From positions 124,001-188,000 of the IMG/VR virus record IMGVR_UViG_3300035180_001778: 64,000 bases of DNA. One strand, written 5' to 3'. The notes beneath the pieces are model-generated. The model did no database searches, had not been told where the DNA came from, and was given only the letters and a program-made list of their open reading frames with translations. Each line of letters begins with the position of its first letter. Positions within the stretch are counted from its first letter, which is position 1. Of the stretch, positions 1-64,000 are shown piece by piece. The position numbers and the translations under genes were made by a program.

Positions 1-590
1 GCAAGGGCCGTCGGGGGCGTCGTGAAGATTTTGGAGGTCGCCAGAATGGGGTCTCCCTTCGCGCCCACAGGGAGGACCCTCACGTTCGACGGAGCTGCGT
101 AATGGGGGTTCAGGAACTCCTGTCCGAAGAGACGAAGAAGAACCTGGATCCGCGTCAACAACTGAACCGGCCCGTCCACGTCAACGAGGAGGACGACGTA
201 GCCTCCCGTCAAGAAGCCCGAGATGGGCTGAGGGCGGTTGGGGTCCTTGCTGTCGACGAGGGAAGACTTGAAGCGCTGGGCGAACCCGCGGTAGCCTCCG
301 ACCTGCCTCTTGAAGCTCGGGTCCTTCGAGGGGTCCGGGATGTCCAGGTAGAGGTAGAAGCCCGACCGTTGCAGCGTCTTGAAGAGCTTCGTGACGAGGT
401 CGATCAGGGCTTGAACAATGGCCTTGATGGGGTTCCCGAAGTCGATCAGGAAGACCTTGACTGTCTCCAGAATGGCCTTGAGGACGTCCAAGAGGGTGAC
501 GAGCGTCTCCAGCGCCGTACTGATTTTCTTCAGTAGGGGCTCGCCGGGCACCTGTAGCTTGTACGACTTCCAGTTGGCCTGAGCAGCCAT
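1..590 (-). CDS. Hypothetical virion/baseplate-region protein (partial, runs off window start)
   Basis: Read manually: ATG at 590, MAAQANWKSYKLQVPGEPLLKKISTALETLVTLLDVLKAILE..., open to position 1; continues the minus-strand structural operon. Confidence 0.75.
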   Translation of the reverse strand, partial: MAAQANWKSYKLQVPGEPLLKKISTALETLVTLLDVLKAILETVKVFLIDFGNPIKAIVQALIDLVTKLFKTLQRSGFYLYLDIPDPSKDPSFKRQVGGYRGFAQRFKSSLVDSKDPNRPQPISGFLTGGYVVLLVDVDGPVQLLTRIQVLLRLFGQEFLNPHYAAPSNVRVLPVGAKGDPILATSKIFTTPPTAL

Positions 591-591
591 A

Positions 592-768
592 TCAGCTCCC
601 GTACGTCAGGCGTCGAACCTTACGTTGCAGAGCAGACAGCTCCTTCTCGGAAGCCTCGATGGTCAACTTGATGACCTCTCGCATGTGCTTCTGGATCCCA
701 AGCTCCTGACGGTGCTCCCAGCCGGGAGCCGGGGCGGGAGTTTCTTCCGGTGCTTTTTCGTCAGACAT
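592..768 (-). CDS. Small hypothetical protein (58 aa)
   Basis: MSDEKAPEETPAPAPGWEHRQELGIQKHMREVIKLTIEASEKELSALQRKVRRLTYGS; ATG overlaps the TGA of the upstream gene (TGATG). Confidence 0.7.
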   Translation of the reverse strand: MSDEKAPEETPAPAPGWEHRQELGIQKHMREVIKLTIEASEKELSALQRKVRRLTYGS

Positions 769-3700
769 CAGCCGCCTCCTTGCGTTGCCAGGATCTTGTA
801 GAGCTGTTTCACAAGCTCTAGTTGCGTCTTTTGGCGATCGGACACGGCTCGGGCCTTCTTCGGGAGGTAGCCCTTCGTGAGGTTGAGACGAGCATCGAGC
901 CAGGCGTACCTCTTGTCGTAGAGCTTCTCGATGCTCTTGAGGATGTTCTGGATCGTGTTGATGGGGCCCGAGGGGTCCGTCAGCCCCGTGAGTCGAGCGT
1001 CGACCACAGCTCCCCGAGCGAGCACGTCGGAAGGTAGGATGCTGTTGGCGTACATGTTGTGGTCGACGACAGGACCAGGGACAACGACAGAAACCGTTGC
1101 CTGCACGAGCGCGTTGAAAGTGTCGAACCCCGCTGCATAGGCCACCGAGTTCTTGAGGATGGTGAAGAGATCCGAGAAGCTCTTCTTGATCGTCACCCCA
1201 AAAGGCCTCGTGACGCGGAAAGTGACCGCGGCATTGACAGCAAACGCCACATCGACGTTGAGGGTGGTGGTCGTCGGAGGGGGATTCACGACCTTGTAGA
1301 ACCCGTCGTTCCCATTGCCATCCGTCGGGATGTAGACGAGGTCTCCAGCTTGAACCCCGGCTGCAACGAAGTCCGTGGTCCCCGTCAACACCGTGCCCGC
1401 GGCCGTCCCAACCTGGGTTGCAGGGGAAAGGAGGTCGGTCAACACGTATTCGAAGAAGGCCTCGATCGCGACCTTCTCCGAATTGACGGGGGTGATTGCA
1501 GGGAGAGCCGGCGCCACATTGGTGAGAATGAGGGCCTTTGCTGCCGTCAAGGACGACGTGAGATGCGCGAGGTCACTGAAGGTGTTGAGGGCATCGTCGA
1601 TACGATACTGGAGGATGATCCCATCCGTTGTGAAGGGGTGGTCCACAGTCAAGTCATTTGCTGTGAAGGTGACGATCTGCCTTCGATCCCCGACAGAAAC
1701 TCCTGACGCGATCACGACAGTATACCCCGCTCGAACGCCACCTGTGGTGAAGTCTGCGGACGGATCCGTCATGACATTTCCCACGCTGCTCACCAGAATA
1801 CCCCCTGTGGTGGTCCGATTGCTCACCGTGATGGTGAACGGGAAGCCGGCATCCTGGGTGGTGAACGCCGTGTCCACCGTCACCGTGTTGGCTGTGACGG
1901 CTGTGATTCGTCGGTAGCTGGTCGCGCCATTGAGCCCACCCGTGATACGCACGAGGTCATACACCTGGGGGACAGGGCTCGGGAAGTTGACGGCCGCCGT
2001 GATGATGGTCTTGGCGACGTTCAAGCTCCCCGTCCCCACATAGGGCGGCGTGGTGAGGGGGTTCTGAAGGATCCCACCCGCAGAGGGACTCCCCGTCCCC
2101 ACATAGTCTTGCTCGAAGCCGATCAACCCCAGCTCGCTCTCGAACGAAGGACTCACGAGCGGGATCGACTCGTCGCCGTCATCGTCCAGAGCAATACCGT
2201 CCAGAGCCGGGAAGCGCAGAGGCTCCGTCAACGAGTTGCTCAGGGTGATCGCCGCCTGGATCCTCTCATTGGCGTTGGGGGGAGTCGAGGAGAACCCGAA
2301 AAGAGACATGTCGAAGGGATAGAGCAACGTCCCCTTCTCGAAGTTGACGAGGAACTCAATCCCAATCGTGTAAATCTTCCCCACAGGCGTATAGGGAGGA
2401 TTCGGATAGCCAGGCTCCAGGAGGGGTGCCGTGATCGTTGCTCCCGCCGGGATGTCAACCGTGGTCGGGAAACCAACGGTGATCGAATCGGGGCTCGACC
2501 CAATGCTCGTGATCACGATGAGCGGAGGGATCAGGCCGTTCGGCGGAATGTTGACGTGCAGAGGAGTCCCATCTTCTGCAATGATATCAACAGCTTGGCC
2601 GACAACGAACGCGGGCCTCAACAACGTGTCGGTCGCGTTCGGGTCTGTCGTGTAGAACGTCGAGGAGCCAGCTTGAGCCGGCTTGAGGATCCGGGCTCTC
2701 GGGCTCCTTCGCCGAATCTGTTGGATCCCCGTCAGGTTTCTGGCCCCCAAATCCAGGATCTCATCTTGGACCTGAGCGTTCGTGTCCTTCCCCGAGATCG
2801 TGATCCCGAAGGTGTACTTCACGGTGGGGTAGAAGCGACTGAGGGGCCCGGGGTTGAAGACGGGCACCCACGTCCCGGTGAAGGTGAACGGGATGAGCCC
2901 CCCAGACAGGTCGAGGGGAAACGGCGTGAGAAGAACCTGGTCGTCAATCTGGTTCGTCGAGGCCGAGAGAGTCTTGGGAGGCTGAGGCAACGGGCCCGGG
3001 GGAACTTGAGCCAACGGCGGCAATGGCACCAAAGGGTTGTCAAGCTTGCCGTCGAAGATGAAGCGCCCGTCAGCGCAGCCAATGACCCGACCATCAAGAT
3101 CCCGAAGGACGTCCTCCAGGTAGTTGGTCGCGTCGTTGTAGTGCTTGAGCATGACCTGAGCGACGAGGTCTTCGTTGGCGATGTGCCCCTCGGAGAAGAA
3201 GACAGACTCTCGCCCTTGGTCGTAGAGCTTCGACGCGGCCGTGTTCGAGAGGTTGGGACCTCCGGAAGGAGAGGCGGCCTTCGCATCATCTGAGATCGAT
3301 TTCGCCACTTCGATTCGGAAGTTCGTCCTCGTCTCAACCCGGTAGTAGAATGAGTCCGCCGAGTAGATCGAGTAATCCATCTGGAGGCTCTGGTTCACGA
3401 GCCCATTCACCACGTCATCCGGAGCGATGACGGTCGTGTAGGATGCCTGGAGCCGGAGCCCAGCCGGCACGAGACGGTATCCCGTGTAGAGCAGGGTGAT
3501 CTCTTCCCGAGGCTGCAACGGAGGGGAGAAGGTGATCTGCCCCGATTCGTTGAGGGTGTAGTCCACCAATTGCGTGAGAAGGTGCCCCACTTGCCCTTCA
3601 ATGCGACGGTAGACCGAGTAGGGCTGCGTCAACACAGGGGACCGACCCGTCAGGGCCTTCTTTGCAGAAGCCTCCAGGATGGGCCTTGCAGAGACCTTGA

Positions 3701-6700
3701 GGGCATGAATCCCCGGCGTGTACTGGCGGAGGACGTTCGAGGAGAGCGTAATCTCCGTCTTCCCGAACTCGTTCAGAAGTGCCCCCGTCACCTGGTAGAA
3801 GTCGAGGAAGCTGTTCAGGCCATCCGTGAAGAACAGGACCGATCCCGTTCGATAGGATCCTGCACGATCCCCAGGGATGTAGACCTTGTTCATCCCCCGC
3901 GCGATCGGCTCGTAGGGAGTCAGCTCCGTAACGAAATACGAGCTGAAGAGGACCGCGGGTTGGACACGGATAGGGCCAGAGGAGACGTAGAGCTTGGGCC
4001 CCGTCAACGTCTCTTGGAAGTCCGAGCCCGTCGACAGGGTGACCGTCGTGAGGTTGGTCGGAGCATCGTAGGTGGAACTCTCAAGGAGGAAGACCCGCTC
4101 GGTCTCGACACGAAGGAGATAGCCCGCAGGGAAGACCGTCGTCTGATCGCCGATGACATCGAAGGAGGTGGCCCCATCTTCCAACGACACCTGAACCACG
4201 AACATCGGCGGCTGGAGGACCGTGACAGACTTCTCGCCTCCAATGGCCTCGTAGACGTAATAGTCGACGTAGACCCGCTCGTCGGGCTCCAACACAGAGC
4301 CATGCGGAAGAGCTTCGGTCACCTGGTCATCTGCCAAGAAGGTGACCGAAGAAGCCGCTTCATCGACAAGGACCTGTGTCCCGATCTTCTGAGGGCGACC
4401 ACCTCGATAGACGCCAGGCACAGGATTCGAGGCAACAGAGCGCCCGAGAGGGTTGAAGAAGACGGTCGACACCGGGGTAGGGTGGTCCTGTGCGATCTCC
4501 TTCCGAACGAGGAACGTCGCCCTCTCCATGATCGAAGAAGGGGCAGGGCCATCTCCAGTGAGTGGCACGTACGTGATGAGGGCCTCTTCGAGAGCCAGGA
4601 AGCGATCCGTGAACTCGACGAGCCCGAAGCCCGATTGGATCTTGTAGTCTCGCCCTTGGGTCAAGAGATTGACCCAGTAGACATCTTGACCGGCGGTGAT
4701 GTCCACATCGCTGAAGTTCAGGTTGCCTGTCTCCTGGGAGACTTCCACCTGTCCTTGAGGGATCAACGACGGGCTCGTGAAGTTGCTGTCCTTCGGCACC
4801 AAGACAACCGAGGTCGAGAACGTGTTGGCGCCGAATCGGAAACGAGCGTTCTGAACAGCCGCGAGCGGAATGTGCAGCCGTCGCCCAATACCGTAGGAAG
4901 CTGCCGTGACCGAGATGAAGTCCACCTCAACCGTGAGCTGGAACTGGGAAACAGCTCGAATGATGCGTCTGCTCCCCATGTCAGGACCAGAGCCCAAAGT
5001 GATGGTATCCCCGGGCTGGATCCCGAAGACAAGGAAGTCTTCGGTCAGATCCTCAAGAGTCCCGAGGTCATGGAAACTGGCCGGCGACACCCCAGGGAGG
5101 TTGAAGGAGAGGAGGTTCTGGATCGGCCCGAGAGACCGCACCCGCTCGACCTTGGTGTTGGGGTCGATGAGCACCGCCTCTTTGAAGAACCGATCGGCGA
5201 GAATCTCCTGGCTCCTGTGGATCTCGTAGCTCAGACCCGAACCAGTACCAGGAAGGTCCGTCGTGAAGGAGGTCCCCGAGATCAAAGCGGCGACCGTGTA
5301 GACGGTGTTGGCACCCGAGAGAATCGAGAGGGTGTCTCCCACATGGACAGCAGAGAAGTCTCCCGCAGAGTCCGTGAACGTGGTTCCCGTGAACGACGCT
5401 GTTGAGCCCGACGTGATGCTTGTCCCCTGTGTGGTGGTGAAGTTGACGACCCCGCTGGTTGCTTCGAGGATGGCATCAAGGCCGAGATTCAAAGGGGTAT
5501 AGATGCCCGTCCCCACACCCGTCTCCAGGGAGACCTGGAAGTTCGTCGTCAAGACGAGGGGGTCAGGAAGAGCAATAGCCCCAGCAAGCTGAGGAATGGG
5601 GATGAGAACGTTGTTCTTCCGCTGCGCGTACTGGAAGATCCGCTTCGGGAGATCGAGGATGTACCCGTATGTCGGCCCCGGGCCTGTGGGGAGAGGGAGA
5701 ACATCGAGGCGCGGAAGTACCCCCGGGGGAAAGAGACCCGTTCCCTGCTCCACATGCACAGTGATGGGGTAGGCAGGGTCATCAATGGGGATCGCCGGGA
5801 GGAATACCTGGGGGGATCCAATGATAGGATCGGCCAGTGTGGCATTCGCCGTCGTGTAGACGTTGGTGATGTCCTTGATCGTCGGGTCGGCACCGTTGAG
5901 ATTCACAGGCGTCCGGAAGAAGCGCATCGAGACTCCGCGCTCGATGAGGAGGTCCCCGAAGATCACCTCGACGGACTGCCCTGCGTACAGAATCTTGTCG
6001 ATGAAAGAGAACTCGACAAGACCCATGTTGCCGACGGGTTGAACCTGGACAACACCAAACTTCCCATTTGGGTTGAACTGAGAGACGCGCTCCTGTTGCG
6101 GAAACTGGACGACGCCAGGAACGCGGAAGATGATGTCACCCCCATCAACGGGGAGCCCAACGATGGGGGACGGGACCGTGACGGTCCCGATGGTCTGACG
6201 GGGCAACTGTAGCCCCGTCTTCATCAGCACCCCGTCGTAGTAAATCGAGTTGAGCGGTAGAGTCGAGTGGAACTTGAGGCGGCCCGTCGTCAGAGCCCAC
6301 TCGACATGCCCCGCCGGAGGGTTGCTCGAAAAGGACCCCTCGTTCGGGACTTCGTCGGCAATGAGATGCAGGCTGAACCCTACTCGAATGAGGGGCACTT
6401 GTCCCGTTGCCGGGAGAGGGTTCAGCAACAGGACATCGGAGGACAGCCCGAGAAGCCCACTCGATTCAGCAAACCCGTAGAACCCCTGGCGCTGGAAGCG
6501 AACATGCTGCCCAACGTAGGTCACAAGATCGGCGGGATTCCAGTTGAGCTGCCCCGTCGTCTTGAGGATCTCGACGGTCCCCACAGAAGGAGACCCGAAC
6601 GCCGACACCAACGAGGTTGCGAGCTGAGTCCCCGAACCCGTCCCCACCGATAGTCGGTAGGGTGCGGCAGCCGCGGGGGAAGCAACCACAATCGGCGGGG

Positions 6701-7043
6701 GGACTTTGAGCCGGGTAGCGAGGGTGTTGATCGTCGAATCAACAAGACCAACATCGATCAAAGCACCCCCCGGTAGGGGTTTGAAAGCCTGATCTCGACC
6801 ATCGTAATCGAATCGACGGAGGACCTCGTTCTTGGTCCACCCGAAGGTGCCGTCTGCAAGAGGACCATCCCCAAGCACGAGAACCAGGTACTCCGCTCGG
6901 GGAGAAGGCTCCGACCCCAAAGGGTAGATCGTAGCGAACGCCACATCATCCGAAACGAAGTTGTTCGGAGACGACGTGAAAGACGAGTTCGCCTGTCCAA
7001 CACGCGGGGGTTCGAGAACGTATCCTTTGAATGAAAAGCCCAT
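768..7043 (-). CDS. Very large virion structural protein (baseplate wedge/tail fibre-like, 2091 aa)
   Basis: Long ORF rich in G/T/V/S beta-type segments with repeated 'D...F...GV..GD.V.I..G' modules; downstream of the spike and hub genes. Confidence 0.65.
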   Translation of the reverse strand: MGFSFKGYVLEPPRVGQANSSFTSSPNNFVSDDVAFATIYPLGSEPSPRAEYLVLVLGDGPLADGTFGWTKNEVLRRFDYDGRDQAFKPLPGGALIDVGLVDSTINTLATRLKVPPPIVVASPAAAAPYRLSVGTGSGTQLATSLVSAFGSPSVGTVEILKTTGQLNWNPADLVTYVGQHVRFQRQGFYGFAESSGLLGLSSDVLLLNPLPATGQVPLIRVGFSLHLIADEVPNEGSFSSNPPAGHVEWALTTGRLKFHSTLPLNSIYYDGVLMKTGLQLPRQTIGTVTVPSPIVGLPVDGGDIIFRVPGVVQFPQQERVSQFNPNGKFGVVQVQPVGNMGLVEFSFIDKILYAGQSVEVIFGDLLIERGVSMRFFRTPVNLNGADPTIKDITNVYTTANATLADPIIGSPQVFLPAIPIDDPAYPITVHVEQGTGLFPPGVLPRLDVLPLPTGPGPTYGYILDLPKRIFQYAQRKNNVLIPIPQLAGAIALPDPLVLTTNFQVSLETGVGTGIYTPLNLGLDAILEATSGVVNFTTTQGTSITSGSTASFTGTTFTDSAGDFSAVHVGDTLSILSGANTVYTVAALISGTSFTTDLPGTGSGLSYEIHRSQEILADRFFKEAVLIDPNTKVERVRSLGPIQNLLSFNLPGVSPASFHDLGTLEDLTEDFLVFGIQPGDTITLGSGPDMGSRRIIRAVSQFQLTVEVDFISVTAASYGIGRRLHIPLAAVQNARFRFGANTFSTSVVLVPKDSNFTSPSLIPQGQVEVSQETGNLNFSDVDITAGQDVYWVNLLTQGRDYKIQSGFGLVEFTDRFLALEEALITYVPLTGDGPAPSSIMERATFLVRKEIAQDHPTPVSTVFFNPLGRSVASNPVPGVYRGGRPQKIGTQVLVDEAASSVTFLADDQVTEALPHGSVLEPDERVYVDYYVYEAIGGEKSVTVLQPPMFVVQVSLEDGATSFDVIGDQTTVFPAGYLLRVETERVFLLESSTYDAPTNLTTVTLSTGSDFQETLTGPKLYVSSGPIRVQPAVLFSSYFVTELTPYEPIARGMNKVYIPGDRAGSYRTGSVLFFTDGLNSFLDFYQVTGALLNEFGKTEITLSSNVLRQYTPGIHALKVSARPILEASAKKALTGRSPVLTQPYSVYRRIEGQVGHLLTQLVDYTLNESGQITFSPPLQPREEITLLYTGYRLVPAGLRLQASYTTVIAPDDVVNGLVNQSLQMDYSIYSADSFYYRVETRTNFRIEVAKSISDDAKAASPSGGPNLSNTAASKLYDQGRESVFFSEGHIANEDLVAQVMLKHYNDATNYLEDVLRDLDGRVIGCADGRFIFDGKLDNPLVPLPPLAQVPPGPLPQPPKTLSASTNQIDDQVLLTPFPLDLSGGLIPFTFTGTWVPVFNPGPLSRFYPTVKYTFGITISGKDTNAQVQDEILDLGARNLTGIQQIRRRSPRARILKPAQAGSSTFYTTDPNATDTLLRPAFVVGQAVDIIAEDGTPLHVNIPPNGLIPPLIVITSIGSSPDSITVGFPTTVDIPAGATITAPLLEPGYPNPPYTPVGKIYTIGIEFLVNFEKGTLLYPFDMSLFGFSSTPPNANERIQAAITLSNSLTEPLRFPALDGIALDDDGDESIPLVSPSFESELGLIGFEQDYVGTGSPSAGGILQNPLTTPPYVGTGSLNVAKTIITAAVNFPSPVPQVYDLVRITGGLNGATSYRRITAVTANTVTVDTAFTTQDAGFPFTITVSNRTTTGGILVSSVGNVMTDPSADFTTGGVRAGYTVVIASGVSVGDRRQIVTFTANDLTVDHPFTTDGIILQYRIDDALNTFSDLAHLTSSLTAAKALILTNVAPALPAITPVNSEKVAIEAFFEYVLTDLLSPATQVGTAAGTVLTGTTDFVAAGVQAGDLVYIPTDGNGNDGFYKVVNPPPTTTTLNVDVAFAVNAAVTFRVTRPFGVTIKKSFSDLFTILKNSVAYAAGFDTFNALVQATVSVVVPGPVVDHNMYANSILPSDVLARGAVVDARLTGLTDPSGPINTIQNILKSIEKLYDKRYAWLDARLNLTKGYLPKKARAVSDRQKTQLELVKQLYKILATQGGG

Positions 7044-7049
7044 TTGTAC

Positions 7050-7619
7050 CTAGATGATCTTGCCAATCCCAGAACCAGACCCCGCCGTCGGAGCTGAGGG
7101 ACCTACAATCGGGATTGCAACAGAGAAGACATTGAATGAAATCAGGATCGCGTCGGAGATGGCCTTTGCCTTCTTCACCGCCGTGTCCCCCTTCATACCT
7201 GAAGATTTGAAGGCTGAAACCAGAAAAGGGAACGCCGGAGGCGCAATGAGGCGAACCACACCCGTCCCGGACCCTACACCAGAATGGGTCGTCTTCAGAA
7301 TCCCGAGCGAAAGAGCCCCCGACACACCCTTGGCCAGAGCCATGGCTTCAAGGGGGGCCATCGGTCCGAGCATCTGGTTCACGGCGAAGCTGGCCAACAT
7401 CCCGGCCATCATCGGCCCCAAAGGAACGATGAAGGGCATGAACCCGGAACCTACCCCCGCCGACCCTGAATCCGTGGTGATGACCACCACGGTGGGCAAC
7501 CAGTTGATGAGTCCCGTGCCGACCCCGTTGGCCAACAAGGGGATCGCCGGCCCAGCGATCCCCCCCGAGATGAGATTTGCCGTCACCAAGCCAACCACCA
7601 CAGGCATCGGCAGAGGCAT
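7050..7619 (-). CDS. Gly-rich baseplate/spike-associated protein
   Basis: Start overlaps the spike gene stop; two internal GxGxG repeats. Confidence 0.55.
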   Translation of the reverse strand: MPLPMPVVVGLVTANLISGGIAGPAIPLLANGVGTGLINWLPTVVVITTDSGSAGVGSGFMPFIVPLGPMMAGMLASFAVNQMLGPMAPLEAMALAKGVSGALSLGILKTTHSGVGSGTGVVRLIAPPAFPFLVSAFKSSGMKGDTAVKKAKAISDAILISFNVFSVAIPIVGPSAPTAGSGSGIGKII

Positions 7620-9802
7620 CAGATAGACCTGACCATGGCGCTACCCTGAAGAGGGATTCCTGTAATCCAGTCGAGGGACGGAACCCCAGGCGGCATCATC
7701 GGAAGCCCTCGGGAGACCCCCAAGACCGCGGGCGGACCCCCAAGGAGAATCTGAGGCGCGATCAGAGAGATGATGGTGGCAGTCAGGTTGATGGCCAGCC
7801 CGGCAGTGATAGCGATGGCTCCAGCTCCCGCGGTGAGGGCGATGGCCCCAGCTCCCGTCGACAAGGTGACCGCCCCGCTCGCCGTGGTGATGGCCACAGC
7901 ACCCGTTCCCACGGTGATGCTGAAAGCTCCCGCGGGGTTGTTGAAGAGGGTAGCCCCAGCCAGGGTGTTGTAGGTGACGGCACCCGCAGCCACGTTCTGA
8001 ATCATGGCTCCCGCCAAGATGGTCTTGACATACCCCCCAAGGACAACGGTCTCCAGCACCGCGAGGGCGTAGTTGTACTGCGTCTTCCCCGAGACGAGGA
8101 CGTTGTAGCCCCCGCAGTTCAAGGTTGCCCCGTTGATGCCGTTGATGTTGACCTGGTCGGCCTGAATAGCCCAAGCCCCGTTCGAGGTCGCGTTGATCGA
8201 CCCCTTCGTGCTCAGGATGTAGTCCCCCGAGCAGACGATCGAGGCGTTGCCTTGAATGTCTTGCTGGGTGGCGAGGTTGTCCTCGTTCTGAGACCCCAAG
8301 AACGTCTGGTTCACGCCACAGTGGTAGGTGACGTCGATCGCGTTCCCCGAGTCGCTGTTGTGCCCAAGGTCTGCCTTGATGCCCCCTTGAGCGGAGAGGT
8401 AGAACGAGACGTTGTCGGGAGCCGAGGAGCCCAAGAACATCTTGAGGGCCCCACCCATGTTGACCTCCGCCGAGATGTTCTTCTCTCGGGGGTAGCGGTC
8501 GACGCGGCTCCCTGGGATGTTGAGCAGCACCTTCCCCTGCTTCTGGATCGCAAGGGCAAAGGGGTCGTTCTCGGTATCCGAGATCGGCGGTTGGATCTTG
8601 AATAGGTAGGCTCCCGCGGTCGTCAGCGACTCGACATCCGGCTCCAAAGGAGAACGCGGGATAGCCTCCATGGCAAACGTCCCGGGCCCGGTCTGCCCGA
8701 AGTCATCGAAGAGCTTGGGACGAAGGATCCTCGCGTACTGACGCATCCCCATCCCGTCGGAGGGGTCGTTGCCCACCGTCGTCCCCAAGACCTGCTCGAT
8801 GTAGATCCGACGAGGATTCATCGCGAACCCGTCGATCTCCCCGAGAACGTCTTGGGTGAGGTCCGACGTGTGAGCCATCTCGACGCGGTACTCCGTGAAG
8901 GCTTCGGGAGCACCTTCTTCAGGGTCCTCGACGCTCGTCGCAGGGACGGTGGCCGCGTAGTGGACCTGGCGGCCGTTCGTGTACATGACCGGAGGGAACT
9001 CGGCCGTGTTGTTGAAGACGTCGAGGACCTGCCCGCTGGCGTTGGAGTACTTCGTCGGGAAGCCAGCCGTCCCGGGCCCCGCAGCTTGCAGCTCATCCCG
9101 CCCAAAGTAGCGATCCGTCTCGCTCTTGAGGATGTTGCCCCCCGATTGGAAGATGTCCGGAGGCAAGAAGAAGGCGCCCCTTCGAATGGGACCCGAGAGC
9201 CTCTTGACCCCCGCTTCGCTCTCAACCCTGTGGATCGACTGAGCCACGATAGAACGCTCTGCATCCCGCAGCTCAAAGAGGTCCCCCGCCCGGTTGGACA
9301 TCCGGATGTCCCGAGAGAGAACCAGCTCCGCGCCCTCAGAACTCATGCCTCCCACATCGCCGGGGCTCATCTTCAGCCGCTTGTGCCGGATGGTGTTCCC
9401 GATGACTTTCTTGTAGAGAGCCGCATACTCCGGAGCGATGTTGCTGGGGTCTTCGGGGGCGAACGGGTCGAACCTCATCCCGCTACGATTCCCCACCGGG
9501 ATGTAGCCGAGGATCATCGCTTCGGTGAGCTGCTTGTGCTTCTGACGGTAGCCAATGACCACCAGGGAGTTCAGCTCGGGTATGCCTCCCCAGAAGCTCC
9601 GCGGGCCCGCCATGGCCTGGGTAAGGTCCACCTCGAAGCGGTCTCCTCCCCCCGTGAGGATCTTCACGTCGGCCTTCATGTTCAACTCGTCGACACGAGT
9701 GATGATGCCCACCTTGAGGCCGAGAGGGTTCGCCTTGTCCGCGAACCCCATACCAGGGGTCGAGCCGATAGGCCGCTTGGGGTTGTAGTCGCCGTTTCCC
9801 AT
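7619..9802 (-). CDS. Baseplate central spike (gp5/gpV/VgrG-like)
   Basis: N-terminal OB-fold-like motif (VGIITRVD...GGIPELNSLVVIGY) and C-terminal ~9-aa beta-helix repeats (AGAIALTAGAGAIAIT). Confidence 0.75.
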   Translation of the reverse strand: MGNGDYNPKRPIGSTPGMGFADKANPLGLKVGIITRVDELNMKADVKILTGGGDRFEVDLTQAMAGPRSFWGGIPELNSLVVIGYRQKHKQLTEAMILGYIPVGNRSGMRFDPFAPEDPSNIAPEYAALYKKVIGNTIRHKRLKMSPGDVGGMSSEGAELVLSRDIRMSNRAGDLFELRDAERSIVAQSIHRVESEAGVKRLSGPIRRGAFFLPPDIFQSGGNILKSETDRYFGRDELQAAGPGTAGFPTKYSNASGQVLDVFNNTAEFPPVMYTNGRQVHYAATVPATSVEDPEEGAPEAFTEYRVEMAHTSDLTQDVLGEIDGFAMNPRRIYIEQVLGTTVGNDPSDGMGMRQYARILRPKLFDDFGQTGPGTFAMEAIPRSPLEPDVESLTTAGAYLFKIQPPISDTENDPFALAIQKQGKVLLNIPGSRVDRYPREKNISAEVNMGGALKMFLGSSAPDNVSFYLSAQGGIKADLGHNSDSGNAIDVTYHCGVNQTFLGSQNEDNLATQQDIQGNASIVCSGDYILSTKGSINATSNGAWAIQADQVNINGINGATLNCGGYNVLVSGKTQYNYALAVLETVVLGGYVKTILAGAMIQNVAAGAVTYNTLAGATLFNNPAGAFSITVGTGAVAITTASGAVTLSTGAGAIALTAGAGAIAITAGLAINLTATIISLIAPQILLGGPPAVLGVSRGLPMMPPGVPSLDWITGIPLQGSAMVRSI

Positions 9803-9805
9803 GGA

Positions 9806-12800
9806 TCACACCGAAGCGAGAGAAGCGATCTTGAGCTGAGCCTGCATGATTTCTTGCTGGAGCTTCCCGATCTGGTTCTGAACTTGTTGGATCAAGACCT
9901 GAGCACTCGGGGGCAGAGCCAAAAGCTCTGCCTTCAGATCGGCGATCTCGCCCTTGAGCTTCTGAATATCGCCCTGAAGCTGCGCCTTCTCAGCCCCCGC
10001 TCGAAGCTTGTCCCCGAAGTTCTGCCAGTTCGTGGCAAGGCTTGCCGAAGAGGAGTTGACCTGGTTGGCGATAGCTTCCGGGTCTCCCAGCTCCGCACGA
10101 TTCGGACTGGAGAAGGGCGGGTTGAAGTCCGAGATGGTGTTGGGCCCGAAAGGTCCTGAGCCGGAGTCTTGCTGTTCGGTGAGAATGTCTCCCCGGATGG
10201 CCTTCTCGTACTCTTGATGAGGCGCATCGAGAGCCTGGTAGAGAGTGTACAGGAACGTGTCGACCTTCGTTGCCACTTCAGCAGGACTCGGGACGGCCAA
10301 GTTGTCAGACACAGGGTCTCCGAGATTCGTGAGACCCTGGTTCCCGAAGAGAGACACCCCATCCGTCCCCGGCTGGAGAAGGCTGTTGTTGTCAGGTGCC
10401 GTCCCATTCAGGATCTTGACCTGGTAGCCCACGTTGATGAATGCGAGATCGGAGCGCCCGAGAGTGCAAGCGCACTTTTCGTCCGGGAGCGTCACATCCT
10501 TTGAGAGCGTCAGCTCCGCCAAGGTGAGCGCTCGGGAGAGCTGTCCTGCCTCGACGCTGGCCGGCACACCAACCTGCTCGGGAGACCCCAAGGGAGCGGA
10601 GTCCACAAAGTTGGTCCCCGTGTTCGTGAACTCCGCCTGCTTGGTGTCCGGGTTCATGATGCCGGCGGTCTGAAGGTCCTCCGGCTGAAGTCTTGCGACC
10701 GCATCAGCCGGACTGGCGTAGACCGAAACGACCGAAGTGAGCCCCTGGGATTGGGCATTCAAGGACGCGAATAGGTCCCCCGAGAGGGCGAGCTGAAGAT
10801 CCACGTTGGCCTTCTCGTTCACACCCCCAGACGCGACCAAGCTCCCATCTCGAAGAGACACCCCACGCCCATACCGGAAGTGCCCAATGACCTCGAAGCC
10901 GCGCTCATCCGACACAGGACGAATCATCGCCGTCGAGCCCGGGAAGGTCTTCGTCTTGGACTCGGGGGAGACCGTCAAGTTCTTCGTAGGAAGAAGGACA
11001 ATCTCCCCGATCACCTTGCTCTTGTCGTGGGCGTAGACGTAGACACCGGCCGAGTTGAGCCCGTACTGGTATCGGTTCGTCAGGTGCTTCTCTCGAAGCC
11101 GGTCCTCGTCGCCATTCACCAAGGCCTTGTCGAGGTAGTCCGAGAGAGCTTTCGCCGTCTGCTCGATCTTCGGCTTGACGCTCTTGTCCGTGTAGGGGTT
11201 GTACCCAGCCTTCTTCTGCCCCTTGTTCTTCGTCAAGTCGTCAGGCGACGGAGAGAACGGGCGCGTGTAAGCCATGACCACGTTGGGGTAGCCGACGAAT
11301 CGCCCCGTCTTCGGGTGACGTAGAATGAGAGGAGCGTAGGGATTGTCCTTCGTGACCCCCTGTGCTGAGGCGACATTGGGAGGAAGCTGAGCTGCTTCCC
11401 CGATCTTGAGGTTGAAGGCCCCTCCCTTCGAGAGCTGCTTCGAGGTGTAGGGCAGGGTCGTCTTCCCCACAGCAGGGGTACTCTGCCCCCCACTGGAGTC
11501 CTTCCAACCCGTCATCTCAATCGAGCCGATGCCCTTCGGAGCGAAGAACTTCTGCCGTTTCGCCGTCAACGTGAGCGTAGTTGTGGCCCGACCCCCAAAT
11601 TGGATATTGTGGGAGATGCCCGTGATATACCACACCTGGTCTTTGGGGGCGAGATAGATAGGGAACCCCAAACGCAGCTCAGGGCGCATAGGGATAGTCA
11701 CGGATGCTCGATGCCTCTTTGAATTAAGGCGGTCAAGGATATCGAGCCCATGGTAGAACATGAGCTGAGGATCCCCCAAAAACTCAGAGTTGTACGTGTG
11801 CGTACGCCAACCGTACTTCCGGAGAAGATGGTAGTCTGTGACAGAGGTGAAAGGAGTCACCTCTTGAGGCATCCCGTAATCGACAGAACCCCCAAAAGCA
11901 CCCTGCATCTGAACCTGGGTGATCACCTCAGCTTCAGAGTCAGATAGGTCCCAATCGATGATGTCAATGTCCTGGATCCAGGATAGAGGCTTGTTGCTCA
12001 AGACATCAAGGTTGTAGAAGGGGGGTTTGAACACGATGGATCCATCCGAGTCCATGTAGAACTCGAAGCCAATCGCTTCTTTCGCCGCGGTCGCCAGCTC
12101 CAGCTTCGTCTGATACTCGGACTGCCAGAAGTTGACCTGACCCGCGTTCTGGAACTGCGTCCGAAAGGCCACGACGCTGGGGTCCGTCGGGTCGAAGACC
12201 ATCTGCCCGCCGTCAGCCCCACCGTTGGCTGTCCGGACAGCCTGGGAAGCGAAGGGCTTGCCCACCGTCCCCTTCTTGCCAGCCCGGTATGCCTCATAGA
12301 GGGAGTCCCCTCGAACAGCGACTCCGTTGACTCCGTAGAGAACCAGCTTCGAGCGGATCCGGGAGAAGCGTTCTTCCCAGTAGAGCATGATGTCCGAGAG
12401 GGCTGAATCGAAGACTTGCTTCTGACCCCCCTGCTCCTTGTAGAGGCTGATCAGAGACCCTGTCCCAATGACGACGTCCCCAAAGGAGGACTGCGCCAAC
12501 GTCCAGATGACGTCGTAGGGATTCATCCCGAAGAAGACGTTGCCGAAAAGAGACCGGCCCGACTGCCCGGCAGCGGCCGTGAACGCCGGGTTGATGTTCA
12601 TCTTGCACAGCTCCCACCACTTGAGGATGTCGGAGCAGTGCAGACTCACGGTGTGCTCGCCACCGGCGTACGAATCGGAGACCTCCGTGATGATCCCCCA
12701 GAAGGTCGGGTAGTACTGAGGGACGCCCTCAACGAGATAGAACCCCTTCTTGTAAATCTCGACCTCCATCATTTCCGTGATGATGGGGTTGCCGTCAAAG

Positions 12801-13042
12801 TAGAAGTCGTCGACCGAGTGCCGAGGAATCGAGAGGGAGATCGTCGCCGACCCCGGAGCGCCGTCAACACTCAAGTCGGTCTGAATCGACGTGATGTACT
12901 TGTTCCAGTCGAAGCGCTTCCGACAACTCGGGCAGCCGACGATATCCGTCTCCCCGTTGATGTAGACGACCGCATCGGGCCCCATCACAACAGTGGGTCG
13001 AACTCCCCCCTGGTACGTACCCTGAAAAGGACCTCGCGGCAT
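9806..13042 (-). CDS. Baseplate hub protein (gp27/gp44-like)
   Basis: Hub-type motifs 'GFEFYMDSDGSIVFKPPFY' and 'RPELRLGFPI...WYITGISHNI'; between the tube initiators and the spike; C-terminal coiled coil. Confidence 0.7.
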   Translation of the reverse strand: MPRGPFQGTYQGGVRPTVVMGPDAVVYINGETDIVGCPSCRKRFDWNKYITSIQTDLSVDGAPGSATISLSIPRHSVDDFYFDGNPIITEMMEVEIYKKGFYLVEGVPQYYPTFWGIITEVSDSYAGGEHTVSLHCSDILKWWELCKMNINPAFTAAAGQSGRSLFGNVFFGMNPYDVIWTLAQSSFGDVVIGTGSLISLYKEQGGQKQVFDSALSDIMLYWEERFSRIRSKLVLYGVNGVAVRGDSLYEAYRAGKKGTVGKPFASQAVRTANGGADGGQMVFDPTDPSVVAFRTQFQNAGQVNFWQSEYQTKLELATAAKEAIGFEFYMDSDGSIVFKPPFYNLDVLSNKPLSWIQDIDIIDWDLSDSEAEVITQVQMQGAFGGSVDYGMPQEVTPFTSVTDYHLLRKYGWRTHTYNSEFLGDPQLMFYHGLDILDRLNSKRHRASVTIPMRPELRLGFPIYLAPKDQVWYITGISHNIQFGGRATTTLTLTAKRQKFFAPKGIGSIEMTGWKDSSGGQSTPAVGKTTLPYTSKQLSKGGAFNLKIGEAAQLPPNVASAQGVTKDNPYAPLILRHPKTGRFVGYPNVVMAYTRPFSPSPDDLTKNKGQKKAGYNPYTDKSVKPKIEQTAKALSDYLDKALVNGDEDRLREKHLTNRYQYGLNSAGVYVYAHDKSKVIGEIVLLPTKNLTVSPESKTKTFPGSTAMIRPVSDERGFEVIGHFRYGRGVSLRDGSLVASGGVNEKANVDLQLALSGDLFASLNAQSQGLTSVVSVYASPADAVARLQPEDLQTAGIMNPDTKQAEFTNTGTNFVDSAPLGSPEQVGVPASVEAGQLSRALTLAELTLSKDVTLPDEKCACTLGRSDLAFINVGYQVKILNGTAPDNNSLLQPGTDGVSLFGNQGLTNLGDPVSDNLAVPSPAEVATKVDTFLYTLYQALDAPHQEYEKAIRGDILTEQQDSGSGPFGPNTISDFNPPFSSPNRAELGDPEAIANQVNSSSASLATNWQNFGDKLRAGAEKAQLQGDIQKLKGEIADLKAELLALPPSAQVLIQQVQNQIGKLQQEIMQAQLKIASLASV

Positions 13043-13051
13043 TTATTCTTC

Positions 13052-14719
13052 CTACACCGAAGGTGTCCCCAAGGGAAATGACTTCGGGGCACCGTACGTG
13101 AAGTGGGGATCGGTTTGATCGAGGAGATAGGTGGCCCGCACACTGAACGAGAAGCTGTACTCCAGCGTGAACGGGCTCAGGTCGGATTCGGTGACGTTGA
13201 AGGAGTCGAAGGACCCGATGTAGATGATGTTGTCGTAGAAGATGTAGATCGACCCCACAAGGGCGAGATTGGTAGTCTTCTGCGTCTGGGTGGACGTGGC
13301 ATCCGGGAGCCACACGCCCCCGTTGTTGCGGTACAAGAGCCAGAGCGATAGGAAGTTCTGGTAGGAGAGGGAGAAGTTCCGAGCCATGCGAGTGAGCCCG
13401 GGGCTGTTGCCCACGCTCCCAAGGGATCCCCCGTTCGCATCGATCGCGTAGAACCCCGCGAGCTTCCCGGAGCCTTCGACCTTGTCTTGCTGCTCCCCCC
13501 AATGCTCGACGATGGGTCCGTTCCGACCCCAGTTCCCATCGGAGACGACCTTCTCCGAGGAGACCTTGAAGGACGCAGGGTTGACCAACATCCGTAGGGG
13601 AGGCGTGTTGGCCATCTGGTCGATGGCCAGCTTGACTGCTTTGGCAGCGGCTCTCTGCACGTCTTGGAACTTCTGCCCCAAGCCCGACGTATCGAGAGAC
13701 GTGTTCGCAGTCTTCGAGTTCTCCTTGGACGCCACCTGTGCGGAGGCACTACCCGACCCCTGCCACCCCGCAGTGGAGTCCGCGTTGACGGGGTGGGTGT
13801 TTGCATCAATGTCCACCCCTGAGAGCATCTTGTCGAGGTCTACCAAGGCGTACAGATGGAGGCCGTCGCCCCCGACTAGGTCCTTGCCTCCCGCTCGATG
13901 CACCTCCCACGAGCCATCTTCCTGTCGAGTCCACACCCGATCGGATCTGGAGATGCCCCTGTACCCAGCAACATTCTGCCCGCCGCTGATATCCCGTTCT
14001 GTGAAGTACCCAGCTTCGGCAGACCCCGAGGTGATGGTCTCGATGATCGCCATGTGTTGCTGCCCACCCGTGATGTAGAAGATATCCCCGGGTTTGGGGG
14101 TCACTGAGAACTTGCCGAACTTGTCGAGGCGAGCCCCCTTTCGGGCGGCAATCGCCAGGACATCAGCGTTCGCCATGCTCCACTTGTAGGGGTTCGTCAG
14201 CTCCGGCTCATTGAGCCCCAGTTCGCGTAGCCAGCCTCGTACGGTGATCGCACACGAGGCCTGTTCCGAAAGAGCGACTGCCGTTGAAAGAGGATCGATC
14301 GCCGGGTCCGCGAGGAGATTCAGGTAGCGTTCATTTGTCGAGGCATTCGTGCTGAGACCCACATAACTCTGGGCAAGTGCCAGAGCCTTGTCCCGGGCAT
14401 CCTGGTTGAAGCCAGCGTTGGAGCCCCCCGAGGTGCCAGAGCTTGTCCCCGCTGCGGGCGTCCCGAGAATCGACGAAAGAGAGGCCGACCGATCCAGGTT
14501 GCGCCCCGTCACGTTCGCCGAAGGAGGGAGAACCCCGATGATGAAGGGCTTCACATTCTTCGCAGAAAAAGGGATCTGCGAAAGAGGGATGTACTCCGCG
14601 GACAGGTAGTCAGACGTGGTGCTGAGCGAGGAGAAGAACGAGAGCAGGTTGTAGATGTTCGGCGGGTGATAGTCCGCCGTCTGCTCAATCTGCTTCGCGA
14701 TACTGTTCTCGTTTGCCAT
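13052..14719 (-). CDS. Tail tube-initiator-like protein with internal CHAP/NlpC-P60-like domain
   Basis: Likely start MANENS; 'SCAITVRGWL...PKPGDIFYI...HMAIIE' resembles a Cys/His amidase; C-terminus (VNPASF...EHWGEQ...YIGSFDSFNVTESD.SPF) is paralogous to 15321-15968. Confidence 0.6.
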   Translation of the reverse strand: MANENSIAKQIEQTADYHPPNIYNLLSFFSSLSTTSDYLSAEYIPLSQIPFSAKNVKPFIIGVLPPSANVTGRNLDRSASLSSILGTPAAGTSSGTSGGSNAGFNQDARDKALALAQSYVGLSTNASTNERYLNLLADPAIDPLSTAVALSEQASCAITVRGWLRELGLNEPELTNPYKWSMANADVLAIAARKGARLDKFGKFSVTPKPGDIFYITGGQQHMAIIETITSGSAEAGYFTERDISGGQNVAGYRGISRSDRVWTRQEDGSWEVHRAGGKDLVGGDGLHLYALVDLDKMLSGVDIDANTHPVNADSTAGWQGSGSASAQVASKENSKTANTSLDTSGLGQKFQDVQRAAAKAVKLAIDQMANTPPLRMLVNPASFKVSSEKVVSDGNWGRNGPIVEHWGEQQDKVEGSGKLAGFYAIDANGGSLGSVGNSPGLTRMARNFSLSYQNFLSLWLLYRNNGGVWLPDATSTQTQKTTNLALVGSIYIFYDNIIYIGSFDSFNVTESDLSPFTLEYSFSFSVRATYLLDQTDPHFTYGAPKSFPLGTPSV

Positions 14720-14721
14720 GG

Positions 14722-15324
14722 TCAGAACCGTACTGCTTCGAGTACACGACACGCAACAGAAGGAAGAGTCAAAACCTCTCCCTCATAGACTTCGCCACTA
14801 AACATCTCAATTGAATCAGAGCGAACAGCAATTTCAGCGAATGCCTGCTTGTGTCTCCCACACAAGATGCTGAAGGCATCTATATCAACGATGATTTCAT
14901 CACTAGACGCGTGCGCAGAGCACAAGGCACCCCCATTCCAATCCTGCCGAGACTCTGTTGCAAATCCGATCCCAGAAAACCATCGAGCTGTTCTTTCGAC
15001 AGTGCTCCATTGAAGTACCTTGTTCGGCCGACTCAAGACAGAACCCACTTCAGGAAGTGGGTCTTGATGTGTCAACCTACGCCCATAAAACAAGGACACA
15101 GAGGAAGGATTGACGAATGTTTTCAACCATTTGCGGAACTTGACGTCCGCCTTCCAAGCCTTGTAAACCCAGTCCAAAGCAGTTGGACGGCTATTCCCCA
15201 TACAACTGGCAAGACCCACACTGAAATTACGTAGAGAGTCTTTCTCTCGGTCCCCCAAAATGGCAAAGGGGTCCTCCGAGGACCAGAATCTCTTCGCGAC
15301 GCGATCCGTGATTGCCATGGTCAT
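14722..15324 (-). CDS. Putative ADP-ribosyltransferase-fold protein
   Basis: Motifs LFYGRR / QWSTVERTARWF / YEGEVL in ART-like order; lower GC than flanks; N-terminal DRVAKRF tag. Confidence 0.4.
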   Translation of the reverse strand: MTMAITDRVAKRFWSSEDPFAILGDREKDSLRNFSVGLASCMGNSRPTALDWVYKAWKADVKFRKWLKTFVNPSSVSLFYGRRLTHQDPLPEVGSVLSRPNKVLQWSTVERTARWFSGIGFATESRQDWNGGALCSAHASSDEIIVDIDAFSILCGRHKQAFAEIAVRSDSIEMFSGEVYEGEVLTLPSVACRVLEAVRF

Positions 15325-15968
15325 TGCCCCCGAGCAGAGTTTTGACTCTGGAAGAAGGGTCCTCCCATTCGAGGTGCTTGGCCTGTAGGAATCTGGAGCA
15401 AGGTCTCTTCCACCTTGAAAGTCCAGTTCAAGGCGAAGGAGAATGGCGCTGCATCGGTCTCCTCGACGTCGAAGGATCGGAAGGTGCCAATATAGACGCC
15501 TCTATCGAAGAGGAGCATGATGTTGCCCTGGAGAACGATGTTGCCCGCCGGGTCATAGACCGACCCGTTGTTGTGGTAGAGGTCGTAGAGATCCCGGTAG
15601 CGATCCCAGGCAATGGTCTGTTGCCGGACGACGCTGGAGAGCCCCGTGTAGAGATTCATGAAGGCGCCCGTCGAGCCGTCACAGGAGATTTCCTCCAGCT
15701 CGTCTCCCCAGTGTTGCTCGATGTACCCCCCTCGCGTCTGGATCTTCTCGACCTTCTTGTTGTGGGTGAAGGCCATGTTCGCGGGGTTGACGTGGAGAAC
15801 CAGCGCATGGGGGAGCAGCGCCAGGTGACGGTTGAACGGGCTCGTCACCTGGAAGGCCATGGGGATCGACCCCTTGCGCTTCTCCGCTGGATGGCTGTAG
15901 CCAACGTTCTCGCTCGGAGCGTCGAGAATCGGGAGGTCAGTGATGTTGGCGGACGGGATCCGAGGCAT
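15321..15968 (-). CDS. Tail tube initiator / baseplate-tube junction protein (gp48/gp54-like)
   Basis: VNPANM...KIQTRGGYIEQHWGDELEEISCDGST motif; first minus-strand gene after the tape measure. Confidence 0.65.
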   Translation of the reverse strand: MPRIPSANITDLPILDAPSENVGYSHPAEKRKGSIPMAFQVTSPFNRHLALLPHALVLHVNPANMAFTHNKKVEKIQTRGGYIEQHWGDELEEISCDGSTGAFMNLYTGLSSVVRQQTIAWDRYRDLYDLYHNNGSVYDPAGNIVLQGNIMLLFDRGVYIGTFRSFDVEETDAAPFSFALNWTFKVEETLLQIPTGQAPRMGGPFFQSQNSARGQ

Positions 15969-15996
15969 CTACCCCTAGCTGGTGTATAGGTGCCCC

Positions 15997-16194
15997 ATGA
16001 GCGAACGCCTTACACTGTGCCCGGAATGTAAATCTCGTCGGGTGTCAACCGTGAAGGTTTTGAACCCCGAAACCAGCGACATGAATTGCAACGCGGATCT
16101 GAAGTGTGAAGAACCCGCGTGCGGACATCTCTGGGTTGGCCGAGTCACGAGCCCGCATTACAAGAAGCTCCGCGACTCCGGGCGAATCATCTGA
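15997..16194 (+). CDS. Small zinc-ribbon protein
   Basis: CPEC...CEEPACGH; ATG 10 nt after GGTGTA. Confidence 0.65.
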   Translation: MSERLTLCPECKSRRVSTVKVLNPETSDMNCNADLKCEEPACGHLWVGRVTSPHYKKLRDSGRII

Positions 16195-16200
16195 GGACCC

Positions 16201-16440
16201 ATGGATGACGACCTGTATTCCTACTGGTCTCTTTGGGTCTTCCCCCCGCGGCCCAAAGAGACCCCCCACGAGATAATCAGGCGTGCAATCGCAAACTTCG
16301 CGCTGCCCTTGCCTCTGATACGGAGCCGAGAGGCCCCGACCTATGGACGGCGTGGTCCCATAGGTCCTTATGCGGGGGCTCGAAGGACTTTCCTCGTCGA
16401 GGATCTGCCTGACTTCCCGATCATTGATCGAGATCCCTGA
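16201..16440 (+). CDS. Small protein with capsid-like C-terminal peptide
   Basis: GAGGA RBS; ends RRTFLVEDLPDFPIIDRDP. Confidence 0.55.
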   Translation: MDDDLYSYWSLWVFPPRPKETPHEIIRRAIANFALPLPLIRSREAPTYGRRGPIGPYAGARRTFLVEDLPDFPIIDRDP

Positions 16441-19400
16441 TCAGCGGTTCTTCTTCGCGCCTTCGTTCTCGTAGAAGGTGTTCGAGGCCTCTGCTCGAAC
16501 CAACCGTTTGAGATCGCCGCGCAGCTCCAGGACGATCTTCTGCGTCCCCGAACCCCCACCCGCGGGGACGATCTTCTCCCCAACCCCAATCGAAGCCAGG
16601 CCTTCCCCCGGAGCGGGGCGAAGTTGAGCCATGCCGTTGGCCACGGCTGAGACAACGCCTCCTGTGGCGTTCGCCGAGAGCTGGGTGATGGCGGTGTCCG
16701 CTGTGATGCCCTGTCCGAGCTTGTCGGCGAGTGCAGCCCCAAGGCCCCGTCCGGAGATGCCCCCCTGGACAGCCTTGCTCACGGATTCCTGCTTCAGATC
16801 CTTGTAGAGGTAGTACTCGTAGAGCCCCTGACGGAGCGCTTCGAGGAACGAGTCCTCCATCTGCTGTCCCATCTTGTTCTTCAAGAAGGCCTTGTCGATG
16901 ACAATGCCCTGCTTGCGCAGCGTGTCCTGAGCCCCATCGAGACCCTTGATCACATGGTCTTGCTGGCCAGCCGTGGGGGCATCCTTCGGCAGCGGGGGAG
17001 CCCCAGGAGCAGCTCCTCCAGCCGCTCCCGGAGGAAGCGGAGGACCTGACACCCCAGGGGGCATAGCTTGAGGGGGTGCCTCTTGCGGGGCCGGACTGTC
17101 AGGGCTACTCGAAGGAGACGTAGAACCACCCGTCATGGCCTTGAGGTCGGGGAATATCTTGGCCAACTTGGTGGGGTCCATCTCCCAGCCGAGCTTGGCC
17201 ATGATCTTGTCCATGTCATCCTTGCTGAATTTGGACGTATCGATCGACCCGTCGAACCCCACGATACCTGCCTTGCCCTTCTTCTGGTTCATGAACTCTT
17301 GACGAGTGCCGGGGTCCAACTTCAGACGGTCTGCCTCCTTGTTGGCTGCATCGAGCTTGTCCTGTCCTCCGTAGAGTCCGCCTTCCCCCAAAGCATCAAT
17401 GACAGCCCGACGCATCTCTTGAGGGCTTGCGTTTTCCTGCATCTTCCGCTGGGCAGCCTGCCCGCTTTGACCTCCCTTGGTCATCGCGTCCACAATCTGC
17501 TTCATCCCCTGCGACTGCATCAGCTCGCCACGGAACTTGAACTCATCCCCACCAGAAGCTCCCAACGCCTTTTGGGTATCGGAATCCTTGCCCTCGCGGA
17601 CGGTTTTCGAGAGGTCCCGCTGCTTCCTCTTCTCGTCGTTGCCGAAGATTTTGGAGTCGACCAAGGCGTCCCAAATTCCGGTCAACACCGTGTAGATTTG
17701 ATTCATGATGAACTCGGCGACGTTGCCGATCTTGTCCATCAAGCTCGTCTGGAACTTGCCGGTCTCCTTGGCGTAATCGATCTGCTTCGCGCCATCCTTG
17801 AGGGCGTCCTGCTCCGACTGATCCAGGGTCGCCAAGATGTCGTCATAGCCCGCCGTGTCGATATCGGCCGCTGCCACTCCGGCCTTGTCGAGGCGCTTCA
17901 TTGCAGCGGCTTGCTTGTCCCCGCCAGCCTTGAGGTCCGCCTTCAGCTCGTCCCGCTGCTCGTCGATGGCCTCCTCGAACTTGGCCATCTGGGCGAGCTG
18001 GTCCTCACTGATCCCGTTCGCATCCGCAAGCATCTCGGTCCCGAGATCCCCACGCCGGTCCCGGAGCTTCCCCGACCCTCCGATGTTGAGCGCAGACTTC
18101 ATCGACTGAAGGGCTGCGCCAGGGCCGAGGTTGCGTCCCGCCACAGAGGATCCGAAGACCCCCTTCTTGTTGGCTTTGGCGTCCATCCGCATCTCGGAGA
18201 TGGCCTCATGAAGCGTCCCCTGAGCTTCCTTGGAGACCCCCTGCATGAGTTCCTTGATGGGCTTCGACATGAGGTCTTCGCGAGAATACCCAGCCTTCCC
18301 GCCGGCTTCCGCGATCTTCCCACTGACGTCCTTGGACTTACGGTCAAGGTCCTTCTCGACCATGCCGCCCATCTTGCCGCCTCCGAGGAGGTTCGTCTTG
18401 AGACGCTCGACGCGACCCATCCCCTTGAGGGCCTGCGTCGCCGTCTGCATGAACTTCTGGGCGTTCCTTGGGCTCATCACCTTGCCCAAGAGGCCGAGGA
18501 TCTTGACGGCGTCTTCCATCCGAGTGTTGTAGAGAGCCAGGTCCGCGGAGACTCCTCGGATGATCCCGAAGAACTTGTTGCTCGCGATCCCTCCGTCCTC
18601 CGCTGCCCTGCTCATCTGCGTGAAGTTCAGCTCGACGCTCTTGAGCCCCATCCCCATGTCCGTCATCATCTCCGCTTGGAGATTGCCGATGTCAGAGAGG
18701 CTCACGCCAAGATTCCGTGAGTAAGCCACTGCCATCTGGACAGTCGAGCCAAAGCTCTTCGCGTAGCCGGCTGCTTCTTTCGATGACTTCGACGTCGCCT
18801 CGAAGTCATCGTTGAGGCGGCGCAAAGAGACACCCTCGGCTGTGAGGGAGCTGAGGACAGCCTTGTGGGTATCCTTGTTGATACCCCACGACATGTTGTC
18901 GAGACTCGTCGCCTGGTCACGGATCTTCTTGAGGGTGTCCCCGAGTTCTCCTGCTCCGGCATTGACGTTGTTGAAGTTCGAGTAGAGGAAAGAAGCGGAT
19001 CCCGACGTGGCTAGGATTTCCTTGTTGAAGTCTTTCGCCGCTGCCTCTGCGTCCACGAAGAGCTTGACGAGACCCACCATGACGGTGCTCACGACGCCGA
19101 GAAGGGGCCCGAGCTTCGAGACGATGTCGAGGATGGGTGCGAGCCCACCGGCCAGCTTCCCGACCCCCTGCATGGCCCCGCCGCCAGCCACCTGAGCCGC
19201 GCCCCCGAGCTTGCCCATGATGCCGCCACGGGCCATGGACATCTTGCCCTTGGACATCATGGATGCGCCAGCTCGCTCGCCAAACTTGCCGCCGACCTTG
19301 GCAAGCCAAGACCCGCCCTTGAAGACGCCCTCGACGCCCTTCCCCAAGAGCTTCCCGCCAGACTCGAAAGCTCCGGGAAGGTCCTTCGAGATAAGGCGAT

Positions 19401-19878
19401 CGATGGGTTCGTACAGCTCTTGACCAGCTTCCTTCATCGCACCGACGAATTCATCCTTGTCAAAAACGATGCGCGTCTCCAGGTCCTCCTTGACCCGAGT
19501 CATGGTGTCGAGAGCCTTCTCCCGAGCATCCCGCAGCTTCTCCCAGTCCTTGATCTCCTTCTCGACGTTCTTGCGGCTATCCCCAGAAGCGGATGCCAAT
19601 TTACCCCGGCTCCGTTCAAGCTCGTGGTTGATGTCCGCGATCGAACGCTCCAGCTTGTTGTAGGACTTCGTGACGTCCTTGAGCATCGGGATGGCAGTAC
19701 GTCGAACGGTGACGTACTGGTGTGCGAACTTCTCGATGCCCTTGTTGAGCTTCTTCGCGCCCTTGTCGAGGTCGGTAGTTCGCGCCGAGATCGCCTTCTC
19801 CAGGCGGTCCATGTCGCGTTTTGCGTCTTTGGTATCGAGGTCTACTCGAAGCCCAAGAACTTCCAAGCTCGTTGCCAT
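16441..19878 (-). CDS. Tape measure protein
   Basis: 1145 aa, helical and A/G/K/M-rich with a hydrophobic segment; downstream of the tube and chaperones. Confidence 0.8.
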   Translation of the reverse strand: MATSLEVLGLRVDLDTKDAKRDMDRLEKAISARTTDLDKGAKKLNKGIEKFAHQYVTVRRTAIPMLKDVTKSYNKLERSIADINHELERSRGKLASASGDSRKNVEKEIKDWEKLRDAREKALDTMTRVKEDLETRIVFDKDEFVGAMKEAGQELYEPIDRLISKDLPGAFESGGKLLGKGVEGVFKGGSWLAKVGGKFGERAGASMMSKGKMSMARGGIMGKLGGAAQVAGGGAMQGVGKLAGGLAPILDIVSKLGPLLGVVSTVMVGLVKLFVDAEAAAKDFNKEILATSGSASFLYSNFNNVNAGAGELGDTLKKIRDQATSLDNMSWGINKDTHKAVLSSLTAEGVSLRRLNDDFEATSKSSKEAAGYAKSFGSTVQMAVAYSRNLGVSLSDIGNLQAEMMTDMGMGLKSVELNFTQMSRAAEDGGIASNKFFGIIRGVSADLALYNTRMEDAVKILGLLGKVMSPRNAQKFMQTATQALKGMGRVERLKTNLLGGGKMGGMVEKDLDRKSKDVSGKIAEAGGKAGYSREDLMSKPIKELMQGVSKEAQGTLHEAISEMRMDAKANKKGVFGSSVAGRNLGPGAALQSMKSALNIGGSGKLRDRRGDLGTEMLADANGISEDQLAQMAKFEEAIDEQRDELKADLKAGGDKQAAAMKRLDKAGVAAADIDTAGYDDILATLDQSEQDALKDGAKQIDYAKETGKFQTSLMDKIGNVAEFIMNQIYTVLTGIWDALVDSKIFGNDEKRKQRDLSKTVREGKDSDTQKALGASGGDEFKFRGELMQSQGMKQIVDAMTKGGQSGQAAQRKMQENASPQEMRRAVIDALGEGGLYGGQDKLDAANKEADRLKLDPGTRQEFMNQKKGKAGIVGFDGSIDTSKFSKDDMDKIMAKLGWEMDPTKLAKIFPDLKAMTGGSTSPSSSPDSPAPQEAPPQAMPPGVSGPPLPPGAAGGAAPGAPPLPKDAPTAGQQDHVIKGLDGAQDTLRKQGIVIDKAFLKNKMGQQMEDSFLEALRQGLYEYYLYKDLKQESVSKAVQGGISGRGLGAALADKLGQGITADTAITQLSANATGGVVSAVANGMAQLRPAPGEGLASIGVGEKIVPAGGGSGTQKIVLELRGDLKRLVRAEASNTFYENEGAKKNR

Positions 19879-21122
19879 CAGCCACTCCTGAACGGCTTCC
19901 CGTCACGCATCTTCGGTAGAGGTAGGGCAGTTGAGGTGTCCTGATCGGACGTCTCCTCCCCAAGCATGCCCCACTTCTGAGCGTGAGCGGCATACTTCTC
20001 ATCATGCAATTCCGGATGAAGGATCCTCGATGCAGCGCTCTGAGCTTCGATCTGGCGATTCCGTAGAATCCGCTGACGGACATCCTCCGGGGAGAGGCCT
20101 GCGAAGTCCGTGCTTCCCTGGACGCCACGACCGCTGAACTCGGCCTCATTCGTGGCCACCAGAGCCTCGATGTCGTCCTTCCGCTTCTTCGCCTCTGCGC
20201 GTGTACGTTCCTCGAAGGCGGCCACAACCTGATCGTGCCAGTCCTTCTCGCCCCCAAGGTCGTTCTTGAGCTGAGCTGCCAGCTCCTCGACACTGCGGGC
20301 CACATTCATCACACCCTTGGCCCCAGACCCCTTCTCGTCCAGGGGCTCCCCAAGGATGACGTGCTTGAGCAAGCGATCCTTCCGAGTCGCAGATGTCTCC
20401 CGCTCGGTCTTCCGTCTACGCTCATCCTGAGCGTAGACTTTCTGGATCCCCTTGCCGGCTGAACAGGAGCCGATGAACTTGGCGTTCTCCCAGTCACGCT
20501 CGATCTGCGTGTGCATGTCCTCGTAGTAGTTGAGGGCTCGCCACAAGAGCTGAGCCCAATTCAACCCAATACGTTCGGTCCCCGGCACTCCCGTTGAAGC
20601 GGGGAACGTAGGGTCGATAGAACGAAGCTGCGCCCATCGGAACCTGGAGTAGTTCTCCGAGGCATAGGCCTCTGTGAGGATCACCGCGTTTGCACTTCGC
20701 CGATTCAGCTCGGAGAGGTGTCGGATGATGTTGTTCTTGGTCTTGAGGGGCAAAGCTCCGAACAGCTTGGCGATGTCGGGGATCCAGCGCTCCCTCTCCG
20801 GCAAGACGTTCTGCCCGTCGACCATGAAGACGCCGTACGCCAAGAAGAGATCCCAGAATTTCTGAGGCGGGGACACCCCTTCACGGATATTGCCCATCAT
20901 CCGCACGAGCCCGAACTCATGATGGTTCAGACTCTTGAAGACGATGTGGGTCTCGTTGATCTCCGCACTGACGGTCAAGAACCCGCGGAAGATCAACGGC
21001 TCGACGTCCCGATAGACCTCCGGATTGACTTCGGGGTCTTTGGGGATCGGGATGTCCTCGCGGGACCCCTCTTGTTGCTTCTGGAGGCGTTCCTGTTCTT
21101 GCCCGTAGTCACGGCCCGCCAT
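19878..21122 (-). CDS. Tail assembly chaperone-like protein
   Basis: Between tube and tape measure; stop overlaps the TMP start. Confidence 0.55.
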   Translation of the reverse strand: MAGRDYGQEQERLQKQQEGSREDIPIPKDPEVNPEVYRDVEPLIFRGFLTVSAEINETHIVFKSLNHHEFGLVRMMGNIREGVSPPQKFWDLFLAYGVFMVDGQNVLPERERWIPDIAKLFGALPLKTKNNIIRHLSELNRRSANAVILTEAYASENYSRFRWAQLRSIDPTFPASTGVPGTERIGLNWAQLLWRALNYYEDMHTQIERDWENAKFIGSCSAGKGIQKVYAQDERRRKTERETSATRKDRLLKHVILGEPLDEKGSGAKGVMNVARSVEELAAQLKNDLGGEKDWHDQVVAAFEERTRAEAKKRKDDIEALVATNEAEFSGRGVQGSTDFAGLSPEDVRQRILRNRQIEAQSAASRILHPELHDEKYAAHAQKWGMLGEETSDQDTSTALPLPKMRDGKPFRSG

Positions 21123-21125
21123 GAG

Positions 21126-22124
21126 CTACCTCGGCTGAGGACGAAACTTCGGATTCAACCCCACGGTCGGGGGACGCTCCAGGATCTCGCCAGCCTTGCC
21201 CGGGTCGATCCCCTGTTGCCGGCCCTCCAGAATCGCGACCTCGGTAGGCATCTCGACGCCAAGAGGCCCCTGCCCCAGAGCCCCGATCTGGTCCGCGTCG
21301 GCCTCCATGGCAGCGTACTTCTCCGCCTTGGTGGGGACCCGAGAAGCGGGCACCGTCTCTGTCCGCTGGGCCACAGGCGGAGGAGGCACAACCACAGCCA
21401 CCTGGTTGAGAGGCACTCGCCCAACCGGGACAACGGGCGGAGCAGGCTCCGGGCGAGCTGCAACCTCAGCGGCTTCGGCGAGCTTCTTCCGTCGCTCGAT
21501 CTCGGCGAACGCGATCTCGCCTTCCCGCTCCATGGCGAGCTTGATCTCTTCGGCGGTCGACTTCCGCATGAGACCCGCATCGGCGAGAATCGAATCGACG
21601 AGAGCGTTGGGGACCTCGTCCTCAATCTCCTTCAGATCCCCAAGAACCCGCCGGAAGCGCTCTTCGGGAGTCTCTTCGGGGATGAGGAACTTGACAGAGG
21701 AATTGGTCTCGGTCTCCGCCCGCGAGATGGCATCCCCCACCTTGCGCCAGACGGTATAGACCGCTTCCTTCCCCCACGTCGAGATGAGGTTCTTCAGGAG
21801 GTAGCTGTGCAGCTCCAGCTTGACCGTCTGAACATTGCCCTTGGCATCCGTCTCTTCATCCTCGATGAATTGGACGCCCCGGAGGTCAACCCCGTTGACC
21901 TCGACGATGGCCCGGGACACCTGACCACGTTGCCAGGTATTGAGGTACTCGACCTCGTCCGTGATCCCCGCGAGGGACTTGTTGATGTCCTCGTACTCGC
22001 TGTGACGAAGGCTCCGGACCACGAGAAGGGAACCTCCAATGGTCACTTCCTCCTCGACGATGCTGATGTTCTTGGCCTTCTCTAGGGCCGACGTGAGCTT
22101 CTTGGCGGAAATGCTGCTTCCCAT
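21126..22124 (-). CDS. Tail assembly chaperone-like protein
   Basis: After the tube; 'VVRSLRHSEY...AIVEVNGVDL' chaperone-like pattern. Confidence 0.55.
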   Translation of the reverse strand: MGSSISAKKLTSALEKAKNISIVEEEVTIGGSLLVVRSLRHSEYEDINKSLAGITDEVEYLNTWQRGQVSRAIVEVNGVDLRGVQFIEDEETDAKGNVQTVKLELHSYLLKNLISTWGKEAVYTVWRKVGDAISRAETETNSSVKFLIPEETPEERFRRVLGDLKEIEDEVPNALVDSILADAGLMRKSTAEEIKLAMEREGEIAFAEIERRKKLAEAAEVAARPEPAPPVVPVGRVPLNQVAVVVPPPPVAQRTETVPASRVPTKAEKYAAMEADADQIGALGQGPLGVEMPTEVAILEGRQQGIDPGKAGEILERPPTVGLNPKFRPQPR

Positions 22125-22150
22125 AATCCCATCCGGTGTATATTCGGGGC

Positions 22151-22387
22151 ATGTCTGAACCCCTGATGCTTCAAGTGATCGACTACAACGAAACCCGGGA
22201 AATCCGGGAAATCCGGCCCACCTACGAAATGGATGGAAGGGTCAGTAACCTCGAACCCGTCAAGAACTCGGAACGGGCATTTCTCAGTCTGCAAATCCCG
22301 GACGGCCCTGTCGTGAAGGTGGAAGTCCGGCATGAGGACTTCGAAAAGCACCTCATGCCGGACCTTCAGAAGACCGCTACAGGGTGA
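22151..22387 (+). CDS. Hypothetical protein
   Basis: MSEPLMLQVIDY...; ATG 10 nt after GGTGTA. Confidence 0.6.
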   Translation: MSEPLMLQVIDYNETREIREIRPTYEMDGRVSNLEPVKNSERAFLSLQIPDGPVVKVEVRHEDFEKHLMPDLQKTATG

Positions 22388-23087
22388 CCTGGGGAGCCTG
22401 GCTCCCACCCGCGAAGCGGAGCGAGTAGCCCTTGCCGGCCGCACCGTTCTCGGAGATGGGGGCCAGACCCGTATCGATGAACTCGCCGTACTGGCTGATC
22501 CCGTCGAGGATGTCCGTCACCGTCACCGAGGAGTTCTCAGCCACGAGGGCCGCGTCCGAGGTGAACGAAGCGCTGTAGCTGTTGAACCAGCATCCCTCGT
22601 AGTACGTGAAGAGCGCCTGAATGGCCCCCGGGACGATCCCCGATACAGCCGGACCCACGTTCACGTCCGCCGGCTGAGGCGTGTTCACGCCGTCGAGGTT
22701 CGCGATCTCGCTGAAGACGATCTCTTGCTTGATGTCGAACGGCCAGCGGTGGTGCCGTAGGCTCCGAACCATACCATCGATCCCGCCCTTGTACCCGACC
22801 GCCTGGAAGACGTTCTGAATGTACAGGAGCGTACGATTGATGGTGAGGGTCATCGGCTCCGTCACGGAAGGGACCAGCTCAGCGACCATGTCGCCAAAGC
22901 CGACTCCGCGCACAGGCTCGATGGTCCGCGACTCATCAAAGCCGAACTCCGAGACGGCTCCGATCTGGGTGAATCCCTGAGACGCTCCAACGGAGTATCC
23001 AAAAACTTTGTTTTTTTGGCTAGATACTGCTCTTGTATTCGGAGCCGTACCCGTGCGGTAAATATAATTTGTGGAAGGGTTGGGCAT
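22377..23087 (-). CDS. Tail tube protein
   Basis: IGAVSEF...ESRTIEPVRGVGFGD..AELVP, YEGCWFNSYS: contractile-tail tube pattern. Confidence 0.8.
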   Translation of the reverse strand: MPNPSTNYIYRTGTAPNTRAVSSQKNKVFGYSVGASQGFTQIGAVSEFGFDESRTIEPVRGVGFGDMVAELVPSVTEPMTLTINRTLLYIQNVFQAVGYKGGIDGMVRSLRHHRWPFDIKQEIVFSEIANLDGVNTPQPADVNVGPAVSGIVPGAIQALFTYYEGCWFNSYSASFTSDAALVAENSSVTVTDILDGISQYGEFIDTGLAPISENGAAGKGYSLRFAGGSQAPQVTL

Positions 23088-23090
23088 GAC

Positions 23091-23762
23091 TCACCTTTGG
23101 GTGTTGAGCATGTAGAAAATCGTTCGGTCCCTTTTCCGGGAATTACACGACCTACATGAAGGAATGATGTTCTCTGCCGTGTGAGGACCCCCGCGAGAAA
23201 TGGGGATCATGTGGTCCATCGTCAGAGAATCACACTCGACAAGGCAGTAACCGCACTTCTGATCGAATACATATAGAATCTCAAGCCACTCCTCATATTG
23301 AAAGGGAGAGCTTGCATAGATGCTTCTTCGCCGAAGACTTGAAGTCCGAAGGAGATCCTGATTTTCAACGTACCAACGCTGGTAATATGCGCGCACCTTT
23401 TCAGGGTGCGCCTTCATCCAAGACTTGATCCAGCCTTTGGCTTTGGCTTGGTTCTCGGGCTGCTCCAACCAACGTGCATGGTAAAAACGCATCTTTTCAG
23501 GATGTGCCTGTTTCCATTTCTTGCTGTAAGCGAGAATCTTCTCTGGTTCTCGCTTGTACTGGGCTAGCGCACGAACCCTAGCTTGGGGAAGCTCCCGTTC
23601 TCGTTGTAGAGCGAGCTTTTCAGGGTTACGACCACGCCAAGCTGTTGTACGCTGAACGATCACAGCCTTTTTGCAGGATTCGCAACGCAAACGCTTGGGA
23701 GACGATCCGCTTGGCAGATCACCCCCACAACCGATGCATGTACGAACTGCTTCGAGCACCAT
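23091..23762 (-). CDS. HNH homing endonuclease
   Basis: CGYC...TMDHMIPISRGGPHTAENIIPSCRSCNSRK; lower GC. Confidence 0.9.
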   Translation of the reverse strand: MVLEAVRTCIGCGGDLPSGSSPKRLRCESCKKAVIVQRTTAWRGRNPEKLALQRERELPQARVRALAQYKREPEKILAYSKKWKQAHPEKMRFYHARWLEQPENQAKAKGWIKSWMKAHPEKVRAYYQRWYVENQDLLRTSSLRRRSIYASSPFQYEEWLEILYVFDQKCGYCLVECDSLTMDHMIPISRGGPHTAENIIPSCRSCNSRKRDRTIFYMLNTQR

Positions 23763-23909
23763 TTACATCTTCATCCGTGCTTCACTGATCGACGTACGAG
23801 CCTTCTGGAGATGATCCATCGCCTCACGGAGAAGGGACACGATCTCAGGACGCGACGACTTCATGTCCCCCATCAGCTCTTGGAGAGGTCGGTCAGGGTC
23901 CAACATCAT
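23763..23909 (-). CDS. Small helical protein (48 aa); possibly the -1 frame continuation of 23906-23998
   Basis: MMLDPDRPLQELMGDMKSSRPEIVSLLREAMDHLQKARTSISEARMKM; TAA abuts the HNH start. Confidence 0.5.
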   Translation of the reverse strand: MMLDPDRPLQELMGDMKSSRPEIVSLLREAMDHLQKARTSISEARMKM

Positions 23910-23998
23910 CCCCCCCAAATCTTGTTCAAACGATCCAACTGCTCTTTCGGGTCAGTTGTACGTCGAGCCGCCGTCCGCCGATCGTAGGAGTTACTCAT
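23906..23998 (-). CDS. 30-aa peptide with SYDRRTA tag
   Basis: MSNSYDRRTAARRTTDPKEQLDRLNKIWGG*, ending in a G7 tract. Confidence 0.5.
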   Translation of the reverse strand: MSNSYDRRTAARRTTDPKEQLDRLNKIWGG

Positions 23999-24009
23999 GA
24001 CTCATTCCC

Positions 24010-24870
24010 TCAGATCTTGGCCGTTGCGAAGAGGTCGTGAATCTTCGACGCCTGCTTCGAGAGCGCGTACAGATCCTTCTTCACCCAGGTGTGGGCCAGA
24101 TCCACCTCCTGAAGAAGAGAGCCGATCTTCGAGGTGACCGTGAGGAGATCGCCCTTGGCCTTGGCCGCATTGAACTTGCGTCCAGCCGCCACCAGACGAT
24201 CGATGCGGTCCTCCGTCACCATGACCGTCTGAAGGATCTCTCCCGCCAGCTTGGAGTTCTCCACGAGGGTTTCGTGAGAGGCGACCTTGGGGTGCGTGAT
24301 GTCCGTCGGAAGCTTCTGAGGAGCTTCCGGATTGACCGTGTCGACCTTGGGAGCCCCCATGGAGTTGAAGGCCGAGTTGCTCGACTGGTCGCCGAAGTTG
24401 GGAAGGCTGATGGCCGCAACCATCGCCCGAAGGCCTTTGAGAGCCTCCGAGGGGACCTTGCCGGCCGCAGCAAGATGGGTGATCGCAGCCACTTGGTGCT
24501 CGATCTGATCCAAGTGTTGCGGAAGGGTATTGGGGTTGAGAGTTTCGTCCGCCATGGGGCTGCTCGCGTCCTTTCCCGGCATGGGATGATGATCGTGTGC
24601 CGGAATAAGAGGACTAGCGGCCCACCTCGCTCGTCGAGGTACAAAGAGCGCCTCCATGGCGGCCAGGTCGATGGGGATCATCGCCTGCCCTTCTGCGTTG
24701 AACCGATCGAGCGCCTGCCTTGCGAGCCCACGGCCCGAGACAAGAGCTGCAACGAATTTCAAAACAGAAAGGGTCCCGAGGTTGTATCGGGACCCATCGG
24801 GGATTTGGACGTAGTTCGTGGGACCGTCAGTCCCAATCGTCACCGTCGTGAGCTGTCGTCGTACCGGCAC
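24010..24870 (-). CDS. Hypothetical protein, candidate internal virion protein
   Basis: 286-aa ORF with KVAS and RWAAS-type sites; possible internal start near 24555-24582. Confidence 0.65.
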   Translation of the reverse strand: MPVRRQLTTVTIGTDGPTNYVQIPDGSRYNLGTLSVLKFVAALVSGRGLARQALDRFNAEGQAMIPIDLAAMEALFVPRRARWAASPLIPAHDHHPMPGKDASSPMADETLNPNTLPQHLDQIEHQVAAITHLAAAGKVPSEALKGLRAMVAAISLPNFGDQSSNSAFNSMGAPKVDTVNPEAPQKLPTDITHPKVASHETLVENSKLAGEILQTVMVTEDRIDRLVAAGRKFNAAKAKGDLLTVTSKIGSLLQEVDLAHTWVKKDLYALSKQASKIHDLFATAKI

Positions 24871-24904
24871 ATACTAGCCAGGGTACGAAAGGAATCTCAT
24901 GACC

Positions 24905-25192
24905 CTACCTGCATTTGCACATGACCAGCCAAGCGGCTGGATTCGTGTTTTGCTGCTCGAAGGACAAAACTTGGTTCGGGTGCGCGCATGCTATCGACCC
25001 GGTATCCGACCACTTCACCTGACCCTGGTCCAGGCAAACGCCTCGCCGAACGTTCCAGTAGTGCTTCAACCCGAAGTAGAAAATGGACACCAAAAGCAAC
25101 ACCCAGATCAGGATGTTGTACTTCCTGTGGGTCCAGAACTCGCCGGAGGAGATTGAAGGCTTCGTCGGGGACGGTTCACGGTAGGGATCCAT
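24905..25192 (-). CDS. Small single-TM membrane protein
   Basis: ILIWVLLLVSIFYFGL hydrophobic helix; GGTGTA-N10-ATG start. Confidence 0.7.
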   Translation of the reverse strand: MDPYREPSPTKPSISSGEFWTHRKYNILIWVLLLVSIFYFGLKHYWNVRRGVCLDQGQVKWSDTGSIACAHPNQVLSFEQQNTNPAAWLVMCKCR

Positions 25193-25201
25193 GTCCCTCC
25201 T

Positions 25202-25525
25202 CTACACCAAAAGGAGGGACCGACCCCAAGAAGACATGAAGGCCTTGATGTTTTCCCGCCCAATGCAGTTCTCAGAATGGATCTCGAACTCCGGCGGATT
25301 GACGCAGCCGAACTCGTAAAAGAGCCAGTTCAAGAACCGCATCGCGGTATCATCACCCCCAAGATCGTGGTCGAGATCCATGAACATGGGAGGCCCATGC
25401 GCTTCGACCAAGAGACGAGCCTCATCAGATGATGTCGCGCCAAGGAACCCCTCGGGAGTCCACCGAGCCCGAAGATCCGGGTCGGGATCCGCGAGCTGGT
25501 CGTCAAGCCAAAGTCTCCAGGTCAT
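25202..25525 (-). CDS. Cyclic-phosphate-processing receiver-like domain protein
   Basis: LWLDD...R..PEGF...DLDHDLG..D...IHSEN..G pattern. Confidence 0.75.
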   Translation of the reverse strand: MTWRLWLDDQLADPDPDLRARWTPEGFLGATSSDEARLLVEAHGPPMFMDLDHDLGGDDTAMRFLNWLFYEFGCVNPPEFEIHSENCIGRENIKAFMSSWGRSLLLV

Positions 25526-25530
25526 AGGGC

Positions 25531-25692
25531 TCAGAAGGGAAGCTGCGTTTCGGGGCGCATGTAACGCTCTCGCGGATGTACTGGGACCTTGGGGTACTCC
25601 AAGTCGACGAAGACAGGAGGTTCATCATACATGGGAGCCTCCCTCTGCCAAACCTTGAGGTTCTCACGGGCAATCTGACCGGGCGTTTTCAT
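25531..25692 (-). CDS. Small hypothetical protein (53 aa)
   Basis: MKTPGQIARENLKVWQREAPMYDEPPVFVDLEYPKVPVHPRERYMRPETQLPF; GAAGGAG RBS. Confidence 0.6.
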   Translation of the reverse strand: MKTPGQIARENLKVWQREAPMYDEPPVFVDLEYPKVPVHPRERYMRPETQLPF

Positions 25693-25705
25693 GACGCTCC
25701 TTCAG

Positions 25706-25948
25706 TCAGTAGGGGAATTCGCCAAGCTGGTCCAGGATGGACTTTCGGATCACCGCACCATCTTTCCTGGTGACAGGTTCGATCTCCAGCTCGACGATCT
25801 GAAGCTGACGATCACGGTCATCGTAGATCGTCTCCTCGATCGAAGGCTTGTCGTAGAATCGGTCCGAGGTGGCGTCCGGGTCCTTGTGTAAGGGTGCGTA
25901 CATGCGGTCGCAGGTTTCGTCGGTCCCCAAAATATCGTAGATCGGCAT
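25706..25948 (-). CDS. Hypothetical acidic protein
   Basis: ORF with AGGA RBS in the minus-strand run. Confidence 0.6.
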   Translation of the reverse strand: MPIYDILGTDETCDRMYAPLHKDPDATSDRFYDKPSIEETIYDDRDRQLQIVELEIEPVTRKDGAVIRKSILDQLGEFPY

Positions 25949-25983
25949 GGTTGTCCTACAGGGTCCTGGCGAGCCCGATCAAC

Positions 25984-26841
25984 TCAGACGCGCCGGAGAA
26001 GCTCGATCATGTGCGTGACGAGGATCAGCGTACCCTGTTCTGGCCCCCAGAGCCATAGCCCATCCGTGTGCCACTCCGGAAGCTCCCCCATGGCTCTTTC
26101 CATGTCGTTGAAGACGCTGGCGGCCGTGAAGAGGTTGAACTCCAGGTAGGCGCTCTTGCGAGACACCAAGACCTTGCGCCGGCTGTCGGTCTCCTCGCTG
26201 ACGAGAAGCCCCCTCAAGTGCCCCATCCGGAACAGCTCGACCCAACCCCCAAGGAGCTGGTCATGGGTCTCCGCGAGCACGAACCCGTTGGACCCGACGT
26301 CGAGAACCTTCACCTTGGGCCACGACCCGACCACAGGGCCCCCGCCGTCAAGATGGTCCCGAATCCACCCCACGGCGGTGGTGAGCCGCTCCCCCAGCTC
26401 GCGCTTCGAGAGACCCTCTTCGGGGAAGAACGACCGGAGAAGCCGGAAGAAGCGCCCACGCTCGGGTTCGATGTGCCCCAACATCGAAAAGCCCCGCCGA
26501 TGTATGAGGTCCACCGACGCCACCACCCCAGGCATCGCCGGGTGAATCGCCAGGGTCCGATCAAAGAAGAGAGCCATCGCGAAGATGGTGTCGAGGTCGC
26601 GGATTCGGTGCGTAGCGAACAAAAGCGGGAAAGGCCTCCCAAGGATGAGATCCTCGAAGAAGCTCGTCAGGGCGCCAGGGTCCGCTTGTCCGAACCCTGC
26701 CCCATGGTGCTCGTAGACGAAAAGGCCCGGGTCGCCCGCTTGCTCACGACTTGCCCCTGTCTCGAACGCGACAGCATCAGGAACGATGACGGGGAGCGTC
26801 GGATCTACGCGGGCGTTGAAAGTGATTGGTGTAGGCATCAC
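25984..26841 (-). CDS. DHH-like phosphoesterase
   Basis: YEHHG, HRIRDLD and VDLIH metal-binding-like motifs. Confidence 0.5.
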   Translation of the reverse strand: MMPTPITFNARVDPTLPVIVPDAVAFETGASREQAGDPGLFVYEHHGAGFGQADPGALTSFFEDLILGRPFPLLFATHRIRDLDTIFAMALFFDRTLAIHPAMPGVVASVDLIHRRGFSMLGHIEPERGRFFRLLRSFFPEEGLSKRELGERLTTAVGWIRDHLDGGGPVVGSWPKVKVLDVGSNGFVLAETHDQLLGGWVELFRMGHLRGLLVSEETDSRRKVLVSRKSAYLEFNLFTAASVFNDMERAMGELPEWHTDGLWLWGPEQGTLILVTHMIELLRRV

Positions 26842-26864
26842 CTAGATGCCTACACCAATCACTT
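26820..26864. repeat. Perfect 20-bp inverted repeat with 5-nt loop over a start codon
   Basis: AAGTGATTGGTGTAGGCATC-accta-GATGCCTACACCAATCACTT. Confidence 0.95.
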
Positions 26865-27041
26865 CAGGACGAAGGTCTCTCGGATCCAGTAGGAGGGGGG
26901 ATCTCCCATAAGAGCATCCAAAGCGATCATCTCGAACCGCTTTACGATCCAGTTCGCGGCCAGTTCACGCGACGCAAAAGGCCTCACACCGTGGACTTCT
27001 TGGTTACGCTCGACGCTCATGACCGTGTATACGATTCGCAT
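26859..27041 (-). CDS. Small hypothetical protein (60 aa)
   Basis: MRIVYTVMSVERNQEVHGVRPFASRELAANWI... Confidence 0.5.
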   Translation of the reverse strand: MRIVYTVMSVERNQEVHGVRPFASRELAANWIVKRFEMIALDALMGDPPSYWIRETFVLK

Positions 27042-27381
27042 AATCTCTACGTACTCCGCAGTGTCCGTAGTTGAACCCGTACAGGAACGTCGCCCCTGAA
27101 GGGGGCCGGAACTCGAAGTCTGCCTGCCCGCAACACGAGTGCGAAAGCTCGAAGGCAAGACGATCCGCCGGGTTGGACACATCGGCAAACCGGAAGGAAT
27201 CCGAGCACTCGTACGCCTCGTGATCCTCCCAAATCGTGAGGATCTCAGCGTCCACGTAGGCAGCGATATCCTCGTCGTATAGGGTGGGGAGTACCTCCGC
27301 GAGTGCCGTGCGGCCACCCTTGTAGTAAGCGAAGGCCGCGGGGGAGAGGTCCAGGACGAGGAAACGGGGATCGATGCTCAT
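27004..27381 (-). CDS. Hypothetical protein
   Basis: ORF with AGGA RBS; CCG...FLYGFNYGH motif. Confidence 0.6.
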   Translation of the reverse strand: MSIDPRFLVLDLSPAAFAYYKGGRTALAEVLPTLYDEDIAAYVDAEILTIWEDHEAYECSDSFRFADVSNPADRLAFELSHSCCGQADFEFRPPSGATFLYGFNYGHCGVRRDYANRIHGHERRA

Positions 27382-27417
27382 GGGAGTCCTACAGCTAGGA
27401 CCCCCATCCGATCAACC

Positions 27418-27789
27418 TCAGACGCGGCTTTCCCAGTACTCGTCCTTCGACTCGTACAGCTCCATGTAATCCTCGATGCGATCCTTCAGGTTGTCCCGCC
27501 AGTTCTGGGTCCGCTTCACGATAGGCGCCTTGTCGGGCACCATCGGCCGGTCCTTGCCGAAGTTGTAGAACTGGACGCGGATCGCATCCTCCCCTTGGCC
27601 GGCTCCCATCCCCGAGTTGGGATGGATCGAAGTCCAGATCCGGATCCCGATGGTCTTCGCCTCGTTCAGGAAGAGGTTGATGACGACCTCCCCCCGGCTG
27701 GCCCCATGCTGAGGCCTGAGCGCCCGGAAGGCTCGCTTGAGGTACGTCTCCATCTCGGGCAACGTGATCTGCGTGAATTGAGCGGCCAT
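27418..27789 (-). CDS. Conserved phage hypothetical protein
   Basis: IRIWTSI...GEDAIRV...VKRTQNWRDNL; start overlaps the helicase stop. Confidence 0.7.
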   Translation of the reverse strand: MAAQFTQITLPEMETYLKRAFRALRPQHGASRGEVVINLFLNEAKTIGIRIWTSIHPNSGMGAGQGEDAIRVQFYNFGKDRPMVPDKAPIVKRTQNWRDNLKDRIEDYMELYESKDEYWESRV

Positions 27790-30700
27790 CACGCCCTCCG
27801 ATCGTACGAGGTGTCAACCCCGCCGGCTGTCATGAAGTAAGAAGCCATGTCCTCGAAGGGCGGGGGCCCATGATCCCCGAAGTCCCCCTCATCCTCAGCC
27901 GTCTTCGGAGTACCCACTTCCGCGGGCAGAGGAACGTCCTTCTCGACGTTCTCCCCCGGCTTGAGGCCTGCCTCGAAGACGAACCGTGAAGGTGCTTTGG
28001 CACAAACCACGGTGAGGTTCTTCGCGGCCCGGGTGAGAGCGACGTAGGCGAGATTCCGCTCCGCTTCGAGCTTCCTCAGCTCCTCTTCCGGATCCGGCGG
28101 GGGCTCATCCTTCTTGGGCTTCTTCTCGACCGGGAAGATACCCGCCGGCATGCACACGAAGACGTTCGGCCACTCGGCCCCCTTCACGCTGTGGACCGTG
28201 GAAAGGACCATGCACCGCGGACGCTCTTCCCGCTGCTCCGGCGGGAGCTTCTTCTGATCCAGAGCCCACTTCTTGAGGTCGACTCGAAGTGTCTTCGAGG
28301 CATCCGAGTAGCGCTCCAGCTTCTTGATGAAGCCCAGAGCCGTCGTCGGGTCGTGACCCAAGTCGTGGTCCTGCGCGTTCGGCTGTGCGATCTGGTAGAG
28401 GAACTGCACAGCTCCAAGCCCCTTGGCAGGGTTCTCCGGAGCGGGAGGTGCCGAAGGATCCCCAGGCTCTCCCTCCGTCTTGGGGAGCATGAGGTTGCCT
28501 TCGTCATCGACGACAGGCTTGACCGAGTCCGGCTCTTCCTCTTCCTCGGCGTCTTCGCTCCCATCCGAGTAGAGGGACATGTCATTCGAGATATGCTCTC
28601 GAAGAGTGACGGTCTTTCGGGTGTCCTCCCCCGTCCGGTTGTTGCGGTAGCCCGTCGTCGCCTTGACGTCGTCGAGGATGATCTTGAAAACATCCTCGAC
28701 GGGCATCGACGTGTCGTTGATGGTCTTCTTGAGCTTCGCGACCTGAGCCCCCATTTCGAGGAGGGTCTCCGTCATCTCGTCGACAGACTTCCGCCAGAGC
28801 CAATCCCCCGTGGCCATCAGCTTGTTCTTGTACGGCTGCTTGAGGGCTTCGGCGAGCTGGCGAGCGTAAACCCTCTTGGTGATCACCTCGAAGGGGTTGA
28901 GCGACTTCACGTCCATCCCGTCCCCACGAGCGATGTCCTGGAGAGCCTCCTTGACGATCTCGGCCACCTTGTCAGTCGAGAGGTAGAGACCACGATCCGG
29001 CTTCGTCAGGCTCGACGCCAACGAGAGCTGCATCTTCTCGAAGTTGGTCCCGCCCGCGAGGTCGAGGTAGCCAAGCACAGCCTTGGACTCAGGGGCTTCC
29101 AGGAAGCTCGACCCACCCACACGGGTGTACGGGATGCCCTCGATGATACAGGCCGTCTCGTAGTCGTTCAGCTCGTTGTTTGTACGAGCGAGAACAGCGT
29201 AGTCCTTCTCCTCGCTCGTCGGATTCGCACGAAGCTCCTTCGTGATCCGCTGAAGGGTATAGATGGCCCCAGAGGCGTTGTCCCCCGGCACCGTGACCTC
29301 GATCGAAGCTTCCTTGCGAGCCTTCTTCGGGTTCGCGCGAGCCTCCATCGGGATCTGGTTCGTGTTGTGGGCGACGAGCTTGTTGGCGCACTCGACGATC
29401 TCCGGAGCGCAACGGTAGTTCGTCTTGATCATCCGAGTCTTCCAGCCCTCCTTGCCGTTGAGGGCGGTGAAGAGATCCGGGCGAGCCCCGCGGAACTGGT
29501 AGATGGCCTGCTTGTCGTCACCGACCATCCAGAGGGACTTGCCGTCCTTGCCATCCGTGATGTGCTGAGACATCAGGTCGAAGACTTGGTGCTGAACCGT
29601 GTTGAGGTCCTGGCACTCGTCCACGAGGATGTGGTCGAACATGTTCTGAACCAAGGTGCGAGCCTTGGGGTCACGAACGAGGATGTCCCGGTAGACCTTG
29701 ACCATGTCGTCGAGATCCCCGAGTCGCTCCTTGCCCGGACGGAATGTGTCCATCCACTTGTCGGCGGTCTTGCTCTGCGAGCACGGCGGACGCCAGCCCG
29801 GGATGTCCCCCTTGAGACCCGAGCCGATGTGATACCAGATCGCCGCCTTGATCTCCTCTTTCGAGGTGGCATTGGCGAGCGCTTGCTCCGGAGAGACGTC
29901 GTTGCCCTTCCAGACGTTGATGAGCAAGCCAGCCTTCTTGGCGCTGGGAATGTCTTCCAACGCCTTCGGTTGGACCTTGTAGTAGGACGCCAGAGCCACA
30001 GGCCCACATTCCGTCCAGACACCCTTGATGGCCAGCGTGTGGTTGATGGGCTTCGGGCCACGCTTGAACTTCTGCCCCGGCTCCGGGTTGGCGATGAGCC
30101 GCTCCTCAGAGAAGAGCTTCTGCTCCTCTGGAGTACCGAAGGCCGGGATGTTGGACCCTCGATCGCCCACGATGAATCGCATGAAGAGCGAGTGCATCGT
30201 CCCCACGGACATCTGCTTCATCTCGTTCTCGCCGCACTTCTTGGCGATCTTGTCCCGCAGCTCGTTCGCCGCCTTCCGGTTGAACGAGCACGCCAGGATG
30301 CGGCCGGGCTTGACCCCGCGATCCTTGATGAGGTACTGAATTCGAGCGACCAGAGTCGTCGACTTCCCAGCCCCAGCTCCCGCGGCAATGAGAACCTTGC
30401 CGTCCGTGAGAGCTGCTCCCCGTTGCTCCGGGTCGAGGGAACGGAGGGGCTCCGGGACATTCTTCAGGTCTTCGGGGTCTGCCATGGCCGCTGCTACAGT
30501 TGCAGCCGCGATGCCAACAACCTGAGATTTCGTGACGGGAGCATCAGGCTCGTTTTTGGCGTCCAGAGACTTCAAGGCCGTCGCCTGAGCTTCCTCCTGA
30601 ACCCGCGAGATGATCTTGTCCTGGCGGTCTGTGGTGCCCTTCGTCTCCTCGGACGCAGGGTCGGCAGCTTCCGCCTTCATACGCTCGACGGCCAGCTCCT

Positions 30701-31301
30701 TGGACGCGTCGACCCGCCCGCCAGTTTGGCTAACCGCTGTCACAGGTGTCGGAGGAACCCCCGACCCTGCCAATTTGGCAGCCTCGTCGATCCAGTTCCG
30801 GATCCGGATGTTCTTGACGGGGATGACCGCGAACTTGTCGAGGGCGGCATCTGCATCGTCCACCATCGAGGCCGCGATAGCCGCTCGAACCTCTTGGAGG
30901 GCCTTGTTCGTGGAGAACACCGCCCGCATTGTCGAGGCACCACCCCGAGAGAGCAGGGTACGAATCTGGAGAGCCCGGCGAGCGGCCCCGTCCGGGGTCG
31001 GCCTCAGCCGAAGAGCCTTCTCCAGCATCTTCTTGTGGGTGTCCGACGGGAGGTTGGCTTTCATGAAGCCAGCGATGACCTCGCCGTGGAGCATGTCCGC
31101 CATTCGGAGCAGCTTCAGCCCGTTGGCCGTCATCTCGTCATGGGGGAGCCCAACCTCCTCCATGTACCGCATGTAGGTATCGAGGGCGAGAAGGAAGACC
31201 ACGTATTCGGCGATCTGGAGTTCGCCGAACGTCTTGTCGACCTCGACAACCTCTTCATCAGCGGCCTGACGACGGTCGTAGATCATCTGGGTGTCGTGCA
31301 T
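27789..31301 (-). CDS. UvrD/PcrA/Rep-family SF1 helicase with ~285-aa N-terminal extension
   Basis: Walker A AGAGAGKS, VDECQD, VGDDKQAIYQFRGA, NYRC, STVHSVKGAEW, ERNLAYVALTRA. Confidence 0.95.
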   Translation of the reverse strand: MHDTQMIYDRRQAADEEVVEVDKTFGELQIAEYVVFLLALDTYMRYMEEVGLPHDEMTANGLKLLRMADMLHGEVIAGFMKANLPSDTHKKMLEKALRLRPTPDGAARRALQIRTLLSRGGASTMRAVFSTNKALQEVRAAIAASMVDDADAALDKFAVIPVKNIRIRNWIDEAAKLAGSGVPPTPVTAVSQTGGRVDASKELAVERMKAEAADPASEETKGTTDRQDKIISRVQEEAQATALKSLDAKNEPDAPVTKSQVVGIAAATVAAAMADPEDLKNVPEPLRSLDPEQRGAALTDGKVLIAAGAGAGKSTTLVARIQYLIKDRGVKPGRILACSFNRKAANELRDKIAKKCGENEMKQMSVGTMHSLFMRFIVGDRGSNIPAFGTPEEQKLFSEERLIANPEPGQKFKRGPKPINHTLAIKGVWTECGPVALASYYKVQPKALEDIPSAKKAGLLINVWKGNDVSPEQALANATSKEEIKAAIWYHIGSGLKGDIPGWRPPCSQSKTADKWMDTFRPGKERLGDLDDMVKVYRDILVRDPKARTLVQNMFDHILVDECQDLNTVQHQVFDLMSQHITDGKDGKSLWMVGDDKQAIYQFRGARPDLFTALNGKEGWKTRMIKTNYRCAPEIVECANKLVAHNTNQIPMEARANPKKARKEASIEVTVPGDNASGAIYTLQRITKELRANPTSEEKDYAVLARTNNELNDYETACIIEGIPYTRVGGSSFLEAPESKAVLGYLDLAGGTNFEKMQLSLASSLTKPDRGLYLSTDKVAEIVKEALQDIARGDGMDVKSLNPFEVITKRVYARQLAEALKQPYKNKLMATGDWLWRKSVDEMTETLLEMGAQVAKLKKTINDTSMPVEDVFKIILDDVKATTGYRNNRTGEDTRKTVTLREHISNDMSLYSDGSEDAEEEEEPDSVKPVVDDEGNLMLPKTEGEPGDPSAPPAPENPAKGLGAVQFLYQIAQPNAQDHDLGHDPTTALGFIKKLERYSDASKTLRVDLKKWALDQKKLPPEQREERPRCMVLSTVHSVKGAEWPNVFVCMPAGIFPVEKKPKKDEPPPDPEEELRKLEAERNLAYVALTRAAKNLTVVCAKAPSRFVFEAGLKPGENVEKDVPLPAEVGTPKTAEDEGDFGDHGPPPFEDMASYFMTAGGVDTSYDRRA

Positions 31302-31329
31302 ACATCCTGCTCAGGGGATAGAAACTACA

Positions 31330-32172
31330 TCAAGGATCAGCTTGATGTACCAACCATGCGCCCTGGGTGGGAGCGCGATCTGTGAAGTTGGCGAGCCTCA
31401 AGAACTCACCCACGTTCTTTTCCAGGAGAAGCTTCTGTCCGAGCATCTGGTCGTAGATAGGCATCGACTCCTTCGAGATAATGCAATACCTCCGCGTGGG
31501 CTCCCCATTCTCAATGAGGTCCACGTTGTGGGCGTACCCCTTCCGAACCCGATAGATTCTACGGTCTTCCCCACGAACGTGGAATGCTCCCGTCGTCATC
31601 AACTCCTCTTGCTGGTCATCTGTGAGGAACTGCTCCAGGAGAACCCGAGATTTGGCGAGAGCTTCGGTCTCCTGTTGTCTCTCCAGCTCCAGAGCTTCGC
31701 GGTTGGCGATCCTCGCCGCGAACATGGCTCGAATCACAGGGTGCAAGCCCTCAAAGTTCTCCCCCCGAGGTTCCCTGCACACTTGGAGGATCAGGTCCTC
31801 AGCCCTCGCGCCATCAAGGGCATAGGCGTTTCGGCAGCTATTCCCAGGCAAAAAACCCAAACCGCAACAAGTCCACAACCCGAGAGGGGGCAAGTCGCAG
31901 ATAGTTCGGATTGAGAAAATAAGGCTCCCATCCACCCCCAAAGCATCAAGGGTGAGAAGCCAGTCAGGCAGAAGTCCGGCGAGATATCGCACGGTGAGGT
32001 CTACGCCGAGGGGAATGATGACGCGAGCTGTGTGGGCTCTTCGAGGCTCCCACCAAGATGTGGGAGGATCCGCTTCGTTGAAGTTGAGGGTGTGGTATCG
32101 CCCTCCAATCTCTGTGTCGTAGATCGGAATCTCACCATCCCCCAAGTGATGTATCAAGAGGGAGGTGATCAT
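31330..32172 (-). CDS. Hypothetical protein, candidate partner of the GG-ending protein
   Basis: Likely start MITSLL; C-terminal 'LLEQFLT..Q...G.FHVRG...YRV...YC...MP.YDQML.QKLLLE..F...AN' domain. Confidence 0.65.
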   Translation of the reverse strand: MITSLLIHHLGDGEIPIYDTEIGGRYHTLNFNEADPPTSWWEPRRAHTARVIIPLGVDLTVRYLAGLLPDWLLTLDALGVDGSLIFSIRTICDLPPLGLWTCCGLGFLPGNSCRNAYALDGARAEDLILQVCREPRGENFEGLHPVIRAMFAARIANREALELERQQETEALAKSRVLLEQFLTDDQQEELMTTGAFHVRGEDRRIYRVRKGYAHNVDLIENGEPTRRYCIISKESMPIYDQMLGQKLLLEKNVGEFLRLANFTDRAPTQGAWLVHQADP

Positions 32173-32173
32173 C

Positions 32174-32662
32174 TCACCCCCCGGTCGCGTGAGGGCACAC
32201 GCCCCCATTCAAATGGGACCCCAGGTTACAAGAATGACAAGCCACCCGGAAAATGGCAGGCCATCCTTGGCTCTTGGCCCAGTGGTGAACGTGGCCCCCA
32301 ATCTCCCGACGATGTTCGTTACCCTTCCCATGAAGGTGATCCAGACCCAAGAGCATTGTCACGTTCTCCCCACAGCAATAGCAAGCCGGATTTTCGCCTC
32401 CGTAGACGTGGAGAGCCTCCAGAAAAACCTCACGACGTCTACGGTTCGTGTTCTCTCGTTTTTGTTGGAGATGTGCCTCTCTATTTCGAGCCTGCCAATC
32501 AGAACCATCCGAGGGGCTGAAGGGTCCGATCGTCCCTTCACGCCTACCTTTCATGTAATTCTGGGCATAGTCCGAGTTTGCTTCTCGCCAATCCTTGCCA
32601 GCTTTGAGAAGCTGGTCTTTGTGTGCCTGGTAGTATGCCTGATTGTCAGCTCGTTTCGCCAT
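32174..32662 (-). CDS. HNH-type endonuclease
   Basis: Start MAKRAD; CYCCGE...LDHLHG.G..H...RVACHSCN. Confidence 0.8.
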   Translation of the reverse strand: MAKRADNQAYYQAHKDQLLKAGKDWREANSDYAQNYMKGRREGTIGPFSPSDGSDWQARNREAHLQQKRENTNRRRREVFLEALHVYGGENPACYCCGENVTMLLGLDHLHGKGNEHRREIGGHVHHWAKSQGWPAIFRVACHSCNLGSHLNGGVCPHATGG

Positions 32663-32688
32663 ACCCAGGCAGGCGTATCGATTCCTTA

Positions 32689-33042
32689 TTAACCCCCCGT
32701 CATCGGCGGAACAAGGAGAACCTGGGGAGCCGTGGCATCGAACTCCTTGATCTGCTCGCCCTCGGTCGCCGGAACCTCTTCGGCGTTCTTGGGCTTGACG
32801 AACCGCATCCGACCCGCGTCCGCGTCGAAGTTCTCCAGCTCTTCCCCCTTGCGGACCATCTTCTTCTCGTCCTTCGTGAAGCTCACGAGACGGAAGGCGA
32901 GGTAGCCCTTGCTTGTCAGGTCGACGAAGAGCGCCCGAGCGGTCTCGACCTCTTCCGGGTTGGTCGGGTCCCACGAATGCTTGGTGTCGCCCGCCTTGCC
33001 CATGATGGCAAATTGGTGCGTCGAGGTTGCGAGATCAGTCAT
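32689..33042 (-). CDS. Small protein ending in di-Gly (PPMTGG)
   Basis: GDTKHSWDP...ARALF..L..KGY.AF...EFD....LLVPPMTGG; GGTGTA-N10-ATG start. Confidence 0.75.
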   Translation of the reverse strand: MTDLATSTHQFAIMGKAGDTKHSWDPTNPEEVETARALFVDLTSKGYLAFRLVSFTKDEKKMVRKGEELENFDADAGRMRFVKPKNAEEVPATEGEQIKEFDATAPQVLLVPPMTGG

Positions 33043-33052
33043 GGTCTTCCCT

Positions 33053-33058
33053 TACACC
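33053..33058 (-). promoter_or_regulatory. GGTGTA promoter-like motif (representative copy)
   Basis: GGTGTA exactly 10 nt before ATG at 7 genes (starts 13042, 15997, 22151, 25192, 33042, 33560, 51687). Confidence 0.75.
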
Positions 33059-33062
33059 AAGA

Positions 33063-33560
33063 TCACTCGTAGCCCTCGATGACCCACTTCTGGTATTCCT
33101 TTTCCAACCAGGAATCCAGAGGCCCCGAGTGTCGGAAGAGATACTCCCTGTAGGTCGTCCCCGTCCGATAGTCCCGAGTCCCCGGCGGAGCCACTCGACC
33201 CGTTGCATCGTACTCGACGCCGACGTTGAAGAAGTCCGCCAGCTCTTCCTCGATGCGACCTTGAGCCCAGCGGGCAAAGGGACCGATCGGCCCATGGCGG
33301 AAAGCCACCCGGCTCGGCTGGAGTGCCACCACGAACCCCACAGCCTCATCCTGGCAGAAGAAGGGAAGCTTGCGAGTCTCTTCCGTGGAGACCGCTGTGC
33401 CCGGGAGGAAGACCATCCAGACGGGACCCCCATCCTCGAAGGACGTGAGGACGATTTTCCAGTCTGTATTCAACGTCCGAGCAACCGCAGCCGTGAGGGT
33501 TGCCTCGAAGGCCTCTTCAGTCAGCTCGCCAGGGAGGTCGATGTAGCCGTAGTTCGCCAT
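33063..33560 (-). CDS. Hypothetical protein
   Basis: 165 aa; GGTGTA-N10-ATG start. Confidence 0.7.
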   Translation of the reverse strand: MANYGYIDLPGELTEEAFEATLTAAVARTLNTDWKIVLTSFEDGGPVWMVFLPGTAVSTEETRKLPFFCQDEAVGFVVALQPSRVAFRHGPIGPFARWAQGRIEEELADFFNVGVEYDATGRVAPPGTRDYRTGTTYREYLFRHSGPLDSWLEKEYQKWVIEGYE

Positions 33561-33605
33561 TGAGGGATCTTACACCGACCCCAAAATCCCGCACCCCAAA
33601 TAGGC

Positions 33606-33639
33606 GAAGACCCCCAAGATAGCCTTCCGGGGGGTCCTC
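33606..33639 (-). terminator. Stem-loop, probable 3' end of the ncRNA
   Basis: GAGGACCCCCCGGA-aggcta-TCTTGGGGGTCTTC GC-rich hairpin; the U-tract is weak. Confidence 0.6.
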
Positions 33640-33690
33640 TAGTGCCGCTTTTTACACGACGTCACAGCGTTGGATCAGATTCAAGCTTAG

Positions 33691-33788
33691 ACACCACGTC
33701 CTACCGCTAGACCACCTCCCTGCGAGAAGCTCGACCCATGTACGAGCGCCTTGCAGGGAGGGCGGGATTTGAACCCGCGTTTTGGCGT
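33691..33788 (-). ncRNA. Permuted tRNA-like domain 2
   Basis: ACGCCA-AAAC-[GCGGGTTCAAATCCCGC]-CCTCCCTGC...GCAGGGAGG-TG-[GTCTAGCGGTAGGAC]-G-TGGTGT; 9-bp acceptor stem and 6-bp closing stem. Confidence 0.85.
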
Positions 33789-33854
33789 ATTGACCTGACC
33801 CTTAGATTGATGTCGTATCGGTTCTGCTGAGTCTGGAGTGAGAAGAAGAATCGT

Positions 33855-34001
33855 TTCCCCTCGCCTTTGCCTCTGCCGTCTGGGCTATCCCCCTACTCAA
33901 CCACCCAATGCGCTTTGCTAAACCCCAGTGAAGGAGCCCACACACTGACTGGCTGAATAGGGGGAGCAGGAATCGAACCTGCCCTTTTGGGGAGAGAGGG
34001 T
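33855..34001 (-). ncRNA. Permuted tRNA-like domain 1
   Basis: [GCAGGTTCGATTCCTGC]-TCCCCCTATTCAGCCA...TGGTTGAGTAGGGGGA-TA-[GCCCAGACGGCAGAGGC]; 16-bp extended acceptor stem. Confidence 0.85.
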
Positions 34002-34062
34002 TACTGAAGCTGACTCTTACTCTGAGACTGCACTCAAATCTTTAGTACACCATATCTCGACG

Positions 34063-34797
34063 CTAGGCGAAGAGATTGTGGAGAATCGTCGCCCCGATGT
34101 GGCGGTTCTCGACCTCGATGGTGTTGGCCTCCTCACGCGCGAACTTCACGGCGATCCGGAGCTTCGAGACGCGGTCCTTCAGCACGTTGACCCGAGTCGC
34201 CGTGAGGGCCCCCGAGCGCTTGACGACCGTGTACTGTCCGACCGCCTTGTCCTCGTGGAAAATCTCGGTCTGCGCCGGATGGTACTGGGTGGGCTCCGCC
34301 TTCGTGATGACGGTGGGCGTCTTCCGCGTCCGCTGCGTGATGGCCGGAGCCGTGGCGAAGCAGGCCTGGTTCTCGTCGTAGGTCCACGACTCGGCCGGGT
34401 CGAGCGTCGGGAGCGAGCCGATGAACGTGGTGAGGTCGTCGAGCTGGTGCTCCAGGAAGAGCAGCACGCCGACGGGGACATCCGCGAGGATGACCTTCCC
34501 ATCCACGACGATGTTCGCTCGCGCGATGGTGTTCCCCCACTCCTTCGTGGCCGTGATGTCGAAGGCCTCCGTGAGGACCTTCACCGTGTGCTCGATGGCA
34601 TCCGCGGCCTTGAGCTGGACGTGCTTCAGCTCCGGCGGGAGCCGCTCTTCCTGCGTGTCTGAGAAGGGCGCGTAGGTCCGCGAGAACCCTTCGAGCTGCG
34701 CCGGCTTCTTCAGCTCCTTGTGGTAGGTCTTCAGCTCGTCGTACGCCTTCGACTTGAGACCCTTTTCGACCGCGATGATCTGGCAAAGCTTGCCCAT
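34063..34797 (-). CDS. Conserved protein of unknown function (244 aa), adjacent to the tRNA-mimic RNA
   Basis: MGKLCQIIAVEKG...SRTY.P...LPPE...DVPV..LLFLE.QL...LPTLDP...HPAQ...SGA...AVKFAREEAN; recalled as a family seen in Actinobacteria and other bacteria; very GC3-rich. Confidence 0.85.
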   Translation of the reverse strand: MGKLCQIIAVEKGLKSKAYDELKTYHKELKKPAQLEGFSRTYAPFSDTQEERLPPELKHVQLKAADAIEHTVKVLTEAFDITATKEWGNTIARANIVVDGKVILADVPVGVLLFLEHQLDDLTTFIGSLPTLDPAESWTYDENQACFATAPAITQRTRKTPTVITKAEPTQYHPAQTEIFHEDKAVGQYTVVKRSGALTATRVNVLKDRVSKLRIAVKFAREEANTIEVENRHIGATILHNLFA

Positions 34798-34936
34798 GAT
34801 GAAAACCTCTTCTGATTCGATTTGCTGATGCTGATGACCCGAGCCCTCTACACCACGTCCCCGACGTAGCATCGATTTTATGGAGAGGTTGATCGGGGCC
34901 CCCTCTTGGGTGTAGGCTTTTCACGAGGCACACCCC

Positions 34937-35179
34937 ATGATCAAACCCAACGCCAAAGAAGTCGCTCGCGCCGATGGAGGCTTCGCTTGCGTCAGCCGTC
35001 CTGCGGCTGGCGGGGGCTTCAACGTCGCGGTTGTCCACCTGGACGGCACCCCCGTCTTCAAGATCCAGCACGTCGAGACCAAGGACCAGATCGGCAAGGC
35101 CATCGCCTGCGACCTGCGCATGATCGACAAGTGCGGCTTCAACTGCCCCATGGCCGATGCTTCGAGGCATCGCCGATGA
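34937..35179 (+). CDS. Hypothetical protein
   Basis: 80 aa, GAGG RBS, divergent from 34797. Confidence 0.65.
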   Translation: MIKPNAKEVARADGGFACVSRPAAGGGFNVAVVHLDGTPVFKIQHVETKDQIGKAIACDLRMIDKCGFNCPMADASRHRR

Positions 35180-35433
35180 GCATTCCTGTCTCTCCTCGAA
35201 AGGGGATCGGTGGACGTCGACACAGACGCCGCCGATCCCCTCGTCCTGTTCCTGGATTCCGGGCCCTTTGCGCCCGGGAGCACGCCATGATCAACAACGG
35301 GCTCAGGTTCGACCACCACCGACGCCTGAGACTGTCCGAACAAATAGCAGCCTCGATGGGGTTGAAGCCGCTCCCTCCGCTCACCCCCGAGGGCCTGGAG
35401 TTCTTGAAGCAATTCCTGAAGAAGAAGCTCTGA
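35176..35433 (+). CDS. Small basic protein
   Basis: ATGA overlap with the previous gene; Arg-rich. Confidence 0.5.
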   Translation: MSIPVSPRKGIGGRRHRRRRSPRPVPGFRALCAREHAMINNGLRFDHHRRLRLSEQIAASMGLKPLPPLTPEGLEFLKQFLKKKL

Positions 35434-35435
35434 CC

Positions 35436-35729
35436 ATGTCGATGATCCTCCACTGCTTCGTCAAGGTCGGCTCCCTCACTGTGTGGGAAGTCGGCCTTGT
35501 GCATACCCCCAGCACCGTCACGTATGAGCTTCTCGGCTACCCTGGACGCCCGTGGCAGGACATCGCCAAGGACTACCTCGCGTGGGTGGCCGACCAGGCG
35601 GCTCAGATGAAGAGACGCGACCCCAGTTGGGATGCGAAGGAGTGGGTGAAGGGCGAGCGTCGGAGATTGGGACAGGCTTGGAGGATGGCTCAAGAACGAG
35701 ACGGTCGTCTCGAATTCTACGCCATGTGA
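35436..35729 (+). CDS. Hypothetical protein
   Basis: MSMILHCFVKVGSLTVWEVGLVHTPSTVTY... Confidence 0.6.
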   Translation: MSMILHCFVKVGSLTVWEVGLVHTPSTVTYELLGYPGRPWQDIAKDYLAWVADQAAQMKRRDPSWDAKEWVKGERRRLGQAWRMAQERDGRLEFYAM

Positions 35730-35735
35730 GATCGC

Positions 35736-36368
35736 TCAGTGCAGATGGGTCGCGACCTCACCCCACTGCTTGAGGTCATCCGTCATCCGACCGACGTCTT
35801 CCTCAGTGTTGACGACCTTCTCCCCATTCATCGTCATGAAACGCTTCCCCGAGATCATCTCTTCGAGGTGATGAAGCTTGGCCTTCGTCCACCTCTTGAG
35901 GATCGACAGGTCTGCTTGGGGGTATTTCTTGACGAAGTCGAGAGCTTCGTTCGCCCCCGAGTATTCGGTGAGAGCGTCCGAGTGGACGTGTTGCTTCTCG
36001 TCCAGGAACAGGGCTTCGGCAATCGCCGAGTACGTTGAAGCCTTTGGGGCATTCCAGCGCTGCGTCTTGGGGTTCATCGTCTGGCTCACGAATCGAAACC
36101 CCTTGCCCGGCTTCATCTCGATCCAGTATCGGATTTTGGTCCGAAGCTTGAACCCGTACGGGTAGTCGTCCACCACGTAGGCGGTCGCTTCGCTGTCGTG
36201 CCCGTAGAGAGGGGTGTGGCTCGCGACGAGCACTCGACCAGCCACGCGGTTTGCGAGGGCTGCGAGTCGAGCTGCCATGACTTCGCGAGAAGGGCCCGCG
36301 GAGTGTGCATAGTCGAGGAGACCTTGCACTGCGGCGATGAACTGTCGGGGGGAAGCGATCTTATACAT
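35736..36368 (-). CDS. Hypothetical protein with virion-type N-terminal tag
   Basis: KIASP...LANRVAGRV leader, then AYVVDDYPYGFKLR...W...K.STY domain. Confidence 0.75.
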   Translation of the reverse strand: MYKIASPRQFIAAVQGLLDYAHSAGPSREVMAARLAALANRVAGRVLVASHTPLYGHDSEATAYVVDDYPYGFKLRTKIRYWIEMKPGKGFRFVSQTMNPKTQRWNAPKASTYSAIAEALFLDEKQHVHSDALTEYSGANEALDFVKKYPQADLSILKRWTKAKLHHLEEMISGKRFMTMNGEKVVNTEEDVGRMTDDLKQWGEVATHLH

Positions 36369-36427
36369 TCTTGCCTCAGATACGGGCAGGAATAGAAACT
36401 ACACCGAGGGGGAGGGAGTACCTCGGC

Positions 36428-36625
36428 TTACATACCCTTCTTCTTGACCAGCTTCAATGCCATGACCGCGAAATGGTCGTGTTTGAAATTGGCCAGAGGA
36501 TGCGTTTGCCATGCGCAGTATGCGTGAGGCACATCGTGATCCTCAACGTTGATCGACTCCACTGTCATGTGGTGACCCCCAGACTCCAATTCCACCACGT
36601 CTCCAGCAGCAATTTGATCTTGCAT
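36428..36625 (-). CDS. YodC/DUF2158-like small protein
   Basis: GDVVELESGGHHMTVE...YCAW...F....LK pattern. Confidence 0.7.
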   Translation of the reverse strand: MQDQIAAGDVVELESGGHHMTVESINVEDHDVPHAYCAWQTHPLANFKHDHFAVMALKLVKKKGM

Positions 36626-36638
36626 CACACTGCTCCTT

Positions 36639-36830
36639 TCACCGTGTACGAATCCTGGGGGATCCAACCACATTGACGACCCGGGGCGGGATGAAGTGTT
36701 CGCCAGGCTCAGGAGTAGGAGGTAGAGTATCCCCCTTTTCAACCTCCACAACCCTTCCCGTATTCTCCCCCTTGGGCCCAACGATCTTATAGACCCCTGA
36801 ATAGGGGGCTTCATTCCCAGACTTCAACAT
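36639..36830 (-). CDS. YjzC-like small protein
   Basis: KSGNEAPYSGVYKIVGPKG...GDTLPPTP pattern; AAGGAG RBS. Confidence 0.75.
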   Translation of the reverse strand: MLKSGNEAPYSGVYKIVGPKGENTGRVVEVEKGDTLPPTPEPGEHFIPPRVVNVVGSPRIRTR

Positions 36831-36939
36831 GATTGACTCCTTTGTGAGCACGCGCCCACAGAGTCTCTACTACCATACGCAGGATCCCAACGGAGGGAAA
36901 ATCGACGGAGGTATCCTACAAAGATACCTCACAAATAGA

Positions 36940-38187
36940 TTACTGAGTTTTCAGAAGATCAGATTTCTGAAAACTCAGCACTTCTGAAGAGATACGATTT
37001 CTCAAAAAAGATTCGTCGGCGTACGGTTCGTCCTCTCGGACAGAGAAGAGCTGCATCCCCGACGCTTTCGCCAGCTCAACCTTAGCCTTGTCTCGCGCCT
37101 GAAGGGCGTCGAACTCCTCTCGTTCCGTGACGTAAGTGCTCGGGAACAGCCAGTGCTGAACACCATGGAACTCGACGAGGAGCTGATGGCTGGGGAAGTA
37201 GCCGTCGAAGCGGAACCGACGCCCCGTCTTCGGGTTGGTAAAGCGAGGGTCGGACCACTCGACTTCGTAGGACGCCCCACCCAGGATCCGTGAGACCATC
37301 TCCAGGCAGATTGCCTGCTGTATGGCCGTGTGAGAGATGGGCATCCCGTGCTTCTCGCACTCCCTCCGAATCGTCACGAAGGCGTGCCCAAGAGCCGCGA
37401 TGGCCTTCCCCACCGAGACCTTCCCGTTCTTGAGCCGGAAAGGAAGGAGCTGCTCCCTGGTCAAGGAGACCTCAGTTCCGTTCGTCCAGTGTTGCACCTT
37501 TCGAGTTTCAGAAAGAGCGGCACCTCGTTGACGAACCACATCTGAGGTCTCTTTGGTGAGCCCCTTAAAATGGGAAACGAAGTCATCAGGCCGAGCGCCC
37601 ATACGCGCTACTCGGGGATCGGTCTCCTTCGTCAGACCTGCATTCCACCGGCCGGCATTGGCGGACATCTTCGCTCGGGTATCCTGCGAGAGAGCTTGCC
37701 CCTTGAGGTAGGACTTGTCTCGGGTGCCGCACCGTTGAGACATGACCTCCCCCTCGTACGCCATGTCTGGATGCGCGTTCTGAAGATGGCTCACCAGGCT
37801 CTCAGCCCGATACCCACAAATCTGGCAGATGACGTAGTCAAGCCCCTCCTCTTTCAAAGCCCAGAACTCTTCCACGTCCCGACCTCGGCACTCAGGACAT
37901 CGCGTGTCATGCACCGAAGCGGCGAAGGTGTACCCCACCTCCCGCGGAGCATCGCAGGAAGAGCAAAGGATGGTCTTCTTCAGACCCGCCCGCGGCTTGG
38001 TCGCATGAGATTGAGCCGCCGCAGCCTGACGCTTCTCGGTCAGGGCTTCAGCTCGAATGAGGGCTTGGGGGTGTTTGGCTCGGTAGGCATCCGCCGTCAG
38101 CCCATGCTTCTTCAGATGGGTGGCCAGCGTCGATGCCTGAAACCCGCACTCACGGCACTGAACGAAATCACGATTCTCAACAAGCAT
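36940..38187 (-). CDS. Putative homing endonuclease (C2H2 Zn fingers, NUMOD3-like repeats, Vsr/DUF559-like nuclease)
   Basis: CREC..HLKKH, CQIC..HLQNAH, WNAGLTKETD repeats, RFDGYF...VEFHGVQH...D..K. Confidence 0.75.
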   Translation of the reverse strand: MLVENRDFVQCRECGFQASTLATHLKKHGLTADAYRAKHPQALIRAEALTEKRQAAAAQSHATKPRAGLKKTILCSSCDAPREVGYTFAASVHDTRCPECRGRDVEEFWALKEEGLDYVICQICGYRAESLVSHLQNAHPDMAYEGEVMSQRCGTRDKSYLKGQALSQDTRAKMSANAGRWNAGLTKETDPRVARMGARPDDFVSHFKGLTKETSDVVRQRGAALSETRKVQHWTNGTEVSLTREQLLPFRLKNGKVSVGKAIAALGHAFVTIRRECEKHGMPISHTAIQQAICLEMVSRILGGASYEVEWSDPRFTNPKTGRRFRFDGYFPSHQLLVEFHGVQHWLFPSTYVTEREEFDALQARDKAKVELAKASGMQLFSVREDEPYADESFLRNRISSEVLSFQKSDLLKTQ

Positions 38188-38194
38188 GAGTCCG

Positions 38195-38224
38195 ATTGTG
38201 TCCCAACCGAACCCATGCTGTCAA
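38195..38224 (-). promoter_or_regulatory. Possible sigma70-like promoter of the endonuclease gene
   Basis: TTGACA-N18-CACAAT, 7 nt before the ATG at 38187. Confidence 0.35.
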
Positions 38225-38297
38225 GTCTATCAGGCGATTCTTACTATTAACCGCCTAACCCACTGCACCTAGCTACCTAAGTGCCCGTAATCATTCA

Positions 38298-41200
38298 CTA
38301 AATGCGTGCGCGAAGGTTAAATGAGAGGACCAAGAAGAGCAGCGGGAAGACCGGCTGGTAGAACGCCTGGAACCGAAGGATGGTCGGGTCGTTCGGATCG
38401 ATGGCCGATGCGATGCCCGAGAAGGCGCCCACGATCTCCGCCTGGACGAGCTGCTTGAAGAGGCCCGTCATCGAGACGTTGACCTCGTTGGTCCGGCTCG
38501 CGAGGAACTTGGAACCGACGAAGGAATCGAGGACGATGCGGCTCTGCTGTTGCACATAGTCGGCGATCTGAGTGACCGTCGGGAGGCGCGTCAGCGGAGA
38601 CGACATGTTGGTGGTGAGCCCCTGCCGGATGCGAACAAGCGGCTGGAGGTCCTCCAAGAGCGTGATCCCCGCGGCGGCCGTCTGGTTGGCCTCGACGGGA
38701 TCCATGATGCGCGGGATGCGCGTGAAGTTGACGATGCGACGCCGAGTCCAGGGCGTCGCCACATCGACCGAGGGAGACACGACAGCTCCAGCGACGGCCG
38801 CTGCAAAGAACGTCCCATCCACGAGGGAGTCGAACGTCTGCCCCAGAGCATCCGAGAGCGTGATGACAGCCGAGTCCGGGTAGAACATGGCCATCCGGTT
38901 CGAGTTCAGGCTCCGAGCGATGGTCTGCGCGTTGGTCGGGCTCGTCCCCGAAGCAAAGCCGCAGAAGCCCATCCGCTCCGCCTGGTTGCGGATGTGAGAC
39001 TGTGTCTCGACGTGCTGGGTGAGCCGCGAGTAGACCGCCGTCGAGGTCGCCAGAGGCACGAGGATGTCGGGCTTGACGTTGCCGGGCAGAGGCGTCTTCA
39101 GCTCATCGATCGCGTCGAGGAAGGAGACGTCCGTTGCCTGAGCGGTGTTCGCCGCCTTCATGACCTGCTTGATCCCGACGAGGAGAGCCCCGTTGGTGAT
39201 CGCAAGATAAGCCGCGAGGCTCACCCGGTTCTCCGCACTGACCAACCCGAAGTTCTGCTCGATCGTCTTGATCGTGCGGAAGATGCGGGTCGAGAAGTCC
39301 TGCTTGAGGAAATTGTAGGTGATGTAGTAGAAGTCACCCACCTTCGGCTCGACCCCACCCGGGTTGAACGTCTGGACGGTGGCCGTGTCGTTCACCGCGA
39401 CGCCGACCGTGTTGGCGACCCCCAGCTCCAACCCAGCGATTGCCAGGAAGGGGCGTGAGGGGTCGACCGCGAACGTCGGGGTGACGAGGAGCGTGAAAGT
39501 CCCCGCCGCATCGTACCCACCCGTCGTTGCGGGAAGGACCGTGAAGCGAAGCCCCGTCTGCGCGTCCGTGTACGTCTGGCCGGGGATGCCCGTACCAGCC
39601 GAACCAGAGGCGTTGTTCGAGGAGACCACGAAGTTGTCCTGCGCGTCTTCGCCGTTGTCCCCGTCCACCCCAGCCGTGAGCCCGATGCCCGTCGTCGCGT
39701 TGAACGCGGAGTTGGCCACCGTGTTGAAGACGATGCTGCTCGAAGCCGCTCCGACCGTCAGGGACTCGAAGGTGATGTAGTTCGAGCCGTTGATGGTATC
39801 GACGTACGCAACCCCATCGGTGAGGAAGCCCGCGGTGGCGAGGAGCGCGTCCACAACCTCCTGAGCCGACACGAGGGTCTGTGAGCCCTGCGCGTTCTGT
39901 GCGAACCCGAGAACCACATTGGCCGTCCCATCGAGGATGAGAACCGACGACTGCGGGTCGTTCGTCGAGGAGGTGAGGCGGAGCTTGTCGAGGTTGATCC
40001 CCGTACCCGCCGAAGCACGTCCCGTGGCCACAGCGTTGATGGCCGAGACCACCGCAGAGGTCGCAACCGTGGCACCCGCGGGGAGCGTCACCAAGTACTG
40101 CGCCCCGTTGACGCGGAACTTGAAGGTGTCGTTCACGCCAGCGGTGATGTTGAACGGACCGACCAGAGACCCGAGGAGCGTTGCGGGCTTGTTGATGGCC
40201 CCCGTCGTCCCATGCGAAGACTGGAAGGTCGTGAAGCCGAGGAGCGTCTCTGCCGTCCCCTGGGAAACCATGACCGTCGAGATGTCATCGAACCCGCCAG
40301 GAAGAGCCCCGGGGGTCGTGTCGCTCTTGACCACGAAGAAGACGTCACCCGTCGAGCCACCGATCTGGTGGAAGCTCGCGAGCGTGTTGGGAGCCGTTCC
40401 CGAGAACGGAGCGGTCGCATCGATGACAGCGTTGATGTCCGCGACGAGCTGCGTCGGAGTCCGGTAACCGACCGTGAGGGGGACGTTGATGAGGCCGTTG
40501 CCGCCCGTCATCCCCACCACAACGAAGCCAGCGTTGGCCACCGTCTCGGTGATGGCAGCATTGCCCACCGTTCCAGTTGCCCCGTTGACGAGAGCGACCT
40601 TGGTCGAACCTCCGATGGAGGCCGTGATGGCAAGCCCAGCTCCGACACCGTTGATCGCAGAGATCATCGCGTCGCGAACCGTGCCCACCGAATCGAGCGA
40701 GGTGAAGGCGACCGCAACATTCCCAGAGGCAACGCCACCCCCAGAATCGAACTCGAAGATCGACGGAGGGTTCACCCCATCGTCAAGAGTGAACGTCTCC
40801 CCATCGACGAGGAGGGAGCCCGCCACCGTCGTGATGAGTCCGCTCGCCGCCAGAACCCCCGCGTTGATCGAGAGGTTGAGGACGTTGGCCGGGGAAGCCG
40901 GGATGAGGATCTTGCCCGAGTTGCCGCCCGACTGAACCGGCACGACATGGCCCGAGACCAGGAAGGCCGGAGCTGCCGACGCAAGGTTCGTCGCCTGGGT
41001 GTTCCCGTTGATCCCCATCGACCAGGTGGCCGAGGAAGGAGCGTAGAACGAGTAGGGCTCCGCGAGGTTGTTCGTGAAGGCCGCGTTCGTTGCCGCAGCG
41101 GATCCGAAGGTCACGGTGACCGTCTCGACAACGGGAGTACCCGTTCCCGAGTGGAAGGCATCCGGAACCGTCTCGACCCCACGGGGCCACTGAACCGTCT

Positions 41201-42956
41201 CGCTGAGAGACGACTTCGAGCCGAAGCGGACCTGAAAGAGGTTCGTGTTCTGCTGAACCGAGAAGACCTCGTACTGCCCCATCCCAACGGCTCCAGGAAC
41301 CGTGCAAGTGAGGATGTAGGTGTCGTCCACGATCCGGTTGTAGTTGAACGTCGCGTAGGCGTTCCAGTCCGGGGGGACAGCATCCCGAAGACGAAGCAGA
41401 CGCGAGGCACCGTCCACCGTGAGAACCTTCACGGCTGCTCGACCCAAGGCATCCCGGAGAGTCCGGCCCACGAAGACCTGGATCAGATCCGGGCGGTTCG
41501 TGATGAGGTCCTGGCGGTTGTTGGTGATCGAGGCGTAGAGCGAGTTGCCGAGAGGCGTCGACCGACCGTTCCCCGTGGTGGGGATCTCAGGGAGACGGAA
41601 GTCCGTCGTCGAGACCTTCGCCGGGAGAACGGACGTGTCAGTCACCCTCGCGCAAGTCGCGAGGTAGAGCTTCTCATCGACGAGCGACCCGACGATCTGA
41701 GACTCGTTGAACGGCGTGGACCCGGGGGACGTCTTCGTGGAAGCGACCACGAAGCTCGTTCCCCAGTGTATGATCGAGACATCCGCCGAAGGATTCGAGA
41801 CAACGAAGTCCTGCCCCTGAATGAAGTCCGAACGACCGTTCGAGATACCGCAGCGGGCAACCGTGGTGACGAACGTGTTGGGGAGGTAGTCGAACGTGTC
41901 CTGCCAGGTGTTGGCCCAGTATTGAACCGTGACCACAGCTCCGCGAGCGGGAGGCGTGGCAAGGGTCACAACACCGTTGGTCCCATCGACAGACGTCGGG
42001 ATGACCTGAGCACCGTTGACCTTGACGACCACCTTGGAGGGGTCCGTCGTGGTGATTCCACCGCTCGTCCCATCGACGATGGGACGCTGGAAGACACGGA
42101 AGCTCAGGTTCCTCGACGTCTTCGTGTTCGCCAGGAAGCCGAGGGGACCGTTGGCCGAACCAGACCCGATCTCCAGCGAGACAGGAGAGGTGAGCGCGAC
42201 GTGCTTGAGCCCCTGGTTGTCCGTCGACACCGCTGTCTGAAGGTTGGGGATGATCGCTGCATCGATCTGGCTCTTGACGTTGGACGCCGTGAGGGAGCCC
42301 GCGGTGAGCGTAACCGTGTACGACGTGCCGCCGACCTTGACGACGAAGCTGTCATTGGAGCCGGTCGTGACGAGGAAGGGCTCGAACCCAGGGGACGTCA
42401 GAATGGCGTCCAGGTTCGTCACCTGATCCGAGACGTCGTCCGTGAATGCCGTGTCTCCCCGGTGGAAGAAGTAGGTCACTCGAACGACGTCCGTCGGCTG
42501 AGGCGGAATCTGAAGCGTGATGAGGCCCTTGGCACCCTGGACTGCCCCGAGAGCAACAGGCAGCCCGTTGACCGTGATCGAGGAGATGTCCTTGGTGGCG
42601 TTCGAGACCCGACCAAGGCCGCTGCCATCGACGATGGGGAAGTTGCGGACGCGGAACTGAGTCCGGGTCCCATCCTGCGCCCCGAGGATGAGGTTCTGGG
42701 GGTTCGTCGCATCGGCGACCCATGCCAGGCTCGGGTCCTCATTGACGATCTGCTGATCGATGGAAGCGCTGCTCCCTCGGACCAGTTCCAGGTCGTCTTG
42801 CACCAGTTCTTCTTGACCCACCCCGATGATCGCGGGGATCCGCAACCCACCCAGGATGTTGGTCACGTTCGCGTCTGCGAACGTCTGGGTGTAGACACCG
42901 GGGTTCATTTCCGGCGTGGGGGTGAACGTTTGGAACGGTCCGTTTCCAGTGGCCAT
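38298..42956 (-). CDS. Tail sheath protein with large inserted domains (1552 aa)
   Basis: N-terminal PGVYTQT..PAIIGVG; C-terminal sheath core (AAAVAG...AGITLLE...RIRQGLTT...ADYV...YQPVFPL). Confidence 0.9.
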   Translation of the reverse strand: MATGNGPFQTFTPTPEMNPGVYTQTFADANVTNILGGLRIPAIIGVGQEELVQDDLELVRGSSASIDQQIVNEDPSLAWVADATNPQNLILGAQDGTRTQFRVRNFPIVDGSGLGRVSNATKDISSITVNGLPVALGAVQGAKGLITLQIPPQPTDVVRVTYFFHRGDTAFTDDVSDQVTNLDAILTSPGFEPFLVTTGSNDSFVVKVGGTSYTVTLTAGSLTASNVKSQIDAAIIPNLQTAVSTDNQGLKHVALTSPVSLEIGSGSANGPLGFLANTKTSRNLSFRVFQRPIVDGTSGGITTTDPSKVVVKVNGAQVIPTSVDGTNGVVTLATPPARGAVVTVQYWANTWQDTFDYLPNTFVTTVARCGISNGRSDFIQGQDFVVSNPSADVSIIHWGTSFVVASTKTSPGSTPFNESQIVGSLVDEKLYLATCARVTDTSVLPAKVSTTDFRLPEIPTTGNGRSTPLGNSLYASITNNRQDLITNRPDLIQVFVGRTLRDALGRAAVKVLTVDGASRLLRLRDAVPPDWNAYATFNYNRIVDDTYILTCTVPGAVGMGQYEVFSVQQNTNLFQVRFGSKSSLSETVQWPRGVETVPDAFHSGTGTPVVETVTVTFGSAAATNAAFTNNLAEPYSFYAPSSATWSMGINGNTQATNLASAAPAFLVSGHVVPVQSGGNSGKILIPASPANVLNLSINAGVLAASGLITTVAGSLLVDGETFTLDDGVNPPSIFEFDSGGGVASGNVAVAFTSLDSVGTVRDAMISAINGVGAGLAITASIGGSTKVALVNGATGTVGNAAITETVANAGFVVVGMTGGNGLINVPLTVGYRTPTQLVADINAVIDATAPFSGTAPNTLASFHQIGGSTGDVFFVVKSDTTPGALPGGFDDISTVMVSQGTAETLLGFTTFQSSHGTTGAINKPATLLGSLVGPFNITAGVNDTFKFRVNGAQYLVTLPAGATVATSAVVSAINAVATGRASAGTGINLDKLRLTSSTNDPQSSVLILDGTANVVLGFAQNAQGSQTLVSAQEVVDALLATAGFLTDGVAYVDTINGSNYITFESLTVGAASSSIVFNTVANSAFNATTGIGLTAGVDGDNGEDAQDNFVVSSNNASGSAGTGIPGQTYTDAQTGLRFTVLPATTGGYDAAGTFTLLVTPTFAVDPSRPFLAIAGLELGVANTVGVAVNDTATVQTFNPGGVEPKVGDFYYITYNFLKQDFSTRIFRTIKTIEQNFGLVSAENRVSLAAYLAITNGALLVGIKQVMKAANTAQATDVSFLDAIDELKTPLPGNVKPDILVPLATSTAVYSRLTQHVETQSHIRNQAERMGFCGFASGTSPTNAQTIARSLNSNRMAMFYPDSAVITLSDALGQTFDSLVDGTFFAAAVAGAVVSPSVDVATPWTRRRIVNFTRIPRIMDPVEANQTAAAGITLLEDLQPLVRIRQGLTTNMSSPLTRLPTVTQIADYVQQQSRIVLDSFVGSKFLASRTNEVNVSMTGLFKQLVQAEIVGAFSGIASAIDPNDPTILRFQAFYQPVFPLLFLVLSFNLRARI

Positions 42957-43109
42957 TAGAGTCTCCTCAAAGGGACGTAGAATCCGATTTACATCTTCGG
43001 GGATGGGTGGAACGAACCACCAAATTCTGATCTGATTCGGATTTTAATCTGCCCGAGGAGGGCTCCGACGAAAGGCGACACCCTGGCGAGCGTCACCTTT
43101 CGCGCCGAG

Positions 43110-43124
43110 ATAAGAGGACTAGCG
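43110..43124 (-). promoter_or_regulatory. Candidate late-promoter motif (CGCTAGTCCTCTTAT)
   Basis: Identical 15-mer at 24605-24619; related TA-pyrimidine-TTRT words upstream of other structural genes. Confidence 0.5.
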
Positions 43125-43568
43125 CGAACGCTTCGATTCAGCGGCAGCCCGAAACGTATCGATGGCCTTCTTCGCCAAGTTCCGTCGAGCCACTCGACCC
43201 CCATCGCTCATGGGCTCGTAGTCGATGTGCCCACTCGCCGTGTGTCGAATCAGAGCAGGGGAGCCGCCCTGCTTCCGAGCCCCTTCCTTCACCTTCTCCC
43301 GAGCTTGGACCACCCCCCAACGGGACTCGGCGTCTTTCCCCACAGCATGATCCGCCGTGGGGTAGTCCTCCTTGTGGACCCCCGTGTTGGCCGTTGCTCC
43401 CACAGAAGGCCCCGTGAAGCCGAACGAGAATCCCTCCGCCCGAAGATATCGGGGCGCGGGTTCCTTGCAATTCGGACACGGGTGTGAGGTGGGGTTGGAC
43501 ATGGGGAGGTTCCTCTCGAAACGCACCTCACATTGCTGCTTCTCGCACAGGAAAATGTAGGTAGGCAC
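43119..43568 (-). CDS. FmdB-like zinc-ribbon protein
   Basis: GTG start, PTYIFLCEKQQC...CPNC. Confidence 0.75.
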   Translation of the reverse strand: MPTYIFLCEKQQCEVRFERNLPMSNPTSHPCPNCKEPAPRYLRAEGFSFGFTGPSVGATANTGVHKEDYPTADHAVGKDAESRWGVVQAREKVKEGARKQGGSPALIRHTASGHIDYEPMSDGGRVARRNLAKKAIDTFRAAAESKRSR

Positions 43569-43572
43569 TGAT

Positions 43573-44742
43573 TTATCCGATCTTTTCGTAGTTGCTGTTG
43601 CGGCCCGGTAGAACAGGAGCCGTCGCAAAGAACAGGGAGTTGTTGAGGCCTCCCACGATATCCGATTCCTTGGTCGTGGGGTTCTCAGCCGTGGCCTTGC
43701 TGATGGTCAACGGCAGAGGAAGATGGATCTCCCAATCAGCTCGAAGCTGGATCGAGATGGAGGCGTTGAAGTAGGGCTCCTCCGTCGTTTCATCGTATAT
43801 CTCCTCGGTCTCTCCGCCCATCGAGATGTCGATGATCTCGATGCCCTCGAACTCCAGAGCAGGCTTCTTGTGCCCCCAGAGGTACATGATGACGAGGTCC
43901 GCCATCTCCTCCATCTGGTTCGGGTCCCGAGAGATGACGTCCAGCTCGAAGGTCACCTCGAACTTGCCTCCGTAGGCGTTCGCCGTGTCCACGCGATCCT
44001 TGTAGATGACGATCGCAACCTTGTCTCCCACCTTTGCTCGTTTACCGAACGCGAGCACGACCCCAGGGATGGACTTCGAATCCGAGACATTCCAGAAGAA
44101 CTGGGTGGGCTCTGAGGAAGGAGCTGCAACCCTGTAGTCCGCCACAAGGGTGGACCCGGGGCCCGAGCGAGACAAGATGTTGAGGGCTCCCGTCGCCCAG
44201 TTGATCGTGTAGTCCGTGCCCTCCTCGAAGAGGACTCGGCCGTTCTCCCACAGCCTCAGCGTCCCTCGAACGGGGACCCCCTGGAGCTGTGCCTCATGCT
44301 CGATGCCAGAGCGGAACATGAGCACGGGCTCATCCGACACCGTCACCAAGGGGTCGATGATGAACAGGCCTGGTGTGGTCGCGTTGGTGGGGACCTCCAG
44401 GATCTCCATGTAGTAGATGCCTGGCTGCGTGGGGAAATGATCGCCACTCGCCCGCACCGCGTTCTGGTCCTCTCGGATCCATTCAAGAGGATACGCCGGC
44501 TTGTTCCCGGCGTACGCCAACATCGCGTGGCCCTCGATGACCCCCATGTAGTTGTCGCCAGAGAGCTGTACCTTGTTGGCACTCGACCCCTTGACGACGA
44601 TCCCGTATTGGGGTCTCTCCGTGAAGCCGTACTTGTTCTGAATGGACGGCACGATCTTGTCGTAGATCGGATGGTCCTTGAAGGAGTCCTTCAACTCCTC
44701 GATGACCCGACGCTTGAGCGAAGAGACCAGGTAGTAGTACAT
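43573..44742 (-). CDS. Tail completion/terminator-like structural protein
   Basis: Upstream of the sheath; 'FELDVISRD....EEMADLV' pattern. Confidence 0.5.
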   Translation of the reverse strand: MYYYLVSSLKRRVIEELKDSFKDHPIYDKIVPSIQNKYGFTERPQYGIVVKGSSANKVQLSGDNYMGVIEGHAMLAYAGNKPAYPLEWIREDQNAVRASGDHFPTQPGIYYMEILEVPTNATTPGLFIIDPLVTVSDEPVLMFRSGIEHEAQLQGVPVRGTLRLWENGRVLFEEGTDYTINWATGALNILSRSGPGSTLVADYRVAAPSSEPTQFFWNVSDSKSIPGVVLAFGKRAKVGDKVAIVIYKDRVDTANAYGGKFEVTFELDVISRDPNQMEEMADLVIMYLWGHKKPALEFEGIEIIDISMGGETEEIYDETTEEPYFNASISIQLRADWEIHLPLPLTISKATAENPTTKESDIVGGLNNSLFFATAPVLPGRNSNYEKIG

Positions 44743-45107
44743 CAGATCCCGAATTCGCGGGACACCAACTGGGCCATGACCCGGTCAATGTCCCCATCTT
44801 CGGCCTTGAAGGTGTGCGTCACCTTCTTTGACTTGTCCAATCCCCCGACGATGGTGCAGATGACCGTGTCGTAGGCGTACTCCCAATAGAGATGCAGGAC
44901 ATCTTCCTGATTGGTTTCGATCGTCGTGATGCACTTCATACGAGACGGGTCCTCGATGACCATCGAAGGCGCCCTCGCATCAAGAGCATCCGCAATGTCC
45001 GCCGTGGCATCACGCGCGTAGTGCTTCAGAGCCTTCTGGAAGTACTCGAAAAGGGTCGTGACACTCGCAGCCTTGTTCCACGACGGGTGATTGGGGGGGA
45101 CAGTCAT
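44742..45107 (-). CDS. Hypothetical protein
   Basis: ORF with AGGAG RBS, coupled to the next gene. Confidence 0.7.
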   Translation of the reverse strand: MTVPPNHPSWNKAASVTTLFEYFQKALKHYARDATADIADALDARAPSMVIEDPSRMKCITTIETNQEDVLHLYWEYAYDTVICTIVGGLDKSKKVTHTFKAEDGDIDRVMAQLVSREFGI

Positions 45108-45116
45108 CGGACGCTC

Positions 45117-46154
45117 CTACTGGTCGTTGTGCTCTTCCATCGCCAGAACCAGGAGACCCTCTGCGACGGCCGTCATCGGGTCGACGGCGGACCGGATCTC
45201 GCTGATCTGGATCGGGAAGCCCTTCTTCTTGACGTTCTCGAACTCCTCGCGGAAGATGTCGAGGAAGCCCCCTGCCCGGCTCGTGCCTCCCGAGACCACG
45301 AAGGGAATCGGCTCTTGAAGGCTGAGCGTGTTCTGGACACGGCGGAACTGCACTGCGATGTTCTCCAGGCAGTAGCGAATGAGGGTCCGGATGTAGAGGG
45401 CGAGAGCCTCTTCCTCACGGCCCTTCGGCTTCGAGATGTCGATCCCACGCTCCTTGATCGAGCACATGCGAGACGCCGTCGAGCCCGTGGCCTTTGCCGC
45501 ATGACTGTCGATCCAGTCCCCACCCCGAGCGAGCGCGAAGTCCATCCCCATCACCGTCTGGTAGGCGAGGGCAATGTTGCACATACCCGAGCCGAACGAG
45601 ACAGAGAGCCCCGAGAAGCCCTCCGCAGCGCACTGGCTGTAGATGATGGCCATGGCCTCGTTCATGGGGTGCGGCGTATAGCCGTGCTCCGCGACGATCT
45701 TCCGGAAGATCTCCGTGTGGTAGACGACGTCCTGCTCCTGGTCATCGATCGGAGACGCCGGCACCGAGTAGAAGCAGTGCTCGTCAGGAATCGTGGGGTC
45801 TTCCAAGACATGGTAGATGAGCAGGCTGAGGATCTGCTGTGCGTCCAGCTCCCCCGAGGAGATCACCCCGCGGCTGAGAGGTCGGCGAACTTCCCTCTTG
45901 AAGAGGTTCGCCATGACCATGGCCGAGTCCCCGAGAACGAGCAGGTTGCCGTCCTTCTCGACGTAGTTGACCTTCGAGAGCCGGAGCTGCTTCTTGGCCT
46001 CCAAGTCGAGGTCAATGAAGGCGTCACGCATCCGCTTGGTCTTGATGTCGTTGCCAGCCATCCGGGCGCTGACGATGTTCATCGTGCCGATGTCGAGGCC
46101 GACCCCCGGCTTGTATCCCGTGCGATCCTGTCCCATCTGATCCTTCTTTCTCAT
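45117..46154 (-). CDS. Actin-like ATPase (MreB/MamK/ParM superfamily)
   Basis: Phosphate-1 GLDIGTMN, RRPLSRGVI, connect-1 NEAMA, phosphate-2 SFGSGMCN, GGDWID, adenosine VSGGTS, AVAEG. Confidence 0.85.
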   Translation of the reverse strand: MRKKDQMGQDRTGYKPGVGLDIGTMNIVSARMAGNDIKTKRMRDAFIDLDLEAKKQLRLSKVNYVEKDGNLLVLGDSAMVMANLFKREVRRPLSRGVISSGELDAQQILSLLIYHVLEDPTIPDEHCFYSVPASPIDDQEQDVVYHTEIFRKIVAEHGYTPHPMNEAMAIIYSQCAAEGFSGLSVSFGSGMCNIALAYQTVMGMDFALARGGDWIDSHAAKATGSTASRMCSIKERGIDISKPKGREEEALALYIRTLIRYCLENIAVQFRRVQNTLSLQEPIPFVVSGGTSRAGGFLDIFREEFENVKKKGFPIQISEIRSAVDPMTAVAEGLLVLAMEEHNDQ

Positions 46155-46867
46155 TTGACTGCCATATCCCGACGGTCGTACGACGCTGTTCGGGTCCGTT
46201 GTTTCAGAACGTAGATGTGCTCCTCGTGCTTGTCTGCAATCTCTTGGAGGAGATTGTCGGTCCCGTGGGAGAGCTGGCCACGTTCATCGAGGATGGCGTA
46301 GACCATCTTCTCAAAAGCGAGAAACCGATGCACCATCCTCAAGCTGAGGAGAGCATAGTCGCTCGGGGAAGGGTCAAGAGGGGCCCCCTCGTACATGACT
46401 CGAACCAGGACCGCCGCATGGTAGGAGTGCATCAGAGGGTGAGCAAGGATGTGATGCCCTGCCCCAACGGCACGCTCGGCCACACGATCGATGAGCTTCT
46501 GGACGTCGTCGTAGAGCCGGTCGTAGAGGAGATGATCCCCATAGAACGTCGTCCCTCGGGTCTGCCAGTGGTGAGACTGGTGAACCATGGCCTCTGCTCG
46601 AAGGAACGCGAGAATCGCCGCCAGCTCGGAAAGAGGCGCACCCCCGTAATCGGCTGCGATGCTCTGGAGGATCTGGGACAGAATGATGAGTGGAGCATCC
46701 GCTTCCTTCTGTCCCGCAGTCACAGGCATTCGAGACTTCGACTCAGGGAGATAGGGAGGCCCATGCTGGGAGGGATCGTACATCGTGGGGTCGTGCCACA
46801 TTGCAAAGATCCCCTCGGCATGTTCGCTCTCTTCTCGCTCAGGTAGCTCCGGGTCTCCCTGGCGCAT
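46151..46867 (-). CDS. Ferritin/Dps-like protein
   Basis: HQSHHWQTRGTTFYGDHLLYDRLY...IDRVAER...NLLQEIADKHEEHIY. Confidence 0.8.
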   Translation of the reverse strand: MRQGDPELPEREESEHAEGIFAMWHDPTMYDPSQHGPPYLPESKSRMPVTAGQKEADAPLIILSQILQSIAADYGGAPLSELAAILAFLRAEAMVHQSHHWQTRGTTFYGDHLLYDRLYDDVQKLIDRVAERAVGAGHHILAHPLMHSYHAAVLVRVMYEGAPLDPSPSDYALLSLRMVHRFLAFEKMVYAILDERGQLSHGTDNLLQEIADKHEEHIYVLKQRTRTASYDRRDMAVK

Positions 46868-46870
46868 GAT

Positions 46871-48094
46871 CTACTCCTTGTGGGACTCTTCGAAGAGGTG
46901 CTCCAAGACCGTGAAGTCGTCGAAGGTGTCCTTCCACGTCTTCATTTCCTTCCGGCCCATGTCCTCACACTTCCGAGCGAACTCCTTCACCTTCGGAGGA
47001 GCGTTCTTGTAGTCCTGCACGTCCTCCATCAGGTTCGTGTACTCCTGAATGTCCTGCGAGATCTCGACCGTGAGCTTCTCGTGCTTGGCCTGGAGGGATT
47101 CCCACTTGTCCGTGTGGATCCCCTCGCTCCAGTTCTCTTCCGGGCTCCCATCCGAGACCCAGTCCTCAGCCGTCTTGGCAGCCCAAGGGTCCTTCTTCGC
47201 AACCATGATATGGTTGTTGTTCATCTTGGACCAGTCCGGCTCCTTGCCCTCTTCCTTCTTCATGTGCGTTGCGATGATGGGGAAGTAGCTGGACATGAGG
47301 CCCTTCCAGCGATTGATGTCCTTGTCGGCCGCTGAAGCCGCTTCCTTGGCCGTGGCGACAGCACGAGAAGGCATGCCAGGGAGCCGCTGGATCTGCTCCA
47401 TGATGTGCTGGTAGGTGTCGATGTCCCGCGAGATGGCCAGAGCGAGCTTCGTCCCGTCCTCGCTCAACCGATCGAACTTCGACTCACTGCGCGAGTCGAG
47501 AGCCGTGAAGGTCATCTTCGAAGCGGCGGTGCCACTCTTGACGATTCGCTCCAAGTTCTTGAACTGATCTCGAATAGAGACGTTCCAGGTCCAACGGGCC
47601 CTTCGAATCTTCGATACGAAGTCGTTGAGGTCTTGAAGAGCTTCCTTGGGGGTCACGTCGTTGTCTTGAACCTTTTCCAAGGTCATACCGAGGACAGAAA
47701 GACTGACGTCGACCCCCGTCAAGTCGCTGTAAATCTTCTGAAGATCCCGATCGAACTGCCTCATGTTCGAGTCGAACCCAGACGTCACAGCCCAGTCAGC
47801 GGCGGTCTTCGGCCCCTTGGGGGTCTTGGGGGCCTTCTTGGCTTCCTGCCCCTCCTCGCGCATCTCCTGTCCGACCTGAGCCGGCGTGAATCGCTTCGGC
47901 TTGGCCACGAAGGTCTTGCCGTTGTAGGGCGACTTGATCGAGGTGAGGCGTTCCTCCAGGTAGAAGACACGCCCCTCCGGATCCGTGTACTTCCAGAGGA
48001 GAGCGGGACCCCCGGGCTTGGGATCAGCTTTGGCCGCGAGCTTGTCGCTCAACTCGGTGGCCTCGATCAAAATACTGGCTTGTCGGGGGTGCAT
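46871..48094 (-). CDS. Modular helical protein, candidate processed internal-head protein
   Basis: Modules bounded by RQAS / KTAADW / KTAEDW; two similar helical repeats. Confidence 0.65.
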   Translation of the reverse strand: MHPRQASILIEATELSDKLAAKADPKPGGPALLWKYTDPEGRVFYLEERLTSIKSPYNGKTFVAKPKRFTPAQVGQEMREEGQEAKKAPKTPKGPKTAADWAVTSGFDSNMRQFDRDLQKIYSDLTGVDVSLSVLGMTLEKVQDNDVTPKEALQDLNDFVSKIRRARWTWNVSIRDQFKNLERIVKSGTAASKMTFTALDSRSESKFDRLSEDGTKLALAISRDIDTYQHIMEQIQRLPGMPSRAVATAKEAASAADKDINRWKGLMSSYFPIIATHMKKEEGKEPDWSKMNNNHIMVAKKDPWAAKTAEDWVSDGSPEENWSEGIHTDKWESLQAKHEKLTVEISQDIQEYTNLMEDVQDYKNAPPKVKEFARKCEDMGRKEMKTWKDTFDDFTVLEHLFEESHKE

Positions 48095-48130
48095 GCTAAC
48101 TCCTCACTGTGATGCTTCGAAAGAAGGTTA

Positions 48131-48901
48131 TCAGTTCCCCTGACGCTTCTTCTTGAGAGCGGCCGAGGCGCCCGAGACCGAAGACCCTTCCGAAGTCTCC
48201 GACTGAACCTCGACATGGGCATCCATGTCCTTCGAGGCGATCGTCGAGGGGATGAATGCCGGGGCGTCACCACCCACAACATCCGTCACAGCCTTCAGGA
48301 TCCCGAGCCCACCCGTGTTCTGCATGATCACGACAGGCCGCTCCTTGAGAAGCTTGAGGATCTCATCGAGCTTCTCGCGTCCTCCGATCTGTGCCTCATA
48401 GAGGTCGAGCTGGCCCTGGAGACGAGCGATGTCGTTCGTGAGCTGGACGTTGGCAGCCGTCACGGTCGACAGCTCCGCTTCCACCGTGGCCTTTGCTTCT
48501 CGAAGGATCACACCGTCTTCGAGAGCGTACTTCTTCCCCAGCTCGGACTCGTCCAGCTCACGCGCGAGCTGGACGTTGGCGGATTCAAACGGCAAGAGCC
48601 GCTCGACTTCATCCTGAAGCTGCTTGTACCCATGAGCCAGAGACGTGACTCGCTCCTGGTCATCCGAAGGCGGAGGGCTCACGAGGAGAGGCGCGGGGGA
48701 AGCCGTGAACACCTTGTGGGGGTTGAGGTCACTCGTCAGACGGAAGATCTTCCGCTGCGAGAGCGCCCGCCACAGGTCCTTCGACTTGAGGGCCAGATCC
48801 TCCGGGATCGTGACGGAAGTCGAATGGGGGACATCCATCTGAATGTCCTCCAGCATGACCGTGTCCGGAGAGATCCCAAAAACAACGACGTTACCTGACA
48901 T
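48131..48901 (-). CDS. Coiled-coil protein
   Basis: Start MSGNVV (TAATG overlap); central heptad region. Confidence 0.7.
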   Translation of the reverse strand: MSGNVVVFGISPDTVMLEDIQMDVPHSTSVTIPEDLALKSKDLWRALSQRKIFRLTSDLNPHKVFTASPAPLLVSPPPSDDQERVTSLAHGYKQLQDEVERLLPFESANVQLARELDESELGKKYALEDGVILREAKATVEAELSTVTAANVQLTNDIARLQGQLDLYEAQIGGREKLDEILKLLKERPVVIMQNTGGLGILKAVTDVVGGDAPAFIPSTIASKDMDAHVEVQSETSEGSSVSGASAALKKKRQGN

Positions 48902-49404
48902 TATTTCCTCGACCATGTTGCTTGAATTTGTTTGGTGAGATCCCGAAGAAGCCTTGTACGAACAGCTTCTCGGGCCTCTTTCTTCGCCTTCTCGATGAAG
49001 TTGGTGGGGCCCCTTCCGGGATGAACCCAGGCCCCGTTCTTCATCGTTTTGGCGTTGGCCGACCGGAAAATGACTTCCCCAGTTTCCGTGACAATCGGGA
49101 TAGGGCCCTTGGCCTTCTGTAGCCAAGTCATCGGCCCCTTCTTCTGCCCCTTGACGAGAGGTCCCCAAGCCGGGTGATTTGCGATCACCGTGAGGCTGCT
49201 ATCCCCCACCTTGAGAGACAGTGCTTTTGAAAGAGACTTCCGAGCCCGAAGGGAGAAAGCCGTCTGCATCAGCTTCTCTCGAATCTGCTTCAGGAGCGTC
49301 CTCTGTAGCAGATTCAAAGCTCGATGGGGGTCAATTCCCTTGAAAGGATCCCCCAGCATAGGCTTGAGATTGACCCGCGAGACACGGAAGAAGTCGGTAC
49401 TCAT
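48901..49404 (-). CDS. Neck/virion morphogenesis protein (HK97 gp10-like)
   Basis: Basic protein with WVHPG...FIEKA motif. Confidence 0.55.
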   Translation of the reverse strand: MSTDFFRVSRVNLKPMLGDPFKGIDPHRALNLLQRTLLKQIREKLMQTAFSLRARKSLSKALSLKVGDSSLTVIANHPAWGPLVKGQKKGPMTWLQKAKGPIPIVTETGEVIFRSANAKTMKNGAWVHPGRGPTNFIEKAKKEAREAVRTRLLRDLTKQIQATWSRK

Positions 49405-50744
49405 CAGTATTCCGTGTTCTCCCACGCCAAAGAACGACCTCGAAGCTGTACCTCCGCCGGGACATCAGGATGGTCGGTGGGGATAGCTTCCGCTTCGTCC
49501 TCGGGTCCCGAAGGAATGAAGCCAGCGGCGGGGTATCTCCGGGGGCCGTCCATGGGCACCTTGTACCGGATGTCCTTCTCGTCGAAGTGCCCGATGTTGA
49601 AGTGTTGCTGGAGGATCATGCCTCGGTTCGTCGGCATTCGAACGGCCCCGATGCTGTACCGTTCTCCGTTGACCTTGACCAAGAAGTCACGGTGAGCGAG
49701 CAAGGGTGAAGGCCCCGTCCAGGCTTCGTAGGTGTGCTCAATCGTACGACCAATGTCCTTCTGGGATATCTTCCGTTCCGCATCGTCGGGGGCGATGATG
49801 ATGTCGTAGGGCCCCTCATAGCCATCGACGATCCCCGTCCCGAAGCAGATGATGCAGTCGTTGATGGGCTGGTTGTGGAAGTCATCCTCGATGCAGGGGC
49901 AAGGGAGCCCCACGTTCTTTCGGAGGAAGACCTTCACCCGCTCCCCACCCTGCTCCAGAATCCAACGGTTCCGGTGGACAGCTTCACGCCAGATGTAGTC
50001 GAGCTTCTCGATCTCGAAGCTCGACGTCGAGATCGCGTTCTCCAGGGGTGTCTCGACGACTTTCCCTGTCGAATCGCTCGCCAAGATACCCACCGTCGTG
50101 ACTCGGTAGAACACCCGCTGAGAGAGGTCGGTACGAAGCAGGGACCTCACCCGCCGATAGGAACAGAGGACCTGGCTGTCCTCCTTCGGGTACACAGGAA
50201 GGACAGCCTTCTGGGTCGCCACGTCGGCCTGTACGGAGCCGTCGATCTCGACTTCACCCACGAAGCCTCGGACGGCTTTCACGACCGCCTGAACCCCATC
50301 CACGTAGACGTAGACATCCTCGGGGCTGTCCGCGTTCGTCCCCTGCGAGCCGGACTTCACGATGGGGTAGTGGAGCGTCTTGAAGACGTACCGGCGGAGG
50401 TCGTGGCTCACGCTGGCCTGACCCTTCAAGACGAAATTCGCCGAGACGTCTTCCTCGACAATCAGCTCGATATCTGTGCGATCACGCCAATAGGTCGACC
50501 CCACAGGGAGATTCGTCAGCCGTTGAAAGGGCCCGAATTCACTGTCGAAGCTACGGTAGACGTTCACCCCCAAAAGGATGAAGTCTCCGTTACGGCTGAG
50601 CTGGGAAGGGTCGTCCCATACCAGGTCGAAGATCCACGCTTCGTACCCACTGGTGAGGAAGAGATTCAACGGCGGAGCCGGCCACGGAGCCCTGGAAATC
50701 TCCAGGTTGGTGATCGGTCGGTCTCGTTGAGTTGCGTACGGCAT
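49404..50744 (-). CDS. Head closure/neck protein
   Basis: GERVKVF..K..G..CPC...C..CFGTG.V.GY...WTGPSP...RDF pattern. Confidence 0.6.
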   Translation of the reverse strand: MPYATQRDRPITNLEISRAPWPAPPLNLFLTSGYEAWIFDLVWDDPSQLSRNGDFILLGVNVYRSFDSEFGPFQRLTNLPVGSTYWRDRTDIELIVEEDVSANFVLKGQASVSHDLRRYVFKTLHYPIVKSGSQGTNADSPEDVYVYVDGVQAVVKAVRGFVGEVEIDGSVQADVATQKAVLPVYPKEDSQVLCSYRRVRSLLRTDLSQRVFYRVTTVGILASDSTGKVVETPLENAISTSSFEIEKLDYIWREAVHRNRWILEQGGERVKVFLRKNVGLPCPCIEDDFHNQPINDCIICFGTGIVDGYEGPYDIIIAPDDAERKISQKDIGRTIEHTYEAWTGPSPLLAHRDFLVKVNGERYSIGAVRMPTNRGMILQQHFNIGHFDEKDIRYKVPMDGPRRYPAAGFIPSGPEDEAEAIPTDHPDVPAEVQLRGRSLAWENTEY

Positions 50745-50774
50745 GTGCCTTACAGAGGCCCAGAGACAAAAAGA

Positions 50775-51059
50775 TTACCCTTTCGGGATCGGCTTCAAGG
50801 GGAATAGCTTCCCCGTCTCGTCAATATCCACAGGGAAGTCCGGCGGTAGCCCACGATCCATGAGGATCTTCTGGAAGACCTTGTCCCGCTCATCTCGAAG
50901 AGGCCGCGCTGCCACAAGAAGGCGGATCTTCTCTTCCTCCAAGTCGAGGAGCTGGGCCGCGAGCATCTTCCGGGTCTCGTCCACTTCCGCGAGGTGCTTC
51001 ATGGTGGTCGCATCGACCGGGTCGTTCACGGTGAGCTTCTTCTCGGATTCGTTACTCAT
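50775..51059 (-). CDS. Small coiled-coil protein
   Basis: MSNESEKKL...; helical. Confidence 0.65.
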   Translation of the reverse strand: MSNESEKKLTVNDPVDATTMKHLAEVDETRKMLAAQLLDLEEEKIRLLVAARPLRDERDKVFQKILMDRGLPPDFPVDIDETGKLFPLKPIPKG

Positions 51060-51112
51060 TTTCATCTCGTTGTTGATCGTCGGGGCTCGAAGCTTGTACG
51101 ACGTGTATGTCT

Positions 51113-51364
51113 ATGAACCAAAGTACCGAAGTCCCCCTGTCCATGCCGATGGACGTGGAGATGGCCATCAACCTCGCAACGGATGGGGCCCTTCACGCCC
51201 TTTTCCACATCTGCAAGCAGACCGGGTGGACGCCGCACGTCGTGAACGTCCCCGAAGCCTCCGGCCTCCGCATGATCTTCATGGCCACGGACGCGAAGGA
51301 CAAGACCTGCTACTTCGACAGCGCGGTGCTCAAGCCGCCGGCCGCTCCCCTGTCGCTGAACTGA
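51113..51364 (+). CDS. Hypothetical protein
   Basis: Plausible codon usage; fills the gap between minus-strand genes. Confidence 0.55.
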   Translation: MNQSTEVPLSMPMDVEMAINLATDGALHALFHICKQTGWTPHVVNVPEASGLRMIFMATDAKDKTCYFDSAVLKPPAAPLSLN

Positions 51365-51687
51365 TCCCCGTCCACGTACTTCTTCGCCAGGAGACGAAGA
51401 AACACCTCGAACTGTGCCGGGTTGATCCCGTTGCGGAGAAGCGCATCCTTGCGTGCTTTCTCGGACAACGACTGGGAGCATGTCGAGAGGTGGCAATCAA
51501 CCCGGTGATTGCACTCGGTGCATCTGTGATTGTCGCTCTGAAGAAGCGCTGCCTTCCGACGCTGGATCGACAACCCTCGCGGGTCCGGCCGGTCCTTCCA
51601 CAAGCGACATCGGGCTCGATGTCGCTTCATCGGATTCAGGCCCCGCCCTAGAAAACCGCAAATACAAGGGTGAACGAAGGCGGGCAT
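51310..51687 (-). CDS. Cys/His-rich zinc-binding protein
   Basis: CICG...H...C, CTEC...H...C; GGTGTA-N10-ATG start. Confidence 0.6.
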   Translation of the reverse strand: MPAFVHPCICGFLGRGLNPMKRHRARCRLWKDRPDPRGLSIQRRKAALLQSDNHRCTECNHRVDCHLSTCSQSLSEKARKDALLRNGINPAQFEVFLRLLAKKYVDGDQFSDRGAAGGLSTALSK

Positions 51688-51696
51688 GCTCCGTCC

Positions 51697-52605
51697 CTAC
51701 ACCGCCGCCGACCCCTGCTCCTCGGGGTACATCAGCGTGAAGAACTTCATCTCCGAGACCTGATTGGGGATCACGTCCCCCGTCGCGAAGACGGCCACCT
51801 GTCCGCGAGGAACCTCCCGCGAGACGTGGATCTGAGCGCCGTGGAAGACCCCCATGATCCCCTTGCGGAGGATGACGGCTTGGCTCTCGATGTCCAGGAC
51901 ATCGCGTCCGTACTTGCGGAGGTCCGCATACTCGTATGCGTTCATGTAGATGTGCTCGACCTTCTTGTCCTCAGACCCATGGGGGGCGAAGACCCTCTCC
52001 GCGTAGGCCTTCAGCACAGCCGCTTTTCGGGCCACAGCATCCGGATGGGGGCCCACCGAAACAACCCCCCCATGGTCGCAGAGGTTCACGAGCTTCGTCC
52101 GGATCAGCTCCGGAGTGATCACAAGGGTGGGGAAGTCTACGTCGTCTGCAAACCCACAGGCAAAGCCCGGAGGAACTTCCTTGGAGAGGAAGACCTGAGC
52201 GTTCCACAAGCTCCCCATGATGCCAGCCCGAAGAAGTTCTCCGTTGTGTTGCGCGTCAAAAGACGCGGAGCATTCGCTCCGCAGAGTCATGTATTCTTCC
52301 ATGTTGAGGTAGATCCGAACAACACGGACATCATTCCGCTCGATATGTGCATAGACCTTGCTGGCCAGAGCCTCCAGAAGCGTCTCCCCCTTGGTCAGAA
52401 GGCCCTTGAGAGCGACGGCCGCGTTTGCGGTCATCACCGCATCCCGGATGTGCCGAATTGCCACCGATTGGTCCTCCCCCGCGGGAGTACACGCGAGAAC
52501 GACCGAGGCGAACGTCTTCGCGGCATCCCGGATCATCTCGTACTTCGGGAGCTGGTCTTCGGTGGGGCGGTGGTACGTGAAGATGTGATTTAGATCGAAT
52601 GCCAT
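51697..52605 (-). CDS. Acb2/Tad1-like hairpin domain fused to two tandem capsid-protein-like repeats
   Basis: N-terminal FTYHRP..DQ..KY..IR..A...P...DQSVA...VMTANAAVA; repeats IYLN..EY..LR...GIMG.LWNAQVFLSKEVP.G and IYMN..EYADLR...GIMG.FHGAQIHVSREVP.G. Confidence 0.65.
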   Translation of the reverse strand: MAFDLNHIFTYHRPTEDQLPKYEMIRDAAKTFASVVLACTPAGEDQSVAIRHIRDAVMTANAAVALKGLLTKGETLLEALASKVYAHIERNDVRVVRIYLNMEEYMTLRSECSASFDAQHNGELLRAGIMGSLWNAQVFLSKEVPPGFACGFADDVDFPTLVITPELIRTKLVNLCDHGGVVSVGPHPDAVARKAAVLKAYAERVFAPHGSEDKKVEHIYMNAYEYADLRKYGRDVLDIESQAVILRKGIMGVFHGAQIHVSREVPRGQVAVFATGDVIPNQVSEMKFFTLMYPEEQGSAAV

Positions 52606-52621
52606 GTGATTTCTCCTGGGA

Positions 52622-53521
52622 TCAGAATCCCGTGAACTTTCTGGGGGTCAGGACTCCAGCTCCGGTATAGGGGCCGAAGGCCGACCGGATACCAACCCCG
52701 AACTTGGGTTGCTGGAGACCGCGAACGTAGTTGACCGTGGCCTTGGCCTTTTCGAGCTGCTTGTCGAACTGCTCGGTTGAGGACTGGAGAGCCCCCTCAT
52801 ACTTGCTGGCCTTGTCGAGGTTCAGGGATACACCGCCAATCGAGTAATCGAACTCGTCGGCAATCCAGTTGATGCGGACCGCCTGGAGGGCGTGGATCAT
52901 CCCTCCCGTGAGGAGCAGCGTCCGCCACTCGGGGCGAGCCCGGCACATCTGGTCGATGTTCGCGAACGGTGTCCTCGGAGGTGAGGCGATGACCATGTCC
53001 ATCGATCGCTCGATGAACTCTTGCAGCTCTTCGTCCTCCCAGATGTACCCGAAGACCCTGTTGTACTGCTTCACGGTGGTCTCCCGTGAAGGCGGCCTGA
53101 AGTGGTAGTTCCGGTCCGGGTTGTTGTCCCGAAGGAGCATGCGCAGCCGGCGCATGAGGTCCCTCTCGATGAGGGTGTACGTCGCCGGGCCCCACTCCCC
53201 CACGGTCGTCTTGTCCACCACCTCGAACTCCTGGACGACCTGCTGAATGGGAGCCCCGACCAGCTCCCGAATCGTCCAACGGATCCGGTAGTTGCCGACG
53301 TTGGCATCGAGGGGGATCACGATGCTGGCGTAGTACTCCCCAACCGAGGGGTTCGCAGGGTTCCTTCGAGGAGGCCCCACAACGACCTCCCCTCCCGTCG
53401 TGAAGTCGAGGAGAGCGTACGTGATCTCGGCAGCGTTGGTGGGCGTGCCCGAGGCGTTGACCAAGAAGATGTTGAGGTCGCTACGCCCGAGCTGTTGCCC
53501 TCGGAAGAATGCTGTGCCCAT
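52622..53521 (-). CDS. Head-tail adaptor/neck protein with N-terminal Ig-like domain
   Basis: LRMLLRDNNPD...DEELQEFI...DEFDYSIGGVSL. Confidence 0.65.
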   Translation of the reverse strand: MGTAFFRGQQLGRSDLNIFLVNASGTPTNAAEITYALLDFTTGGEVVVGPPRRNPANPSVGEYYASIVIPLDANVGNYRIRWTIRELVGAPIQQVVQEFEVVDKTTVGEWGPATYTLIERDLMRRLRMLLRDNNPDRNYHFRPPSRETTVKQYNRVFGYIWEDEELQEFIERSMDMVIASPPRTPFANIDQMCRARPEWRTLLLTGGMIHALQAVRINWIADEFDYSIGGVSLNLDKASKYEGALQSSTEQFDKQLEKAKATVNYVRGLQQPKFGVGIRSAFGPYTGAGVLTPRKFTGF

Positions 53522-53522
53522 G

Positions 53523-53972
53523 TCAGTCCTCCAAGGTGGACTCTGACGCCCTTGGCTGAGACCACCCCGACTTGCCTTCGATGCGATCCTTGAGGGCCTC
53601 TGCGAACGCCTGGGGGTCCGTCACATGCCCTTGGACCTTCGCGACGCACCTTGCAACAGACCCTCCAATGCTCTCCCAGAACTTCTTCCGGGAGTCATCA
53701 GTCCACCCTTCAGGAAGGTCTTTCCACTCCGCAGCTTGATGAGCTGTGGCCGCGAGCTTGAGCATGTCCTGCCCATAGATGACCGACGCGCGAATTCGGC
53801 GGATCCCCAGAGAAGCCATACGCTGCCCACAAGGCGGGCAGACCTCGGCGACATCCTCGGGGTTCAACCAGAAATCCTGGTTGAGGGCGACCTTCTTTGA
53901 CCCCGAGTAGCGATGAGCCACCCGAGAGGTCAAGTCAGAACCAGCCGCGTCGTGTTTTTCGGGGAGTGCCAT
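53523..53972 (-). CDS. Hypothetical protein, candidate internal virion protein (start uncertain)
   Basis: TSRVAHRY tag, KVA site, CPPC, LPEGWTDDS.KKFW. Confidence 0.6.
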   Translation of the reverse strand: MALPEKHDAAGSDLTSRVAHRYSGSKKVALNQDFWLNPEDVAEVCPPCGQRMASLGIRRIRASVIYGQDMLKLAATAHQAAEWKDLPEGWTDDSRKKFWESIGGSVARCVAKVQGHVTDPQAFAEALKDRIEGKSGWSQPRASESTLED

Positions 53973-55959
53973 CGTTTGGATCTTTCGCAAGAACAGCATC
54001 GAGGATGCTGAACCTGTAGTCCTCAACAAGAGGTTGAGTAGAAGGACTTAGTTGATACCGCCATCGGATCAACCAGTCCCCAGGCTGGCCCACATCATCA
54101 GACCGGAAGGTTGCGTAGTACTCTCCGACCGTTGCCATGACAGGGTAGCGTTCGGGGGAACCCACAAGCTGTTGAGAGCCTCCGGGATGCACCTGGAACA
54201 AGCTGTATGTCACTCGGTACAGCGAGCTGGGGGCTCCGTCGAGGCGCAGCAAGAAGCTCAAGTCGCCACGGCCGAAGACATGGCCAAGTCGGAACTCCCT
54301 GTACTTCTGGTGGCAACGAACGGGCCTCGGGACATGGACGAGATCCAGGTAGCCCGACAAGAGCCCCATGCCTGCCAGGGCTTCCAGCTCGGAAAGCTGG
54401 AGCCCGCCATACCCAAAAACATCCCCTATGAGCGAACGAATGAGAGCGACATTGCCTTGAAGATCGCCACCCCCAAAAGCATGGGCCGTCGGGTTCATCA
54501 CGATGCTGAGAGAACCCTGAAGCGTCCCCACTCCGAACACAACCCCAATAAAGCCAACGTCAATCAACGCACCAGAGAAGTCGCTCACCCCATCGGAGGT
54601 CCCGGACACGGAATGCACGTTGACGATAACGCCATGGAAGACCCCATCCCCGAAGGGATGCCCAGAGACACCCAAGAATCTCTGCATAGATTCCTGGGGT
54701 GCCCCGACGCCTCCCACGGACTCGGAGAAGGACAGGGTCCGAATGAGGGTGTCCTGAATCAGGCCTGAGCCCCCACTTGCGCCAGCGAGTGAGCCGAGAA
54801 TGAGAAGGGTTCCTTGCAAGCTACTGGAGCCCGCGACCAGCCCTGCAAAGTCGGCCGCTCGTAGAGCCCCTTGAGGCGACCCCTGACCAGAGGCGAGACC
54901 CTGCAACAAATGGGTCAACAGGAGGGCCTCTTGCACATCCCCGGCACCAAGAGGGGAACCTCCCAAAGAGAGACCTCGGATAAGAGGCGCTTGAAGAAGC
55001 CCTGCCCCCAGGATGCTACCCGAGAGGGGCATCGTATCTCGGACACCCCCAGAGAAAGAGGCACCCCCCGAGATTGTTCTCGCGAGCGAGATGGTGTGCA
55101 GCATTGTCCCTTGAAGGATAGCGGCACCCAACGTAGTTGAGGCGAGACGATGAATCAAGCCGACTACAGTCTGTGCAGACCCGGCCCCCACAATGGACCC
55201 TGAGACCAGCTTTGTCTGGATCACAGTCCCTTGTAGGCTCCCTGCCCCCGTCCCTGTTTGAGAGAGAGAGACCGTCCGAATGGGGGAGATTTTGGAAGGT
55301 ACGAAGGGGTAGACGATGGGCGGGTGGGGCTGGACAACCGCAGAAGTGATCGTCGGAGCTGCATTGTAGTAGTCAACGTTGTCCCGCATCATCGGGATGT
55401 AACTGACTGCTTTTGTAGGGGCGAAGAAGGGGGACGTGTTCTTCGACAGATACGAAATCACCGCCTGTGTATAGGTGCCGCTCCAATGGGCATACTCGGC
55501 GAGCTGCCCATCGAAAGCTCGCGACCCCGTCGGTTGATTACCGAGCACATAAATGCCCGTGGACGTGATTGCAGGGAGAGTCGTCCCAAAAGCTACGTTT
55601 GTCGTTACTTGTGCAACGCCATCAACATACAGGGTCGGGACATTCGACAACGAGGACTCGTTGTACACGAGGAGAAGATGGATCCATGTATTGGCGGCCG
55701 TACCCCCCGTGAAGTACCACTGCCCTGTCCCAGCCGTGAAGACACGGAGGAACTCCCACCGAGCATTGATACCATTCCACCGGAACTGAGTGATGAACGC
55801 CCCACCGTTCTGTTTTTGATACACACGTCCGAGGCTCCCACCCCCAGGACCCGTCCGGTATACCCAAATACTGTATGTGGAGTTGGTAGTGTGCGTCGTG
55901 TAAGCAGTGTTGCTTACATCAAGCTGCCCTGTCCCAGACAACCCAAAACCAAGAGACAT
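53935..55959 (-). CDS. LamG/concanavalin-like domain protein with Gly-rich repeats (fibre/decoration)
   Basis: YSIWV...NTWIHLLLVY...LYVDG...LGN...FDGQLAE; ~22-aa G.G.LQG.L repeats; C-terminal Ig-like domain like the N-terminus of 52622. Confidence 0.75.
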   Translation of the reverse strand: MSLGFGLSGTGQLDVSNTAYTTHTTNSTYSIWVYRTGPGGGSLGRVYQKQNGGAFITQFRWNGINARWEFLRVFTAGTGQWYFTGGTAANTWIHLLLVYNESSLSNVPTLYVDGVAQVTTNVAFGTTLPAITSTGIYVLGNQPTGSRAFDGQLAEYAHWSGTYTQAVISYLSKNTSPFFAPTKAVSYIPMMRDNVDYYNAAPTITSAVVQPHPPIVYPFVPSKISPIRTVSLSQTGTGAGSLQGTVIQTKLVSGSIVGAGSAQTVVGLIHRLASTTLGAAILQGTMLHTISLARTISGGASFSGGVRDTMPLSGSILGAGLLQAPLIRGLSLGGSPLGAGDVQEALLLTHLLQGLASGQGSPQGALRAADFAGLVAGSSSLQGTLLILGSLAGASGGSGLIQDTLIRTLSFSESVGGVGAPQESMQRFLGVSGHPFGDGVFHGVIVNVHSVSGTSDGVSDFSGALIDVGFIGVVFGVGTLQGSLSIVMNPTAHAFGGGDLQGNVALIRSLIGDVFGYGGLQLSELEALAGMGLLSGYLDLVHVPRPVRCHQKYREFRLGHVFGRGDLSFLLRLDGAPSSLYRVTYSLFQVHPGGSQQLVGSPERYPVMATVGEYYATFRSDDVGQPGDWLIRWRYQLSPSTQPLVEDYRFSILDAVLAKDPNDGTPRKTRRGWF

Positions 55960-55962
55960 GGT

Positions 55963-56445
55963 TTAGGTCTCCCGGCCTTCAGCTCCTCGGAACTGGAGGT
56001 TACCCGCCATGGTGTCGGTCCCGGCCACATCGCGATCAATCTTGATCCACCCCAAGTCGCCTCCGACCATACCGTTGATTTGAGAGTTGGTGAACGTGAT
56101 AGTCGCAACAACGATCAAACCGACGGTGCCAGGCACAGCCGTAGCCACTGAAGACACAAGCGAAGCAAACACAGGCGGACTTGATTGGGTCCCTGAATTG
56201 AGTCGCGAAAACCCAGCACGGACAACCACATTACCCGATGTGGCCGTCTGAGCGTTGTATTCCAGCTTGAGGGTGATCCCCCCTCCTCCGTAATGCTCTT
56301 CAAAACGGATCGGGTACATCGCGGCGGTATTTTGCGCATAGTTGATAACGAACCCGAAGTTCGTATCAGGAAGCGCAGAAGTGACCGAGGGGGCGATCTG
56401 AAACCCCTGGGGAAATACCTGGAAGACTGTTTGGCCGGAGGCCAT
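55963..56445 (-). CDS. Beta-rich virion protein
   Basis: ORF in the structural run. Confidence 0.65.
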   Translation of the reverse strand: MASGQTVFQVFPQGFQIAPSVTSALPDTNFGFVINYAQNTAAMYPIRFEEHYGGGGITLKLEYNAQTATSGNVVVRAGFSRLNSGTQSSPPVFASLVSSVATAVPGTVGLIVVATITFTNSQINGMVGGDLGWIKIDRDVAGTDTMAGNLQFRGAEGRET

Positions 56446-56448
56446 GGA

Positions 56449-56832
56449 TCAGGACTCGGTGACGATGAGCTGGCCGGAGGGGAACTTCACCTGGTCGTTC
56501 GTGAGAACGGACCGGGAAGCCGTGAGGTTCGCGAAGTAGAGAAGGTTGCCCGCTGTCGAGGCATCGAGGAGAGCGAAGGCCACCACCGTCCCCCAGTCCG
56601 CTGTGGCGATGGGGAACACCACGTCGACAGAGCTGGCTGAGGCACCACCGGAAGGGGCAGCGAACGTGGCCGCCTGACGCACATAGGAGCCGCCAGTCAC
56701 CTCCGTCCCACCGCCACCAATGCCCGGGGCCACCGTGTAGAGAGCGACGTAGGACGTCGCCGGGACGGTGAACGCCGTGTTCCGTAGAACCGAGTTCAGA
56801 ACTTGATTGATGAGGTATGTGCTCTTAGGCAT
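56449..56832 (-). CDS. Phage fibre-associated structural protein
   Basis: STYL.N..LN...YVALYT..P...GTEVTGGSYVRQ...WGTV...DASTAGNLL. Confidence 0.8.
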   Translation of the reverse strand: MPKSTYLINQVLNSVLRNTAFTVPATSYVALYTVAPGIGGGGTEVTGGSYVRQAATFAAPSGGASASSVDVVFPIATADWGTVVAFALLDASTAGNLLYFANLTASRSVLTNDQVKFPSGQLIVTES

Positions 56833-56852
56833 GTCGCGGGCTCCTCCCCTCG

Positions 56853-57236
56853 TTACGGTACAAATGAAACCTTGAGCCCCTGGCTCTCGGGGGAAAACGC
56901 CACGACGTCGTAGTCCAGAGCTGTGACTTGGGGAACCGCGGCATAGGTGATGAGCACCCGCCAGAACCCAACCCCATTCGGCCGCCAGCGGACGCTGTAG
57001 TACCCCGTCCCAGCTCCAACCTCATGCCAGTAGACATGCCCCGCGAGGAGCTGGGCATCCGTGAGCCCAGCCCCATTGAGGGTCGTCCAGGGCTGAGGGA
57101 CGTTGTTGCAGAAGACTGCAATGGCGACATTCGACGCAGAGAGGCCCGTGATCCGGGTGTACCCGTCCACCTGGAAGATATCAGCCAGATCGAGAGCCGG
57201 CTGATTCGTGGGGATGAGCCTCCAGCGAAGATTCAC
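56853..57236 (-). CDS. Ig-like virion protein
   Basis: GYYSVRWRPNGVGFWRV. Confidence 0.6.
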   Translation of the reverse strand: MNLRWRLIPTNQPALDLADIFQVDGYTRITGLSASNVAIAVFCNNVPQPWTTLNGAGLTDAQLLAGHVYWHEVGAGTGYYSVRWRPNGVGFWRVLITYAAVPQVTALDYDVVAFSPESQGLKVSFVP

Positions 57237-57406
57237 GATGAGGGTTCCTCATGAGCCTTCGGAGGGCTCTCGACGGGTTGCTTGGGGCGACCCACCCCAA
57301 GGGCGCTCGAAGTGCGAAGCGACGCAGAGAGGGACATCGCCACCCCCACGCCAGCCCTCACTTCGGACACCCCCAGAACGACGGCATTCAGCTCGATGAC
57401 GGCCAT
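57233..57406 (-). CDS. Small hypothetical protein (57 aa)
   Basis: MAVIELNAVVLGVSEVRAGVGV...; GGAG RBS, GTGA overlap with the next gene. Confidence 0.55.
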   Translation of the reverse strand: MAVIELNAVVLGVSEVRAGVGVAMSLSASLRTSSALGVGRPKQPVESPPKAHEEPSS

Positions 57407-57419
57407 GGTGCTCCGAGCC

Positions 57420-57668
57420 CTACTGCATGTGGCAGATCGATTTCAAGCTCTTGATGTTGAAGGCGTAGGTGTTGGCAGGCACCTTCCCCGAGTTGTTGAC
57501 CCAGCCGGAGGTCAACTCGTCGATGTTCGCGATGCTCGTGTCGAACACGAATTGCACCTTGCCGCTTGTAGAGCGTTCCGCACGCCTCATCTCGACCCCC
57601 GCGGTCTTCAGGTAGGCCGCGAAGTAGAGATCTGACGTACGGAATTCGGGAGCGTTTCCAACAGGCAT
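57420..57668 (-). CDS. DUF5659-like small protein
   Basis: FRTSDLYFAAYLKTAG...VQFVF. Confidence 0.7.
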   Translation of the reverse strand: MPVGNAPEFRTSDLYFAAYLKTAGVEMRRAERSTSGKVQFVFDTSIANIDELTSGWVNNSGKVPANTYAFNIKSLKSICHMQ

Positions 57669-57705
57669 TACCATCCTCATTTCATCTTGATGTAGCGTGG
57701 AGAGA

Positions 57706-58818
57706 TCAGGCGAGAACCGCGATCCCCGATGCGAAGCTGTCATACTTGACCTGCACGCTCGTGGTGGCCGCAGCCGCCCCGGGGATGAGGGAAGCCGGGA
57801 TCACAATCGAGGTCGCAGAGACGGAGCCCTGGGTTCCACCCGTATTGGTCGTCTCCAGGACCTTCTGGACGATCGACTTCTGAACCAGGCCCGTGAACTT
57901 GACGGTCACGAGTTCCTGCTCGGCGTTGCCGAGGTTGGTCCCCGTGATGGTAACGTCACCCGTATTCGGGGTGTTGATGGCCGCGCTGGAGATGACCGGA
58001 AGCCCCGTCGAGAAGACCGTGCTCCCATCATCGTGGACGACCGTGATGGCTGCCCCAGAGGAGATGGCCGGAAGCCGGTACACATCAGGGTTGAAGCTCG
58101 CCGACAGGAACCCCGCCAGGTTGCCCTTCTTGAGGCTCTGAATGGCGACGTTGCTCTCGACGAACTGCGGAGCAATGGCGTCTGCGATGGCCTTGACCTG
58201 AACCAGGGAAAGACCGTACCCGACCGTCGAGAGGATCGTTGCCTGCGAAACATCGAGGGGCCCACCCACCGGGAGGAAAGCCGCGACCATGGATGCCACG
58301 GTGGGAACCGTGACTGCACGGGCAGCGGTGCCGAGTCCGAGAGAGGCGTTGGCGTTCGAACCATTGCCAGTCGAGTCGATTCCGATGGTTGCTGCGGGCC
58401 CGAAGGAAGCCGTCGTGCTGAGAGCAATCCGAAGGGTCGAGCTGAGCCCGATCGACGTCGAGGCATGAGCCGAGATGGTAGCCGTCACCAGAGCCGCATT
58501 GATCGCCGCGAGCAGCGTCGTGATGTTGGCGTAGGTCGCACTGGCAATCGTGACCGTGGTGTACAGACCCGTGCTGAGGATCCGGAGCTTCAGGACGTTG
58601 TTCGACCCGTTCACCGTCAACGGGAACGTGATGTCTCCCGTGCTGGCGATCGTCGCCGGGACCAAGGCCAGAGCTGATGCCCCAACCGTGGAATCCGGGC
58701 GCGAGATGTACCGTGTCGAGCCCGCGGGCTCGATCGGGAAGTCGGTCTGGGACGTGGGCTCCAGATCGGCCAAGAAGATGGGCCCCGAAAGGTCCCCGCG
58801 AATGACACCAATACGCAT
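57706..58818 (-). CDS. Virion structural/decoration protein
   Basis: T/A/S-rich; C-terminal 'NTP..GDVTITGT...IVIPASLIP' shared with 59233-60195. Confidence 0.65.
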   Translation of the reverse strand: MRIGVIRGDLSGPIFLADLEPTSQTDFPIEPAGSTRYISRPDSTVGASALALVPATIASTGDITFPLTVNGSNNVLKLRILSTGLYTTVTIASATYANITTLLAAINAALVTATISAHASTSIGLSSTLRIALSTTASFGPAATIGIDSTGNGSNANASLGLGTAARAVTVPTVASMVAAFLPVGGPLDVSQATILSTVGYGLSLVQVKAIADAIAPQFVESNVAIQSLKKGNLAGFLSASFNPDVYRLPAISSGAAITVVHDDGSTVFSTGLPVISSAAINTPNTGDVTITGTNLGNAEQELVTVKFTGLVQKSIVQKVLETTNTGGTQGSVSATSIVIPASLIPGAAAATTSVQVKYDSFASGIAVLA

Positions 58819-58856
58819 TGTCTCAGACTCCCAATCTACGGAGGTTCGAGGACCCC

Positions 58857-59225
58857 CTACGTTGTGCTATCGGCGAGTCGTCCACTCGCCTGGTCGATTT
58901 TGAGAAGGCGTAGAATGACGCCGTAACTTTCGTAGAACCCAGAGATCGACCGGAGAAAGATGAGCTGGTCCGACTTCCAAGTGAAGTTTGCCGCTCGTGT
59001 GAATAGCCGCATTCTCCGAATGGCACGGATGTAGAGGTCCGACCGATCCAACGTCCGAAGCTCTTCCTCCGCAGACGACATCCGATCGTACCGTGAGCGA
59101 ATGTCGTTGAGGAGAGCACGGACCTGCTGTTGGTAGAACAGGTCCGTGGGCCGCCAACGACGTTCAATCCGCTGAAAGGAAGACCCCTCCAGATCCAGGA
59201 TTTCGCGTAGAAGGCGGTACTGCAC
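58857..59225 (-). CDS. Hypothetical basic helical protein
   Basis: GTG start QYRLLREILDLEG... Confidence 0.55.
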   Translation of the reverse strand: MQYRLLREILDLEGSSFQRIERRWRPTDLFYQQQVRALLNDIRSRYDRMSSAEEELRTLDRSDLYIRAIRRMRLFTRAANFTWKSDQLIFLRSISGFYESYGVILRLLKIDQASGRLADSTT

Positions 59226-59232
59226 GTCACGA

Positions 59233-60195
59233 TCAGACCAGCACGAAGACGTTCGAGAGGTGGTCGTCCGACTTGACCTGTGCCGAGGACAAGGTGGCCG
59301 CCGCCCCGCCACCACCAGACATCCCCGAGACGATGAAGCCGGCGTTGATGACCGTCTCCGTGATCGCCACGTTGCCGACCGTGCCGACCGCGTCGTTCAC
59401 GAGGTTGACAACCCCAGCACCACCGCTCGAAGCCGTGATGGCGAGACCCGCTCCAACCCCGTTGATCGCGGCCAGAACAGCCGCCTTCACAGTGGCAAGA
59501 GAATCACCCGAGGTGAAGGCGACCGCGACATGGGCACCCGTCACACCACCACCGGAGTCGAACTCGAAGACCGTGGCCGCGTTGACGCCGTCGTTGAGGG
59601 TGAACGTCTGGCCGTCCACCAAGCTGGCCCCAGCCACCACCGTGATCGAGCCCGTGGCAGCCACAGCGGCCGGGATGAGAGCGGAGGGGATGACGATCGA
59701 AGTGTTTGAGATGGTCCCGCCACCCGTGAGGATCTGAGCCTGCGTGAGGGTGACCGCACCGCTTCCCGTGAGGATGACCGACGAGAAGTTGGGCGCCGTC
59801 GAGAGGAAGCCCGTCCCCGTGAGGGTCACATCGCCAGCCGACGGGGTGTTCGCCTGAGCATTGGTGATGACGGGCGTCGCGAGACTCGATGCAACCAGCG
59901 AGACCGACGTAATCAGCCCCGCCGTGACGAGCTTGGAGATCTTCCCCTTGCCAGCCGAGAGGACGACACGAGCCGTTTCCTGCAAGTCGATGTAGCCCGG
60001 GAGGGTCGCATCGCCCGGCTTGGTGCGAGGGACGTAGCAAGGCTGCTTCGGCTCATTCGCGTACCCGTCGCGCTTGTAGGCCTTGGGGTCTGCCGTGCTC
60101 CCGAGCCGGTGGACTTGCTTGTTGGGTAGCCCATCGTCGAGGTCATCGACGAGGATGGCACCAGAGACAGTCTGTGCGTGGATGAGTCGAATCAT
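59233..60195 (-). CDS. Virion structural/decoration protein with a domain shared with the sheath
   Basis: AGGAG RBS; paralogous segments to 57706 and to the sheath insertion. Confidence 0.7.
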   Translation of the reverse strand: MIRLIHAQTVSGAILVDDLDDGLPNKQVHRLGSTADPKAYKRDGYANEPKQPCYVPRTKPGDATLPGYIDLQETARVVLSAGKGKISKLVTAGLITSVSLVASSLATPVITNAQANTPSAGDVTLTGTGFLSTAPNFSSVILTGSGAVTLTQAQILTGGGTISNTSIVIPSALIPAAVAATGSITVVAGASLVDGQTFTLNDGVNAATVFEFDSGGGVTGAHVAVAFTSGDSLATVKAAVLAAINGVGAGLAITASSGGAGVVNLVNDAVGTVGNVAITETVINAGFIVSGMSGGGGAAATLSSAQVKSDDHLSNVFVLV

Positions 60196-60256
60196 GGTGC
60201 TCCTACCCCTTCAAAATGGGATCGTCGATCTGAAGTCATAAAAGGAAGCTCGAACG

Positions 60257-60892
60257 CTAACGCGGGAAAGCCGCGGTACAGACGATGGAGAAAGGCACAG
60301 ACCCCCCGCCACCTCGAACCCACAAGCTCCCCTGTGTTGAATTCAAGCCGAATTGCGAAACAGCGTTGGGCAGCACCTTCGATTCTGCTCCGTCCTGTTC
60401 CATAGACACGAACAGAGAGTTGGCCGCATCCTGGTTGTGGACCCTGAAGTCCTGCATCAGCCGAGGGAAGTCGATCTGTAGGGACCCCGTGCTGTCCGAC
60501 GCATTGGGGGCTGTACCCTGAATCGTAACCGCCCCAATCCCATGTTGAGCCGTATCCGCCAGGATGAGTCCAGCGGCCGAGACCTGGACTTCGCTACCCC
60601 CAAAAGGGACCCGCCAGAGCTGGAGCCAGAAGGACTTCCCGTCGGGGATGCTGTAGGTCGTCGGATTGAAGACGATCCTGACTTGCCGTCCCGAGGTCGG
60701 CTGAGCACCCACAACGGCGATGTTGATCGCCGGGTCAAGGAAGCCGACGTTCGTCGAGTCCAAGAACGTGGTGAAGGACCCATCGAAGTTCGCCGCCCAC
60801 TTGAGACGGTAGGTCTGGGTCCCATCGACCAAGGGAGTGACCAGATCGACGATAGGGGCTCGCCGCCTGATGACTGAAAACGTTCTGTTCAT
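60257..60892 (-). CDS. Beta-rich virion protein
   Basis: ORF coupled to the upstream zinc-ribbon gene. Confidence 0.65.
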   Translation of the reverse strand: MNRTFSVIRRRAPIVDLVTPLVDGTQTYRLKWAANFDGSFTTFLDSTNVGFLDPAINIAVVGAQPTSGRQVRIVFNPTTYSIPDGKSFWLQLWRVPFGGSEVQVSAAGLILADTAQHGIGAVTIQGTAPNASDSTGSLQIDFPRLMQDFRVHNQDAANSLFVSMEQDGAESKVLPNAVSQFGLNSTQGSLWVRGGGGSVPFSIVCTAAFPR

Positions 60893-61299
60893 CCTGCCTT
60901 CTCCTTCTGGACAAGAGGATCATACGTTGCAGCGAGATGGTTGCCGTTTTCAGACCGGGCAACCTCCTGTGCTTCCTTCCAAGTTCCGGTGTCCATCCCC
61001 TTGTAGTTCGGGATGAGCCGCGACTTGAAGACGTGATCCCGTTCCTTCTTGGCGAGGATCTCTCGACGCCGGGCCCTCAGCTTGTTCTCGATGAGAGCCT
61101 TCCCCGGCCAACCCCCACTCTCCCCATCCTTCAGAACGAAGCTGATCTCCCCCGGGCTGAAGACGATCTCCACTTTCCCTTGGCAAGAGGAGCACTCCAG
61201 GAGCTTCACTCCGAGCTTCACCACTTCGTAATCCGAGAAGGAAAGACGGAGACTGTTGGTGACCTGGCACCCAAGACAGCGAGACGTGTAGGTAGGCAT
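60889..61299 (-). CDS. FmdB-like zinc-ribbon protein
   Basis: MPTYTSRCLGC...ECSSC...FVLKD..SGGW. Confidence 0.75.
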   Translation of the reverse strand: MPTYTSRCLGCQVTNSLRLSFSDYEVVKLGVKLLECSSCQGKVEIVFSPGEISFVLKDGESGGWPGKALIENKLRARRREILAKKERDHVFKSRLIPNYKGMDTGTWKEAQEVARSENGNHLAATYDPLVQKEKAG

Positions 61300-61312
61300 T
61301 CTGATTCCTTTT

Positions 61313-62116
61313 TCATTTTGGAGGCGGAACCTCCCATTTGCGAACGAAGTCGAGCACGGCTGCAACGTGTTTGCACACGCGGTTTTCGCGCTCCGGATCT
61401 GTGACGTTTGGAGCTGAGGCTGTACCTCTGGGCTTCCCATCAATGTATCCTTCTTGCTTCGCGTGGTATTCGGGTCCCTGCCACTGCCAGGAAGGACACG
61501 AGCAAGCGAAGTGAAGGTCCATCTTGGTCAACTTGACGACCTTCCCAAGACGGGTAGCCTTGAGCCGGACGACCTTGGGACCCTTGCCGGAGTCGACTGC
61601 GAAGATCCAGCGCAGATTGCCGGCGTCCACCCTTTTGAGGGTCACCCGGCACTTCTTGGCTCGATCTCGAATCTGACGGGACAACCCCTGCTCAATGTGC
61701 TCGACCCGAGCGGCCGTCATCACCCGAACGGGAGCCCGCTCCATGAAGAACATGTGGGCAACGAAAGAGGCGGTCAGACCTTCAGGATGGCCTTCTCGGT
61801 AGGGGTACTTCGGTTTCGCAGAGTCATCCTGCTTCCCACCCCCGCTCCAGCCAATCCCATCATGCTTGTCCGCGTTGTCCTCGTTGACGTCGGGATGCGA
61901 TTGGTCCTTGAGGAGATCGTCGGCGTTGTCCACATCATAGATGGACGTGTCCGTACCCCGGTCCGAATCCCTGGAGTCACTCTCGGGCTTGTTGTAGGTG
62001 CTCTGCCCCGGGATGTCCTTGTCAAGAGACAAACCGCGAGGCGAAGGACCCCCACCAGGGAGCTTGGACTCTCCAGTGGGACCCACCCAAGAGGACACAG
62101 AGTATCGACTCACCAT
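61313..62116 (-). CDS. SWIM-type zinc-finger protein
   Basis: CSCPSW...CKHVAAV. Confidence 0.7.
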   Translation of the reverse strand: MVSRYSVSSWVGPTGESKLPGGGPSPRGLSLDKDIPGQSTYNKPESDSRDSDRGTDTSIYDVDNADDLLKDQSHPDVNEDNADKHDGIGWSGGGKQDDSAKPKYPYREGHPEGLTASFVAHMFFMERAPVRVMTAARVEHIEQGLSRQIRDRAKKCRVTLKRVDAGNLRWIFAVDSGKGPKVVRLKATRLGKVVKLTKMDLHFACSCPSWQWQGPEYHAKQEGYIDGKPRGTASAPNVTDPERENRVCKHVAAVLDFVRKWEVPPPK

Positions 62117-62430
62117 GCCGGCGGAGGCTTGAACTTCCGTAGCTTGTCCGCCAGAACTTCAGCGGAGCGAAATGCTTGACCGATTTGATGGTCAAGCTCG
62201 TAGAGAACATCGCGGGTATCCTGAACCTGACGGTCGCCCGGACCAGGGTATCCGCTGACACCCTGAAAGTCCTCCTTCAGAGCTTGAACGTGATCGTTCA
62301 CATCACGAAGAGGGCGACGCAATTCGATGCGTTTCTTCACGAGAGCTTCAAGCTCTCCGGCAAGCTTGTCCGGAGACACAGCATCGGATGCTTGAAGAAA
62401 TCGCGCACTGACACGATCTTCAATAGACAT
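62110..62430 (-). CDS. Helical protein, candidate internal virion protein
   Basis: MSIEDRVSARFLQAS N-terminal tag. Confidence 0.65.
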   Translation of the reverse strand: MSIEDRVSARFLQASDAVSPDKLAGELEALVKKRIELRRPLRDVNDHVQALKEDFQGVSGYPGPGDRQVQDTRDVLYELDHQIGQAFRSAEVLADKLRKFKPPPAW

Positions 62431-62431
62431 C

Positions 62432-63862
62432 TCAGTGCTTGTCCTTGACGACGTTCTTGTTCTTCTCCCACTGGTCGGCGGCCTTCTCGGCATCCTCATC
62501 CGACATGCTGGGGTTGGCCTTCTGGAAGCCCTTCATGACGTCCTCGCGGGAGTTGGCCTGCTGAAAGATGGCGGACTGCATGGTCGCCGCATCCATCTGC
62601 ATCGAGTCGGCGAGCACCTTCCGAAGGACGGACGCGAGCTGCGTCCGGCTCGGGTTCTTCTGCGTCGACAGGGTCGTTGCCGCCTGTTGGAAGAAGCGTG
62701 AAGCCTTCTTCGAGATGTCCCCAGCCTGACGCTGGTTCCCCTCCAGGTGGGCGATGAGAGAGACGAGACGAGCCATCGGGACCTTGCCCGTGGCATCGGC
62801 AATCTCTGCCATCTTGAGGAGTTCCGCAGCCGCTTCTTTCGTGTTCTTCATGATCGTGTGCCTTTCTTGGGGGTGGTAACTTGCTTGTCTCGGTCCTGCA
62901 CAGGCCTCACCAACAGCCCGTGCGAGATCCACCACCTGATCTCCCACGTAACTCAAGATGTTTTCGACAACCGCCTGTTTACCCAGATTGCCTTCAATCT
63001 GGTCAAGCGCGTTCTCAATGTCGCGGATGGCTTTGGGGAGCTTATCTCGACGAGGATTGGGGCTTTCAAGTCCCTGGTTGAAAGCGTTACCCATCTCCCG
63101 GAATGTTGCCGAGCCTGCCTGTTTTGTAGCCATTGTCGTGCTCTCATCTCTTGCGAAAAGCCCCAAAAACTTCGGGGGATTGATAGGCTTCAAGGGTTCA
63201 GGCCCATTGAACGGAGGCGGATCCTTGTTCAAGGCAGCCGTCATGCCCATCATCGACGCCAGGTTGTAACAGGCGTTGGCGAGCTTGTTGAGAAGAGGCT
63301 TGGGCTCTGCCTTCGGAGCGTTCTTCTTGGCGAATGCTTCGACTTCATTCAACACCGAGGTGCCTTCAGAGATCACCCCTCGGATGTCGACGTTGTCGGA
63401 GCCAAACCGACCCCCCGAATGGACCCCGCCCTCGTAAGAGGCGATCAGCTCCCGGAGAATCTTCTCCCCAACTTGAGCTTCCTTGTCTGTGGACCGGCGC
63501 TTCAAATAGGGCAGACGGATGTCCTGAAGAACACCTTCAAGTTCCTCCGCCTTTTCAGGCTTGAGATTCTGCTTGATTTCTTCGTAGTCGAGGCGAGCGG
63601 CAGCCATGGCCGATGCGTCCAAAGCCTTGTCGAGCTTGAACAGCATGTCGGGAATCCCGTGGATCAAATGCCCCGCCACCTCGAAGAGCTGATCCCGATT
63701 TTCGGCCTTGTCGATGAGGTCGACGGCTTCTTGAACGTACTTCTTGAGTTGTGCTGTACGGAGACGGGCGTCTCCCAGCTCTTCAATGAGGTACACGACG
63801 ACGCCGGAAGCGTTCTTTTCGTGTCCTGATCGACTCAGACAACCGCCGCTAGATTCTGTCAT
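62432..63862 (-). CDS. Modular helical protein, candidate internal virion protein
   Basis: 476 aa; KNAS, KEA, KQAG, RQAS and RQAG sites; one lower-GC module at ~62880-63260. Confidence 0.7.
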   Translation of the reverse strand: MTESSGGCLSRSGHEKNASGVVVYLIEELGDARLRTAQLKKYVQEAVDLIDKAENRDQLFEVAGHLIHGIPDMLFKLDKALDASAMAAARLDYEEIKQNLKPEKAEELEGVLQDIRLPYLKRRSTDKEAQVGEKILRELIASYEGGVHSGGRFGSDNVDIRGVISEGTSVLNEVEAFAKKNAPKAEPKPLLNKLANACYNLASMMGMTAALNKDPPPFNGPEPLKPINPPKFLGLFARDESTTMATKQAGSATFREMGNAFNQGLESPNPRRDKLPKAIRDIENALDQIEGNLGKQAVVENILSYVGDQVVDLARAVGEACAGPRQASYHPQERHTIMKNTKEAAAELLKMAEIADATGKVPMARLVSLIAHLEGNQRQAGDISKKASRFFQQAATTLSTQKNPSRTQLASVLRKVLADSMQMDAATMQSAIFQQANSREDVMKGFQKANPSMSDEDAEKAADQWEKNKNVVKDKH

Positions 63863-63908
63863 GAGCCATCTCCATCACCGGGAGACGGCTCACAAGAGAA
63901 CTATGGTT

Positions 63909-64000
63909 TCAGCCCTCGAAAGCCTGGGGGAACTCCGAGAGAAGCATCTGCTTCATGTCGTCGCCCTCGGCTGCGAAGACGGCCTTGAGGACATCGTGAC
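63909..64000 (-). CDS. 3' end of a gene entering from the window end
   Basis: ...HDVLKAVFAAEGDDMKQMLLSEFPQAFEG*. Confidence 0.6.
   Translation of the reverse strand, partial: HDVLKAVFAAEGDDMKQMLLSEFPQAFEG

What the first reader, a model, noticed from the sequence alone, without database searches (positions are those of the whole stretch)
51697..52605. Acb2/Tad1-like sponge domain fused to two capsid-like fragments
Seen: an N-terminal ~66-aa helical hairpin (FTYH.P...Q...Y..IR...VMTANAAVA) followed by two ~75-aa internal repeats. From memory: the hairpin pattern fits the Acb2/Tad1-like family of immune-signal sponges, and the repeats (IYMN..EYADLRKYGRDVLDIESQ..ILRKGIMG...GAQIHVSR.VP.G) resemble part of HK97-fold major capsid proteins of related large phages. 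Inference: a dual counter-defence protein (capsid decoy plus nucleotide sponge), or a sponge tethered to capsid-sensing immune receptors or to assembling capsids.
Basis: partly seen in the sequence, partly recalled or inferred. Interest (0 to 1): 0.8.

Follow-up and report, generated by a model that had tools for sequence, protein, structure and literature searches.

The report
Immune-signal sponge fused to capsid pieces
A giant phage from sediment and microbial-mat metagenomes encodes a protein that joins a domain of the Acb2/Tad1 family, known to soak up bacterial alarm nucleotides, to two copies of one piece of a phage capsid protein; I found no published description of this architecture, and it may link signal sponging to the capsid.

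Summary
Window 51697-52605 (minus strand) is an intact 302-aa gene.

- **N-terminal domain (aa 1-72):** it matches Pfam PF24729, the Acb2/Tad1 hairpin, at 49 bits against a cut-off of 27.
- **Two internal repeats (aa 73-169 and 194-291):** they match each other at E 3e-15. Both are homologous to the A-domain segment of HK97-fold major capsid proteins of jumbo phages (phage G gp27, E 1e-8). Structure models match only capsid proteins.
- **The gene is real:** it is identical on five contigs and held by four DNA runs. It follows a neck/adaptor-like gene after a 16-bp gap.
- **Evolution:** a collinear sister phage has the hairpin plus only repeat 1. The protein is 39% identical to that orthologue, against 63-71% for the two best-conserved flanking genes.
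- **Architecture elsewhere:** hairpin plus capsid fragment recurs in about seven divergent clusters.

Best reading: a late-expressed Acb2/Tad1-family sponge with capsid A-domain modules attached. Repeat 1 is old and decayed. Repeat 2 is lineage-specific and keeps the capsid protein's polar motif.

Ligand binding, oligomeric state and any decoy or tether role are untested. The phage's own capsid gene was not recovered.

Verdict: a new variant of a known kind; interest is moderate to high.

The parts
51697..52605 (-). Whole gene, 302 aa plus the stop codon (stop at 51697-51699)
   Evidence: ORF list and translation. It is identical on five contigs from JGI and Logan assemblies. Single contigs in DNA runs X1, X2 and X4 span it with 0 differences; X3 has an 18-nt gap between two contigs.
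52613..52617 (-). Ribosome-binding site AGGAG, 7 nt before the ATG, inside the 16-bp gap after the upstream 299-aa gene
   Evidence: Read directly from the sequence. No promoter-like site was found in 50500-56500, and terminator-like sites were at chance level. Co-transcription with the upstream gene is inferred from this.
52390..52605 (-). aa 1-72: Acb2/Tad1-family helical hairpin (Pfam match aa 10-65 = 52411-52578), with Y11, H12, P14, R26, D45, R54, M58 and N61
   Evidence: Pfam PF24729 at 49 bits against a cut-off of 27. A 36-sequence profile gives the near-invariant positions. The AF2 model has helices at 19-39 and 44-66 with pLDDT 91-98. BFVD matches are 'Acb2/Tad1 hairpin domain-containing' proteins at rmsd 0.9-1.7 A over 62-64 columns. 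Tad1 7uav gives Z 5.1. An ESM Atlas Acb2/Tad1 cluster gives TM 0.84 by the matched row.
52099..52389 (-). aa 73-169: capsid A-domain module, copy 1. It is degenerate, having lost the YADLRKxGRD motif, and is orthologous to the single fragment of the sister-phage protein P0005.
   Evidence: phmmer to 6wkk_A residues 135-233, E 1.3e-8. Module HMM domain E 1e-33. AF2 pLDDT 80-90 up to about aa 145. tblastn of P0005 covers window 52599-52111 only. Motif table.
52027..52098 (-). aa 170-193: linker between the two modules, low model confidence
   Evidence: pLDDT 25-45. Nothing aligns to it in the fragment alignments.
51733..52026 (-). aa 194-291: capsid A-domain module, copy 2. It is lineage-specific and keeps the capsid motif EYADLRKYGRDVLDIESQ.
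   Evidence: Module HMM domain E 7.5e-40. Identity to jumbo-phage capsid proteins is 37-44% over the module and 60% over the core to P0002. AF2 on alignment A7 gives core pLDDT 79-90. All 50 listed PDB Foldseek matches are HK97-fold proteins (phage, satellite and encapsulin shell proteins plus the A-domain-only PF0899), with probability up to 1.00. VIA-align gives Z 8.4 to 9m66 and 6.8 to HK97 gp5 residues 244-383.
51700..51732 (-). aa 292-302: short C-terminal tail, unmodelled
   Evidence: pLDDT below 50.
52622..53521 (-). Upstream neighbour, 299 aa, probably co-transcribed. It is a widely conserved viral protein with weak leads to neck/adaptor/connector families.
   Evidence: 71% identical to the equally placed gene of the sister contig L090. 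ESM Atlas feature hits of 0.98-0.99 go to viral clusters of about 298 aa. Hits of 0.81-0.88 go to Phage_Mu_Gp36, T4 gp13, gp6-like connector and SU10 adaptor clusters; these are leads only. No Pfam or PHROG hit.

Best explanation
This is a late-operon accessory protein of a jumbo phage of about 350 kb. An Acb2/Tad1-family sponge domain (aa 1-72) has two exapted copies of the A (axial) domain of an HK97-fold major capsid protein attached to its C-terminus. Mechanism, with status marked. (1) Shown: the N-domain belongs to the Acb2/Tad1 hairpin family, and the positions that contact ligand in solved relatives (Y11, H12, R26) are among the most conserved in its subfamily. (2) Inferred: as in Acb2 and Tad1, the hairpins assemble into a hexamer or other oligomer and sequester a cyclic-nucleotide or ADPR-type alarm signal of CBASS, Thoeris or a like system. 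The gene is placed to be made late, when capsid proteins accumulate. (3) Shown: the two C-terminal modules are capsid-derived but cannot build a capsid, because the N-arm, E-loop and P-domain are absent. (4) Inferred: the proximal module (repeat 1) is old, fast-evolving and has lost the capsid motif. It is probably now part of the sponge body, acting as an oligomerisation scaffold or pocket wall. This would parallel the beta-sheet domain of Tad1 or the extra strands of Acb2_43, and the stand-alone 'A-domain encapsulins' that form complexes with partner enzymes. (5) Inferred: the distal module (repeat 2) is a lineage-specific addition that keeps the capsid protein's polar motif. It therefore probably binds whatever binds that face of the capsid protein. 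That partner could be a neighbouring capsid subunit or a host capsid sensor; which one is unknown.
For: Hairpin membership. Ligand positions: PaMx33 Acb2 uses Y11 and K26 for cyclic dinucleotides (PMC10312549). Acb2_43 uses T4, H5, K19 and K55 for 3'cADPR (10.1101/2025.08.24.671296). The HMM alignment of profile A1 to PDB 9ptq puts H5 on H12 and K19 on R26. In the screen reported in that preprint, 65 of 84 sponge homologues were active in vivo. Capsid origin of both modules. The A-domain fold can stand alone: 2pk8/PF0899 gives Z 6.2 over 90 of 94 residues, and it belongs to Family 4 A-domain encapsulins, proposed to complex with enzymes (PMC8346489). The fusion recurs: P0005, P0008, P0036/P0159/P0161 and P0131 have strong hairpins, and P0075 and P0140 have weak ones. 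Orthology and rate: the sister contig L090 is collinear; its best-conserved flanking genes are 63-71% identical (range 31-71%), while the target is 39% identical and aligns over hairpin plus repeat 1 only. Motif retention: 10-13 of 16 fragments keep Y-A-D-x-R-K-x-G-R-D. Late or structural context.
Against: No binding, oligomer or phenotype data exist for this protein or for any member of its FTYHxP subfamily that I could find. The sequence link to a solved Acb2 is weak (E 0.24), so the residue equivalences rest on a marginal alignment plus matching numbering. No equivalents of the cyclic-trinucleotide site (R67/T74 in Acb2, R88/T95 in CmTad1) could be identified. A C-terminal load of 230 aa per protomer may not be compatible with the Acb2-type hexamer; this was not modelled. 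The hairpin also resembles all-alpha MazG-like hairpins at similar Z (4.6-4.9), though it shows no obvious acidic metal-binding motif of the MazG type (my reading of the sequence). The relative placement of the domains in the AF2 model is uncertain (pTM 0.56).
Confidence: 0.5

Rival explanations
1. This is the reader's strong version: a capsid decoy or sensor antagonist coupled to a sponge. The capsid-like modules would bind a host sensor that recognises the major capsid protein (a CD-NTase, ThsB, CapRel or Lit-like sensor). They would either block it or hold the sponge at the site where the signal is made.
For: Capsid proteins trigger or modulate Thoeris, CBASS and CapRel (PMC12578639; PMC13728456; PMC10419184). 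Repeat 2 and most hairpin-less fragment proteins keep the charged capsid motif. In three two-copy proteins the C-terminal copy is the more capsid-like one. The gene evolves faster than its best-conserved neighbours.
Against: The fragment lacks the E-loop and P-loop that the staphylococcal ThsB1/B2 complex needs. A faithful mimic of a trigger would be expected to activate a sensor rather than silence it. The fusions with the best hairpins have lost the motif. The host and its defence systems are unknown.
Confidence: 0.15
2. It is a capsid-associated structural or assembly accessory, such as a decoration, cement, internal or size-determining factor. The A-domain modules would dock on capsomers and the hairpin would serve only as an oligomerisation domain.
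For: The gene lies in a run of structural-looking late genes, 16 bp behind a neck/adaptor-like gene and upstream of a 'virion structural protein' hit. This synteny is conserved in the sister phage. HK97 A-domains cluster around capsomer axes (established knowledge of the fold). A-domain encapsulins are thought to be structural.
Against: Structural proteins are usually conserved, but this gene is 39% identical to its orthologue against 63-71% for its best-conserved neighbours. Its copy number of modules differs between sister phages. Other family members (P0008, P0011) sit among small genes of mixed orientation and unknown function, not in structural modules. The hairpin's ligand-site residues are conserved, which an oligomerisation-only role would not need.
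Confidence: 0.2
3. It is a dominant-negative capsid fragment used against competing or co-infecting jumbo phages or satellites, poisoning assembly of their highly conserved capsid protein.
For: The capsid protein family it resembles is 87-94% identical across the 80 listed of 565 confirmed IMG/VR matches, so one mimic could hit many competitors. Short contigs resembling the motif region of repeat 2, probably capsid genes of related phages, occur in the same samples.
Against: It would risk poisoning the phage's own assembly. Nothing explains the fused sponge domain. There is no precedent that I know of.
Confidence: 0.07
4. It is a decaying remnant of a capsid gene duplication, or an assembly or gene-calling artefact with no function.
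For: Repeat 1 is degenerate, and the linker and tail are poorly modelled.
Against: The 909-nt frame is intact with a good ribosome-binding site and is identical in five contigs and four runs. A syntenic orthologue exists. The architecture recurs in divergent clusters. Both modules are predicted to fold.
Confidence: 0.03

Closest known systems
Acb2 (Pseudomonas phage PaMx33 Acb2; T4 Vs.4) and the Thoeris-inhibiting homologue Acb2_43 (PDB 9ptq)
   Same: Same Pfam hairpin family, with two long antiparallel helices. An aromatic residue at position 11 and a basic residue at position 26 fall where PaMx33 Acb2 has Y11 and K26. H12 and R26 align with the ligand-contacting H5 and K19 of Acb2_43. The closest relatives are stand-alone phage proteins of 65-90 aa, as Acb2_43 is.
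   Different: This protein is 302 aa, with 230 aa of capsid-derived sequence after the hairpin. K26 is replaced by R. The third helix and the R67/T74 trinucleotide site of PaMx33 Acb2 cannot be identified. There is no biochemical evidence.
Tad1 (Clostridium botulinum prophage CbTad1, PDB 7uav/7uaw)
   Same: It shares the hairpin (VIA-align Z 5.1; Foldseek 22% identity over 69 columns). It also shares the principle of a hairpin plus a beta-rich second domain in one chain. Tad1 forms its hexamer through the hairpin helices.
   Different: In Tad1 the beta-sheet domain is N-terminal and unrelated to capsid proteins. Here the extra domains are C-terminal, capsid-derived and duplicated.
HK97-fold major capsid proteins of jumbo phages (Bacillus phage G gp27, PDB 6wkk; Tunturiibacter phage Tunturi_5 gp334; the capsid-like ORF of LR745208)
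   Same: Clear sequence homology over capsid residues of about 150-260 out of 292, including the motif YADLRKWGRDVLDIESQ...G...WGA...V.VSR.VP.G. The secondary-structure order is the same, and structural matches go to the A-domain region (HK97 gp5 residues 244-383).
   Different: Only about a third of the fold is present, and it is present twice. There is no N-arm, E-loop, spine helix or C-terminal strands, so the protein cannot form a shell.
Family 4 'A-domain encapsulins' (PF0899 of Pyrococcus furiosus, PDB 2pk8; Pfam DUF1884)
   Same: They are HK97 A-domains cut loose from the rest of the fold and used as a separate module of about 100 aa. They are proposed to self-associate and to complex with a partner enzyme. 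The structural match has Z 6.2 over 90 of 94 residues, with TM 0.60 by target.
   Different: No sequence match to DUF1884. Those proteins are cellular (hyperthermophilic archaea and a few Bacteroidetes) and are encoded next to their partner rather than fused to it. The present modules derive from a jumbo-phage capsid lineage.

Membership tests
Acb2/Tad1 hairpin family (Pfam PF24729) | Match to the family HMM above the curated gathering score | tested here: met
   49 bits against a cut-off of 27, E 7.2e-13, aa 10-65 on profile positions 1-57 of 58. The database's precomputed annotation agrees.
Acb2/Tad1 hairpin family (Pfam PF24729) | Two long antiparallel helices forming a hairpin | tested here: met
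   The AF2 model has helices at 19-39 and 44-66 with pLDDT 91-98. BFVD family members superpose at rmsd 0.9-1.7 A. Tad1 gives Z 5.1.
Acb2 sponges | Ligand-contact residues in the dinucleotide/ADPR pocket (PaMx33 Y11 and K26; Acb2_43 H5 and K19) | tested here: inconclusive
   Y11, H12 and R26 are present. H12 and R26 are at least 90% conserved in 36 relatives. The only alignment to a solved Acb2 is marginal (9ptq, E 0.24). The PaMx33 equivalence rests on matching numbering and on primer-derived sequence fragments.
Acb2 / Tad1 sponges | Trinucleotide site R(i)/T(i+7) on the helix at the three-fold interface | tested here: inconclusive
   No confident equivalent was found. R54 and N61 are near-invariant and 7 residues apart, but the structural alignment to Tad1 does not put them on R90/T97. 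This site is also absent from some true Acb2 proteins, such as T4 Acb2.
Acb2 / Tad1 sponges | Hexamer (trimer of dimers) | not testable with these tools
   Only single-chain prediction was available.
Acb2 / Tad1 sponges | High-affinity binding of a cyclic oligonucleotide or cADPR isomer, and rescue of phage from CBASS or Thoeris | not testable with these tools
   This needs biochemistry and plaque assays.
Tad1 | N-terminal antiparallel beta-sheet followed by a C-terminal hairpin, about 120 aa in all | tested here: not met
   Here the hairpin is N-terminal and the added domains are C-terminal and of capsid origin.
HK97-fold major capsid protein | Sequence and structure homology to capsid proteins | tested here: met
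   6wkk at E 1.3e-8. PHROG major head families match. All 50 listed Foldseek matches for repeat 2 are HK97-fold proteins.
HK97-fold major capsid protein | Complete fold (N-arm, E-loop, P-domain with spine helix, A-domain) able to form capsomers | tested here: not met
   Each module aligns only to capsid residues of about 150-260 out of 292. The first roughly 150 and last roughly 30 capsid residues have no counterpart. The protein is therefore not a capsid protein.
Family 4 A-domain encapsulins (Pfam DUF1884) | Stand-alone HK97 A-domain fold of about 100 aa | tested here: met
   2pk8 gives Z 6.2 over 90 of 94 residues, and Foldseek probability 0.91 with TM 0.60 by target. This is similarity of fold only.
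Family 4 A-domain encapsulins (Pfam DUF1884) | Match to the DUF1884 HMM and a two-gene operon with an enzyme in thermophiles | tested here: not met
   No such Pfam hit even at E up to 10. The context is a phage late operon.

The most novel reading that the evidence does not exclude
The distal, motif-retaining capsid module is a molecular mimic of the capsid protein's A-domain face, and it docks the sponge onto a host sensor that recognises capsid proteins or onto nascent capsomers where such sensors fire. Alarm nucleotides would then be captured at their source. The gene would 'refresh' the mimic by adding new capsid-like copies as old ones decay. With two A-domains per chain and three chains on each face of an Acb2-type hexamer, six A-domains per face could reproduce the ring at the centre of a hexameric capsomer.
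Probability: 0.12. Interest if true: 0.85.

Novelty: new variant of a known kind. Interest (0 to 1): 0.62.

Why it matters
Sponge proteins such as Acb2, Tad1 and Tad2 have been described as small single-purpose proteins. The large homologue survey I read discarded proteins over 500 aa and those carrying either of two named extra domains. Here the sponge hairpin is joined to a domain lifted from the virus's own shell protein family, and this has happened in several lineages.

Major capsid proteins are now known triggers or escape loci for Thoeris, CBASS and CapRel. A natural fusion of a signal sponge with a capsid mimic is therefore a concrete, testable link between trigger and counter-measure.

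Even if the modules are only scaffolds, this adds a viral case of the HK97 A-domain being reused as a free-standing module, alongside the archaeal A-domain encapsulins. It also marks out a small family of capsid-fragment proteins in jumbo phages whose role is unknown.

Tried and rejected
- **The phage's own capsid gene was not recovered.**
  - tblastn of Tunturi_5 head proteins against the window found only the two repeats.
They returned only other phages' capsid genes.
  - The genome-collection scan returned neither the window's contig nor the sister contig.
  - Whether repeat 2 came from the phage's own capsid gene therefore stays open.
- **A maximum-likelihood tree gave no answer.** It used 16 fragments plus 7 capsid representatives and was unresolved, with 15 of 20 inner branches open. 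It does not show whether repeats 1 and 2 are sisters.
- **Two alignments were discarded.** MAFFT alignments mixing fragments with the two-repeat query split single fragments across both repeats. I used A5 and A7 instead.
- Two rows came from annotated GenBank records. I left those sequences out and used capsid genes from scanned loci.
- **Signals and expression gave nothing.**
  - The promoter scan found none, and terminator-like sites were at chance level.
  - No RNA run could be listed, so there is no expression evidence.
- **A MazG-like reading of the hairpin was rejected.** VIA-align gave Z 4.6-4.9 to DR2231. The Pfam match is strong, and I saw no obvious acidic metal-binding motif of the MazG type.
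- **An apparent gene difference between contigs was an artefact.** The neighbouring 674-aa gene looked different only because of different gene callers. All five contigs are 100% identical to the window.
Full report
**What is there.** The window is about 60% G+C. Every gene I identify by homology or synteny is on the minus strand. Few of its proteins match any PHROG or Pfam family.

The window belongs to a jumbo phage. The target protein is found, letter for letter, on contigs of up to 362,830 bp, and five fetched contigs are 100% identical to the window. Four DNA runs from sediment and microbial-mat metagenomes hold the stretch. Single contigs span the gene with no difference in runs X1, X2 and X4. 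No RNA run could be listed.

One virion protein (window 22467-23087) is 47% identical to gp329 of Tunturiibacter phage Tunturi_5, a 309-kb phage of an acidobacterium.

The target is the ORF 51697-52605 on the minus strand, 302 aa. It starts 16 bp after the stop of a 299-aa gene and has an AGGAG site 7 nt before its ATG.

- **Hairpin.** Aa 10-65 match Pfam PF24729, 'Acb2/Tad1, hairpin domain', at 49 bits against a curated cut-off of 27, E 7e-13.
- **Internal repeat.** Aa 70-162 align with aa 191-283 at 34% identity, E 3e-15. A module profile puts the copies at aa 73-169 and 194-291.
- **Capsid resemblance.**
  - The repeats hit two PHROG 'major head protein' families.
  - They hit the solved major capsid protein of Bacillus phage G (6wkk, residues 135-233, E 1.3e-8).
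  - They hit the annotated major head protein of Tunturi_5 and an ORF of the unannotated 485-kb uncultured phage LR745208 that I take to be its capsid gene.
  - Full-length capsid proteins P0002 and P0003 are 60% and 52% identical to the core of repeat 2.

**Structure.**

- An AlphaFold2 model built on an alignment covering the hairpin and repeat 1 is confident for aa 1-145 (pLDDT 80-98).
- A second model of repeat 2, built on capsid fragments, has a core pLDDT of 79-90 and the same order of helices and strands.
- Against the PDB, all 50 listed matches of repeat 2 are HK97-fold proteins. They are phage, satellite and encapsulin shell proteins plus the A-domain-only PF0899, with Foldseek probability up to 1.00.
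- VIA-align gives Z 8.4 to the NF5 capsid and 6.8 to HK97 gp5 residues 244-383. By established descriptions of the fold, that is the A (axial) domain and adjoining strands.
- The hairpin superposes on many viral 'Acb2/Tad1 hairpin domain-containing' proteins at about 1 A over 62-64 columns. It matches Tad1 at Z 5.1.
- Each module corresponds to capsid residues of about 150-260 out of 292. The N-arm, E-loop, spine helix and C-terminal strands have no counterpart. The protein therefore cannot be a shell subunit.

**The hairpin subfamily.** An exhaustive profile-free search found 2,310 relatives. Nearly all are small proteins of 65-130 aa that match only the hairpin.

- In 36 of them F9 and D45 are invariant. 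H12, P14, R26, A33, A49, R54, M58, A60, N61 and A65 are at least 90% conserved.
- In PaMx33 Acb2, Y11 stacks on the base and K26 salt-bridges the phosphate of cyclic dinucleotides (PMC10312549).
- In Acb2_43, T4, H5, K19 and K55 hold 3'cADPR (10.1101/2025.08.24.671296).
- The profile aligns to the Acb2_43 chain only marginally (E 0.24). That alignment puts H5 on H12 and K19 on R26. The target has Y at 11 and R at 26, the same numbering as PaMx33.
- So the likely ligand pocket is the best-conserved part of the domain. The residue equivalences remain an inference.
- In the experimental screen of that preprint, 65 of 84 sponge homologues inhibited at least one signalling defence. This gives a fair prior for sponge activity.
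- I could not identify the trinucleotide site.

**The capsid-fragment family.** The fusion is not unique.

- **Strong hairpin plus one fragment:** P0005, P0008, P0036/P0159/P0161 and P0131.
- **Weak but significant hairpin plus one fragment:** P0075 and P0140.
- **Fragment with other or no N-terminal parts:** P0004, P0157, P0158/P0160.
- **Two fragments, no hairpin:** P0011 and P0019.

A table of 16 fragments against the consensus of 89 distinct capsid sequences shows where the capsid identity survives.

- The polar stretch Y-A-D-x-R-K-x-G-R-D-x-L-D-x-E is kept in 10-13 of the 16 fragments.
- It is lost in repeat 1 of the target and in the fusions that have the best hairpins.
- Repeat 2 of the target keeps it almost exactly.
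- In all three two-copy proteins the C-terminal copy is the more capsid-like one.
- The capsid family itself is extremely conserved: 87-94% identity in the 80 listed of 565 confirmed IMG/VR matches.

**Orthology and rate.** P0005 lies on a 489,743-bp contig (JAWVHA010000036.1) that is collinear with window 43-59 kb.

- The 299-aa upstream neighbour is 71% identical.
- The 446/454-aa downstream gene is 63% identical.
- The actin-like gene is 71% identical.
- The target is only 39% identical, and only over aa 3-165, that is the hairpin plus repeat 1.

Repeat 1 is therefore the old, orthologous module. Repeat 2 was gained in this lineage or lost in the other. The gene changes faster than its best-conserved structural neighbours, although several small flanking genes are no better conserved (31-58%). 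Fast change is typical of genes in a conflict with the host.

Because repeat 2 carries the capsid motif almost intact while both orthologous copies have lost it, a second capture from a capsid gene is somewhat more parsimonious than a tandem duplication of repeat 1. Repeats 1 and 2 also share residues absent from the capsid consensus (IYxN, EY, LRxGIMG, S[KR]EVPxG), and the tree is unresolved. I leave this open.

**How it most likely works.** My best reading, at confidence about 0.5, has four steps.

1. The protein is made late, together with head and neck proteins.
2. The hairpins oligomerise as in Acb2 and Tad1 and sequester an alarm nucleotide.
3. Repeat 1 has become part of the sponge body. 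It would act as scaffold or pocket wall, much as Tad1 pairs its hairpin with a beta-sheet domain and Acb2_43 adds strands that shape its pocket.
4. Repeat 2 presents a capsid-like face that binds a partner of the capsid protein.

The HK97 A-domain is known to work as a free module. PF0899 (2pk8) matches at Z 6.2 over 90 of 94 residues. It is a member of the Family 4 'A-domain encapsulins', which are proposed to self-associate and to complex with enzymes (PMC8346489).

Only the domain identities, their conservation pattern and the genomic facts are shown. Oligomerisation, ligand binding, timing and partner binding are inferred.

**Rivals.**

- **Decoy or sensor tether (0.15).** Capsid proteins trigger staphylococcal Thoeris, and capsid mutations let acb2-deleted phages escape CBASS. 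However, the Thoeris contacts mapped so far lie in the E-loop and P-loop, which this fragment lacks. A true mimic of a trigger should also activate a sensor rather than silence it.
- **Purely structural or assembly role (0.2).** This fits the neighbourhood. It does not fit the fast evolution, the variable copy number or the conserved ligand-site residues.
- **Dominant-negative fragment aimed at competing phages (0.07)** and **a functionless remnant (0.03).** Both are unlikely.

**Novelty.** I found no paper describing a sponge hairpin fused to capsid-derived domains. The large homologue survey excluded proteins over 500 aa and those carrying either of two named extra domains. This is a new variant of a known kind: a member of the Acb2/Tad1 hairpin family by its Pfam match, with an unprecedented and recurrent domain partner.

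The main gaps are the phage's own capsid gene, any multimer model and all biochemistry.

Noticed in passing
window 45117-46154 (- strand): A 345-aa protein matches Pfam PF25216 'Volactin', an actin-family protein, at E 1.7e-75 and 255 bits over the whole profile. It is 71% identical in the sister phage contig L090. An actin-like gene in a jumbo phage next to structural genes may concern DNA or capsid positioning.
   Followed up: partly
window 23091-23762 and 36940-38187 (- strand): Two HNH/endonuclease VII-type homing endonuclease genes (PHROG E 1.6e-17 and 9e-11). The first lies directly beside the gp329-like virion gene, where synteny with Tunturi_5 breaks.
   Followed up: no
L080:2912-3193 (+), IMG/VR contig 3300031566_005666: A stand-alone Acb2/Tad1 hairpin ORF (frame of 94 aa, E 1.4e-9 to profile A1) lies about 650 bp downstream of the major capsid gene (1387-2259) of another phage of the same capsid family. 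It is the only stand-alone hairpin gene found beside a capsid gene in the roughly 160 capsid loci fetched by the scans.
   Followed up: partly
loci L009-L088 (IMG/VR) and L094-L173 (metagenomes): The 291-aa jumbo-phage major capsid protein family is unusually conserved: 87-94% amino-acid identity in the 80 best of 565 confirmed matches, on contigs up to 618 kb and from very different environments.
   Followed up: partly
proteins P0145, P0064, P0144, P0034, P0040: The same hairpin is fused to other, unrelated partners. In P0145 (293 aa) it is the last 65 residues after a domain of about 220 aa that I did not identify. In P0064 and P0144 it is followed by 120-160 aa of other sequence. Many proteins of 100-140 aa carry it at their C-terminus, as Tad1 does.
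   Followed up: no
protein P0084: A 4000-aa protein matched the query in 25 separate stretches (best: query aa 138-208 on residues 1626-1699, E 2e-13). I did not fetch it. It may be a repetitive protein built from A-domain-like units, or a low-complexity artefact.
   Followed up: no
proteins P0011, P0019, P0158/P0160: The hairpin-less capsid-fragment proteins have their own add-ons. P0011 and P0019 have strongly basic N-terminal tails (KRKRRIR..., KNRKQKHAVRKQ...). P0158/P0160 have a Cys-rich C-terminal tail (CECDTC). P0011 lies near a PhdYeFM antitoxin-family gene, among small genes of mixed orientation.
   Followed up: no
window 51877-51927: In all four DNA runs, short contigs of other organisms match this part of repeat 2 (the ...LDIESQA...LLK.G... 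region) at about 85-90% nucleotide identity. Their depths (2.6-44.7) differ from the phage's own depth (14.8 and 28.4 in the two runs where one contig spans the stretch). They are probably capsid genes of co-occurring related phages. None has the depth expected of this phage's own capsid gene.
   Followed up: partly
window 46151-46867 (- strand): A 238-aa protein matches PHROG 3636 'DNA binding protein' (E 4e-11) and PHROG 858 'starvation-inducible transcriptional regulator', inside the otherwise structural-looking block.
   Followed up: no
window 768-7043, 38298-42956, 27789-31301, 16441-19878 (- strand): Several very long ORFs (2091, 1552, 1170 and 1145 aa) have almost no family matches. The 1552-aa one has a faint DUF2460 hit and a syntenic 1421-aa counterpart in L090.
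   Followed up: no
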